A stretch of DNA of 64,000 nt from Chlorokybus atmophyticus (lineage: Eukaryota; Plantae; Mesostigma and Chlorokybus algae): the NCBI GenBank assembly GCA_009103225.1, contig RHPI01001553.1, positions 45,047-109,046 on the forward strand, in the 5' to 3' direction. Positions 1 to 64,000 of the stretch are shown piece by piece. Within the stretch, counting starts at the first letter, position 1, and each line of letters begins with the position of its first letter. The position numbers and the translations under genes are program-made. The notes beneath the pieces were generated by a model. It saw nothing but the letters and a program-made list of their open reading frames with translations. It had not been told where the DNA came from and did not search any database.

Positions 1-1269
1 ATGCCCTTCGGACTGAAGAACGCTCCGGCCAAGTTCCAGCGCGTCATGGACAAAGCCCTCAAGGGGTTGGACTTCGCGCGCTGCTACATCGACGACATCC
101 TCATCTTCAGTCACAGCAATGAGGAGCATCTCCAGCACATCGAAGAGGTGCTACAGAGGCTGAAGGAAGTCGGGATGACGGTGCACCCTGACAAGTGCAC
201 CTTCTTCACCCACAAGGTACCCTACCTAGGACATATGATTGTGCCCCATGGTGTGTATGTACAGCAGGCCAAAGTGGAAGCACTGGTGGCTATCCCTGCC
301 CCCACAGACCTCACGCGACTGCGGGCCTTCCTCGGCCTTGCCAACTATTACCGACGGTTTGTCAAAGACTTTGCCAAGATCGCAAGGCCTCTCAACGAAC
401 TACTGAAGAAGGACACCGAGTTCGTGTGGAAGAAGGCACAACAGGAGGCCTTTCAGGAACTGAAGCTCCGCCTTACCACAGCTCCCATTCTGCAACGCCC
501 TGACTACACCAGGTCGTTCATCCTGCACACAGACTGGAGCAAGCTTGGCATGGGGGCCGTGCTCGTACAGCATGACAACAACAAGAAGGAGCGCGTAGTG
601 TCGTACGCCAGCCGCAGCAACAACAGTGCTGAGGCCAACTACAGCAGCTACGAAGGGGAGTGTCTCGCCGCAGTGTGGGCCATCTCCTTCTTCCGACCCT
701 TTCTGTTTGGACGGCAGTTCCAACTGGTCACTGACCATCAACCCCTCAAGTGGCTAATGAACAACCAGCACTTGACAGGAAAGTTAGCACGATGGGCGCT
801 GCTGCTCCAGGAGTACGACTTCGAGGTGGAACACCGCGCAGGCCTTGCCAACCAGGATGCGGATGGCCTCAGCCGTAACCCCCACCTCAGCACCAACGAC
901 GCCACAGGCGCCCGACATGAGTTGGGTCCTACAGCTGCACCTGCAGGTGTGGCCACCATGTTCGCTGTCGCTGCGCTACGCTCAGGACGCAGGACTCAGA
1001 TCGCTGAGGCAGCAGCAGACGGGGACATGCCCGCTCTCGAGCCCGCCATCACCACCACCGATCCTTTATCAGAAGAAGCAATCGCTGCCGACCCTGGGGT
1101 GGATGATGAGGAGCTGGCACCCACCGACACACGACAAGACATCTGGCTGGACGAGCCATCGCTCGCACTGCTTCAGACTGGACAACTTCCAGTAGGCATG
1201 AGCGCACGCGAGAAGGACCGCGTCCGGCAACGCACTCAGCGTTACCGCTGGGCCAACGACAGGTTGTAA
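1..1269 (+). CDS. Ty3/Gypsy pol, partial: reverse transcriptase C-half, RNase H and linker
   Basis: MPFGLKNAPAKFQRVMD, YIDDILIFS (YxDD), FLGLANYYRRFV, RNase H motifs HTDWS, YEGECLA, TDHQPL and ADGLSR. Runs off the window start. The frame shifts at about 1265-1283 into the integrase ORF. Confidence 0.97.
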   Translation: MPFGLKNAPAKFQRVMDKALKGLDFARCYIDDILIFSHSNEEHLQHIEEVLQRLKEVGMTVHPDKCTFFTHKVPYLGHMIVPHGVYVQQAKVEALVAIPAPTDLTRLRAFLGLANYYRRFVKDFAKIARPLNELLKKDTEFVWKKAQQEAFQELKLRLTTAPILQRPDYTRSFILHTDWSKLGMGAVLVQHDNNKKERVVSYASRSNNSAEANYSSYEGECLAAVWAISFFRPFLFGRQFQLVTDHQPLKWLMNNQHLTGKLARWALLLQEYDFEVEHRAGLANQDADGLSRNPHLSTNDATGARHELGPTAAPAGVATMFAVAALRSGRRTQIAEAAADGDMPALEPAITTTDPLSEEAIAADPGVDDEELAPTDTRQDIWLDEPSLALLQTGQLPVGMSAREKDRVRQRTQRYRWANDRL

Positions 1270-1282
1270 TGACGGATACAAG

Positions 1283-2599
1283 ATGCAGATCAGGAGGTCC
1301 CCACACCAGCTGCACGAAGGCATCATCTCCTCCCTTCACACCGAGCTCGGGCACTTCGGTGTCAAGCGCACGGTTAGCCTGGTCAGGACCCGGTACTGGT
1401 GGTATGGGGTGCACAGACAGGTGCGGGAGTTCGTCAGCAACTGTCAGCAGTGTGACATGGTTCGCGCCAGCCTCAACACGCGCAATGCCACCTTGCATCC
1501 CCTTCCCATCTCCGGGTTGTTCTACCGCTGGGGACTGGACATCCTTGGAGACCTAGCGCCCTCAGCACGAGGCAACCGCTACATCCTCGTTATGATCGAG
1601 CACTTCTCCAAGTGGGTGGAGCTGGTGCCCCTGCCCGACAAGAGCAGTGAGGGAGTAGCCCAGGCTTTCCTCTCCCATGTACTCGGACGTTTCGGCAGCT
1701 GCGCTGAAGTCATCACCGACCAGGGTACGGAGTTCAGAGGAGCCTTCGACAAGCTTATCGACAGGTGCTTCATCAACCATCGTCGCACCTCACGCGACCA
1801 CCCGCAGGCCGACGGCCTCGCCGAACGTACCGTGCAGACCATCAAGAAGGCACTGCGCAAGTACGTCCTTGCCTACGAGAAGAATACCTGGGATGATCAC
1901 CTCCCATGGGTAGCAATGGGCTACCGGCTGTCCAAGCAGGCAGCCCTGCGAGAGTACAGCCCATACTATCTACTGTTCGGAAGGCAGCCACTGCTCCCTT
2001 TCCGCGCACAGCAGGAGGTCGACAGAGTGGTGGACAATCTCGATAACCCCGACGAGATGTTGTATGATCTGACAGTGCGCAGTGCGCTGTTCGAACACAC
2101 AGTCCCCATGGCCTTCAACAACCTGCGCATCGCGCAGCACCGCGACACGCTGCGTTATGAGCGTGTGCGCAGTGGTTTCTACAAGGAGCGGGAGCGCCGC
2201 TTCGAGTCAGGAGACTTCGTCTACCGTATGGCGTCCACACGCGACACCCTCGATACCTCCGTCGGGCGTGCTGTTTACAAGGTATTGAAGGTGCACCCCA
2301 CAGGGGTACTGGACCTGTTGGGACAACGAGGCGAGCGCATGAAGGACAACATGGTCAATTGTGCGCCCTGTCATCTCCCCTACATTGCTGGCTTCACCCA
2401 GATCCAGCACCCGCGTCCGCTGCGCAGCACCCGATGCGAGAAGTGTGGCAGCGCCGACGACGACCCATTGATGATGTTATGCGATGGCTGTAATCAAGGC
2501 ATGCACTGCTACTGCCTTGACCCTCCACTGGACGCAGTACCCTTGTGGGAGTACTGGTGCGATGACTGCCGCATGAACGGTCCCCCACACAGTCGGTAG
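1283..2599 (+). CDS. Ty3/Gypsy integrase with C-terminal PHD finger
   Basis: HHCC zinc finger (H..ELGHFG ... CQQC), core DDE motifs (WGLDILG, ITDQGTEF, DGLAERTVQ), then CEKCGSADDDPLMMLCDGCNQGMHCYCLDPPLDAVPLWEYWCDDC, a C4HC3 PHD pattern. Confidence 0.95.
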   Translation: MQIRRSPHQLHEGIISSLHTELGHFGVKRTVSLVRTRYWWYGVHRQVREFVSNCQQCDMVRASLNTRNATLHPLPISGLFYRWGLDILGDLAPSARGNRYILVMIEHFSKWVELVPLPDKSSEGVAQAFLSHVLGRFGSCAEVITDQGTEFRGAFDKLIDRCFINHRRTSRDHPQADGLAERTVQTIKKALRKYVLAYEKNTWDDHLPWVAMGYRLSKQAALREYSPYYLLFGRQPLLPFRAQQEVDRVVDNLDNPDEMLYDLTVRSALFEHTVPMAFNNLRIAQHRDTLRYERVRSGFYKERERRFESGDFVYRMASTRDTLDTSVGRAVYKVLKVHPTGVLDLLGQRGERMKDNMVNCAPCHLPYIAGFTQIQHPRPLRSTRCEKCGSADDDPLMMLCDGCNQGMHCYCLDPPLDAVPLWEYWCDDCRMNGPPHSR

Positions 2600-3535
2600 G
2601 AACTGAGTTCTGCAGCAGAGGGCTACCCCAGAATCTCAGGGGGGGTGGCTTGTTGACTGTGTGCACTACGACACAGTCTGTACACAAAAGTGGCGAGCAA
2701 CATCGGCTCGTCCACTGCACTAAACACCGCGTAGGCTCATCTTCAAGCCTATGCCCACGATTGGGGGGTTGGCTGTTGCTTGCATGACTCCAATGCAGTG
2801 CACGGCACTAGCATGCGTGCAGCACTAGCACTCCTCTGCAGCCTGTCCGAGACAAGGTTGCCCTCGACCATGACAGGCACGACAGCTGTCATGCCATCTA
2901 CCCTCGCATGCCAGTTCTTCTCAAGCATGCCTACACCCAGCCCCACGCCCGGGCTACCAGCATGAAGACCGCGCGAGCCCCAGCCTACTGCTAGCTACTG
3001 TATCACTCATGTAGCATGTAGCTAGGGCTACTTTATAGACCTGTCTGTAGGGACCGCGCGTAGCTGATCAGTTGCAAGTCTGTTAAGAACACATGTGCTA
3101 TATCAAGTCTTAGGAGATTTCCGAAATAGCATGAGGCCTCGATGTGACCGTTGGCCTAGTGCCCGCGTGGCACTGCACAGTCATGATTTGACATGTATAA
3201 GTAGGAAGTCACGTCACCAGACTGGCTGGTGACACTGTAAGTGAGTACTGTGAGTACTAGAAGTACTAAGAAGTAAAGACTCTGTTTCTAAAGAGCTTGT
3301 GAAGCGATTTGAACTGGAAGCACGCTGCCCCGGTTGCCAAGAATTCCCTTACTGCGTGAGACACGGTGCATGCTCTTGTGCGCTGTGCCTGCCATTGCTG
3401 TGAGCTTGACGGTGGTGTGTTGTTTCAGTAGTCAGGGTGTTGTATCCACGTGTTGCACACTCATTCACCTCACTTAACAGTGTATCATTCTATCCACTCA
3501 TGCAAAGAACTGTGTCCACAGCACTACCTATCGTA

Positions 3536-3775
3536 GTGGCTTGTTGACTGTGTGCACTACGACACAGTCTGTACACAAAGGTGGCGAGCAACATCGGCTC
3601 GTCCACTGCACTAAACACCGCGTAGGCTCATCTTCAAGCCTATGCCCACGATTGGGGGGTTGGCTGTTGCTTGCATGACTCCAATGCAGTGCACGGCACT
3701 AGCATGCGTGCAGCACTGGCACTCCTCTGCAGCCTGTCCGAGACAAGGTTGCCCTCGACCATGACAGGCACGACA
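3536..3775 (+). repeat. Second, truncated copy of the first 240 bp of the Gypsy LTR
   Basis: 3536-3775 matches 2645-2884 (offset 891) with 2 mismatches seen. It abuts the broken pogo transposase. Confidence 0.93.
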
Positions 3776-4463
3776 ACTTCTCGGAGCCGTCGGCATTCAC
3801 ACACAATGCTATTGTGAACCTATCCTTCTCTCTCTTCCCCCCTCTCGCTTCTTCACTTGCAGTGACCAATGTGCGGCGTGGACGAGCCCGGTAGAACACC
3901 CCGCTCTCATCCATGTTGAAGGTGTTGGTAGCGCCGTAGTCTTCAAGAATCTCTGGCAAGTCAGCTTGGGCCATGTCGACCCCTTCTTCATCTGCATCGT
4001 TGGCCTCCCCGTGCAATGGTTTAGCGGAGATGCCATGACGCTTCTTGAACCGATTCACCCACCCGTGTGATGCATTGAAGTCCTCTATGTTCAACTTGCT
4101 AGCAAAGTCCTTGCCCTTCTCTATCAATATCGCGTCTGTGATGGTGGCATTGCGAGCCCGAGCTTGTACAAACCATGCATACAATGCATCCTCCAACTTG
4201 GGATGTGCTGCAAGCCGCATGCGCTTGGTACTTGCAGCGAAATTACCACCCTGAGCTAGCGTCTCAACTATCTTATCACGGCCAGTCAGCAACTTGGACA
4301 ATGCACTCTGTTTGATATCCAATTTCAACTTAGATTTGACAATAGCAATGAAGTCCGCTTGCCTAATGTTGGTGTTCTCGCACAACTCATTATACAACTC
4401 TAATATGCGCTTCTTGTCCTTGAGAGTGATGTTGCTACGCTTAGCGGGCTGTGGTGCAGACAT
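3776..4463 (-). pseudogene. Truncated pogo/Tc5-type (CENP-B-like HTH + DDE_1) transposase
   Basis: ITLKDKKRIL...QSALSKLL HTH, HPKLEDALYAWF, FNASHGWVNRFKKRHGI, FNMDESG, RFTIALCVNADGSEKL. Cut at about 3776 by the LTR copy, so the rest of the DDE domain is missing. Confidence 0.93.
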
Positions 4464-4974
4464 GATGACCTACAAAACGCACAGAATGGCCTTGGTGTTC
4501 ACGTGAACAATCACAACAATGCACACATACACACGCGCATGTGCACAACACACACCTTAGCACAAGCCCTCCAAAGCTTGAAGCAGCTGTTTCCACCGTC
4601 AAGGCGTCTACTGCTACCTATCTACACCTTTGCCCCCGCCGCCGCCAACCCTCGCGCCGCCGCCGCCGCCGCCGCCGCCGCATGGGGATAACCAGTGCCT
4701 CTGCAACTGACGTGGCGGCTTAAGGCACAGAAGCACTTGCATGGGCACAAGGGCACAAGATCAAGTGCTTGCTTGTGCCCTTGCGCACAGCACTGCTACC
4801 CCCGATAAGAGCATATTACCACTGGGATTTTCATGCGGTAACATTATTCTTATTACGTACAAGACTATTCCACTAAGTGAAGATATTTACCTGTAAAACC
4901 ATTGGTCTTTTCATAATCTATGATCTTAGCGGGGTTATTCCCTTACAGCGAATTCCTTTAACGGGGGTAGACTG
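3776..4974 (-). mobile_element. pogo/Tigger-family DNA transposon, 5' part only
   Basis: On the minus strand the terminus reads TA|CAGTCTACCCCCGTTAAAG (TA at 4975-4976). A subterminal inverted copy CACTGCTACCCCCGATAAG lies at 4791-4809, and the transposase follows. Confidence 0.85.
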
Positions 4975-4983
4975 TACCTCGTA

Positions 4984-5161
4984 ACCGGTACCGGTCGCAC
5001 CAAGTGAAGGGTGCGACTGGTTAATCGACATTCGTTAACCGGTTGCACCTGCGACCAGTTAACAAATATTGGTTAGCCAGTCGCACCTTCTGGTGCGCAG
5101 CATGTGCGACCGGCACATGCTGCGCAGCAAAAGGTGCGACCGGTCACCTTTTGCTGCGCAG
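4984..5161. repeat. Array of GTGCGACYRG motifs forming overlapping perfect hairpins
   Basis: About 6 motif copies in both orientations. Hairpin 5094-5126 has a 14-bp stem and hairpin 5120-5161 a 17-bp stem; both loops contain GACCG. Confidence 0.8.
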
Positions 5162-6287
5162 TAAGATGTTAACACATAAAATGCAACTAGTCACCGTTAT
5201 AACTGCAACACGTACGCGTAGTGTCGTCGGTAGAGTGTGACGTTGGCAGCCTCCGCGCCCGCGTTCGAATTCCGCCGAGAAAGGCATCAGACGGTAATAC
5301 GATCGCAATCGCCGATTTTTCTTTGAATATGGTTGATATTTAGCCATTTAACTACCATCCATAGTTAGGTTCGGTGATAAACCACGTACACGGTACCTCG
5401 TATTACATTGCATCGGACTGCGAGGGTGCCGCGTACCCTGGCGCAGAAACGGCCAGACCAGCGGTGAAAATCGAGGAAATGCGAACCATGATTGGTTATC
5501 GCGGCTTCACGTCAGACTTTAACCCTGGTTCGCGGCTTCCACCGCCCGCTATTGCCCCCTGATGCGGACGTCCGCGCCATACATAGTTATATAAAGTTTT
5601 CCGCGGTGTTTGCATGCCTTGCACAATCATGATCAGGGTTGTGGGCATTCACAGCTTGCTGTTGGGTGAGTGCTTGCAGCACGTAAATCCGCTTTACTTT
5701 GTAAACTTGAACTACACATGAACACTGTGCATGACCGCTGTGTGCACGTTTACATTCATCCTTGGTCAAGGAGCTTGTTGATTGATCACAGCCTCATACC
5801 TAGCTTAAGGGGACCACTCAGTTCGTTTTCCCTTACCAATTTCCTACCTTGCATCCACACCTATCCCCAAACGCACCACAGCATCCCTTTGCCTGGCACA
5901 CGCGCACATCATACCGGGAGTGTCCCCTCCCCTGCGAGACCTATCCCGTAGTCGAGGCTTGCCTGCACGACATAGACAGCAACCACCTACCTGCCTAGCA
6001 CTGGACTCAACTCGACAGTAGCTTCACTAGTACTGTGGCTTCCGCGAAATTTACCTTTGGTCTGGCTTACGCGTCCGGTTAAGGTCACACCTTGTGAACG
6101 ACGCCCACGGCCAGCATGCAGTGGGCAGGTTTGGCAAAGCATAGCTCACGCAGCTTGTGCCGCGCATGGTGCGCATCATTCAGAGTAACAAGTATGGCAC
6201 TGTTAATCGCAACCATGTAACCCCCCCCCTCACTCCATGTCATGGCGAAGCAACCAGGCGGCCCTCGCGCGCAGAAACTGCCGCCCC

Positions 6288-6599
6288 TAGTGTTGGGCAT
6301 CAACCCCAAGTGACCGCTGTTAATGTTAATGGTGGATTGCTTAACGTTAACGCTGGTTAATGATACTCATGTGCTTGAGCGTAGTTCCAGCGTACTGAAC
6401 GTGTCATGCATACACCGCGCATACCGGTACTTGTAGCGTAATTTAGGGTTACTCTTCGCTTCACTAGTGTAGCTTGGACGTAACTCAAGATGTGTGGTAC
6501 GTAGCCGACTATTCGTTAACTTTTGGGGTCACCTGATAACGGTGAACGTTATCCTGTGAACAGGGTAATGGTTAACGGGTTAACGGCTGCCGAACACTA
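6288..6599. mobile_element. Non-autonomous hAT element (MITE), 312 bp
   Basis: TIRs TAGTGTTGGGCA / TGCCGAACACTA (11 of 12 match). Perfect 8-bp TSD GCCGCCCC at 6280-6287 and 6600-6607. Subterminal GTTAAC-type repeats. Confidence 0.92.
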
Positions 6600-7439
6600 G
6601 CCGCCCCTACTACAGCCAATGGGCTGATCAGGTGTGCCGCAGGCTGCGTCACCCTGGACGCTTGGTGGCCACAAACGGCAACGGTTCCCCCAGCAGGACA
6701 GTGTGTCTACCGGGTATTAGACACTGTCTACTAGACTCTGGACAGTGTTTAGTCTGTTTGCCGTTTGCGCAGCTGCAACACTAAACAGCGGTCTAACAGC
6801 TTGGGTGGAGTCAAATGGAGAAGCGCACCAGCACGATGCTCCACTCATTCGGCTGCTAACACTGATTGTCTTCCAAGAACTGCGATGTATAATCCATTTG
6901 CGCTAAGTATCGGTGTGGTAGCAGTCAAAGTGATCGTTAAGAGCAATTGTAGTATGGCAAGCCTTCCAAACCTCGTACCGCAAAATCGCGCGCGGTTTAA
7001 CGATCAACTGACCACATGCCGAGCCCAACAATAGGGCCGGCGGCCGATGGTTAAGCAGCCGTTGCCTTTATAATATTTGCACAAGAATGATTGGCAATGA
7101 TGGGCATTTTGCCGCACGTATGGCGACGGTGGGTTGCACCGTTTACATCAAATTCGTCAAACGCCATTCTCCACCAGATGGCGGTCAAACGACGCGTTTT
7201 TCGTTTAGTTTAAATCTTAACGTTAAGGTGTTTTAGGTTAGCATTATTTTACTGATTAGAACCTATCGGTTACCCACTTGCTTTTGTCATAACATAACGT
7301 GGCAGGAACGTTATCAATAAGCTTTATTAACGCTAGAATGGCGCTAACATCAGGCGGAGAAGTTCGCCGAATGTGTCCAAACATTCAGCAACATTCAGTA
7401 GTATTAATATTGAATTCATAATAATTATGTACATTATGT

Positions 7440-7620
7440 ATAACATATACCATATAGATATGAACATTACATATAGAACTTGCGCTTTTACGATAATATT
7501 GATATCTCTATACAATATATATATATATATGTATATGTATATATTATATCCTTACCGGTCTATACAGTATGGATATGTTTATCAGTACATACATATATAT
7601 ATATATATATGTGTGTGTAC
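7440..7620. repeat. AT-rich degenerate (TA)n low-complexity tract
   Basis: Runs such as TATATATATATATATGTATATG. Confidence 0.8.
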
Positions 7621-7918
7621 AAGAATATATAGTTTTCAAGCAATTGCATGTGGTGGAGATATGCTTTGGACGGCTAAGATTTAATCAGAGTAGATCGAAC
7701 GGCTGGCAGTTGACAGAAGTCGCCCGGCCAATGAGCGGCAGGTAGGCGCGCATACTGCCGCGCAGCCCGGCAGTCGCGGCTGCCGTAATTAATGGGCCAC
7801 TGATGGCCCTTCAACACCTAACACCTGCTAATGCCGGCCGGCCGGCCGGCCGGCCCCCCCCCGCCTAATCAGCCGCACCCCTAGTTGATCAAGCGACCCT
7901 GCTAAGAGCAGTGCTATG

Positions 7919-8076
7919 ATATCTGTGTGGGTAGCTACCCACACAGATATTATGGCTACACAAGGCCATGGCCAAGGCGCGGCATATACGGTGTGACATA
8001 TCTGTGTGGGTAGCTACCCACACAGATATTATGGCTACACAAGGCCATGGCCAAGGCGCGGCATATACGGTATGAC
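7919..8076. repeat. Two tandem 79-bp units, each opening with a perfect 32-bp palindrome
   Basis: ATATCTGTGTGGGTAGCTACCCACACAGATAT at 7919-7950 and 7998-8029. Confidence 0.95.
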
Positions 8077-8439
8077 ATACCTCATGTGTCATGTTTGGGG
8101 CATGCAAGGGAGGCGAGGGAGCCCGCGGCCTGGTGCATGCATCGCTTACTTGCCTTTGCTCATAGTACCGATGACACGTGTAGGCAGCCAGGATGCCGCA
8201 TCTCAAGCACGTATCAGGTATTCCGAGCCACATGGATTCGTGCGTGAGAATGCGGCGGGTTCCCGCCCGCCCACTCGTGTAGCAGGTGGTAGGGACTTCT
8301 TTTTGCCGGCATGTTGTGTCAGCCCGACACTGACAGCAACAGGGCATGTCACGTCAGAGGAGGCGGTCGCCATGTGTCCGACTAGGGGCTAACCCTATAA
8401 TCAACCGTCTATTACAATATACAGTGTAGTAAATGGCAC

Positions 8440-8490
8440 GAGAGACCCTATAGTCTATAGGGTCTCTCTATAGGCTATAGCCTAGAGACC
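8440..8490. repeat. Adjacent palindromes
   Basis: GAGAGACCCTATAG-T-CTATAGGGTCTCTC (14-bp arms, 8440-8468), followed by the palindrome TAGGCTATAGCCTA. Confidence 0.9.
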
Positions 8491-9228
8491 CTAAGCCCGT
8501 TCAGACAGCGTCAGCCGACAGCAGCTTGCGAAGTTCGGGCCAGCTTGCAAAGTTCGGGCCGGCTGACAGTTTTCACATGCACTGCAAAAACTTAACTTGA
8601 CGTACTAACACTTCCGTGGTGGCGCCAGCTCTCACACGCCGACTACTGTACGGACAGGTAGGATTCGGCTTATCAAACTGGGAGCCGCCATACGAAGTTT
8701 TGATTATTAGTGTCCGGTAGCCGTTAGACGAAAGTTAGCAAATAACAATCAAACAATGGATATGACTACCGCGCAGAGGCCCTTGAAGGCCTGCAACGGC
8801 TATACTCCACGACTTCAAACGACAACCTGCCGCGCCCGCGGTGGAAAAACTCATACAAAGTTAACTCGGCAAAGTCCCCAAAGGCCGAATCACACCTGCT
8901 AGTACGGTAGCAGTTAGGCCCTAGCCCTAATTAACGTTACATAACCCTAACGCTAACCCTAACCCTAGTTGATCTGCCGCAAGCAGGAAACGTTGCATCC
9001 CCTGGCTTACGAATACCGCCCCGTTGACAATCCTTGACAATGGAATTAAGTACGTGTAGTTGTAGTGCCGCTCTTGGCACCTGGGAAGTGGAAGGGGGGC
9101 AGGCGGCCGACTACCCTGGCAGCAGAGACAAGCTCTGGCACCACGGCGTGCCGCAGCGGTGGTAGGCGAACAACTGCGGCAGGGCGACCACCTCTTCGGA
9201 TCGGATTAACACTTGCACGGGTGCGAAC

Positions 9229-10208
<980 letters not shown>

Positions 10209-11366
10209 NAACATGTATTGGTGCAGCTCTAGATTTGTAATTGAGTATTGATTGCAAGTAGTCGCAATACCTGCAGCTGCCAGCACTTGCCGTAGCTTTT
10301 CCAGTGGTTGTCTTTGCGTCTCCACAAGTACTCACGGATGTTGCCTTCATATGCCGCGGTCATGCTGTGTCAGAGGTCACCGCTGCTAGTGTCACTGCCG
10401 CAGAGTCTTACAATTACTGTGCAGCAATGCTGACGCACAACTGCGTGCTCGCAGTTCTTATCCCTGTATTATTTGCTTTGGGCCAACATTAACAACATTG
10501 TGGTGGAAGTTGGGACCGTCCACGCTGCGCATGCTTAAGAAGAATTCTCTCACATGCACACAGGCAACTGATTGAAGCTGGCCGCAGTAAGTACTGGTGT
10601 CTTCCATCTGTTCTGCATTCGCTTGACAATCTTGCTGCCAAGTATCGCATGTAGCCGTGCACAGTACTGTGACTAGTCTCCTTCTGCCACCTCATGACAA
10701 CCCATGTGATTGCACATGCAGATGGTGTTTGGTTGTGTGGCAACCCCGGCGATATGTACTATGCCGGCGCCGAGCATGCACATGCATAACCGAAATAGCT
10801 GCTACTTGGGACGACAAACCAAGCCTGCGGCTTGCGTTGGCATGCTTGAGCGCTGTCTGGAGACAGTGTCAGGACAAGGACGAACCAGCAACAGGAGGTT
10901 GCTTGCAAGGTAAGATTGGAAAGAGACAGCCAGTTCCAGCGGTGCACCGCGTGATAGCTTAGTTACACTGCAGTCGTTGGCCTTTCGGATCGGACAGTAC
11001 TCCAATCTTTGCGACGTTTCAGTAATTCATGTATTTGCGTTTACAACAGCATGCTTTGCAGCAATCAATGGGGCAGGCATTTGGTGTAGGTCTATGCGCA
11101 GACGCAAGTGACCCCTAGCTGCTGATTCACCGTGGTAGTCAGTCACTTTCCTCACTGAGTCATCAGATGTCGCTTGCCCAGTGGCTGTTTTCTCGACAGG
11201 TGTTTCACTGCTGCAGCTACGACTAGTGCGAGAGGGCCAGGTGCTGTTTATGCATCACTCGGCGCTGAGAGCGAGCGCACAGCACAGGTAGTACAGATGA
11301 AGCCTACTCTGCACTGCTTACAGGCGCAGGACACAACGAGTTCTGTGCCTTTGTTAGAAGCAACAC

Positions 11367-14300
11367 ATGTACATGGCTGACACTCTGCTGCTGCAGAGTC
11401 GTTTGCAGGAGGAGTGCGATTTCCAAACCTCTTGTCAAGTGTTCATCTGTCACAGGGGACCCGACACCAAACACAACATTGCAGATGCGCTGTACCATGA
11501 GCTCACAACAAAACACGGCTTGAAAGTCTTCCTTGATGCCCGCAACCTTCCCGCGACCGCCGGCGCGGACACTCCAGCAGCCATTCAGCAAGCGCTGCGA
11601 TCTGCGCCGGTTGGCGTCGCCATTCTGTCCAGCACCTTTTTTGACAGCAAAGATTGCGCTTCCGAGCTAAGAGACATGCTGGATGCTCGTGACCGCAAGC
11701 AAGGTTTTGTCTTTCTTCCCCTGTTCTTTCAGATAAAGGTGAATAAACTTTCAGTGAAGACACTGACCTCACGAAAGCGGCAGAAGTGGTACGATCAAGC
11801 TGAATCTAGAATAAAAAAGGAGGACCTGGCCAGCTACATTACAAGAGTCAAAGGTATTGTTGGAAAGGAGTACAACCCTGAGATGTGGAACACTGAGGAG
11901 ATTCCGCCCTTTGCTCTACACTTGCGCCGCCTTCTGCCGGTATGTTAGTGTCAACTGCTCATCATGAGCAGGTGCACAGGTATGTTTGACAGTCCGTTTC
12001 TAGACCAGCATTGATTGCTGTATGGGACGCAGGATGACCCCCACATATGCCTTGACAGTATACTGCCGAACTGGCTTGATCAGCTGCAGCGTCAGCGCAA
12101 AATGCTGTCATCCCCCGAGTCATCTCAGGGACGCATTGTTGGCCTTCTCTATGAGCACAGCAAGGAGCAGTTGGACTTGATGATACAGAGTCTGGAAGGA
12201 TTGAAGCAGCGTAGTGAAGACATCAAATCCAGCATGCGCCACATCAGCAGGAGCGGAGCCAACGGCCAAGGTATGTATGCTGCAATGTCAGCTGCCCTTC
12301 TTTGGGTCATTGCTATGGACATCTAGATCCTCGCATAGTTTGTTGTACTACTGCTATCGCTTCTTATGCTGCTAATGCGTGCGGTTCAGACTTGTCCGTA
12401 CTCTCCAGCATGGAGTGTTTGGAAATCGCATGTCGGGCAATTGTTTGGGTGGCGTGGGGCTGTGACATCGCTTGTGTTGCTGCTCTGGTGCTGCCGGCTG
12501 TCATCCATGGTCACCAGCGTGAGCGGCCGAATGAGTCCGTAGACAATGTGTTGAATAAGCTGACCCTCACACGGCCTTTGGCGAACAAACTGCGCGATGC
12601 AATGCAAGACTGGACGTATCCTCGGGTTTTGGGAGGAGCTGTACGGGGCATACTGTCTTCTCGAATTAACACAAGGGTTCAGGGTAAGTAGTAGTGAGAG
12701 CAGGCCCTGCTGCCCGTTGAACAGGGATTGTCCCATTGCAGAGATGCGCAGTGTCAGTGGTAGCGATCAGTCAGAACTGCACCGCATCACCCCATGCACA
12801 AAGCTTGCTGCATTCCGTGGACCACTTGTGCGCCTGCGGTCGACAGTCCCCAGCTGCAATCCTTGCTGTGTGTTTTACTGATTAAATGTCTGTGCCTTGC
12901 AGAGCTCTACATTGATTTGGCTAATGCAGTGATACAAGCAAACAACCATCTTGGCAAACCGGGGCTGCTGCCTCCCTTTGACCGTGCTGCAAAGGACACA
13001 GCTTTCAAAAAAGGGAACACGAGGTTGAAGGAGGTACTGGAAGCAGGGTTGCCAACAGACCAGCTGCAGCCTAGGCGTGCGGAGTGGCTACAGCAGTGGC
13101 AGGATGCTTTGCTGGTGGGTTTGCTTGACGAAGCCGCCTTGCAGACGTTAGCGAAAACGGCCGTGGAAGAGGTGTGGAGAGGATCCTGGAAGGTGGTGCG
13201 CGAGCCTGCAGAGCGAAGTAAGCAATATGCAGCTGAAGAAGCAGGCGACTTGGAGTCAGCAGTCATCACGAGAGATGATCAAGCTGAAGACGCTCCCAAC
13301 ATGCTGCTGGGTTCCGCTGCTAGCCAGAGCAACGTTGCAATTGCGCAATCTGAAGACAACAACGCAGATGGGCCGGTTGATACCCCTTCCACTGGGAAGC
13401 CTGTGGCGCATGAGACACAAGCCTCCTGGTCCGTTCTGGTCGAAGATGATCAAAACAAGCAACAACGGCGCATTGTCATTGAGGTGCCTGAAGTAGGCGC
13501 ACTCCCGGACGGTCTGGTTCGGGACTTGTGTGCCAACATGAAACGTGAGATGAAAGCCAAATCCGTCAGTGGGTACCCTGGCTCCCTTCTCGTGTTTGTA
13601 GACATGGAAACACCTGCATCAGAGTCGCTGGAGCGACTTGTGGAGAAGGTGCTGAGGAAGCCTGTGGCGCATGAGACACAAGCCTCCTGGTCAGTTCTGG
13701 GCGAAGATACTCCCAACAGGCAACAACGGCGCATTGTCATTGATGCGCCTGAAGTGGGCGAACTCCCGGACGGCCTGATGTTGGCGCTGCGTGCCCACAT
13801 TATAGGTCAGATGAAAGCCAAATCCGTCAGTGGGTACCCTGGCTCCCTTCTCGTGTTTATAGACGTGGAAACACCGGCATCAGAGTCGCTGGACCAACTT
13901 GTAGAGAAGGTGTTAGAGTGCTGGCATCAAGCAGTAGAAAGCGCTTGGCAGACTGTGGTGCGCTCTGTCATGCGCAAATATATGCCACAGGACTTCAAGC
14001 AGGACTTGAATTTGATGCAGCGATATACAGTGCAGCTTGGAGCCGAGCGTTTTGTCATTGTTGATGAAGGTTTGTCGCGGTGTCCTCGTGCACTGTGACA
14101 CCGCTGCCGATTGCTGTGCATGGCACATTCACTGCTGTTTGGTCCTTACAAGCGTTGTGCAAACCAGGTGGGGTTTTTTGTCAGATACTGACTCTTGAAG
14201 ATCAACCAAGGCTTGCTGGACAGATTGCTGTCAGTGGTGAGACCTTCTATGCATACATGCCGTCAACAGTTGGTTTGGTGGTCGTTTTCAGATCAAGTAA

Positions 14301-15861
14301 TGTATTGGCCGATCACTCCCTCCTGCAAATCATCCCTGTGTGCCTCTGCTCTGCAGTTGAATACGATGATGACGTATGTGACGGTATAAAGATAACGAAG
14401 GCCGCGGTGTGTTGGGGAGCAAACAGCACTGGATCATTTGCCCCGACCCTGTACTATAGGTTGCATGCAGAACGCAAGCTTGTTCAACTCGAACAGCGCC
14501 TCGAACCGTCAGATGGCATGGTACGTGCGGGCTACAGCTTCTTGAAATTGTTCAGGCACGTGCACCAATACTTGTGAATGTTCAAATCAAGTCCACAACA
14601 TATCTTCTGCATCTTGCCAATTACAAACAGCGGCCATGCATGCGTTATGTGAAGTGTGGTTGTAGCTGACGCTTGGCTTGCTATTTCCGAGGGCCCTGCT
14701 ACACTGAAGTGGAAAACCACATTGCCAGCAGAAGCCCTGAGGCTGGATGCATTTCTGGAAGCAACAAGGGATCAGCTGTGGGGCAATGCCATTAGCCTGT
14801 CGGTAAGTACATGCATGCACCTTGCAATTACGTTATGTGGACCGAGCTGGTGGCGTGATGGGTTGCTGCAGCAACCCAGACAGCTGTCTGAGCTCTTGAG
14901 TGCTGTTCAGCGCACGCATGGCAACACCTTTGAGAGCTTCAGTAGCAGCAATGAATCCTTATGTTATGCTGCGGCTGTGCAGGATGTACTCGCAAGTGTC
15001 CACGCACCAGAGGACGGGAGGGCAGCCAGTGGCGTTGGCTCACTGAGCACAGCCACTTTCAAATTGCAATGCTTTGTAACTGTGGCAGGCACGCTGAGAT
15101 TGTCCTGCAAGTTTAGTGGGACCGTGCCGGCTATTGTCTGGGAGCAGACTGAGCTGCGCGAGCTGTGGCTGGATGGCAATGGATTGGAAGAGCTGCCCTC
15201 AGGAGTGGGGAATTTGAGCAAACTGGAAAAGTTGGTGCTGAGCAACAACAATTTGAAAAGCATACCAAGAGAACTCGGTAACCTCAAAGAGCTTCGAGTG
15301 CTGCTGCTTGACGGCAACAAGCTCACTCACGTTGCCGGCATTGAGACGCTAACTGCCCTGGAAGAATTGGCATTACAGAAGAACAAATTCGCAAAGCTGC
15401 CGATCGAGGTTTGCATGCTCCAGGATCTGCAACGCCTGAACCTGCGCTGCAACTACTTGAAGGCGCTTCCTTTAGCCATCAAGGCGTTGAGCAAGTTGCG
15501 AGTTCTGAACCTTGATGACAACCGGTTAAGAGCACTGCCTAAGGAGATTCAGCACCTGACAGAGTTACAGGAGCTCAGTGTATTAAGGAATAAGCTCAAT
15601 CACTGGCAGTTCCCAGAGGTTGTTGTCACGTTGCTTCGTCTGAAGAAATTGCAGTTGGATGGCATATTCAATGCCAGATTCAACATATTTTGGGAAGGAC
15701 TAGATCGCCGGCTTCAGCAATGCCAGATTGCAAACAAACTGCAGGACAGTGACGGTACTGCCGCGGCTGCGAGCACATCAGCGCCCGAGACAGGCAAAGA
15801 GCTTGCAAACAGCAGCAGCGCAAATCAATTTGAAGGCCAATCAGTCCCCAGGGGCAGATGA
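11367..15861 (+). CDS. Multi-exon TIR ... LRR protein: TIR, helical/hydrophobic segment, 2 x 87-aa repeat, about 8 LRRs
   Basis: TIR exon: VFICHRGPDTK...KVFLD...GVAILSSTFFDSKDCASEL. Frame-preserving GT-AG introns at 11940-12032, about 12271-12326 and 12684-12741. LRR exon at about 15090-15660 (LxxLxLxxNxLxxLP, 22-23 aa period). Joining all exons into one gene is inferred; exons between 12.8 and 15.1 kb are not fully resolved. Confidence 0.7.
13395..13916 (+). repeat. Intragenic tandem duplication, 2 x 261 bp (87 aa)
   Basis: KPVAHETQASWSVL...RRIVI..PEVG.LPDGL...MKAKSVSGYPGSLLVF.D.ETPASESL..LVEKVL occurs twice in frame. Confidence 0.95.
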
Positions 15862-17542
15862 GACTTTCTCATGGGCCAGGGAGTTGCGGACCCAGTACCA
15901 GCTGCAAATCGAGGGGTGGTCATGACCAAAACAAGAAGCCATCAGGAGCAAGCAGCGTTCTTAGTCGCCCTAGTTTTGGCTGGGCATGCATGCCACATCA
16001 ATAACAATTAGCGCACCTCATGCAGCTGTTTCATGCCTCATCATGCGCATTGTGAGTAGCATACATGGTCACTCACAATGCGCATGAGTGTACAAAAGGG
16101 GTATGCTGCTGTGCCAACATGCATGGTGTGAAACATGCAAACAACATGCATGGTGTCAAGCACACCACACTCACTTGCACTCTTATTACAACAGTCACCA
16201 CCGGGCTATGTCTACCATCAGCGCGCTAACACTACCTGCCCCGTTAGACATGCATGCATAGCCAGGTTGATCACCTGCACAGCGGCTGTGGTCAGCGGCC
16301 ACAGCCTGTATATAAGAGATAGTATCCTACATTAGTAGCATGCAAGGTGTCACACACAAACATACGATGGCATGCATAGTGCAGCACACGGCACATGCAA
16401 TGGCAGGCTCACACTTCATTACATTTACTCACCACCGAACTGCTAACTCTACCTAACACTACCTGCCTACCCCGTCAGTCAATGCAGCATGCATGTCAGT
16501 CAATCACCTGCCCACAAGGGCTATATACACTTTCCCCACCGCGGTTTGTGCATATATAACAATTCATGTTGTTATGCGGCACGCGCGTGCATGATTACGA
16601 CGTGGCATAATTGAACACATCTTGCGTTTTGTAGCGTTAGCAATCACATATTATAGACCATATGAAGCATTGCTTCTGCTATAACATGGCTTGCGGACAC
16701 ATAGTTGTAAAACTCACGTGCAAGATTGGGACTGCAGCCCGCGGGTCCTGAGGCATGTCAGTACGCAATGCCCCAGCACTGCTATCAGTATACGCATGCG
16801 CCCATATGCGCGCGCGCAAGAGAGGGGGGAATCCCCCCCCCCTCCCTCCGGAGGGAGAAGAGGGGGGGTGTAACAGTCAAGGCCAAATTCTGTGATTTTC
16901 ATGGCCGTTTTAGGCCTTATTTGTAAGGTACATGTTTTTAATGACTTGTGGCGGATATCGGCGAGTTATGAGTCTGCCGCGGATATCGACCGGGGCCCCA
17001 AGACCAGTCCGGAAGGTGCCAGAAAACGGAGGGCCAGTCGAGAAGGGCTCGACCAGATTTCTGGAAGGGCCTGGCGCCAAGTAGTATAACTTGACCATAT
17101 GAGCAGCAAATTAGGAGATCTTTGGTGCGTTGGAAAGGTCTAGAAGTGTACTACAAGATTCTACAAGAATATCTTAGCTTCTAGTTCCGTCTAGCGCTAG
17201 AATCGTCTAGTCAGTAGCATGTGCAGACTGGTAGGTATAAAAGTGACATTCTACAACTTGCAATACAACCTTTAGCTCCCTAGTTTCTTGTGTGCAAGCT
17301 TGGTGGTGGCTAGCAGGGGTTGCTAGCGTGTGTCCACCGGTGTGTGCTTGCTTGTGTGACGATCCAAGGCGCTACACAAGTCGGTGTGTAGCTTCGAGCG
17401 CATGCGCGTGCGTACGCGAGTGGCGGGGCGCGCGTGTGTGCTTGGCAGAGGGGGCAAGGTTCCGGTGTGAATACCGTGTCTTGGTGAGAGGGTTGTGGAT
17501 TGGACCAACTCACAGGTGACAAGGCACGAGCACCGTCACAAC

Positions 17543-17554
17543 TGGTATCGGAGC
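17543..17554 (+). promoter_or_regulatory. Primer-binding site, tRNA-iMet type
   Basis: TGGTATCGGAGC, 2 nt after the LTR end; one mismatch to the canonical TGGTATCAGAGC. Confidence 0.85.
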
Positions 17555-17634
17555 ACGGTTTACGAAGGTGAGAGAGGAAGTGTGTGGGCGTTTACACTTT
17601 TCATTCGGAAGCGGAGTGTAGTGTGTTAGTGGAG

Positions 17635-18663
17635 ATGGAGGATGCTCGCATGGAAGAGCTTCAAGCTGCCATCTTGGCACTGAGGGAAGAGCTTCATCAC
17701 ACTCAAGCGGCGGCACAAGCACAACGCGAGGCGTATGAGCATGCGATGGCGCGTGTATAAATTCCCATGGCATCAAGCTCGCGCGTGCATGTGAAGGTGC
17801 CAAAGCCCAAGCCCTTTAAGGGTCAACGTGATGGAGATGCAGTGGATGAATGGATTTTTCAAGTATCGTCTTGGTTGAAGCTCACGGAGGTGCCCACGCA
17901 TCTGCACGTGGAGGTTGCAGCGACATTGCTTGAAGGTGCAGCACTTGTGTGGTGGAGGCATCGATGTACGCGTGTTGCAAACGGGTTGGCGCTACCATTG
18001 ACCACCATGGAAGAGTTGGCACTGGAGGTCAGGCATCAATTTGTTCCCGTTGAGAGCGTGAAGGCCGCACGCGACAAACTTGCAGCCCTTGTGCAAATGG
18101 GGTCGGTGATGGCGTACACGGCCGCATTTCAGCGATTGGTGATGTCCATACCCAATATGACCGAGGAGGAGCAGTTGGACAGGTATACACGTGGTTTGAA
18201 ACCTTTGGGGCGTAAAGAAGTGGAGCTACGGGACCCGAAGACACTCGTGGAGGCTATACGCATCGCGGAGCGTCTCGACGCGTTGTACTTCAAATCCACC
18301 ACAAGAAACACTGACTGGAGGCAAAGGCATGGTGATCAGCCCCGGGGAGGCTTTTAACATGCATGGAGACGAGGAGAACCAAGTTCAGCACTTGCCAATG
18401 GAGGTGGAGCTGACTCTGGGCCTGCACCAATGGAGGTGGGTGCCATACACACGCATGGAAGTGAGGCGAAGCACGGCGGACGTGGTGAAAGAGGTAAAGG
18501 TGTGCGCAAGTGTTATGCGTGTGGGTCGACGGAGCATTTGGCGTACGGATGCCCCAAACGAAGCACGCAAAGGCCAACACCGGATGGCAACCCTCGCCGT
18601 GATCGTCGCGTCAACACCATGGAGCAAAATGGCGTGGAGCAGGAAAACGACTTCCCCCAGTAG
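17635..18663 (+). pseudogene. Chromovirus gag with two in-frame TAA stops
   Basis: One reading frame from ATG 17635 with TAA at 17758-17760 and 18355-18357. Retrotrans_gag-like core (PKPFKG..DAVDEWIFQV, LEGAALVWW) and zinc knuckle CYACGSTEHLAYGC. Confidence 0.9.
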
Positions 18664-18716
18664 GTGAGGAGGCTACTGCTGGGGATAGGAAGGAGCCTCA
18701 TGCACGGACGGATGCT

Positions 18717-21700
18717 GTGACATTTCCATTAAAGAAGCAAGAGGAGATGGCTTTGAACGCGCCAATGGTGGTGAGTTATGCAAACGAGGAGACAACAAAG
18801 TACTTCGGGCTTCGAGCACACATTTGCGATGACCAAGGACGATGGAGAGAGTGTAAGCTCATGATTGATAGCGGTGCCAACAGCAACTTCATGAGTATTG
18901 ATATCGCGCGGCGTTACGGTTGGCTTTCGTCATTACGAGGAGGTGAAGTGAAGCTCGCTGATGGAGAGCCACCCTCTGGAGGTGATGGCGCTGCGTTTAT
19001 GACCAAAGAGTTGTGCGTTCGCATTGGGAAGATGAAGGAGAGCATGCGGTTTTGCTGCATCACCTTACGGAACAGGTTTGATGGGATTTTGGGACTACCG
19101 TGGCTATGGCAACATAATCCAGCCATCAATTGGAGGAAGCGCGTGCTCACCATCGAGCGAAACGGTGGAGAGTCCATTCAAGCTGCATCGGACGTCATCG
19201 AGGCGCGGCACGCACAATTAGGTGGTACGACAATTGCCCAGATCTCTCATGTGCAATTGAGGAAGTTATTGTCTCCACGGAAGGCAAAGGCTGCATGGTT
19301 GTGCGTGGTGCGCGAAAACACTGCAAAGTCAGCACCAGAGCTGAGTGACGATGTTCAGACGGCAACTATGGACCCCGAGGTGTGTAAACTTGTTAAAGAA
19401 TACCAAGATACCATGGTGGACGGACTTCCATCTGGTCTACCACCTCCACGGAGCGTAGACCACCGTGTGGAGCTGATGGAGGGCGTGCACAAGCCACCGT
19501 ATCGACCCGTATACAAGTTGTCACCTTTGGAACTGGAAGAGGCCGAGAGGCAGGTGGCGGACTTGCTGGAAAGAGGCTACATCAGGCCTAGTAAGTCCCC
19601 CTATGGTGCACCTATTTTGTTTGTACGAAAGAAGAACGGGAGCTTGCGCATGTGCGTCGACTACCGAGCTCTCAACAACATCACGAAGAGAAATTGCTTT
19701 CCACTCCCACGAATCGACGAGTTGCTGGAGCAATTGCAAGGTGCGCAGTACTTCACAACACTTGATCTTGCTGGAGGTTATCACCAAATTCGCATCGCGC
19801 CCGAGGATGTGGAGAAAACAGCCTTTAACACACGTTATGGGCACTACGAGTGGTTGGTCATGTCCTTCGGACTTACGAACGCACCGGCAACATTTCAAAC
19901 GCTTATGAACAGCGTTTTTGCTGACTTGATTGGTAAGGGAGTCCTCGTGTACCTCGACGACATTTTGGTGTACGCGACAACAAAGGAGGAGCACGTGGCA
20001 CTTCTACGGCGCGTGTTGCAGCGTTTGCGCGAACACAAGTTGTACGCCCAGCTACAAAAGTGCAAATTCTTGCTTCGAGAGGTGGAGTACCTAGGCCACA
20101 TTGTGTCGCATGAAGGCATCAAGCCGGACCCCAACAAAGTGCAGGTGGTGCGCGAGTGGGCTGCCCCGACCAATGTAAAGGAGGTGATGTCCTTTTTAGG
20201 CCTTGCGGGGTATTATCGCAAGTTTATCATGGGGTTTTCGCGCATAGCTGCTCCCTTGACTACCCTACTCAAGAAGGGAAAGCATTGGAGCTGGTCAGCA
20301 ACAGAGGAACATGCATTTGCTGCGTTGAAGAAGGCGCTGACGGAGGCACCAGTCCTGGCTCACCCCAACATGGAAAAGACATTTATTTTGGCTTGCGACG
20401 CGTCCGACACAGCCGTAGGAGCTGTTTTGCAGCAAGACCATGGCAACGGCCTTCAACCAGTAGCATTCTTCAGCAAAAAGATGAGTGGTGCGGAGCTGAA
20501 TTACCCCGTGCACGAGAAGGAACTTTTAGCGCAAGTCATGGCGCTACGACAATGGCGTTGTTTTCTGGAAGGCAAAAAGTTCGTGCTTGAGACGGATCAC
20601 TCTCCACTGAGGTACTTACAAACACAACCTCATCTGAGTCGCAGACAAGCTCGATGGCTTGAGTTCTTTCAACTTTTTGACTTCGATATCAAGTACAAGC
20701 CCGGTACGTCAAATGGTGTTGCTGACGCGCTGAGCCGGCTTAATGCAATTGAGGCACTCGCTCAAGTGCAGCCCGAGTGGACCGACCAGATTCGGCAAGT
20801 GCTTCGTGAAGACACGGAGGGTATGAAAGTGTTGCAAGAGCTGGAAAATACAGCTACGGACACAAGTGGGCACTGGTCAATGCGCGACGGGCTGCTGTGG
20901 CACCATGGGCGCTTGTACATCCCCAACGTCGCGCATATCCGTGTGAAGTTGCTGAAGGAAGCTCATGACGTGCCCATTGCTGGTCACCAAGGGTTGGAAA
21001 GGACTTTGGCAAGCTTAAAACAGCGTTTTTACTGGCGAGAGATGCATCGCGATGTGCGCGACTACGTGGCGTTGTGCGACGCATGCCAAAGGGTGAAGGC
21101 AAGCAACCAAAAGCCAGGTGGGTTGCTGCAACCTCTCCCTGTGCCATTGTCCAAGTGGGAGCAAGTTACCATGGACTTTATCACGGGGCTACCAAAGACA
21201 AAAGAAGGGTACGACGCTATACTTGTGTTCGTCGATAAAACCAGCAAAATGGTACGCTTGGCACCGTGTAGTGAGTCTTGCACGGCACCGGAGGCAGCAC
21301 GCTTGTTCGTGAAGCATGTATTTCGTTCTCATGGATTACCACGAAGCATTGTGAGTGATCGCGACCCGCGCTTTACAAGTAAGTTTTGGGAGGCGCTGCA
21401 TAGTGCACTGGGTACCACACTGAAGTTTAGCACGGCATTCCACCCGCAAACTGATGGGCAAACGGAGCGGGCCAACCGTGTGATCGAGGACATGCTGCGT
21501 TGCTACGTTAACGCGCGACAAGACAATTGGGAGGAGCTGCTTGAGTTGGTTGAGTTTGCGATCAACAACCACCACAATGCAAGCACAGGTGTCACTCCCT
21601 TCCTTATGAACTACGGGCAACATCCATTGACACCGTTGACGGCATGGACACCGCGACGACATGACGTGCGTGTGGAGGCAGCTAATGACTTCCTTACAAA

Positions 21701-22250
21701 GTGCGCGGACATTAACAAGGCAGCTAGGGATGCGTTATTGGTGGCACAAAATCGGCAGAAGCAGTACGCGGACGCGCATCGCCGACACCTCACGTTTCAG
21801 GAAGGCGACATTGTGTTACTCTCCGCGAAGCACGTCCAGGTGCGTACGGGAGTTCGCAAGCTGAATGAACGCTGGTTGGGACCATTTAAGGTCAGCAAAG
21901 TTATCTCGGACGTGGCGTACAAGTTGGAGCTACCCGACACCATGCGTGTGCACCCCGTTTTTCACGTCTCCCTTCTGAAAGCATATCGAGGAGAACCGCC
22001 AGAAAGGCCACCCCCCGAAGTTGGCACAAATGGTGCACCCGAGTGGGAGGTAGAAGACATCCTTGGTGAGAAGTTTGTGCATGGCGTACGCAAGTTCTTA
22101 AAGAAATGGAAGGGCTATCCGTTGCATGAAGCATCCTGGGAGCCAGAGGCACACTTGACTAATGCTCAAGACGTTGTACGTGCCTACCTTGCTCGACGAC
22201 ACCCTCGCGAGCTTCGAGGACGAAGCTCACCTGGGGGGGGAGGAGTGTAA
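18717..22250 (+). CDS. Chromovirus pol: protease, RT, RNase H, integrase, chromodomain (uninterrupted)
   Basis: IDSGA, CVDYRALN, YLDDIL, LACDASD, HHCC zinc finger, TMDFI / SDRD / GQTERAN, GPF, and chromodomain WEVEDILG..FLKKWKGYPLHEASWEPEAHL. Confidence 0.97.
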   Translation: MTFPLKKQEEMALNAPMVVSYANEETTKYFGLRAHICDDQGRWRECKLMIDSGANSNFMSIDIARRYGWLSSLRGGEVKLADGEPPSGGDGAAFMTKELCVRIGKMKESMRFCCITLRNRFDGILGLPWLWQHNPAINWRKRVLTIERNGGESIQAASDVIEARHAQLGGTTIAQISHVQLRKLLSPRKAKAAWLCVVRENTAKSAPELSDDVQTATMDPEVCKLVKEYQDTMVDGLPSGLPPPRSVDHRVELMEGVHKPPYRPVYKLSPLELEEAERQVADLLERGYIRPSKSPYGAPILFVRKKNGSLRMCVDYRALNNITKRNCFPLPRIDELLEQLQGAQYFTTLDLAGGYHQIRIAPEDVEKTAFNTRYGHYEWLVMSFGLTNAPATFQTLMNSVFADLIGKGVLVYLDDILVYATTKEEHVALLRRVLQRLREHKLYAQLQKCKFLLREVEYLGHIVSHEGIKPDPNKVQVVREWAAPTNVKEVMSFLGLAGYYRKFIMGFSRIAAPLTTLLKKGKHWSWSATEEHAFAALKKALTEAPVLAHPNMEKTFILACDASDTAVGAVLQQDHGNGLQPVAFFSKKMSGAELNYPVHEKELLAQVMALRQWRCFLEGKKFVLETDHSPLRYLQTQPHLSRRQARWLEFFQLFDFDIKYKPGTSNGVADALSRLNAIEALAQVQPEWTDQIRQVLREDTEGMKVLQELENTATDTSGHWSMRDGLLWHHGRLYIPNVAHIRVKLLKEAHDVPIAGHQGLERTLASLKQRFYWREMHRDVRDYVALCDACQRVKASNQKPGGLLQPLPVPLSKWEQVTMDFITGLPKTKEGYDAILVFVDKTSKMVRLAPCSESCTAPEAARLFVKHVFRSHGLPRSIVSDRDPRFTSKFWEALHSALGTTLKFSTAFHPQTDGQTERANRVIEDMLRCYVNARQDNWEELLELVEFAINNHHNASTGVTPFLMNYGQHPLTPLTAWTPRRHDVRVEAANDFLTKCADINKAARDALLVAQNRQKQYADAHRRHLTFQEGDIVLLSAKHVQVRTGVRKLNERWLGPFKVSKVISDVAYKLELPDTMRVHPVFHVSLLKAYRGEPPERPPPEVGTNGAPEWEVEDILGEKFVHGVRKFLKKWKGYPLHEASWEPEAHLTNAQDVVRAYLARRHPRELRGRSSPGGGGV

Positions 22251-23302
22251 CAGTCAAGGCCAAATTCTGTGATTTTCATGGCCGTTTTAGGCCTTATTTG
22301 TAAGGTACATGTTTTTAATGACTTGTGGCGGATATCGGCGAGTTATGAGTCTGCCGCGGATATCGACCGGGGCCCCAAGACCAGTCCGGAAGGTGCCAGA
22401 AAACGGAGGGCCAGTCGAGAAGGGCTCGACCAGATTTCTGGAAGGGCCTGGCGCCAAGTAGTATAACTTGACCATATGAGCAGCAAATTAGGAGATCTTT
22501 GGTGCGTTGGAAAGGTCTAGAAGTGTACTACAAGATTCTGCAAGAATATCTTAGCTTCTAGTTCCGTCTAGCGCTAGAATCGTCTAGACAGTAGCATGTG
22601 CAGACTGGTAGGTATAAAAGTGACATTCTACAACTTGCAATACAACCTTTAGCTCCCTAGTTTCTTGTGTGCAAGCTTGGTGGTGGCTAGCAGGGGTTGC
22701 TAGCGTGTGTCCACCGGTGTGTGCTTGCTTGTGTGACGATCCAAGGCGCTACACAAGTCGGTGTGTAGCTTCGAGCGCATGCGCGTGCGTACGCGAGTGG
22801 CGGGGCGCGCGTGTGTGCTTGGCAGAGGGGGCAAGGTTCCGGTGTGAATACCGTGTCTTGGTGAGAGGGTTGTGGATTGGACCAACTCACAGGTGACAAG
22901 GCACAAGCACCGTCACGGGGGGGGGGGGGGTCTAATGCGAGTATACAGGTGGCACAAAGGTTGGCGAGGTTGCCTGCTGGTGCTCAGCATGGGAGGTGGA
23001 GGACTTGGTGGTCTCGTCGTTTGGTACGCTTGCCAATGCATGTGTTCTAAGAAGGTATAGCGCTTGGGTCAGATGTCGAAGGTCTCCAACAGTTTACCAA
23101 CAGTTCTTTGTAGTTGTCACCTCTTAGCTGAGCCAGATGACGCCCTTGGCAAAATCCTTTGCAAGCAGTGCGCCATCTTGTGCAAGCTCCCTTGCCCAGT
23201 CCCAGAAGCTTGCAATGAGGCGGCAAGCGTTGTTTCCTGTATTCTCCGCCTCACTCGTTGTGAGTGCTGCCAAAAAGTCAGCATAGAAGCCTGCGCATTG
23301 AG

Positions 23303-23682
23303 TCACTCAGGCAGTGCGTTTGTAGCTTGCCACTGATGAGGTAGCACTGATGAGCTCCTGAGTGTACCTCTGGTGTAGCTCCCAACCCGCCTGCACTTGC
23401 AGTCCGCACAAGCAATTTGCGTGATATCCGGCGCATAATTGACAATACAAGTCGTTTGGGCAGCGCGCGACACAACAAATCTGACGAAGGCAAAGAGACA
23501 CACATTATAGATGTAAGCACGCATACCCAAGGCATATCTGTGCCGGTCCTCTTCACGACTTTGCTGAGCCAGTTGCTGAGCCTTGGCAGCAATTAACTTG
23601 CAGATATGCTCGCCATAGCACCCAAAATGCCCGTGATCCCCAATGGCACCTAGCGCATTGGCCAAACCTCTGCGCTCCCCAT
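23303..23682 (-). pseudogene. Frameshifted paralogue of the small hydrophobic ORF at 26.9 kb
   Basis: Starts ATGGGGAGCGCAGAGGTT like 26889 and aligns through GAGGACC(G/A)GCACAG, with several frameshifts. Confidence 0.5.
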
Positions 23683-25796
23683 TGCATACTGCCGCGCAGC
23701 AACCACTGCAGCTTAGAGTTGTAAGTAACGCTCACAAGGAGCTTACCAAGCAACGCAATGCTTTTGGATACCAACAGCAACAGCATTCGTTGTACCCACA
23801 CATGGGCATAGTCGCAACAAGCGTATGCAATCGCAAGCTGAGCGCCAGTAACAGCCTATTGCCGTAGTGCAAGGCTTGTAAGATTTCCAGTACCATATTG
23901 CTACTTGGGTGCAATGCACGGGTGCACTCACCTGTTCTGCATTCAAGCTTACGGCCAGCTTGAAATCAATCAAAGGCAGTGACATGGCCCTGCGCACTAG
24001 CGAAGCAAGCATGAGCACATACGGCACTACACTGGTAATGCGACCACTATCATAGAGCAGCGTCAAGCCTTGAGGCGTGTATGGCATACACGACGTGCAC
24101 TGGCTGCTGGTTTTGACAAGCTGCTTAACGCATGCGACCTTCAGGCGCCTTGACAGCTTGCACGAGCTCAAGCTACCCTTGTCATGCGCAACAACACATA
24201 CATGCCAGGTCGCTATTTGCACTTGGTTTTGGCACTGGACTTGACGGCTGCTGCAACAACATTGCTATCGTCGTGACCAGATGGTTCAACCACCTTAACC
24301 CATGCACAGACACAAATGGTTGCTAACAACCCCACATGCAAATCCGCAATCGCACCCAGACAGACAGCTGGACGAAACGCCAAGCTGGATGCATGCCAGT
24401 TTGAGGATGAGAATCGTGGAAGAAAGAGTGGAAGCGGCGGAAGGTGACCTATTATGCAGCGGTGCTGGCAGCCACCAGCACTGGTGATGACGACAACCTC
24501 ACGGGCGAAGACAACGTTGCCGCCGCCTCCCTGAGACAAGCTGCTTGGTTCTGAACACCGAAGGACGTGTACTAAAACTTTCCCAGGTGATTTGCATTTG
24601 CATATTTAGGCGGGCTGCCTCATGCCTTCTTGCTGCTGGTAGAATGCACACAATGCAGCAGCTTTGCACGTGGTAGCTGCCCGAGCGAAGTGTCAAGCAG
24701 AAGCATAAGCACTAACAACACACAACCCTAGCATTGACTTTTTGATTTTTTTTGTGTGTGTGAATCCGATGAGCTGGTCGATCAGCTAGAAATATGATGA
24801 ATGATGAAAGTGAAGAAAGTGAGCCGCAGCCGAGTCTCTGACCAACAGGCCGAGCAAGCTCCTGGGTGGGCGGCGGCGGCGGCACGTCGAGCGGCTCGCG
24901 TGACGCATGGAGGTGCCGCTCGCTGTTCTGGACGTCATGTTGGGGTAGTCTGCGTGCTGACTGTGGGCGGCGGCGTCGCCGTCCAGGCTGGTCTCCGCTT
25001 TGGCACGGCCTGGCAGGTACGCAGGATGCGGATGCGGTGCCTTTTACTGTCTGCACTGTTGTAGGGGTATACAGAAGTATAGTGCAAAACACTAGGATCA
25101 CATTCGTCTAGTAGTACACCTCAGCTCCAGGTAATTGTGAACGACACTCTCAGACTTGGTTGAAGCACCACACAGCACACGCGAGCAGCTGCATGTACCC
25201 AGGACATGCAACTAGCCGCAGCTGTGCTCACTGCTATTATGATTCTGGTGCTGAACATGACAGTCACATATATCTGCCGCGATAACTACCATTGGAAGGC
25301 ACCAGCAGCTATGACAAGTTTTAAGGCACTTGTATACTACAGGTCAGTGGTGGTAACCATTGACCTGGCGTCCTGGTGGCATGCGTGTAAAGCTGCATGC
25401 GTATAGACCTGTGTGTGCGGGACATGGGTGAATTGGGATTGGTAGCGTACGCGTGCAGCGCTTAAGGTCTATGTCAATGGTTGTGTTCGTATTATGTTGA
25501 AGGGTGCAGCGTCTTCCAACATGCTACTACTTGTTATTGCGTGAGTGTCCTGCTGTGATCCTGTTGCCAACAGATAATATACATGCAGTTGATAGCACCT
25601 TTACACACAACCATGCTCAATGCTGTGCAGCTGTGATGTGTTTGCTTTGCGCATGCATCATGTCACAGCACTGCACAAACGTTGTACTTGCTCCCCCCCA
25701 TGGTACAGCGTGCCAAGTAAGCCAACCATTGTTTTGTCTACAGGGCAGGCGCTGGGAGAGCTGCAGTGACATATATGTGACTTGCAGCTCTCCAGC

Positions 25797-26615
25797 ATGG
25801 CGGACTCCATCAGCATTCTCGGCGCTGTTTTAGGTGCGCTCGGATTTGCCCTTTCGCTGGTCACTCTATGGTTTGGCCGCCGCGACCGCAAGCTGGAGTT
25901 GATGTGGCAGTTGAACACGCAGTACACGAAAGAAATGATGCAGGCCTTGTCGACAATCACTTGCTACAAGGGTAGTCACTGTGATTACTATGAAAAGTTC
26001 AGAGATGGCCGAGCCCAGTCGCAAGAGGCAAAGGATGAGATTCAACAAGTTGAAGACGCCCGACGCTTGCTGGCAGGGTTTTGGGACTGGGTGACAGATG
26101 TTCATGACAGCGGATCATTCCCTGTTGGGTTCCTGTCTTCAAGGAGCAGCACATGGCTGCAGCGTGGCAACAACTATCGCGTAGCTGTTGAACCCTTTGA
26201 CGTTGCGAACTGGTATAGGCACTTCTTCCCGACAGAAAACAAGCATTACCTCCGCGACAACCCAGCAGACAGCTGTACCCGGCCAAGACGGTACTACCTC
26301 CTGCAAGAGTTGTACAGCCAGGTGTACAATCGCAAAGGTGAGACGGTGAAGAGTTCGCTTGATGAAGCCTGGACAGAGCTTCGCACTACCTATGTCCCAC
26401 CTGCAGCAGCGCAAGGAGACGCCCCTGATGGCCCTACAGCAGTGCAACAAGCTGGTGCGCATAGTGCCCTAGTTGTGGAACCTGTCGACCCTACAGCACA
26501 TCTAGCCAATGCGCACAGCCTCAGCAGTCACAACCGTCAGCCTATGAGGCTGCGCTTGCTGGATTACTTCAACCAAGTAAAGATAGCGGTGCGGCAATTG
26601 GTTGGTAGCCTTTAA
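25797..26615 (+). CDS. Intronless N-terminally membrane-anchored protein (about 272 aa), DUF4760-like architecture, function unknown
   Basis: Hydrophobic ISILGAVLGALGFALSLVTLWFG followed by RRDRK, then a helical domain (DARRLLAGFWDWV...VEPFDVANW). A conserved paralogue at 33.1-33.8 kb, including the upstream CTACAG/TTACAG acceptor, supports coding. Confidence 0.8.
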   Translation: MADSISILGAVLGALGFALSLVTLWFGRRDRKLELMWQLNTQYTKEMMQALSTITCYKGSHCDYYEKFRDGRAQSQEAKDEIQQVEDARRLLAGFWDWVTDVHDSGSFPVGFLSSRSSTWLQRGNNYRVAVEPFDVANWYRHFFPTENKHYLRDNPADSCTRPRRYYLLQELYSQVYNRKGETVKSSLDEAWTELRTTYVPPAAAQGDAPDGPTAVQQAGAHSALVVEPVDPTAHLANAHSLSSHNRQPMRLRLLDYFNQVKIAVRQLVGSL

Positions 26616-26889
26616 TTGGGGCAAGTCGACAAGCATTGTTATGCTGTGCAGCGCAATCAATATTGACACAATGGCATTGAGTGCGCGAAGTACATATGGC
26701 ACGGAACCTTGAGTAACAGACACATTGTACCTGAGTGCACGCATACAAACGACGTACCTGTGCTGGTCCTCGTCGTGAAATGCTTGAGCCTGTCGCTTTG
26801 GCAGCGATGTAATTGCTGACAATGCTTGCGACAGCACCCAGAATGTCCAATGCGCCTAGCGCAATAGCCAAAACCTCTGCGCTCCCCAT
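26569..26889 (-). CDS. Small convergent ORF with hydrophobic N-terminus (possibly frameshifted or spliced)
   Basis: MGSAEVLAIALGALDILGAVASIVSNYI; a homologous start exists at 23682. Homology with that copy switches reading frame after about 30 codons. Confidence 0.4.
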   Translation of the reverse strand: MGSAEVLAIALGALDILGAVASIVSNYIAAKATGSSISRRGPAQVRRLYACTQVQCVCYSRFRAICTSRTQCHCVNIDCAAQHNNACRLAPIKGYQPIAAPLSLLG

Positions 26890-29800
26890 TGCAACCTGCC
26901 GTGCAGCAACAAATTCAGGAAGTTGTTTGTCACGCGCATAAACAACTCGCCAATATACAGAACGTTGTTCACATCATCAGCAATAGCGTTGCAGACTGCC
27001 TGTAACCACGCATGGGCATGTTAACAATCAAGAGAAAAAGATTGCCATTTTTGTGCAATGGCAAGCTCGGCGCCACCAATATTATCGCTATACTGCACAT
27101 GAAATGTTGATATCATGCCGCTGCGTGCGCGCAAAGAATTGGTGCACCTACACGGCGCTCACCTATGCCAATTGTCTGGCGGTTATGGCGTTTTTACCAA
27201 CTTCAAACCCATCAAAGGCAGTATACTTGGCCTGCAGTACCTACCTGAGCGTGAGCACGCAAGACAATGCATTGCATGTTGCTGCGTCACTGAAGTCGAC
27301 GTCTGTTGTAGAGATTACACACAATTCGACCGGTGCTGTGCCATGCACTGAGCAGCAGCTGCAATGGAAGTGCGTAACTGCTCAACAAAGCTTGCCGGCG
27401 GATGCTTGGGCTTGTTGTCAATGCTCAACGCACGACGGCGCAACACAGCAACCAACACCATCAGAAAAGCGGCGACAAGCACATTGCAGCGTGCTCAATA
27501 CACATTGCTAGCAAGCAATCTCTAGTTGTGTGCACTGTGCTCGTGGTGCATACCATGCTGTTGAGCACAGTGATTATGAGTGCATCAGTGCTCAACAGCA
27601 GGATGCAAATGCTTGCAGGAACGAATGCTTGCGTGCAAGTGTGGGAAGGGGGGCGGAGTGGGCGACCAACCTGTGCTGTAGCAGTACCAGCACCTGGTAA
27701 GCCGGCGGTGGAAGCAGCCAGCCGCCAGGCAGCGATGACAACGCCTACAACCACGGCGAAGGCGACAAGGCTGCAGCCGCTTCCCCGGTCAGCATGTCAG
27801 GATGAGCCATTTGCATGCCTCCCTTTTTCTCAGAGCAGGAAACTGCTTGGCAAAGCGGTACTACTGGAGCAGTGCTATAGCCCATAGCGTGGTGAAGGCG
27901 GAGGCGGAGGAGAAGGACATGGTGTTGTTTGCACCGTTTGCGTGCCTGAGATAGATGCTTGCGGATTGGCGGACGGACGTCAATAATCGCGACGTAGGGG
28001 GGAGCCTGAGAGGTAAACGTGGACGACCAGCTGGTTGTTTGGGTGATTTTCTTATCATGTTCGAATCTGTGCTTGTGCCGATGTCATGAGAGCCTGTAGA
28101 CCGCAGAGCAAGCACCGTCTCTCAGCCTGCTTGCACGCATGAATGCTGTGATGGACACACATTAAGTAACCTGTCTGCAATTGACGAGTATCCCTGCCTC
28201 CCATCTGCCTGTGTATGACGGTATTAATTTACTGGGAATATTTGTGAACCCGCTTCTCACGCATGCCTCGCGCGTGCGCGCGAACACACGCACATATCCC
28301 CCCTCCATGTTCAATTAACTAACACATGACCGATGCGAGGATGCGCGCCTTGCCTGCTTGCAATACCAAAATGGTCGTTGTTGTCGCTGGTGAGTTTGGG
28401 AGAGAAATGGATGCGGTAGATGAGATTAATGCCTGCTGCAGTTTGGGGTGCAGCAGCAGGGAGCCGTTTAGCATTCGTCATGTCATCTTGCAATGGTTGG
28501 GTGCACGTACTCTCGTCTACCGCATTGTTGATTTGTGTGTGCCTGCCCGGCTCTCGTATACTAGGCATGTGGCAAGGTTGTACATGTGTGCATATAGGAA
28601 GGTATACTTGTGTGTGCATGAATAGATCAAGCACAGGCTTGGGTTGATGATTGGGGGCGAGCTTGTTGGCAACCAGTATTGGTTGCTTCTTTGGCTATGG
28701 ATGCTTAGATTGTACAACTCTGTTTGCTGACCTGTCAATGCCTTATACCAATGGCGGGCTTGGGCTACTTGTCCAGGTAGGCGCAACGGTCTGTGTGTGT
28801 TGAGCCTGATCAACCGAGGCTTCAGATGGCTTGAAGGTGGGTGCGGCTCAATGAATAGCATGGGTGGGCGGTTTGGGCTTGCCAAGTTGATTTGTTGGTG
28901 ATGAAACCCTGTGCGTGTATAACCGAAACTGTCCCCATGCTCCTCCTGTACACCCATTATCTACTGGGGTGATAAGCTCTACCCATGATGGTGTTGCTTG
29001 TGATGGTGCTGTACGCGGTGTGGTGTGTTGGTAACCATTTCGCATTATTAGTGTGAAGCAGGCTTTTACAGGTTGATATGGCAGCCTTCACCACCACCGT
29101 CACCAATATTGTCTCCAAAATGGAGGCCGTGAACCAGACACTGCAGCCGTGCTTACTTGACAGCGAAGCATTGGAGAGTCTGCGTGCAAATGATGATGCG
29201 AAGTGCAGGATCATTTCTTGTGGTGCGGTGGTAGCCCTTGCGATAAAAAGAGGCCTCGCTGCAACAACAGCAAGAGCTGCGACAGAGCAGGTGTTGCTGC
29301 TTCATGAGAGTAGCAAAGGAGCGCAGGGCAAAGTATGCAAATGCTAAGCACCTCGGCCATCTTTGTTGCCTTTCGTCATCTCTTGCACAGTTTGTTGTGA
29401 TACTCACCTTCTCAATCAGGGGCAAGTTCTTTGTGTGTGCATGATCCATGGTCGTGAGCATGTGGTCATTTGATCTTGCAACCTCTAATCGCCTATGAAT
29501 GATGTGTCGATGATGTGTTATGTCGTTGACCTGCGTTGAACTTGCTGTATTGCAGTAAACACCCATACCACAATCCCAGTACTGCCACCAACACTGTATC
29601 ATGCATACACATCGTTGACATGTGCATCTGAGTTGCATGCGCTACAAAACTCGTGGTTGATGTTGTGGAAAACGGTCACAATAGCAAGCTTATTGGTTGT
29701 GATGATGGCTGGCAGGTCTTGAGGTCTTGCACACGCCGTTCTCGGGGTTGAGGTTCTGGAGGGTGAAGCCAGTGGTGATTTGGGGCTAGTAGGTGATGGG

Positions 29801-30727
29801 GACGAGAAGGGAGACAGGGCATCCACGTCTCTCAGTCAGCGAGTCGACCTGGCACACGTGCATACTCAGTGAGTGCAACTCTGGTAAGCACGCCACACAG
29901 ATACGCACATACACATGCACACACGCACATGCTCACACGTGCACGCACATGCGCACGCACACACAGACACAGAGGGGGATGAGTGTCTGTTTTACCCTGC
30001 GTCCTATGGCGAGGAGCCCGTTGTTACGGTTGACCATGAGGAAGTATGCGCAGACCTTGTTTCCGTTGACGGTTCGGCACGCTCCCCCCAACAATCCTGA
30101 ACTTCAACCCCTGGATGTTGGTGCTGTTGCCCAGAGCCACCAGCTGGGCAAGAGCTTCCCGCCGCCCGCCTACATCTCAAAAACTCATAAACCTGAAGGT
30201 GAGTGAGTCTTCAATCGACAAGGGCACAGCAGTTCTTTCAACTCCTATCTGTGTCGGGCAGATCGGGGCTAGGCTGCGGTGGAAACCCTAACAGGCGGCG
30301 GCGGCGGCGGCACCCCCCTTGGTGTTGTCTCTGGCGACGGAAATGGCAGGGGTGTGGGGGATGACTTGTCCCCCCCCCTGAAACCCATCTTCTCAACCTA
30401 CAAACACTTTACCCACACTTTTCCACCCCTTTCAACCTTTGCCTAGCTGCCGCCCCAAGCTGAGGCGGCAGCTAGGCACTAACGGAGAGGGCGGCGGCGG
30501 CGAAGGGAGGTCAGTGGCTTGCTCTGTGTGTGAGAAACACAGGAGGCTGAGCGTGCCCGTCTTGGGCTCAGCGCTGTGAGGCCTGCGATCGAGTCGACTC
30601 ACACCTTAGCAATCTCACTTGCACCCCCTAGCTGTTAGCCAAGCTCACTGTCACACCCTCCCACTAGTTAGTTAGCCAACGCAGCATACCTACACACCCA
30701 CACACCCTTACACCCCACCCACGGACC

Positions 30728-32499
30728 ATGGCAACGCGAATGCTCACTGATTCGCCTGCTGCCCCCCGCCCCTGCACCCCCCGCCACACATCCCAAACCC
30801 CCACCCTCTACTCCCCCGCTGTCTCCCACGGATTCCTCATCCCTTGCTCCTGTTCCACCAAACACTTCCTCGTCTCTCCCCTTACCGGCGCAGAGCATGT
30901 CCTGGGCGTCAGCTGTGCGCTCACCCCCAGTTGCCTCCCTTTCAGGCAATGTTCTCTCCCACACACACACATCAGCCCTTCTCTCTACACACGCTAGATC
31001 ATCCTCCTTGCTGCATTCATACGTAGAAAGGGGAGATAGTGTGGATGTAGAGATTGATCCCGCCCTCTTTTCTGAGTGGCAGACAGTTCTTGAGCGTAGA
31101 GCTGTCACTTTTCGCTTTGAGTATGTCGAGTCCCAGACGTTACTCACCCGTTTGGCATGAATAGCGTACGCTTGCTTGCATTCCGCACGAGGATTCAGCA
31201 TCATATCCACTCATTACCCCCGCAAAGGGGAGATACAGGCTATTTTATCTCAAAGGACGCTGCAACCAGTGTGCTGGATAAAGCACGACGGGGCATGCTG
31301 AAGACCCTCGGCAGCAAGGCAGTGCGTGTTCTTCCTTGGTCGGATTCGGGCATTGAGGACCTATGGATAGCTTTCCACGGAGACCACCCACGCATCCTCC
31401 CCGCTCCTCTTCAAACTATCAGCAAGTTCGGCACCATTGGCGTTGCTCTCCCCACGTCATCACCACATACCCACTTTCTCACCCCCTCCACTCGCTACCG
31501 CTTCACTCCCAATCACCCCCACATCAAACTCCCCTCCACCATCAACATCAAGAGCACCCTTCGCGGGCAAGAGACCATCACCGTGGTGACAGTCCTCTCG
31601 ACCACATCTCCCCCATTCTGCTATCGATGCAGTGAGTCTGGCCACCTGCGCTCCCATTGCCCTCGCCAGGCAGCTGCCTCCGCTGCTTCCGCCGGCCGAA
31701 CCCTCCCCACCCCATCCTCCCGCAGGGCCCCATCCCCCGTTCTCCCACCCCCATCGACCTCCATCCCGACCCCCCCTCTTCACCCACCCNNNNNNNNNNN
31801 NNNNNNNNNNNNNNNNNNNNNNNNNNNNNNNNNNNNNNNNNNNNNNNNNNNNNNNNNNNNNNNNNNNNNNNNNNNNNNNNNNNNNNNNNNNNNNNNNNNN
31901 NNNNNNNNNNNNNNNNNNNNNNNNNNNNNNNNNNNNNNNNNNNNNNNNNNNNNNNNNNNNNNNNNNNNNNNNNNNNNNNNNNNNNNNNNNNNNNNNNNNN
32001 NNNNNNNNNNNNNNNNNNNNNNNNNNNNNNNNNNNNNNNNNNNNNNNNNNNNNNNNNNNNNNNNNNNNNNNNNNNNNNNNNNNNNNNNNNNNNNNNNNNN
32101 NNNNNNNNNNNNNNNNNNNNNNNNNNNNNNNNNNNNNNNNNNNNNNNNNNNNNNNNNNNNNNNNNNNCCGCCGGTACTTACCAGATGACTTTACGCTCCG
32201 CCACCACCCTCCACCACCCCACCCCCACCTTCAGCCATCCCACTCACTCCTCCCACCTTACCCTCGAACCCTCCACCCCTCCTCCCGTGCCATTCTTCCC
32301 CAGCCGCTGGTGCGATATGGTTGAGGAAGACGAAGCCCTTGAGCGCGACGCAGCTGTTGGCATGGACACCCACGAGGACTACCCGACCCACCATCCCTCC
32401 CCGCAAGCACCTCCCCACCCACATCACGTTAACAGCACTGCTGCACAGGTTGGCCGCTTGCATTGCACGCATGCATTAGTTCAAGCATTCTGTTGTTGA
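30728..32499 (+). pseudogene. LINE (L1-like) ORF1 remnant with CCHC zinc knuckle, spanning an assembly gap
   Basis: Frameshifted ORF1-like sequence (MSWASAVR..., VRVLPW, LWIAF), knuckle CYRCSESGHLRSHC, Pro-rich tail and WCDMVEEDE motif. No ORF2 visible. Confidence 0.65.
31790..32167. other. Assembly gap (378 N)
   Basis: Run of Ns. Confidence 1.
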
Positions 32500-33077
32500 G
32501 CGCTTGTAGAATTCTCCTTGAAAGCTTGTTTGAAGTCCAGTCCAGCTTCCTTGTTGGCTGTGAGATTGAGGGAGGGTTATGTGTGTCGGGGCGTCAGCGA
32601 ATGTTGGTGGTTGTGCGTGTGGGGCGAGTGTGGAAGCGCTGCATGCACGTTTGGTCAAGTGTCTGAGCAAGTAATAGTTGTTGGGGAGCACGTGCAAGAT
32701 GTGTATAGCGCGGGATTGCATGTGTGACCACAAGGTAGGGACTGAATCTGCATATGCGGTTGTCTATATTAACTTCAAGAGTGCTGCATTTACAACATTG
32801 CACGTATTACTATTGTGCGGGTGTCCTGTTGTAGTTGTAGTTCCCCTGGCCAGTTGGCCAAACGTTGCTAATAGTCCACAGCACCCTTACACAAAACCTT
32901 GCTCCATGCTTTGCAGTGCACTCATGGGTTTGTAATGTGCGTGTCATCATGTCACAGAAATGTACACAAAGAAAAACAGTCTGCTCGCTTGCGTGGATGC
33001 AGCCATGCCACTAAGCCAAGTCCATTCCTTACAGGGCAGCGCTGGGAGAGCTGTAGCAGTCATTGACAGCATCCACC

Positions 33078-33756
33078 CTGGCGGACTCCATCAGCATTCT
33101 CGGCGCTGTGTTAGATGCGCTCGGCTTTGCTCTTTTGCTGGTTACTATATGGTTTGGCCGGCGCGACCGCAAGCTGAAGTTGATGTGGCGGTTGCACACG
33201 CGATATACAAAAGAAATGATGCAGGCCATGTCGACCATTACTCGCTGAAAGTTATTATGAGGAGTTCAAAGCTGGCAGAGCCCTGCCTCAAGCTGCAGAT
33301 AGTGACATCCAGCAAGTTGAAGACGCCCGACGCTTGCTGGCAGGGTTTTGGGACTGGGTGACAGATGTTTATGACAGCGGATCATTCCCTATTGGGTTTC
33401 TGTCTTCGAGGAGAAGCACGTGGCTATCACGTGGCAACAACTACCACGTGACTGTGGAACCATTTGACATTGCTAACTGGTATGCGCGCTTTCACGCGCA
33501 AGAGGTCCTTAAGCATTACCTCCGCAACAACGCAGCAGGCGAGTGTCCCCGTCCAAGACGGTACTACCTCCTGCAAGAGCTGCATCGCCAAGTGTACAAT
33601 TGTAAGGATGACAAGAAAATGCAGAGCTCGCTCGTTGACGCTTGGGAAGAGCTTTACGGTACCCAGCCTACCCCAGAGCAAGTGGCTAGTGCGCATAGCC
33701 TCAGCAGCGACTATGGTCAGCCATTGAAGCTTCGCGTATTGGATAACCTTACCTAG
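33078..33756 (+). pseudogene. Disrupted paralogue of the 25.8-kb membrane-anchored protein
   Basis: CTG replaces ATG (CTG GCG GAC TCC ATC AGC ATT), and a frameshifting deletion lies near 33245. Otherwise highly similar: LLAGFWDWVTDVYDSGSFPIGFLSSR, CPRPRRYYLLQEL. Confidence 0.85.
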
Positions 33757-34687
33757 CTACGGACAGCTGTGTGGCAAATGGTTGGTAGCCTGTGACATAA
33801 GTGATGTGGTTGCTCGTACACGAGACATGGGTGTCAATAGATTTGCCATCATGTATTGTGGTGTGTAAGCTACACCTGCCTTGTTGGATGATGAGCCACA
33901 GTGTTTTATCAGTTTTATATGCCTCAGTCTCTCAGTTTCATATACCTTGAAATGAAGTTCATTGCGGAGGGGATGGGACATCCCGGTGCACCCTATTTTG
34001 GGTGGGAATTACAGTTGTTGTTGTTGTTGTTGGTTGTTTAGTATTTCAAGTCATCGGTACATTGAGAGGCCCATTGCAAAAGCTGCCAATGTGCGGTGAT
34101 CGCTGTCCGCTCAGCGTTGGTCGCAGCACACGTCATCCCACACGAACTAATTGTTATGGACATTGTGCACTCGCAGTACTGCACGACCCAGCACTTGTGG
34201 CTGCCATTTTACCCGCCATCTGAGTTTTCATCTGCGCGATATGGTGCGGGGGGTGTTGTTTTGCCTGCTCTTATAGGTGAGCGGGGCCTTGATTTCAGCG
34301 GGCCAGAGCCATGCAGGCAGACTGCAGTCGAGTGATGATTTGCTGCCAGGTAGTCGTACTCGGGGTGTTTAATCATGAGCAAACCGACTTGGTTAATCAC
34401 CTCCGGATAGCACTCAGAAGAAATGAGGCGCCTCAGACATCCAAGCCGGTCATGTCGGAAGCCTTGTGCTAAATGGTTTTTAGCAGCGTTGTGTCAAGCG
34501 TGATTATTACAGCTATTATGTTGCAGTGATAGTGATAGTTGCCGCCATTGTCACAACACTCTCCCATGTTCAATTTGGGTGATTTTATTGTTCAATACCG
34601 GATAAATTGGTAAGGCGCACATACTTTGCCATAATCACCGGCACTATGCAATAACAGATTTCAGGGCCTATGACTACATATAAGCGC

Positions 34688-37600
34688 CTATCTCCCTGTC
34701 TGTCTTTGAGGGTCGGCGTGGTCGGCTGCGTCTTCGTCTTCATCTTCGTCATCGTCTCCGTCTTCGTCATCGACATTGTCATCGTCATCGTCATCATCGC
34801 CATCGCCATCGCCATCGTCTTCATTGTTGTTGCCCTGCCTCTGCAGCATTGCCAGCGCCCGTGTCTGCAGCAGGGCCTCGGCATCGCCATACTTACCCTG
34901 TTGCTGCAGCGCAAAGCCCAAGTTGTTGAGGGTTGTCATGGTGCCGGGGTGGTGTGGCCCCAGCTGCGTTTCGCAGATCGCTAACGCTTGTCTATACAAT
35001 GCCTCGGCCTTGTCATATTTTCCCTGCTTCTGTAGAAACGCTGCCAGGTTGTTGAGTATCATTGCAACGTCAGGGTGGTCCGGCCCCATATTCGCTTTGA
35101 TGATCACCAGCGCCTGTCTGCTCAATGCCTCAGCCTCGCTGTACTCACCCTGCGCGTGCAACACAGATGCCAGGTTGCTGAAAGCGAGTGCGGTGTCGGG
35201 GTGCTCTGGCCCCAACTTTGCTTCGCGGATCGCCACCGCCCGTCTGTGTAGGTCCTCGGCCTTGCGGTGCTCACCCTGCTCTTGCAGCACGAGTGCCAGG
35301 TTGTTGAGGGCTGTTGCGGTGCCGGGGTGGTGTGGCCCCAACTTTACTTCGCTGATCCCCAGCGCCCGTCTGTTTAGATCCTCCGCTTTGCTGTACTCGC
35401 CCTGCACTTGCATCACCGCTGCCAGCATGGTGAGGGAGCTCCCGGTGTCCGGGTGATCTGGACCCAACTTTGTTTCCCGTATCGCCAGCGCCTCTCTGCT
35501 CATTGCCTCAGCCTCGCCATACTCACCATGCTTCTGCAGCAAAATTGCCATGTTGTTAAGGGACGACGCGAGGTCGAGGTGGTCCGGCCCCAGCTTCGCT
35601 TTGTAGATTGACAATGCTCGTCTATGAAAAGCCTTGGCCTTGCCATATTTGCCCTGCTTGCCCATCACATATGCCAGGTTGCCGCAACTTGTCGCGGTGC
35701 TGAGGTGGTCCGGCCCCACCAACATTTCTGTAGCCGTCAGCGCCTGTCTGAGCAGGGTCTCGGCCTCGCCATACTTACCCTGTTCTTGCACCACGAGTGC
35801 CAGATTGTTGAGGATAAGCACGGTTTGGACGTGGTTCCGCCCCAGCCTCGCTTCACTACTCGCCAGCGCCAGTTTGTACAGGGCCTCAGCCTCAACGTAC
35901 TTGGCCTCGATTCGGAAGCAATTGCAGTACAAAAGCCACAGGCGGAGCCAACGTGATGAGTCTTGCGGTTCAACCCGCTGCAACACGCGTTCGCAGCTGT
36001 CCAACATTCTTGAAGCCTGTGCTGTCTGATAGAGACCAACATAGAACTCCGCCAATGCCAGTGCGACGTCGTTGACTTGCAGCAAGTCGCCATCATCCAG
36101 TGGAACCCTGACACCGCTAGGGTCATCAACCTCCGGAAGCGCCATGGACACTGCATACGCAACGTGTTCTGCGTCTTGTCCAACCTCGCCCACCTCAGCG
36201 ATGGCCATGATGGCAGCCTGGGCGACCTGGATACCCTCTTTCTTCCCCTCCCATCTGCCAAAACTCTGTACCAGAGGGTGGAAAGCTGTACCTCCGTCCC
36301 GTGTGCGCTCGGCTAGTGCGTACTCTACAAGCAATCCCGATGCAGTCTCGACATCGTCGTTGCAATAGTCCATTGCCGACAAGTTGACAGCAGCATGTTT
36401 TAGTAGTTCTGATCGTATAGGAACTGTAGCGAACCATCCACCCAACCATAGAAGCTTTCTGGCCAGATCGGCCACCTCCACCACCTCCGCCTCGCAATTG
36501 TCTGTGACCATCATAGTCAGACTTGTAAGAAACAGAGTCGTCAACCGCGAACTCTTTTGAAAATCGGGGTCGTCCGGCACTCTCAAAGACTTCTACTACC
36601 TCTTTTGTTCTCAGCTTTGTCAAAAGCCACTCCGGACCGTGCCTACCCTTGAACATCAGTCTAGCAGAAACTGCTAGGGATAAAGCGTGGCACCCTAGAG
36701 CCACAGCCAGCTCTTTGGCCCTCTCCTTGGGTGTCTCAGGCGACAGCCATGATTTCAGCAACTCACATGCAGCCGCCTCTTCAAGATCCTTCAACTCCAG
36801 GACATGAAGGTTGCCAGGCATTCGCTGACGAGCAGTCAGTATGACATGGCAAGGTCCTTCCTTCGGTAGGTATTTCACATACTGCTCCTCATCGTCCACG
36901 TTGTCCAACACCAGAAGACAAGGGGTCTCCGACTGTTCCAGTGCTGTCCGAATCTCCGCAACAATGTCTCGGTCTTTCTCCTGATTGGGCCGCAAAATAC
37001 TTGGGAGCCACGACCTGTGTGTAACATTGTTGATCAGCTTTACCTGCAATTCCAAGACAAGCAGGGAGTATTAGTACAGCTGCAAAAGAAAGCCAGCAGA
37101 GGCTCTTACTTTATTTTCTCAACGCCTGTCTCGATACCCAGTGGCTTTGCCAACCCCAGGAAACTACTGTGCAACGCCTCTTTGCTTGCATCAATCCAGA
37201 GCAGCTTGTCGTATTGGTTTCTGTGGCTATACACGTACTTCAGTACCAGCTGCGTCTTGCCAGCACCCCCCATGCCTTGGATGCAGACGCGGCCGCATTC
37301 ATTTTTGAGCATGTTCTCCAGCTGCGTCAACTCTGCGCTTCTTCCAACAAAGTGCTTGTTGTCATGGAACGGCATCATGTTGACTCTCTTCCCTGTGGTG
37401 CACGGTCGTTCAAGCCGCTTGCAAACATCTTGGACGATGGCACGGGCATAGGTGTCCTCGTAGCCGTCATACTTCTTGATGCTCTTCATGCATATGCTTG
37501 CAAGGTCTTGAACCGACTGCATCCAGTCCGCTTCATTCATGTTGCAATCTGTCCACAACTGCCCCCCGTGTTGCTCCCAGACTGTGCCTGCTGAGATCAA

Positions 37601-38022
37601 GAAGAGAGACAGTTGATTGTCATGGATGTGAGACAGAGGATCCGACATCTGCATTCCAAATATCAGCACTGTTGCAATGTACCTTTCTTGTTCTTGATCT
37701 TCTCTGCATCAATATCCGTAGGGGTAACCTCAAAGCAGACTGGCAAACAGTTTTTCCGGTCCAAGAATGTGCGGAGCTCTTGCATGCACCATTGGCTGGC
37801 AAAGAACCCCGGAGTCAGCACCACAATGCCGCATGTTGCCTTCTGCATGGCTGAGTCCATCATCTCAGGCGAATGATCTCCCAGTTGCAATGACCTATCG
37901 TCGAAGAACACCCGTAGCTTCTGCCTCTCGAGCTCGTTCTTGAGCCATACGCCAAAACCCCTTTTGATGTCTGGACCGCGATGAGACAGAAAGACGTCGT
38001 AATGTTTATCTTGACCAGCCAT
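34688..38022 (-). CDS. TIR - NB-ARC/STAND - TPR (TNP-type) protein with acidic tail; at least one frame disruption
   Basis: TIR YDVFLSHRGPD...SQWCMQEL; intron 37588-37682; P-loop GMGGAGKT; Walker B LLVLDNVDD; HVILTAR; LGCHALSL. Eight 42-aa GP(D/H)HP..LNNLA..QGKY TPR repeats and a D/E-rich tail. A frameshift lies near 36590 and the splice phase near 37050-37105 is unresolved. Confidence 0.9.
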
Positions 38023-41000
38023 GACTCCACCTCACACTGACCATCCGCCACCGTAATATGCCACCGTCAGCGGCGACGCAGCGCTGTGCCAGGTCAAAGG
38101 AACGCTGCGAGGGCGCCCAGTCTAAACACAAGCTTGAAGTGAGTGCTTAAGCTGACACAAGCTGCTCGACTTGAAGCAGCACTGGCTTGCAAGCATACCT
38201 GCAGCTGAGCAACTGGAAGCCGCCACCGCTGCCTGCTGCCTTGCAAGGCATTGGCGGCGCTTGACGAACGGAAACGTCAACAGCTTGTTGCTGCGCCGCG
38301 ACTGTCCAGCCCGCACCCGTCCCCAATCCTGCTGCCGCTGCTGCTTCAGCTTGTCCTTGCTAGAAAGAGCTGTGGGCCGAGAGAAGAGCATTACAAGCCA
38401 AGCGCAGAGCATGCACAGTGCAGCATTTGTGCGTTAATTCCACAATGCAGAGTTTGCATTGAGAAGATGCAGATTGTGCGCTGTGCAAGCTGATAGAACA
38501 GAAAAGTGCATTACCAAGCTTGTGCACTACGTCTGCATACCATGACAGCAGTGCAGCCAACAGAAGCCACTACATCCTGCACTCGTGCTGCATGTGGCCA
38601 TGCAGTGCATACAACTTGTGTTTGCAAAGCAGCTGACACTGTGCACTGTGTTAAAAAAGACAGCCCACAGTGTTCAAAACTCAGTGTACGTAAGCTATAC
38701 GCATTGTACAGGTTGATGCTGATGTTGATAGCGCCTGCACCATACCTGCTAGGGCGTGTTGAAGTGGGAGTCAGTTTGGATGGCGACTCCGCCCACAGTC
38801 AGTAAGCAAAGGACTACACCTGTTTCAACGATGTCCAGCACAGCTAGCGGCACCTTCACAACACCAGCCGCTCGACGTCCTGCCACTGCTTCCGCCGCCG
38901 CCGCCGCCGCCGCCGCCGCCTACGCCAACAGGAGGTTATTCACCCTGATAAGGTTTCTGATACTCTTCAAGCTGGTCAATCTTTGGCTTTGCACCTGATG
39001 TCAGTGTTAGTAACTGTGTGTTCGCCCTCAGCCCTCAACACGACAGGCAACCAGTGGGCGGCTGCACTAAGGCTGCGGCCAAGCCTAACACTCAGCTGCA
39101 CGGTTGACATCCTAGAGCTTGCTCTTTCGCTTGCACATATGTTTTGCACATATGATAATTGTCCTGCCATGGCATCACTACTAACTAACGCCAGCTTGCA
39201 CCAAGCGAGCCATGCATGTCAAGCATTGCATGGTGTCCCTGAGTGTGGCTAGCTAGTTGGCATGCTGTTCTGGCATGCTGTGCTCGCCGCAACCAGCGGC
39301 CGCACACGACCAGAAACGGCAACCCACCTTGGTTCGGTGCGGTGAGTTCAGCTGGCTTCAGCTGCGCTTTGCCTCCTTCCAGCCAACGCGCTTGTCCGCC
39401 CCGCCTCCAGCTTGTTGTGGGCGTGGTCGTCGCCCCTCCGCCCCTCGCCTTCCGCCGCTGCTCCGCGCTCGCTGTGGTCCATATCCATGCCCGCTGCGTC
39501 CTCTACAGCTTAGAGTCTAAAGCTGACGCGGAGCTAGGCACCGTGACAAAGTGCCGCGGAGAGTGCAAATCCAGATCGATGAACAAGTCGAACCGAATCA
39601 AACCTGTCGCGCATCATCAATGTCAGGACTCATCACGTGCTTCAGGCATATATCAGGAGACGCCTGCTGCTAGCCTAGCAGTGCTATGCTGTGTCATGTC
39701 TGCACATGCATCAAGCAAACTAGGCCTTAGTGCGGGGAGGAAGTCGCGGCTCCAGCCTGGGCGGAGGATTCTGGCGCGTGTCCAAGGTTCAATGATCTAA
39801 AACTTCATGATCAGACATGATCAATTCGTGTGCTCAGGCTTGTTTGCTTGATTGCCCGGCGGCACGGCCCGGAGCGGTGAGGCGGTGGTGTGCGGCTGCA
39901 GTGTGTGTCCGCCGCCGGGCTGGAAGAGCTCTCTGGGAGGGTGGTGATAGAAGCGCAGCGCAGCAGGCGCCCAGCTTCGTCCGTCGTCAGCGAGCCATGC
40001 TGGGCGGCGCTGCTTAGCAAATGCCAACGGCGCAGCTGGAAGCTATCACGCCGACCGTCTGACGTAGATGGGCTACAGCTGCAAGCAGGGCTTCGGCCTT
40101 CAGCAGGTGCTCTACAATGCCTAGCTATTACTGCCTGCCCTTCACAAAGCTTGTCTAGCTGTCAATCAACATAACAGCTCGTGAATCAGCAATTGTACCG
40201 CACAAGTACCGCAGGCTGAGCGCCTGTGTGTTTGTGAATGCATGCGTCTATGTACACAGACGCTTACATGCACACACACACGCGCGCGCACTCATGCATA
40301 CGCACACATCTTCACATACGTTTTATTTGAACATGTGTGCTTCTTGCAGCCAGTACTTTAGCTCCTTGTGAGCAGTAGCATGCCTTACGGCAAGCCTGCT
40401 GTGGTCGTTGAGTATGTGCACTTCTGTTGGCAACGTCAGTGGGGCCTTGTTGCGGGCCGTAACAATAAAGGCTTTGCGCTTTGGTGCAGTTGCAGCGCAA
40501 GAAAAACTGTGTACGATGTAAACCAATCAATCAACAGAAGAGTTGTACAGTCCGCTTCTGTAATGAACCCAGCTAACAATGCTCCCCCCCCCCCCCCCCC
40601 CCCCCCCCCAAGCTGATCAGGATGTGTATACGATACAGCCCCCTGCATGTAACAATCTTGCACATTAGGAAACAAAAGCATTCACAGGAACAGATCAGCA
40701 GAGTTGACGACAGTATGTGGATACACTCTCTCCTCGCTGACCAGGTTCTCTATGGTTTGTTGAACACCTTGTGGAAGACCTGCGCATGAAGGGGGGCGAG
40801 GGGTTATGCAGTTCACGAACGAGAGATGGCCCGCGCGGGTGCGTGCGCGACTTGCTCGGAGTACACGCAAGTGTGTGATGATGTGCAGGTTGCAGAACCA
40901 AACCACTCAGGAGCAAGCTTTTGCACAGCGCACATCCGTATCCGCCTGCACAGTTGTCCCCTCACATCAACGCACATGCCCCCGCCCCCCCCNACACACA

Positions 41001-42649
41001 CACACACACGCCCCCCCGGGTCCCCTCCCTGACTCATCTTGAGCTGGGTTGGTTGCGCTGTACGTGCGTTCGTGAATACGCACGCGTGCGCGTGCGCGCA
41101 CGTGCATTTGTATGTTTGCATGTGCGCATCGGTGCGTTTGTGCATAGAGGTACCCTTGTGCGTGTACGCAAGCACGTGTACAACAGAAAGCAGCAGGTAC
41201 AAGGTCAACAACATGTGCGAGCGCCGCACGCATATGCATTAGCTGAGCACAGACAGCTAGACTTAACATCTCCTATGGACAGATCTTATGTAATCGATTG
41301 CTCAATCTGCTACGTTTTTCGCTGTGTATGCGCACAACAGTGTTGCTCAGACCGTCACGGGTCCAAAAACATTACAAGCACATGCACCCGCATACATCCA
41401 CAACCAAAACCTCACAGCAACAGCAGCAACAACAACAACAACAACAGAGTCAACTTGACAAGTGCGACAGGCGTTGTTGTATTCATTGTGGTTGTGGCTG
41501 TAGTTGTTGTGGTACTGTGGTTGGCTGCCATGGCGTCAGAAAGCCCCGCCCCCATCAGCCTGTCCACTTTGTTTTCTTCCTGCAAACTCCGCCTCTTTTA
41601 GAAGACTACACTGTTGTTCCGCATCAGCCTGCCTGTGTGTGTGCGCGTGTGAGCATGCATGCGTGCGTGCGCGGTAAGCATTGTTTCATAGCACTGAGGT
41701 CGGCGAGTGCACTAGCGCTGCAACGCGTCACACAAAACAGCAGGCAACAGCCATCATCTTACTATTACAGCAGCACATGGGAGGGCCGTGTGGAACTCTT
41801 CTGACGTGCATCGTGCAACGTGTGCCATCTGTGACAAATGGCACAGGTTACATCCCGCCCCCCCATGTGCTGCTGTNCACACACACACCCACCCACCCAC
41901 CCACACACAGAGTCTCACACCCAGGCACCCACAGACACCCACCCACCCACCCATGCGTTCCCGTGCGCGCGCGTGTACGAAGGGGAGGGCGGGTGGGTGG
42001 GTGGGTTGGGGGAGCGAGCGCCTCCGAGGTAAGTCTGTGTGTGATAAGCAAGCGGAGTGGAGTCGTGTGTACTTTTTTCAAGTACGATGTCAAAAAGCTA
42101 GTGTTTGTGACTGTTGGGATGGTTACTACTTCTGTTGAGCTATTGACACATGAGGCATGTGTGCACGTCTGTGTCAGAACAGTTGTCTGTGAGCCAACTG
42201 TTGGTGATGGCGAGACGGGTCGAGACAAGTACTGTCCGCATGTGCAAATGTATAGGTCATACGTTGGCAAAAACAACAATGACAACAACAACGATATCCA
42301 ATACATGTACATGTCATGCTATGCTGGCTGAAGTAAGTCACACGGCGTTACAAGCACAGCAACAATGAGGACGAATTGTCACCCACAATGCAACCATGTA
42401 CCTGGGCTGCCCCAACCGGCGCTCGTAACCCGCACGCCCATTTGTTTGGTCTACCTCGTGACGCGCGAATATAGCATGTGAGACGTGCAGCTATATCCCC
42501 ATCCTAAAACGTGCACACGTGATGAGCGGTTAATAACAATGCTGTTGTTGGCCAAGTATGACCTATCAGCAGATGGCAAACAGCGCAAATTGTGCCATAC
42601 TTGCAGGTGCTACAAATAGAACAAGTTTCAGAGCCTGACTATTTACCAT

Positions 42650-42885
42650 GACCATGCAGATTTACAGGGGCTTATCACTCATGTCTGTCTTGGAGGGCCT
42701 TCACTTCGTTGTACTACTAGAAGGTGCGGTGCCTGCCCCCTTGCAGCATGTTACCGTCGAATGGTACTGTCGCTGTGCTGGAGCGGTTGAGCTTTGCTGC
42801 GTCACTTGCAAGCGCCCGTGTGAGCGCGTCATCAGCCTCGCCATACTCGCCTTCATCTTTCAGCACGTTTGCCAGGAAGTCGATC
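42650..42885 (-). pseudogene. Isolated TPR-repeat fragment (3' remnant of a second TNP-like gene)
   Basis: FLANVLKDEGEYGEADDALTRALA matches the repeat consensus of the 34.7-36.0 kb TPR array. Confidence 0.7.
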
Positions 42886-44610
42886 GCAGTGAGGATGGGG
42901 TTATACGATCCATACACGGTATGTATATGGCAGTGTGGATTGACAAGTTGATGCCCAATGCAGCCTGAATTCTTACATGTTTACTATTATTTATGTGGTT
43001 GCTGCTGTCAGACTCGCCAATGTTCAAGCATACAGAAGAACGCTACATCCGGTTTATCAAAGAACCGCGTAATGTGCGGCTGGCAATGTTTGTTGACGGG
43101 ATGAGCCCGTTCAAAGATCCGCATAAAGGTAGTGATTGTGCCTTTTACCTGTGCTGTCATTGCAGTGTGTACATTCACAGTTGGCATTGATCGAGGTGTT
43201 TGTGGACTTGCAGGGAATTATGAATTTTGGCTTGTCACAATCTTTGTGCTGAACCTGCCCATTGCAAAAATGCACAAGACCGACACTACCTTTCTAGCTG
43301 CGGTGATACCTGGTCCCAAACAGCCAGAGAATCTACAGGCCTATCTCAAGCCAATCATTGACCAGTTGGGAACCTTTTGGAAGGTATGGTTTCAATGTAG
43401 TTTGAACAAGCCAGCTCTCGATACATCTGACATGCTCTCAAACTGCTCTGGACTGGAATGTGTAGGGCACTTAGCTGCTGGTGTTTGTTGTAGGCATCGA
43501 CATATATGACAGCCACCGCGACGAAGTTTTTCGGTGCAGATCTATCTTAGAGATTGTAATCCATGATTACCCAGGTACGCAAGCAGCAAGTGTTGGCCAT
43601 CAGTGTCTATGAATGTACTATCAGACTGGTATGGCAACCATGTTTGCCTTCTCTGAAACATGTAATGATGGTTGCGCAGCTCTGGCAAAAGCAGCCATGC
43701 AGATGGCTCATGGAGCCATCTTTGGCTGTTCCAAATGCGAGTGTAGTGGAGAACATGTGGAACTCCTCAAAAGGTGATTTATCAAGGCTACCGCCGGTAC
43801 TTACCAGATGACCATCCCTACCGAGTTGATGAGCGTTGGCCCCAACCAGAACACAGACCTCCACCTCCCATGCGGACTGCAGAAAGTGTGTACCGGTGAG
43901 CAACCAATCAATTGACATAGCTGAACGTAGCTATGTCAATCAAGCTTCACCAATGGATGCCATGTGATCAGGTACGCCATGACATCCCGCAACAGCAAGC
44001 AACTACTTCACTCCAAGAAACATCCTTCAAAGTCCTCCGGAATCCTTGGCCTAAGCTGTTTTCACGACCTTCCCTATTGGATGCCCTTACAGAAATCTGT
44101 AAAAGGTCATGTGATTGGCCCTATGCACATTTTTGCCAATCTCGCAACCAATTTGGCCAATCTGCTTGCTGGATTGCGCGACAGCAATGAGACTCGAGAA
44201 GATCTGCAGCAGCAAGGTCGTATGCCAGAACTCTGGCTACAGGTATTGCAGGCTTATGCGACACTTGTGATGACTGCCTGCCAACTCGTGTGACTTTGTG
44301 ATGATGCGTTGCAGACAGGAATGATGACGAAAGACGGAAAGGAAGTTGCAGTTAATGTCAAACCTCAGGCTCCATGGGCAATCACGGATGCAGGGCTGGT
44401 TGAGCAATTACTCTCAGGCGTGAGGATTCCAAGCACTTTCGGCTCTAAGCTGCAATCTTTCACCAAGCATTTAGGTGAGACAACCACCATGGTTCTCAAC
44501 TGCGTGCAAATCAATTCAGTGTCCTTGCATTGCACATCGTGTCTAATTAACAATGTGATGTAGTGAGCACACAGGCTCGATGAAATCGCACGACAAGCAC
44601 AACTTGTGGT
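42886..44610 (+). pseudogene. CACTA/En-Spm (Transposase_21-type) transposase remnant with introns
   Basis: DGVIRSIH|DSPMF...EPRNVRLAMFVDGMSPF, NLP...VIPGPKQPENLQAYLKP, GCSKC, PMHIFAN, VRIPSTFG, KSHD motifs in the expected order. No termini found. Confidence 0.85.
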
Positions 44611-44667
44611 CCGATCGAAATATGCCCGGATGTGCTCTACCAAGCAAGAGTAATCAGCGACACGCTG

Positions 44668-44925
44668 TGTCTCATAGGCAATGTCCAGTGTCTACGTGTT
44701 ATGCAATTTATTGCTATGTGACCAAAAGACTTATAGGCACTGGACAGTGTCTGCAAGTTATGCAGTCATTGTGTTGACCAAAAGACTCATAGGCACTGGA
44801 CGGAGTCTAAGAGTTATGCATTCCATTGCTAGGTGCCCCAAAGACTCATAGGCACTGGGCATTGTCTACGAGTTATGCAGTCCATTGTGATGACCTAAAA
44901 ACTCATAGGCACTGGACAGTGTTCG
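44668..44925. repeat. Degenerate tandem repeat, about 5 x 56-59 bp
   Basis: CATAGGCAC core at 44673, 44732, 44788, 44847 and 44904. Confidence 0.85.
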
Positions 44926-44937
44926 AGCTCGACACAC

Positions 44938-45150
44938 AGTAACGTCACAACTTGGCAAACAACGTGATAGTAACTAACCTGCAACAGTGGCACCATTAAC
45001 CAGTAACAACAGCTGGATATGCATGGAAGACTAGCTGATTTCAACTGAACAGCGAGCCATCTATGGCAAGTGACGCGACAACTTTGCAAACTACGTGATG
45101 GCAACTAACCTGTAAGAGTGGCTACACTGACCAGCAGTAAAAACAGCTTG
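44938..45150. repeat. Two diverged copies of an approximately 80-bp unit about 130 bp apart
   Basis: CAACTT(G/T)GCAAAC(A/T)ACGTGAT..AACTAACCTG..AGTGGC occurs twice. Confidence 0.6.
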
Positions 45151-46994
45151 ACGGCTACCAAAGCTTGCTATATGCATCAAGAATAGCTGGGTTCAGCTGA
45201 ACAAAAACCGAGCTACACACAAGGCATTTAAAGCAAACCATCGCAAAAAACAACTGACCTCCGGACATGCGGAGCTCTATGCCTTCCCCAAACACCAGGG
45301 GCTCCAGCTCCGGCTCTAACTCCTCACAGAACCTCTCCAGCTTGGCAATGTCGGCCTGCGCTGCAGGATCCGTGCTCCACTTGTCGAAATTCACCTCCTT
45401 CCAACCTGGACCAGGGATCTGCTCCCACTGCTTGAGCTTGTTGGTAAACTTGTCCATGTTTCGCACATGGGTTGGGTGCACAGAGGAAAGATTGTCCCTC
45501 ACAAACCTGTCCCCAAATTTTTGGCCGTTGTTGCCATGGTTGAACACTTGGCTGGCAGAATGCACTGCGGTCACCATTGTTACAGTATGCACAAAACACC
45601 TAAGCTTGCACGTGACAAAAGACTCACACAGCAGTCTATAGCACGACAGTCTCCAGCACGCGCCTTAATGCAGCTGCGATAACCAATGCCAATGTTAAAC
45701 TGCGCACAACGCACGCGCGAACGAACAAAACATTGCTGGAATCTGACAACAAACACTTCAAAATGAATTAACTTCCAGTACCTGTGTGACCTAGGGATCG
45801 TCGGAGCGGCCTATGCGGTCGCCTATGACGCCGCCGGCAGCCTGATGTTTGTGGTGTGCTTATAGTGATTTTGGCGGTGCTGGTGGAGGTGTGGTGGCGG
45901 AATGCTAGCTTGTGTTGCACGGGAGTGTTATCCAGAGCAAGTTGTTGCAGAGACCAGCAAGCTGAGAAACACCATGGGTGATGACATCCCTACCGTGTCG
46001 GCGGCATCGTCGACTTTAGAGGAGACTCGGAGGCGGCCTTCACACCGGCGGACAGTCTATTGGCATGTCCCTATTGCAGAACCAACGTGAAGGCGGGCCA
46101 TATAAAGTCTAACGGGCTTCTCGTAAACACACACACCAGGACTGCAAAGATCGCGCAGCACCTGCACATGAAATATTGCTGGTACATGCGCAGACGAACC
46201 AACCAGAGCGGCAGGGAGACAGAAGATGAGCTGAAGGGACGGATGGGGGATTCTCTCTCCAAAGCAGTATGGGTGCGTGTGATGTTGTGAAAGTGCGTTT
46301 GTTCTTATAGACTTACTTACGTTGTATGCATGCTAGTGAAGTGATGTCCGGGCAAAAGACTGTGCAACAACATGGACTTATGTGAAGCATATGTTGGCGT
46401 GCAGGCCCTGAAACCTCCAAAACAATGCAGAGTTTCCATTGACAACGTGCGGAGGGTTGAGAGTCATTCCTACATACGATCAGCATCGACCCTCCACACA
46501 GGAGTAGAAGGTCGTAAGGACGAGCACTAGGTCCGGACTTAGCAAGATGGCGTCGTCGGACCAGACTCCGGACTCCAGACTGGAGCCTTACTAACTGCTT
46601 CGTATCTTCGCGTATACTTACTCATATTAGGCGTGTAAGAGCTTATTGGAAAGCTCTAGTTGTAAGGAAGACAACGCAGCTTAATGCGTGTAAAAAAGAT
46701 GAGTATATCTTACGCAGTGCTTGCAAACGTAGACGTGTGTGTAACTGGCTGATATAAGAACCAGCGGACAACTTGTAATAAATGAATGTGATGTGACTTG
46801 TGTATGCTCTGGTGGCGGTAGCTCTGTCTCTGTGTGTCGATGATTGCCTCAACTACATGTGCATGCTAGTCCTTCAACAGGTTATGGGCCCACGCTACGC
46901 TTGAGGAGTGTGAGACTAGCTTGTGTGCATAGTAATTCTACACTACGGTAGCTTGTTGGTAGCAGAGCCTTGGGTGTCAACTGCAAGTGAAGGC

Positions 46995-49900
46995 ATGACA
47001 AAGATGGAGGCGACCTATGACAAGGGGCAGATTGCAAAGCTGGACACCGACAACTACAACACATGGTGCGTGGAGATGAAGGCCTTATTCATCCACAAGA
47101 AGGTGTGAAAGTACGTTATTTCAAAGGCACCACCACCAACACCAAGAGCGAACACTGTGTAGTTAGAGCATTCAACAGAAGCACACTCTTTGCTTGCGTT
47201 GAACAGCAAACCACATCACTTTCCCATGCTCACTGCATGTGAAGATGGTAGACAAGCTTGGGAAAAGCTATTAGCCGTTTTCAGAGCCAAGAACAATGCC
47301 AGACAGTTGCATCTGCGCAAGCAGCTCAGCGCACTCAGAAAAGGAGGCAGCAGAACCTATCACGAAGCTTGTTGCACGCGCAACAGAGCTATGGGCAGAC
47401 CTCATTAATGTCGGCCACAACATGGGGGAGACGGAGGTAGTGCTGGCCATTGTTGCAGGGCAACCAGCAGAGTACGAGGTCGTCGCAACACTGCTGGAGA
47501 CATCGTCAGCGGAGCTGACGCTGGACGATGTACTGTCGAAGCTGCTCACCGTGAAGCAGAGGGTTGTGAAGAAGGACGAGCAAGCTGATGCCGTGGCCTT
47601 CTACACCAACAAGCACGGGAAGAAGAGCAACCATGAAGAAAAGAATAAGGGCAACAAGCCGGGCAATCCTCGTCACAAAGACCTCACATGCCATTGGTGT
47701 GGTTGGAAGGGGCACATTGTGAAGGACTGCAGGAAGAAACAACAGGGGCAACCTAGAGCAAGCACCAGCAACAGCGGCAACGAGCACCAACACAAGGAGA
47801 AACATGTCGTCTTCACTGCATCCAGTTCGAGGGCGGGCACAGCTTTTTGGGTGGTGGACTTTAGCTGCGATCGTCATCTCACCCCCAACAAGGAGCTGAT
47901 GGAGGGCTACAGGAAGCTGACGTCACCAGTGAAAGTGGCAGGCTTTGGTGGCGAAATACTGGTGGCTGAGGGAGTTGGCAATGTACGACTCCAGTGCAAG
48001 GTTGGTAACACACTACGCGAGGTGTTGTTATGCAACGTTCTGCATGTGCCAAAGGCTGTTGCAAGTCTGTTCTCTGAAAGAATTGCTGAGGGCTTGGGAG
48101 CAAAGATAGTGTTCCGGAAGGGTGACTGCACAGTTTTCCTTGATGGGGTCGTGCACATGGTTGGAATCGCTGATCCGAGAGGGCTTCACCACGCGGAGCA
48201 GCACCCTCAGAACATTGACATTCAAGCCATGATGGTGAAGGACAAGGAGTCGCTAACATTGTGGCATTGATGGTTCGGGCATCTCAGCTACGTCAACCTC
48301 GCTCGCCTTGTCGCTGAGAAGATGGTCAAGGGCATCCATCTCAGCACAGAAGAACTCAAGAATGCATCAGGTGCACTTTGTGAACCATGCTTGCTTGCAA
48401 AGCAGCATGCTACGCCATTCGCATCATCCTCATCTAGCAGCCAGCATCCTTGCGAGCTTGTGCACATGGGTCTGCTGTGGCAGGGTCTGTGGCCCTATGC
48501 GCATTGTGGCAAAGGGAGGGGTCATGTACTTTGCTACATTCCTCGACGACTACAGCAAGCTATCCGTCATCTTTCCGCTGACACGGAAGGCAGAAATTGC
48601 TGCAGCTGTGCGCACAATTGAGACCTAGTTGGAGACCCATGCTGGCAACAAGATGAAGGCAATGTGGAGTGATCGAGGAGGGGAGTACATCAACAAGAAG
48701 TTGAAGGAGTTCTTCGCTAGCAAGGGCATGCGCCACGAGACAACGGCACCCTACACCCCGTAGCAGAATGGAGCTGCTGAACGCCTCAACAGAACACTCT
48801 TGGAGCGTGTTCGAGCCATGCTCAATGACACAAAGATGGAAGACAGTATGTGGCAGGAGGCGGTATTCACTGCCAACTACATCCGCAACAGATCCCCAGT
48901 GAGCTCAGAGCAGAAGACTCCGTGGGAGCACTTCTTATGGAGCCGCACCAGATGTGAGTGGTATGCGTGTGTTTGGATGCACGGCATATGCACTAGTGCC
49001 TACACAGCTCAGGCACAAGCTAAAGCCGGTCAGCAAGAAGGGCATCTTCGTTGGCTATGAACCGGGTTCCAAGGCTTACAGGATCTTGCTCGAGAACACT
49101 CAGAAGATCATCGTCAGCAGAGAGGTGGTTTTCCACAAGGGATTGTCACAACCAGAAGCACGCTTCTTTCCTAAAGATGAAGCACGGCCAAAGGAGCATC
49201 CTGAGACAGTGGAGGCTACAGGCAAGGCCATCATCAACAATCAGGGTGAGCGGGACTCGGCTGCAGCAGGCCAAGAGCAGCCGCACCTGCAGCAGGAGCA
49301 CGCAGCTCGGAGATACCCAGCGAGGGAGAGAAAGGCACCTGACTTCTTACACAAGGCACACGTCGCCAATGTGCACAATGAGGAGCCAAGCACCTACGAG
49401 GAGGCATTGTTAGCACCAGATGCGGAGCAATGGCAGCGTGCTATGGACAAGGAGATTGTGTCACTCCATGCCAACAACACTTGGTCACTGGAGCAGTTAC
49501 CGCAAGGAGTGGAGACCATTCCAGTGAAATGGGTCTTCAAGGTGAAGCGTGATGGTCAGGGCAACATTGAGCGCTACAAGGCAAGACTGGTGGCAAAGGG
49601 ATTTTGCAGCAGGAAGGTGTGGACTTCAACGAAGTGTTTGCACCTGCAAGTAAGCATACCACCTTCCGTGCACTGCTAGCTGTGGTTGCTGCTGAGGACT
49701 TAAAGCTGCATCACCTCAACGTGAAGACTGCCTTCCTTTACGAAGAGCTGGAGGAGGAGATCTTTATCGAGCAACCACCTGGATATGAAGAGGGGGAGTG
49801 AGGCACAGCGTGCAAGCTGATCAAGGCACTTTACGGGCTGCGACGGGCACCGCGTATGTGGCACATGAAGCTCACCAAGAAGATAGAGGCACTTGGCTTC

Positions 49901-51376
49901 ACCGCATCCTCTGCAGACCCTTGGCTCTTCTTTCATGTAGACAACAAGGTCTGGCTGCTCGTGTATGTGGATGATATTCTCATCACCGCCAGGCAGGTGC
50001 ACCACCTGCAGGAGACGAAACTTGCAATACAACAAGCATTCTCAATTCGTGATCTTGAAGAGGCCAAGTGGTTCCTTGGCATGGTGATTGAGCGCGACAG
50101 GGCTGCTCGCACAATCAAGATCAGTCAGAAGCAGATGGTGAGAAGACTCGTCACCAAGTTCGGGCTCACTGATGCAAAGACCAAGACCACACCGCTGGCA
50201 CTTGGCACTGCCCTCATAAAGGCAAAGGATGAGGAGGTACTCGACAAGGCTCAGTATCCATATGGTGAGATGGTAGGCAGCATGCTCTATCTGGCAGTGT
50301 GCACACGTCCCGATGTTGCACATGCTGTGGGAGTACTTGCTCGCTACATGTCTGCACCGAGCATGGAGGTCTGGAAAGCAGCAAAGGGAGTACTACGCTA
50401 TATTTCTGGGAGCGCAACAATTGGCATCAAGTTTAGGAGCGGGAGCACTGAATTGGAGGGCTACTGCGACTCAAAATTTGCTGGTGACCTTGACGGCAGG
50501 AGGTCCACTACTGGCCATGTTTTCAAGTTGAACGGAGGCGTGGTGAGCTGAAACAGCAGGCTGCAGCCAACAACAGCAGCATCTACATCAGAGGCTGAAT
50601 ACATGGCAGCGGCAGCAGCAGTGAAGGAGGCACTCTAGCTTCGTAAGCTCATGGCAGATTTGGAGCACCCCATAGCGTGCATTGTCATCAACTGTGACAA
50701 CCAAGGAGCCATCAAGTTGTTGAAGCACCCTATCGCCTCGGCAAGGACGAAGCACATTGGTGTCATGCATCACTTTGTGCGTGACAGAGTCACAAGGAAG
50801 GAGGTGGAGTTCCAGTACTGCAACACCGAGGGCATGCTGGCGGACTTCATGACAAAGCCATTGTCACCGCTCTGTTGAAGGTATTACATGGGTGATGCTT
50901 GTATCCGGTCAGCTTGCCCTTCATACAGGAGTCGAGGGTCGAAGGTACCAGGAAGAAGCGCGTGGGCTCCAGACTTAGCAAGATGGTCGAATCATGACGG
51001 ACTCCGGACCAGGCTGCTTGGTAGAGCCTTGGGAGCAATCGCGTAGCTTCGTGGATACGTAAGCTTAGCAGGCGTGGCTTAGCTTGTTGGAAAGCTCTGA
51101 TTGTAAGTTAGACAGCGTAGCTTACAAAACAGCAATCGGCTGAGTATAGCGCACGCGGTGCTTGCCAATGTAGACGTGTGTAGAGACTAGCGGGGTATAA
51201 AGCCCAAACTTGTTGCAATGAAGATAAGAGGTCACGATGTAGCATGTGTGCAGATGCTATGGCGGCAGTAGCAGTCATGCTTTTGTGTTGATGTTGTTGG
51301 CGTGTCACTTGCACGTGTGTATGTGAACACGCTCAAGTTCTAGACTTGTTGCGCAGGACTTGGCATCTGTGTTTGA
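46995..51376 (+). pseudogene. Copia A gag-pol, multiple stops and frameshifts
   Basis: KLDTDNYNTW, CHWCGWKGHIVKDC, WVVDFSCDRH, integrase SDRGGEY, RT YKARLVAKG and YVDDIL, RNase H CDNQGA, TKHI, ADFMTKPL. Confidence 0.95.
50873..51329 (+). mobile_element. Solo LTR (457 bp) of a related Copia family inserted at the end of Copia A pol
   Basis: TG...CA ends and TSD CGCTC at 50868-50872 and 51330-51334. Shares TGTTGAAG, ATCCGGTCAG and TAGCTTGTTGGAAAGCT with the Copia C LTR. Confidence 0.92.
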
Positions 51377-52386
51377 CTACAGGAGCAAGCGTTGGAGGTC
51401 AAGCTGCTCGCGTGAGAGTGTTGAGAGTCATTCCTAAATAGGATTAGCATCGACCCTCCACACAGGAGTAGAAGGTCGTAAGGACGAGCACTAGGTCCGG
51501 ATTCAGCAAGATGGCGTCGTTGGACCAGACTCCGGACTCCAGACTGCTGTCATGCGCGAGCATGTAGTGACATTTGCATGGTGCCCTCGGGGCTGGCGGC
51601 ATGGATGGACCTTGGGATTTCGGCTCTCGTAGCCATTCTACAGGGTTTATGTGTTGGGTTTTGGTTGGGAACTCATGTTTGAGTCCTCATGGACGTGAGG
51701 GAGGTGTGTTCGAGGCGTATCTACAGTTAGATACCAAGCTGACAGCATATTTGAGTCATTATGGTATCCCGCGCAGCTGTCTTGGAGTTGTGACTTTGAG
51801 AAGCCATAACTTACAGTTGGAGTGGCGTTTTAGCCGTGGGTTGGCGTAAAAAGATGCGTCTTGAAGTATACTTGAAGAGGATAGGCTTGAATAAGCCTTT
51901 CCTAACCTTCTACCGTTACTTATCAACGCCATCCTGACTGTTACTATGCTGGTGCAAACTGACAGTTAGGGTAGTTGGAGAGTTGTTTGGGCTTGGGCTC
52001 AACGGTGGTATATAAGGCTTTGCTAGCTTGTTTCCTAGTTTGGTTGGATGCAAGGTGGCCTACTGGAGTGCAAGCAACACCTTTGGGAAGAGGTTCTTGG
52101 CTGAGCGGATGCTTGTGCACATGCTTGCATGTATGGTGTCTGTGCACGTGTCCGTTGCTGTGCATGAAGGGGTGTGTGTCACTGTTGCGACTTTAATGCA
52201 CCGCATGGGCTGCCTTAGCATGTACATTGAGTGAGGATTGAGTTTGGACTATTCTACACGAGTGAACAGCTGATTGCAAGTCAAGTTGTGGTCATCTTGC
52301 CTACCTTTTGCAAGGGGACACGCATCTTTCACTTGCATCCAACCCATCAGCTGAATTTACTCGAGGTAGAAGCAAGTTGCGAGTTC

Positions 52387-54035
52387 ATGCCCACCAGATC
52401 TGGAGAGGACTGGCAGTCACGCCCACCCAATCCGCCCTCGAAGAGAGGAGCGAAAGGAAGGATCACTCCGGTGGAGGAGGGCCTTGCCGAAGGAGTGGAG
52501 TTGTCAAGTGACGAGGAGTCAGACATCGAGGACGTGGGTGGAGAGATGCATAATTTAGCTGCAAGCATGGATAGCACACCGAAGTTTAGTGGGAGGCCTG
52601 GCACGGCGGACCTACGGGACTTCATCGATCGCTTCGACTCCGAGATGGTAAAATGGGAGTACCGGGACAAGTCAGGGTGGGACGAGCACAAATCCTTCAA
52701 GATGTTGCCTCTATACCTTAAGGATGAAGCTCTTGGCACGTGGAGAGAGTTCAAGGAGCAGCTGGAGGTAAGGGAGAGGGCGTTGCGGCTCGGCGCACCG
52801 ACTGCGTTTGAAGCTGAGTGGAAGAAGGAGCAGCCCGTGACTGAGTTCAAGGCGCTCTTGAGGAAGACCTACCCATAATCAACACCCGCCAAGGTTCGTG
52901 AGCTGAGTTTCTTCAAGCGCAATGTCGGGGAGACGGCGAGGATGATGTATACGCGCATGCTCAAGCTCTTGACGAACACGGACTACAAGGTGATGACGGA
53001 TCAGACCGCGGCGGTTGTGTCCCTTCAACAACTAGAGGCGGACTTGAGGCTGAGGTGGAGACCATGTTGACCACTCAGTCCGAGTTCGGCACATACACGC
53101 TTGCAGATGTCTTCAAGGTGGCCGAGACGGCAGAAATTGAGCATGAGTACCTCAAGAACATTGACCGGCTGCGTCGGGGGTTAAAGTTGCTTTAGATTTC
53201 GGAGGAGAAGAGCTCTTCCAAGCCCGCGGCGACATTGGCGGCAAGCAAGGCAGCTGGTGAGAAGCCGAAGGAGTTCAAGCACGCCAACAACGCGGTTGTG
53301 GAAGGTGTGTCGAGTGCCAAATGCTGGTCGTGTGGCGAGCAAGGCCATATTGCAAGGGATTGTGGGACAGGCAAAAAGGTGGTGTGCTCTCTTTGCAAGA
53401 AGGGCGGGCATGTCGATGCCAAGTGTTGGAGTAAGCATCCGGAGCTGCGTCCACAACAAAGAGGGGCAGTCGGAGCTCACTCGAGTGTGAGAGCGGAGCC
53501 ATCAATGTCGGAGGTGACAAAGGCATTGGCGGCAATGCAATCGGAGTATGCATCGTTGAAGAGCATGCTCGAGCGAGGGAAATGGCCCGAGAAAGGAGCG
53601 GAGGATAAGCCAAGCAGCTCCGGAGGCTACCTCGCGTATAGTGCGCTTCACGAAGGCACTAAGGTGGCAGCGGTTGCGACGACGAGAGCGTCAGCACGCC
53701 AAAACGCTGCACCAGCTCCCCCGACTAGGATGGTTGAGGAGGAGGCCGCGCCCGTCCGCGAGGAGGGCGTGGATCATGATAGGATGCGTGCACCAGCTGC
53801 ACGCATGCCTATGTCATTCAAGTTGCTGCCAACAACCCCGTTGGAGCAAGAGAGTTCGCGCTCGGAGGGTGCGAAAGTGCAGCCGACCGCTACGGCAACG
53901 GCGCAACATGATGTCGGCGCCGGTGGCGGTGGTGAGCATAAGAGAGTGGAGCATAAGAGAGTGGAGCATAAGAGAGTGGCAAGATGCTTTCCCAACAGCC
54001 CGCAGCTCAAGCCAATGAAGAAAACTTGGGGTTGA
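52387..54035 (+). pseudogene. gag with two CCHC-type knuckles (decayed)
   Basis: PKFSGRPGTADLRDFIDRF, LYLKDEALGTW; knuckles CWSCGEQGHIARDC and CSLCKKGGHVDAKC. Stop at 52876-52878 plus frameshifts. Confidence 0.85.
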
Positions 54036-54380
54036 CGGCGCCGTTGGAGAGCGTTGCGGCGGAGCTGGTCGGGCAGCCGCTTGTTCGCTTGAAGGACCTT
54101 GGAGTCAGCAAGGAACACGTGGTGGAGCTGTTGCAAAGTGCTCTAGACACCACAAAGACTGCCTCGACAAAGTCTCATGATCATGTGAGCAAGTCTCATA
54201 ATGATATGGTGGCGCAAACAGGCCATATGCCTGCGCGCACGGAGCTGGCGGCGTCGGAGGGGTCGGCGTCGGCGTCGAGTTCTCTCACTCAGCTTGGAGA
54301 CAAGCTAGAGGAAGGTGTGGGGAGTGTAGGAGGGATGTTGGCACACTTCCCGCCACCCGGCCGGCCTTGAGAGAGAGAAG

Positions 54381-55082
54381 ATGTCGCCAAATGTGGCGAT
54401 GGATAGACAACCGAGGGGGGCACATCAGCCTAGATGCCTAGTGCCGGTTGTCTTGGTGGATACAGGTGCCCAACTTGTTATTTTGGGTGCTAGAGCTGTC
54501 AAAGGGATGGGACTCAGCCCCAAGGAGTGGGAGCCATGCCCGGTCATGATTAATACCTCGGCGGGAACCGTAGAGGCCGTGTGCGGCATAACGGTGCAGC
54601 CGGTGGACATATGCTTGATTGCGTTGGGAGGTGCTACCACGACCTTCAAGGTTCGATGCCTCATCACGGATGCGAAGAGGTATGATGTGCTGCTCGAACA
54701 AGACTTCTTGTTCCCCGTCGGCGGCGGCGTTGACAATTGGATCGAACAAGGGCTCTTTCGGCCGCGTTGGCGTGTGGGAGGAGGTGAGAAGGCCTATTTT
54801 CCGTTGAGCATCACGCAAGGGGGTGTTGAGAGGTCTCCAACATCCGCAGCTGCTGTCTGGGCGTGCTTGAGTCGCCGTTCAGTCAAGGAATGGCTTGGTG
54901 ACAGCACCGACATATACTATGACCATGTGGAGGAGGGGGAGAGTGTCTCCCCGCACATGGAGGAGGGGAGACCTCCGGAGCTGGTCTATACGGCTCAAAC
55001 TCAGTCGCAAGAGCTGCAAATGGCTGCACAACACCGTGCTCAGCGGCAACAAGAGGCTCGAGACAAGGTTAGCCAAGCATGA
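54381..55082 (+). pseudogene. Retroviral-type aspartic protease region of pol
   Basis: VLVDTGAQLVIL active-site motif and YDVLL (C-terminal ILG-equivalent). The frame continues past TGA 55080-55082 into DNMT motif I. Confidence 0.88.
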
Positions 55083-55196
55083 ATGAAGGATGTGATGGCA
55101 TTGGAGCCGCCGTTGCTGCCCGAGGGTGTGAGAGCTGTTCATCCGCCTATCAACTACAACACCATCGAGTGGAAGGTGCCCGAGGATGGTGTCGTG

Positions 55197-56377
55197 ATGG
55201 TGGAGCTGTTTGGTGAAATTGTGGGCTTGCGGCCGCGTTGATTGCCGGCATCAAGGTGCGGCGCTACGTCTATGTGAACCCTTCGCCAACGGCACAACAA
55301 GGTGCACAACATCATGTGAGGATTTTGTTGAAGAAGTATCTGGATCTGCTACATAAGGGTGCGGTGAAGGGTTTTCAAAACACATGGCCGCAAGACATTT
55401 GCTTGGTGGGGCCACATCATCTCGTGGCAATCGGCCATGTGGATTTGCTTGTAGCGGGGTGGGAATGCCAAGGGCATTCACGGGCTGGTCATGGCAAGGG
55501 ATTGATGGATGCGCGCTCGTCATTGTTTTGGGAGTTGGTGCGCGTCATCAACATGATTCAGCAAGGCCAAGAGCAGCCCATGGCGTACGTCACTGAGAAC
55601 GTACCAGCTGAAGACGACAAGCGCAAGCGCGTGCGAGAGGACTATCAGCTGGTGAGACATGTGCTAGGTCATGAGCTGGTCATGGATGCCGCACGTCATG
55701 GTTCGCGCGCGCATCGGCTGCGTGTGAAGTGGACAAACCTCGCGTCGGTTGAGTTGCTTCGCACGGTGCAGCAAGAGTACTCTAGACCGCAAGGTTTGAC
55801 AGTCAACCAAGTGCTGGAGCATGGGCGCACAGCACAACAGGTCAACAAGGCTGATCGGCCGCCTCAAGAGGTGGTGAACCAGGTTGGGCACGACATGGCG
55901 GCCTTGCCGACATTGGTAACATACCCAGGCTCTTATGCATTCCGCAAGGGAGGGCCAGGGCTGGTGTGGGACTCACGAAAAAGCAGGTTGAAAGAGCCAA
56001 CAGCTGGTGAGCGCGAGCGTGCGATGGGGTTCTTGTCCGGTGCAACAGCGGCGCCAGGACTGAGTGAACAACAGCGCCGAGTGCTGCTAGGACAAGACAT
56101 GGACCAGAATAGCATGGTGTGGCTTATGGTTGTTTGCTTGGCGGCACAATTGGTGGCAAGCATCATGCCGATGCAACAGCAAGCGCGTCAAGAGCCTGCG
56201 CCTCTGTCGAGGGGGTGGGAGCATGATGTACAGCATGAGGAGAGTAAGGGGGTGTCTTTTTCGCCTGTGACAGCTGCAAGTGGCAAGAAAGCGGCTGTGG
56301 ATGGTGCCTTGAAGCAGGAGAAGGCCACCGACCAGACCATGGAGTGGTGTATAGGCGAGAAAGACAACGCAGCTTAG
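55197..56377 (+). pseudogene. C5 cytosine DNA methyltransferase domain within retrotransposon pol
   Basis: Motif I-like VELFG (55200, followed by a frameshift). Motif IV DLLVAGWECQGHSRAG (Cys at 55466-55468), then GLMDARSSLF. Motif VI ENV (55595-55603), motif VIII HRLR, motif X-like LLGQDMD. Confidence 0.9.
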
Positions 56378-57913
56378 AGCGCATCAAAAGGCTGAGTATA
56401 GCTTACGCAGTGCTTGCAAACGTAGACGTGCGTGTAACTGGATGGTATAAGAACCAGCGGACAACTTGTAATAGATGAATGTGATGTGACTTGTGTATGC
56501 TCTGGTGGTGGTAGCTTTGTCTTCGTGTGCCCATGCTTGCCTCAACTACATGTGCATGCTAGTCCTTCAACACGGAGAGCCACCGAGGAGTATCTGCGAA
56601 AGCATCACACTAGAGCCTTTGCATTTGTAAGCACATGCAGTATGCAACTGTTAGCAAAACAAATGCCATCACAACGCCTTGGTTGCTAACCTTGTCGCTT
56701 GTTACCCAGAACAAGCAACTTTGAGATGACGCTGAGCGCGATGCCAACAACATTCCCCTCTACCCGAAGGAGCAAACCACACCAAAGCGGACAAGCATCA
56801 GCGGCAGCAAGGTTCAGTGTCAGCAGCGTCAACAGTGGAGGAAACCGAGTTCGCCTTTGCTGCGACCCCATAGACAGCACTTGCTCTGCAAGACACTTTC
56901 TCTTGTTATCGTAGACCGCAACTGTGAGAGCTGTGCGGTCCATGACATTATCATGCAGCATTGCAAACAATGTGCTGATCACCATCTTACCTCAGGTCAT
57001 GGAGTACTTTTTGGAGGCTGCCAGAGAAAAGTTTATCAATGAGGCAATAGAGATGGCAGCTCGCCACGGCGTTGCGCTTGAAAATGGCGCGTACCTCGCC
57101 GCTTGCACTGCACCGCGTCAAGCTGGCGAATTCTTGGGTGCCTACATATAGAGGGTGCTGAAACGATTACAAGTCGCCCGAAATCAAAAACAGAATGTAA
57201 GTGTTAAGAACGCTTCGTCAGTGCATGCTGATACATGTTATTGTGCATTCATAAATTGCACTTGTGTCACCAGAACGACACAGTCGATCACATTGTCAGA
57301 GAGGCGTCTGTACGCCTTCAAAAAGGGATGTTCGATTGAGCTGAAAGCAAGTGCGCTGAGCTTACACGCGTGCTAGATAGACTGTTCCTGCTGTCAAGAC
57401 AGATAGACTCCAGAATAGAACAGGAGAAAGAATAAGGGGTATGTTTTTAAAAAAAAAAGACATGATTTGGGTGTTAACTTTGTTCAAACTGGTGGGTATG
57501 ATCCGCACAATCATACCAAGGAAGTGTACCGTAAGGCAGAGACTGCAATTCGCCAAGGCCTTCAAGAGATTGCTGCTCAGGGCGCCATGGTGACACGGGC
57601 TGCAAATTAGCAAAGGCTGAAAGAGCAGGATTCTTAGTCGAGAATCGAAAGGACCATTATGTCCATGCTGCGCAATGGTTTAAATGAAAGCAGGCGACAT
57701 TGGTTGACTAAGGAGCGATTAGCTGCCGTGCGCACCAATGTTTAAAACGCCCAAGATGCGACTGCACAGTAGCAGGCTGAGCAACAGCAATTGCAGCAAC
57801 GCAACAAGGCGAAGTGGGAGACACGCCGGCTACGCACCAACGCCATTGCTGATCGGAGGAAGCAGAAGCAAGAAGTTTGGCTGGAAGAGCAGATGAAGAC
57901 CATCCATTTTTAC

Positions 57914-60900
57914 TGTCAAAGGACTAGCATGCACATGTAGTTGAGGCAAGCATAGACACACAGAGACAGAGCTACCGCCACCAGAGCATACACAAGTCAC
58001 ATCGCATTTATCTATTACAAGTTGTCCGCTGGTTCTTATACCAGCCAATTACACACACGTCTACGTTTGCAAGCAGTGCGTAAGCTATACTCAGCCTTTT
58101 TATGCGCTCTAAGCTGCGTTGTCTTCCTTACAACCAGAGCTCTCCAACAAAATTTACGCCTACACGCCTAATATGAGTAAGTATACGCGGAGATACGAAG
58201 CAGTTAGTAAAGCTCCAGTGTGGAGTCCGGAGTCTGGTCCGACGACGCCATCTTGCTAAGTCCGGACCTAGTGCTCGTTCTTACAACCTTCTACTCCTGT
58301 GTGGAGGGTCGATGTTGATCGTATGTAGGAATGACTCTCAACACTATCACGCGAGCAGCTTGACCTCCAACGCTTGCTTCTGTAGTCAAATACAGATGCC
58401 AAGTCTTGCGCAACAAGTCTTGAACTTGAGCTGTGACAATGGCTTTGTCATGAAGTCCGCCAGCATGCCCTCGGTGTTGCAGTACTGGAACTAACCACCT
58501 CCTTCCTTGTGACTCTGTCACGCACAAAGTGATGCATGACATTAATGTGCTTCGTCCTTGCCGAGGCCATAGGGTGCTTCAACAACTTGATGGCTCCTTG
58601 GTTGTCACAGTTGATGACGATGCACGCCATGAGGTGCTCCAAGTCTGCCATGAGCTTACGAAGCCAGTGCCTCCTTCACTGCTGCTGCCGCTGCCATGTA
58701 CTCAGCCTCTGATGTAGATGTTGCTGCTGTTGGCTGCAGCCTGCTGTTTCAGCTCGCCACGCCTCCGTTCAGCTTGAAAACGTAGCCTGTAGTGGACCTC
58801 CTGCTGTTGAGGTCACCAGCAAAGTCCAAGTCGCAGTAGCCCTCCAATTCAGTGCTCCCGCTCCCAAACTTGATGCCAATTGTTGCGCTCCCAGAAATAT
58901 AGCGTAGTACTCCCTTTGCTGCTCTCCAGACCTCCATGCTCGGTGCAAACATGTAGCGAGCAAGTACTCCCACAGCATGTGCAACATCGGGACGTGTGCA
59001 CATTGCCGGATAGAGCATGCTGCCTACCAGCTCACCATATGGATACTGAGCCTTGTCGAGTACCTCCTCATCCTTTGCCTTGATAAGGGCAGTGCCAAGT
59101 GCCAGCGGTGTGGTCTTGGTCTTTGCATCAGTGAGCCCGGACTTGGTGACGAGTCTTCTCACCATCTGCTTCTGACTGATCTTGATTGTGCGAGCAGCCC
59201 TGTCGCGCTCAATCACCATGCCAAGGAACCACTTGGCCTCTTCAAAATCACGAACTGAGAATGCTTGCTGTATTGCAAGTTTCGTCTCCTGCAGGTGGTG
59301 CACCTGCCTGGCGGTGATGAGAATATCATCCACATACACGAGCAGCTAGACCTTGTTGTCTACATGAAAGAAGAGCCAAGGGTCTGCAGAGGATGCGGTG
59401 AAGCCAAGTGCCTCTATCTTCTTGGTGAGCTTCATGTGCCACATACGCGGTGCCCGTCGCAGCCCGTAAAGTGCCTTGATCAGCTTGCACGCTGTGCCTC
59501 ACTCCCCCTCTTCATATCCAGGTGGTTGCTCGATAAAGATCTCCTCCTCCAGCTCTTCGTAAAGGAAGGCAGCCTTCACGTTAAGGTGATGCAGCTTTAC
59601 GTCCTCAGCAGCAACCACAGCTAGCAGTGCACGGAAGGTGGTATGCTTACTTGCAGGTGCAAACACTTCATTGAAGTCCACACCTTCCTGCTGCAAAATC
59701 CCTTTGCCACCAGTCTTGCCTTGTAGCGCTCAATGTTGCCCTGACCATCACGCTTAACCTTGAAGACCCATTTCACTGGAATGGTCTCCACTCCTTCCGG
59801 TAACTGCTCCAGTGACCAAGTGTTGTTGGCATGGAGTGACACAATCTCCTTGTCCATAGCACGCTGCCATTGCTCTGCATCTGGTGCTAACAATGCCTCC
59901 TCGTAGGTGCTTGGCTCCTCATTGTGCACATTGGCGACGTGTGCCTTGTGTAAGAAGTCAGGTGCCTTTCTCTCCCTTACTGGGTATCTCCGAGCTGCGT
60001 GCTCCTGCTGCACGTGCGGCTGCTCTTGGCCTGCTACAGCCGAGTCCCGCTCACCCTGATTGTTGATGATGGCCTTGCCTGTAGCCTCCACTGTCTCAGG
60101 ATGCTCCTTTGGCCGTGCTTCATCTTTAGGAAAGAAGCGTGCTTCTGGTTGTGACAATCCCTTGTGGAAAACCACCTCTCTGCTGACGATGATCTTCTGA
60201 GTGTCCTCGAGCAAGATCCTGTAAGCCTTGGAACCCGGTTCATAGCCAACGAAGATGCCCTTCTTGCTGACCGGCTTTAGCTTGTGCCTGAGCTGTGTAG
60301 GCACTAGTGCATATGCCGTGCATCCAAACACACGCATACCACTCACAACTCGTGCGGCTCCATAAGAAGTGCTCCCACGGAGTCTTCTGCTCTGAGCTCA
60401 CTGGAGACCTGTTGCGGATGTAGTTGGCAGTGAGTACCGCCTCCTGCCACATACTGTCTTCCATCTTTGTGTCATTGAGCATGGCTCGAACACGCTCCAA
60501 GAGTGTTCTGTTGAGGCGTTCAGCAGCTCCATTCTGCTACGGGGTGTAGGGTGCCGTTGTCTCGTGGCGCATGCCCTTGCTAACGAAGAACTCTTTCAAC
60601 TTCTTGTTGATGTACTCCCCTCCTCGATCACTCCACATTGCCTTCATCTTGTTGCCAGCCTGGGTCTCCAACTAGGTCTCAATTGTGCGCACAGCTGCAG
60701 CAATTTCTGCCTTCCGTGTCAGCGGAAAGATGACGGATAGCTTGCTGTAGTTGTCGAGGAATGTAGCAAAGTACATGACCCCTCCCTTCGCCACAATGCG
60801 CATAGGGCCACAGACCCTGCCACAGCAGACCCATGTGCACAAGCTCGCAAGGATGCTGGCTGCTAGATGGGGATGATGCGAATGGCGTAGCATGCTGCTT

Positions 60901-61153
60901 TGCAAGCAAGCATGGTTCACAAAGTGCACGTGATGCATTCTTGAGTTCCTCTGTGCTGAGATGGATGCCGTTGACCATCTTCTCAGCGAAAAGGCGAGTG
61001 AGGTTGACGTAGCTGAGATACCTGAACCATCGATGCCACAATGTTGGCGACTCCTTGTCCTTCACCACCATGGCGTGAATGTCAATGTCCTGAGGGTGCT
61101 GCTCCACGTGGTAGAGCCCTCTCGGATCAGCGATTCCAACCATGTGCACGACC
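57914..61153 (-). mobile_element. Ty1/Copia element B (same family as A), 3' part, inverted relative to A
   Basis: 3' LTR 57914-58343 matches the A LTRs. Decayed integrase-RT-RNase H at 58386-61153 is near-identical to A 48150-50870. Interrupted at 61153 by Copia C. Confidence 0.95.
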
Positions 61154-64000
61154 TGTTGAGAAGCAAGCATGCAAGTGAAGAGGGCAAGCAATGACACACA
61201 GGAGAAGGCAACACACTTCCCGATTTATTACCAACAAACCGCGGGGTTATATACCCGCCAGTCAGTACACAGTTTGTACACACTGCTGGTCTACACGCAA
61301 CAGCGTCCGATCTACTGAACCGAATTCTACGCTGTAAGATGTGCCACGTAGCTAACTTGATAAGCTTTCCAACAAGCTATGCCACGTCCCAAATGACTGA
61401 GTATTCTAGGAGATATGACGATTCTCCTAGGACCCTTCTCTGCAGTCCGCGCCAGGACCTTTATGTCCGGAGTCTTCGAGGTCCTCCCATCGAGGTCCCT
61501 TCTCTTCTCTCTTGTATGCAAGGCAGGCTGACCGGATGTAGGAATATCTTCAACACTCCCACGCGGGCAGCTTGGCCTCCAACGCTTGGTCTTCTTTCAC
61601 CTAAGCACATATGCCGAGTCCCTTGCAACATGCCTTGAACTTCAGCGGTGACAGTGGCTTCGTCATGAAGTCCGCGAGCATGTCTTCCGTATTGCAATAT
61701 TGGAACTCAACCTCCTTGCGTGTGACTCTGTCTCGCACAAAGTGATGCATGACATCAATGTGCTTTGTCCTTGTCGAGGCAATGGGGTGCTTCAGCAATT
61801 TGATGGCGCCTTGGTTGTCGCAGTTGATCGTGATACACGCCATCGGGTGCTCTAGATCTGCCATCAGCTTGCGAAGCCATAACGCCTCCTTCACTGCAGC
61901 CGATGCTGCCATGTACTCCGCTTCCGAAGTAGATGCTGCTGTTGTAGGTTGCAGCCTACTGTTCCAGCTCACCACGCCTCCATTCAACTTGAAGACGTAC
62001 GCCGTGGTGGACCTCCTGCTATCGAGGTCACCTGCAAAGTCTGCGTCGCAATAGCCCTCCATCTCTGTGCTTCCGCAACCAAACTTGATGCCAACACTTG
62101 CGCTTCCAGCCACGTAGCGCAATACTCCCTTCGCTGCACGCCAGTGCTCCATGCTTGGTGCAGACATGTAGCGCGCAAGCACTCCAACTGCATGTGCGAT
62201 GTCGGGTCTTGTGCACACTGCTAGGTAGAGCATACTCCCAACAAGCTCACCATAGGGATACTGAGCCTTGTCGAGTACTTCCTCATCTTTCGCTTTGACG
62301 AGGTTGGTGCCGCGTGCCAATGGAGTAGACTTGGTCTTTGCTTCGTTGAGTCCGAACTTGGTGACAAGTTGCTTCACCATCTGCTCTTTGCTGATCTTGA
62401 TTGTGCGTGCTGCTCGGTCACGCTCTATCACCATGCCAAGAAATAACTTGACCTCTCCAAGGTCGCGTACTGCGAATGCTTGCTGCAATCCGTGCTTCGT
62501 TTGCTTCAGGTCTTCAACTTGCTTGGCCGTGACGATGATGTCGTCCACATACACGAGCAAGTAAACCTTCTTCTCTTCATGGATGAAGAGCCCCGGATCC
62601 GCTGAGGATGCTTTGTAGCCGAGTTTCTCCAACTCTTTCGTGAGGCGAATGTGCCACACACGTGGTGCTTGTCGCAGCCCATACAAAGCCTTGATCAACT
62701 TGCAAGCCATGCCTGGCTCCCCTTCTGCGTAGCCTGGTGGTTGCTTGGTGTAGATCTCTTCCTCCAGCTCTCCGTAAAGGAAAGCAGTCTTCACATCAAG
62801 GTGGTGACACTCGAGGTCTTCAGCAGCAACCATGGCGATCAATGTGCGGAAGGTTGCATGCTTACTTGCAGGTGCAAACACTTCATTGAAATCCACACCT
62901 TCTTGTTGCAAAAATCCCTTTGCCACCAACCTTGCCTTGTAGCGCTCGATGTTGCCTTGACCATCACGCTTCACCTTGAACACCCACTTGACCGGAATGG
63001 GCTTCACACCTTGCGGGGGCTTCTCCAACACCCATGTGTTGTTGGCATGGAGTGATGCAATCTCATCATCCATAGCTCGCTGCCATTGTTCTGCATCTGG
63101 TGCTCGCAATGCCTCCTCGTAGGTGCTTGGTTCTTCACTCTCGTCATTGTGCACACTAGCGATGTGTGCCTTGTAGAAGTCAGGTGCTTGTCTTTCCCTC
63201 ACTGGGTAGCGTCGAGCTTGCTCCTGCTGCTTCTGCTTCTCGCCTGCTACAGATGAGCCCTGCTCTTTATTAATGACTGATGCCTCGCCTTCAACCTCTT
63301 CTCTGCTTGAAAGCTCTTCAGGTTGTGCTTTGTCATTTTCATCTTGAGGGTAGAAACCTTCTTCAGCTTCAACTTGTGATGAGCCTTCGTGGAACACGAC
63401 TTCTCTACTCACCACAATCTTGCGCGTGTCCTCCAGTAGAACCTTGTACGCCTTTGAGCCTGATTCGTAGCCAACGAAGATGCCCTTCTTGCTGACCGGC
63501 TCCAACTTGTGTCGCAATTGACTTGGCACAAGTGCATATGCCACACATCCGAACACACGCATGCCACTCACATCTGGCGCTTCACCGTAAAAGAGCTCCC
63601 ACGGAGTCTTTTGCTCAGAGCTTATCGGTGAACGGTTGCGGATGTAGTTGGCAGTGAGAACGGCCTCTTTCCACAGACTGTCCTCCAACTTGGTGTCATT
63701 GAGCATGGCTCGAACACGCTCCAACAACGTTCGGTTGAGACGTTCAGCTGCTCCATTCTGCTGCGGAGTGTATGGTGCTGTTGTCTCATGCCGTATGCCT
63801 TTGCTGGCGAAGAACTCTTTGAGCTGGGCGTTGATGTACTCCCCTCCTCGATCACTTCTCATTGCTTTCATCTTCAGACAGGCAGGCTTCCTTGCTCCCA
63901 GTAATGCCCTTCACTATGTTTTCAGCGACCAGGCGTGTGAGGTTGCTGTAGCCCAAATGCCCGAACCTTCGATGCCAAAGCTCAGCCGTCTCCTTCTCCT
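61154..64000 (-). mobile_element. Ty1/Copia element C nested in B, runs off the window
   Basis: 3' LTR 61154-61555 (TG...CA). The insertion point falls inside B coding sequence (GVVHM). Confidence 0.92.
61601..63871 (-). CDS. Copia C pol: integrase C-half, RT and RNase H in one open frame
   Basis: RSDRGGEY, PYTPQQNGAAER, YKARLVAKG, LYGLRQAPR, YVDDII, YCDADF, CDNQGA, KHIDV. An upstream deletion near 63880 removes the first integrase Asp. Confidence 0.95.
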   Translation of the reverse strand: MKAMRSDRGGEYINAQLKEFFASKGIRHETTAPYTPQQNGAAERLNRTLLERVRAMLNDTKLEDSLWKEAVLTANYIRNRSPISSEQKTPWELFYGEAPDVSGMRVFGCVAYALVPSQLRHKLEPVSKKGIFVGYESGSKAYKVLLEDTRKIVVSREVVFHEGSSQVEAEEGFYPQDENDKAQPEELSSREEVEGEASVINKEQGSSVAGEKQKQQEQARRYPVRERQAPDFYKAHIASVHNDESEEPSTYEEALRAPDAEQWQRAMDDEIASLHANNTWVLEKPPQGVKPIPVKWVFKVKRDGQGNIERYKARLVAKGFLQQEGVDFNEVFAPASKHATFRTLIAMVAAEDLECHHLDVKTAFLYGELEEEIYTKQPPGYAEGEPGMACKLIKALYGLRQAPRVWHIRLTKELEKLGYKASSADPGLFIHEEKKVYLLVYVDDIIVTAKQVEDLKQTKHGLQQAFAVRDLGEVKLFLGMVIERDRAARTIKISKEQMVKQLVTKFGLNEAKTKSTPLARGTNLVKAKDEEVLDKAQYPYGELVGSMLYLAVCTRPDIAHAVGVLARYMSAPSMEHWRAAKGVLRYVAGSASVGIKFGCGSTEMEGYCDADFAGDLDSRRSTTAYVFKLNGGVVSWNSRLQPTTAASTSEAEYMAASAAVKEALWLRKLMADLEHPMACITINCDNQGAIKLLKHPIASTRTKHIDVMHHFVRDRVTRKEVEFQYCNTEDMLADFMTKPLSPLKFKACCKGLGICA

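Follow-up and report, generated by a model that had tools for sequence, protein, structure and literature searches.

A transcribed Chlorokybus atmophyticus gene joins an N-terminal TIR domain to C-terminal leucine-rich repeats through a non-STAND middle region

Known immune receptors that combine a TIR domain with leucine-rich repeats (LRRs) either carry a STAND ATPase, as in the NLRs, or span the membrane with their LRRs outside, as in the Toll-like receptors (TLRs). In plant TIR-X and TIR-only proteins (the TX class; RBA1-type), which are mostly short, the TIR acts with no STAND module in the chain. Self-association activates plant and bacterial TIR enzymes, and TIR-only proteins function without an NTPase. 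Combinations of TIR and LRR in bacteria and conifers are listed as domain counts alone (PMC7145615; PMC6691002), and truncation of TNLs may account for those in conifers. None of the papers searched names the gene described here, and the surveys among them report TIR-LRR combinations from bacteria and conifers only. It lies in a stretch of 64,000 nucleotides of DNA of C. atmophyticus, an early-branching streptophyte green alga (the window; contig RHPI01001553.1, positions 45,047 to 109,046) and is a real, expressed, single-copy, lineage-restricted gene for a non-STAND TIR-X-LRR protein, although we can only infer how its TIR is controlled. The TX class accommodates it as a TIR followed by non-NB sequence, in a class defined by architecture only and not by common descent. 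At 1,246 aa it is longer than most TX proteins and closes with a complete arc of LRRs, and no sequence relationship to them was found outside the TIR.

Ten exons (10) on the forward strand are delimited by spliced contigs from the transcript data of two studies, and together they give a single open frame of 1,246 codons (ATG at 10722, stop at 15861), uninterrupted over 3,741 nt. The predicted product of 1,246 residues contains a TIR and LRRs in the same chain, and the model is identical to an independent public prediction for this alga, Chrsp231S03545 (1,246 aa). Eight GT..AG joints were seen in transcript contigs; they are common to X1 and X2, from the two studies, and most occur in X3 as well. 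The first intron (10910-11199) was placed by unique mapping of the contigs' loose 5' end. One contig covers the stretch from the N-extension exon via the TIR up to 13424, and a second runs from 13829 through the LRRs into the 3' UTR, which extends to about 16025 (contig ends at 15984-16025). The gap between them, which coincides with an internal repeat, is bridged by short contigs and continuous depth, with no single contig or long read covering the whole transcript. The joints and the open frame across 10 exons support the original prediction that the TIR and LRR parts form one gene, which is expressed. In X1 and X2 alike, depth over the 3' contig exceeds that over the 5' contig about 3-fold, which would leave room for an extra internal start and hence for an isoform that lacks the TIR.

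The start had been placed at the ATG at 11367, but this lies inside an intron (11288-11396). The coding sequence begins 645 nt upstream, at 10722 or at an alternative in-frame ATG at 10716, just downstream of an in-frame TGA (10707-10709), and thereby gains two exons; a transcript contig extends about 445 nt upstream of position 11198. The first coding exon (10722..10909), to which the loose contig 5' end maps uniquely at 10878-10907, is identical to P0001 residues 1-63 and encodes the first part of an N-terminal extension. The second (11200..11287, residues about 64-92) is defined by AG/GT sites, by the frame and by a GT..AG joint at 11284/11394 in X1 and X2. The complete extension of 92 residues is basic and contains Cys, and no signal-peptide-like segment was found at the N-terminus of the protein (Kyte-Doolittle 1.28).

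The TIR occupies the third coding exon (11397..11939, residues 93-273). Pfam reported TIR_2 (8e-16) and TIR (2e-12) on this exon, which matches PADLOC TIR families too. Its best PDB sequence matches are plant TIRs, namely L6/L7 (1e-08), AT1G72930, RPV1 and RUN1. A FICHRGPDT motif is present at residue 108, and Glu182, within CASEL (codon 11664-11666), falls opposite the CLMEL Glu in the alignment to the flax L6/L7 TIR structures. We take the CLMEL Glu of L6 to be the catalytic residue, and hence the position of Glu182 to be that of the NADase Glu; with this assumption, an N-terminal TIR with its CASEL Glu in place was recovered as predicted. These features resemble those of plant TNLs (flax L6, RPP1, ROQ1, RPS4), which likewise have an N-terminal plant-type TIR with a C-x-x-E-L Glu and C-terminal LRRs. 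TNL TIRs are also the closest solved-structure sequence matches of the Chlorokybus TIR, and a canonical TIR-NB-ARC gene belongs to the same cluster as the gene. Even the nearest TIR in the window shares only 32% identity with it, too little for a very recent copy.

At the other end of the protein, the last coding exon (14983..15861, residues 955-1246) encodes a pre-LRR segment, the LRRs, a low-complexity tail and the stop codon (15859-15861). About eight LRRs had been predicted, in agreement with the 8-9 repeats of 22-23 residues found at nt about 15154-15720, seven of them regular with further ones flanking (residues about 1012-1172), and with Pfam matches to LRR_14 (1.2e-23) and LRR_8 (2.6e-20). 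No Pfam domain was reported C-terminal to the LRRs. PDB sequence matches were strongest for LRRD1 (4e-64) and SHOC2 (4e-53) and weaker for plant ectodomain LRR kinases (5e-51 to 1e-38). These matches assign the repeats to the cytosolic SHOC2/LRRD1 type; this repeat type and the lack of a Pfam domain beyond the LRRs set the protein apart from plant TNLs. With PIDD1 and LRRD1, animal LRR and death-fold signalling proteins that include its best PDB LRR match, the protein shares the coupling of a signalling domain with SHOC2-type LRRs without an NTPase, and tandem internal modules between the two. Nevertheless, its domain order is the opposite, a TIR stands in place of the death domain, and no Pfam match to ZU5, UPA or the death domain was obtained on the whole protein at E <= 10. 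On sequence grounds the likeness is generic LRR repeat similarity and not evidence of whole-protein common descent.

Between the two domains lie about 730 residues (274-1009). In plant TNLs this place is taken by the ATPase switch, and the TIR...LRR order and the length of the middle are TNL-like; moreover, canonical TIR-NB-ARC genes are present in the same genome, one of them in the window. The middle might thus conceal a P-loop NTPase, STAND or other, that has diverged strongly, which would make the gene a degenerate TIR-NB-LRR receptor. The searches make this very improbable. The Walker A motif G/AxxxxGK[ST] is absent from every forward frame of 10400-15900, and searches of three profile libraries (Pfam, NCBIfam, PADLOC) with the entire protein or its middle gave no NB-ARC, AAA or STAND match at E <= 10. 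The middle showed no similarity to the NB-ARC of the neighbouring gene. Residues 270-560 are predicted to be all-alpha, and the only alpha/beta part of the middle, a tandem pair of 87-residue modules, has no Gly-rich loop. The original prediction that no NB-ARC or NACHT domain separates the TIR from the LRRs was therefore upheld by motif search, by the three profile libraries, by comparison with the neighbouring NB-ARC and by predicted secondary structure. Where plant TNLs have their switch, the Chlorokybus protein has orphan residues with no NB-ARC, P-loop or profile match.

The middle begins with an exon (12033..12270, residues 274-352; transcript joints) that had been described as coiled-coil-like. 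It appears as helices alone in a low-confidence AlphaFold model and has no Pfam match above noise. After the next exon, which is considered below, large exon 4 (12903..14069, residues 452-839) provides 388 open codons. It comprises a helical part (452-555), an acidic linker (556-614) that is probably disordered, module A (615-701, nt 13394-13654), module B (702-788, nt 13655-13915) and further helices (789-839). The predicted duplication of an 87-aa module was confirmed: the copies form a tandem of 2 x 261 nt at 13394-13915 with 88% nucleotide and 76% amino-acid identity. Their dN/dS of 0.76 indicates weak constraint, and neither a third, degenerate copy nor other internal repeats were found in the protein. 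Three small exons follow. Those at 14168..14236 (residues about 840-862; joints in X1, X2 and X3, frame) and 14357..14520 (about 863-917; joints, frame, strands in the low-confidence model) fall in a beta-rich region, and the third (14692..14802, residues 918-954) is placed by joints and frame.

Single-sequence AlphaFold models of residues 610-1010 and 270-560 both had low confidence (pLDDT 41). They suggest an all-helical part (270-560), a pair of small alpha/beta sandwiches and a region rich in beta structure, each 87-residue module being predicted as beta-beta-alpha-beta-beta-alpha. Foldseek against the PDB, VIA-align wide and the ESM-Atlas shape search returned noise-level rows only on these models, among them matches of the module to generic ferredoxin-like or ACT-like sandwiches. 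SEA and TRADD-N gave no Pfam match for the module at E <= 10 and no PDB profile match. Because structure searches with models of pLDDT 41 stayed at noise level, no ACT, SEA or TRADD-N fold is claimed. An EDS1-type EP domain hidden in the helical part was also considered and rejected, with no EDS1_EP Pfam match and a BLASTP E of 2.5 against the ORF at 25782-26612.

Sequence searches of the middle gave a similar picture. Pfam, NCBIfam, PADLOC, PDB sequence and PDB profile searches of residues 274-1009 returned no match, and ESM-Atlas feature searches gave no usable one. An exhaustive phmmer search with exon 4 among 1.84 billion representative proteins matched only itself. Word-based searches found no homologue of exon 4, and returned self only for residues 276-960 and, among long proteins, for the TIR region. 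With no homologue of the middle, conservation is unable to support its function. The bacterial and conifer TIR-LRR proteins, as far as they can be compared by domain counts alone, likewise have both Pfam domains in one chain without an NB domain, but exon 4 of the Chlorokybus gene has no relative among the representatives searched.

Such an orphan middle, together with the self-only word searches, the recent in-frame duplication at dN/dS 0.76 and the retrotransposons flanking both sides, would suit an evolutionary by-product: a lineage-specific chimera from a transposon-rich, fast-turning immune cluster, its TIR and LRR exons joined via captured or de novo sequence, transcribed and open but with no selected sensor function. 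We consider this unlikely, while granting it some weight. The gene keeps 1,246 open codons across nine correctly spliced introns and is expressed in runs of two studies; the Glu at the catalytic position and the RGPDT motif are retained, and the low identity of its TIR to the closest counterpart in the window (32%) speaks against a very recent copy. Moreover, the orphan status may simply mirror the near-absence of sequenced relatives of Chlorokybus.

The exon at 12390..12683 carries AIVWVAWGCDIACVAALVLPAVI at residues 369-391 (nt 12437-12505), the protein's sole segment of strong hydrophobicity. It is the second of two hydrophobic Cys-rich stretches in the original prediction; the first, IVCCTTAIASYAANAC (12329-12376), falls inside intron 12271-12389 and is absent from the protein. 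Over the 23 residues of the segment the Kyte-Doolittle 19-residue mean reaches 2.19, above the usual threshold of 1.6 and above classical transmembrane thresholds, which would place the LRRs outside the cell. Residues 369-391 could then be a single-pass signal-anchor helix, with the N-terminal TIR in the cytosol and the tandem modules, beta-rich part and LRRs outside, in an inverted Toll-like receptor whose LRRs would sense an extracellular ligand and whose clustering would activate the TIR across the membrane. The Wimley-White octanol energy is favorable (-3.9 kcal/mol), five Cys are found around the segment, as they are at many acylated membrane anchors, and a neighboring EP-like ORF also begins with a hydrophobic helix. 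Nevertheless, a buried TIR beta-strand scores nearly the same on the octanol scale (-3.35), the segment contains a central Asp, its flank charges (-1/-1) give no positive-inside signal, and AlphaFold splits it, at low confidence, into two helices with a break at WG/CD. The LRRs are far nearer to cytosolic LRRD1/SHOC2 than to plant ectodomain LRR kinases, their flanks have no Cys caps, and there are only four N-x-S/T sequons and few Cys across the 855 residues C-terminal to the segment. The inverted arrangement is accordingly improbable, though not to the point of neglect, and residues 369-391 are best described from their composition as a candidate membrane segment or buried helix. TLRs themselves resemble the protein in uniting TIR and LRR without an NTPase, with possibly one hydrophobic segment between; they differ in that the Chlorokybus protein has the reverse order (TIR N-terminal, LRR C-terminal), starts without a signal peptide, and combines LRRs devoid of Cys caps with an enzymatic TIR of plant type and a membrane segment that is only a candidate. 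A membrane-embedded or otherwise non-STAND module had been proposed to control the TIR; the non-STAND character of the middle stands, its control of the TIR keeps the rank of a conjecture, and the membrane part is reduced to this one ambiguous segment.

The protein as a whole can be read as a basic N-extension, a plant-type TIR, a helical part of about 280 residues that includes one hydrophobic helix, an acidic linker, two 87-residue alpha/beta modules, a beta-rich segment and 8-9 SHOC2-type LRRs. The explanation that we favor, with slightly better than even confidence, is that this domain order without a STAND ATPase is that of an intracellular sensor with an induced-proximity switch. An intracellular location, possibly membrane-associated, is suggested by the in-frame stop before the start, the lack of a signal peptide, the LRRD1/SHOC2-like LRRs and the few sequons and Cys. 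The LRR arc would bind a ligand or a guarded host protein. At rest the lineage-specific middle may keep the TIR domains apart, and upon binding its helical or coiled-coil part would draw them together. The TIR would then cleave NAD+ or produce nucleotide signals, the switch being induced proximity instead of nucleotide exchange. Products of the EDS1-EP-like genes 10-18 kb downstream are possible readers of these signals.

A bolder proposal, to which we give an outside chance, is a class of receptors distinct from both NLRs and TLRs, in which a non-NTPase module switches an enzymatic plant-type TIR. It could take the form of an inverted TLR with a Cys-rich membrane helix, or of a cytosolic sensor with small-molecule-binding tandem ACT-like sandwiches; both would feed nucleotide signals to adjacent, putatively membrane-anchored EP-domain proteins.

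If a plant TIR that looks catalytically competent is indeed coupled to LRRs outside the STAND and TLR layouts, the pairing of TIR and LRR was tried in more ways before land plants fixed the TNL design, and nature would offer in this gene a means of testing whether induced proximity alone activates a TIR. The gene is a singleton from a single lineage with poor sampling, and its activity is only predicted, which limits its value.

The gene sits in an immune-type cluster, with a TIR-NB-ARC-TPR gene and two EDS1-EP-like ORFs in the same 30 kb. This adjacency provides a data point on the reading of TIR signals outside seed plants. Retrotransposons lie on either side of the gene, and the neighboring EP-like ORF starts with a hydrophobic helix.

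The TIR and LRR parts of the gene at 10722–15861 (+) are very probably carried on a single mRNA. The window is eukaryotic in character (GT-AG introns, about 52% G+C, many retrotransposons), and transcripts were taken from three public RNA runs of two studies (X1, X2 and X3), in which 56–70% of the words sampled from the stretch are present. Transcript contigs aligned to 10900–16400 gave eight GT..AG joints; since all eight are common to X1 and X2, and most also occur in X3, the contigs represent spliced RNA. The loose 5′ end of the contigs was placed uniquely at 10878–10907, which adds an exon further upstream and brings the introns to nine. The resulting model has ten coding exons on the + strand: 10722–10909, from the 5′ end of the contigs, 11200–11287, 11397–11939, 12033–12270, 12390–12683, 12903–14069 (the large exon, here exon 4), 14168–14236, 14357–14520, 14692–14802 and 14983–15861. 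Borders are AG/GT throughout, and a single frame is open for 1,246 codons. The start at ATG 11367 in the original prediction falls inside intron 11288–11396. An in-frame TGA at 10707–10709 closes the frame just 5′ of the first ATG; barring splicing within the leader, the protein therefore has no additional domain or signal peptide at its N terminus. Several upstream ATGs lie within the leader (10465–10715). A (GA)n microsatellite of about 1 kb (about 9200–10208) ends at a single N (10209), some 250 nt upstream of the transcript contig's 5′ end.

Starting in the leader, the 5′ contig crosses the TIR and ends within exon 4 at 13424, while the 3′ contig starts at 13829 and continues through all downstream exons into the 3′ UTR. 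The break coincides exactly with a 2 × 261-nt repeat, and repeats of this kind are where short-read assemblers collapse. The gap (13424–13829), which falls inside the single open exon 4, is bridged by two 176-nt contigs and by continuous depth. The proposed check for a single transcript thus came out in favour of one mRNA. The 3′ contig (13829–16025) is about three-fold deeper than the 5′ contig (349 versus 117 in X1; 99 versus 29 in X2), a step that could come either from 3′ bias or from transcription that also begins internally and yields a TIR-less isoform. One X3 contig keeps intron 14521–14691. Another leads out of a copy-B-like module (6 differences), across the natural spacer CTGA (4 nt) that follows it, and back to the module start (13395–13912); it may represent a third module copy, an assembly loop or, in that strain, homogenisation of copy A.

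Searches were run one exon at a time. When exon 4 was compared exhaustively by phmmer with 1.84 billion representatives, a single protein matched, of 1,246 aa and 100% identical over the exon: Chrsp231S03545 of Chlorokybus atmophyticus (JGI Chlat1/3545; EukProt EP00898_P002827). Its sequence is the exon-by-exon translation from ATG 10722, and later analyses of the whole protein and of parts of it were run on this public entry. It is the sole member of its own 90% cluster, and none of the papers searched names the gene. The gene model is already public, and the TIR-X-LRR protein is real and unusual, yet a singleton with an orphan middle.

As predicted, the six large + strand ORFs at 10.7–15.9 kb encode a TIR and LRRs (Pfam TIR_2, 8e-16; LRR_8, LRR_14), with nothing recognisable between them. 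The TIR is of plant type, its best sequence matches among solved structures being flax L6/L7 (1e-08), AT1G72930, RPV1, RUN1, ROQ1 and RPS4. In the alignment with plant TIR structures, FICHRGPDT is paired with FLSFRGPDT and SKDCASEL with SKWCLMEL, which puts Glu182 at the catalytic position and bears out the NADase-type Glu claimed for CASEL. The LRRs, estimated beforehand at about eight, number 8–9 repeats of 22–23 residues and follow the pattern LxxLxLxxNxLxxLP. Their matches to cytosolic LRRD1 (4e-64) and SHOC2 (4e-53) outscore those to most plant ectodomain LRR kinases (GSO1, 5e-51; FLS2, 3e-38).

The middle (residues 274–1009) had been said to lack a Walker A motif, and none occurs in any forward frame of 10400–15900. 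Pfam, NCBIfam and PADLOC, searched with exons, the whole protein and sub-ranges, gave no match in the middle at E ≤ 1 to 10; these profile searches revealed no divergent P-loop NTPase, and an NTPase hidden there is very improbable. Neither PDB sequence and profile searches nor ESM-Atlas feature searches with the middle gave a match, word-based homologue searches with exon 4 and residues 276–960 returned none or self only, and no similarity was found to the window's own NB-ARC and EP-like ORFs. Single-sequence AlphaFold runs on the middle yielded poor models (mean pLDDT 41), with twelve helices predicted in residues 270–560, a beta-beta-alpha-beta-beta-alpha order in both 87-residue modules and beta-rich sequence around 840–930; a resemblance of the modules to ACT domains is a lead only. 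The duplication itself holds, the two copies being 76% identical, with the KAKSVSGYPGSLLVF block invariant, differences concentrated in the first helix and one loop, and a dN/dS of 0.76. No third copy or other internal repeat was found in the protein. It is unlikely that the gene is a transcribed yet unselected chimera from a fast-evolving cluster.

Two hydrophobic, Cys-rich stretches had been proposed. The first (12329–12376) lies inside intron 12271–12389 and is lost; the second is exonic (residues 369–391) and is the only strongly hydrophobic segment (KD mean over 19 residues, 2.19; −3.9 kcal/mol in octanol-scale energy). Such a segment would suit an inverted TLR, single-pass with the LRRs outside. 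Nevertheless, it contains an Asp, both flanks have a charge of −1, and a buried TIR strand nearly equals it on the octanol scale. With LRRs of cytosolic type, few sequons and no Cys caps, the sequence favours a cytosolic or peripherally attached protein, and an inverted TLR is doubtful.

The protein falls outside the TNL definition, as it has no NB-ARC, and outside that of TLRs, as its domain order is reversed and it has no signal peptide. Its sole fit is the TIR-X class, which is descriptive. In published surveys, TIR and LRR domains are recorded together in two bacteria and in a few transcripts from conifers (PMC7145615, PMC6691002); according to a 2017 review, algae lack this combination (PMC5350094). 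By functional analogy the protein comes closest to the PIDD1/LRRD1 design, where tandem modules connect SHOC2-type LRRs with a signalling domain and there is no NTPase. A ZU5, UPA or death domain was not detected in Chrsp231S03545.

The analysis establishes one expressed gene encoding a plant-type TIR with its catalytic Glu in place, SHOC2-type LRRs and no detectable NTPase. In the likeliest mechanism the LRR arc would sense a ligand or a guarded protein, and the lineage-specific middle would hold the TIR domains apart. Upon binding, the middle would permit TIR self-association via its helical part, without nucleotide exchange, and the associated TIRs could consume NAD+ or produce nucleotide signals. 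In plant TIR-only proteins and bacterial TIRs, the enzymes are known to require no more than induced proximity.

The gene is flanked by Ty3/gypsy elements (1–2599; 17767–22250): a pol in which a PHD finger follows the integrase (1283–2599) and a full gypsy with a chromodomain (17767–22250). Further retroelements, including copia gag and pol pieces, are among 47296–48270, 55238–56377 and 61601–63871; the ORF at 55238–56377 has a C-5 cytosine methyltransferase match (E 1.5e-9). About 10 kb downstream of the gene, a 277-aa ORF (25782–26615, +) matches the EDS1-type EP domain (Pfam PF18117, E 1.2e-11, 45 bits versus a cutoff of 23) without a lipase part. Counted from an ATG a few codons in, it starts with a hydrophobic helix, MADSISILGAVLGALGFALSLVTLWF, and is putatively membrane-anchored. 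A closely similar second EP-like fragment (33334–33756, +; EDS1_EP, 6.6e-9) is preceded by an ORF in a different frame (32960–33361), a sign of either an intron or a frameshift in this copy. Just upstream of this second piece the assembly has a gap (N run, about 31.8–32.2 kb). A canonical STAND gene, TIR-NB-ARC-TPR, follows at 34688–38022 (−), with a TIR (37663–38022; TIR_2, 4e-19), NB-ARC pieces with a P-loop region (37106–37669 and 36195–37055) and a long TPR_10/TPR_12 array (34688–36586), all on the − strand. The TIRs of this gene and of the TIR-X-LRR gene share 32% identity.
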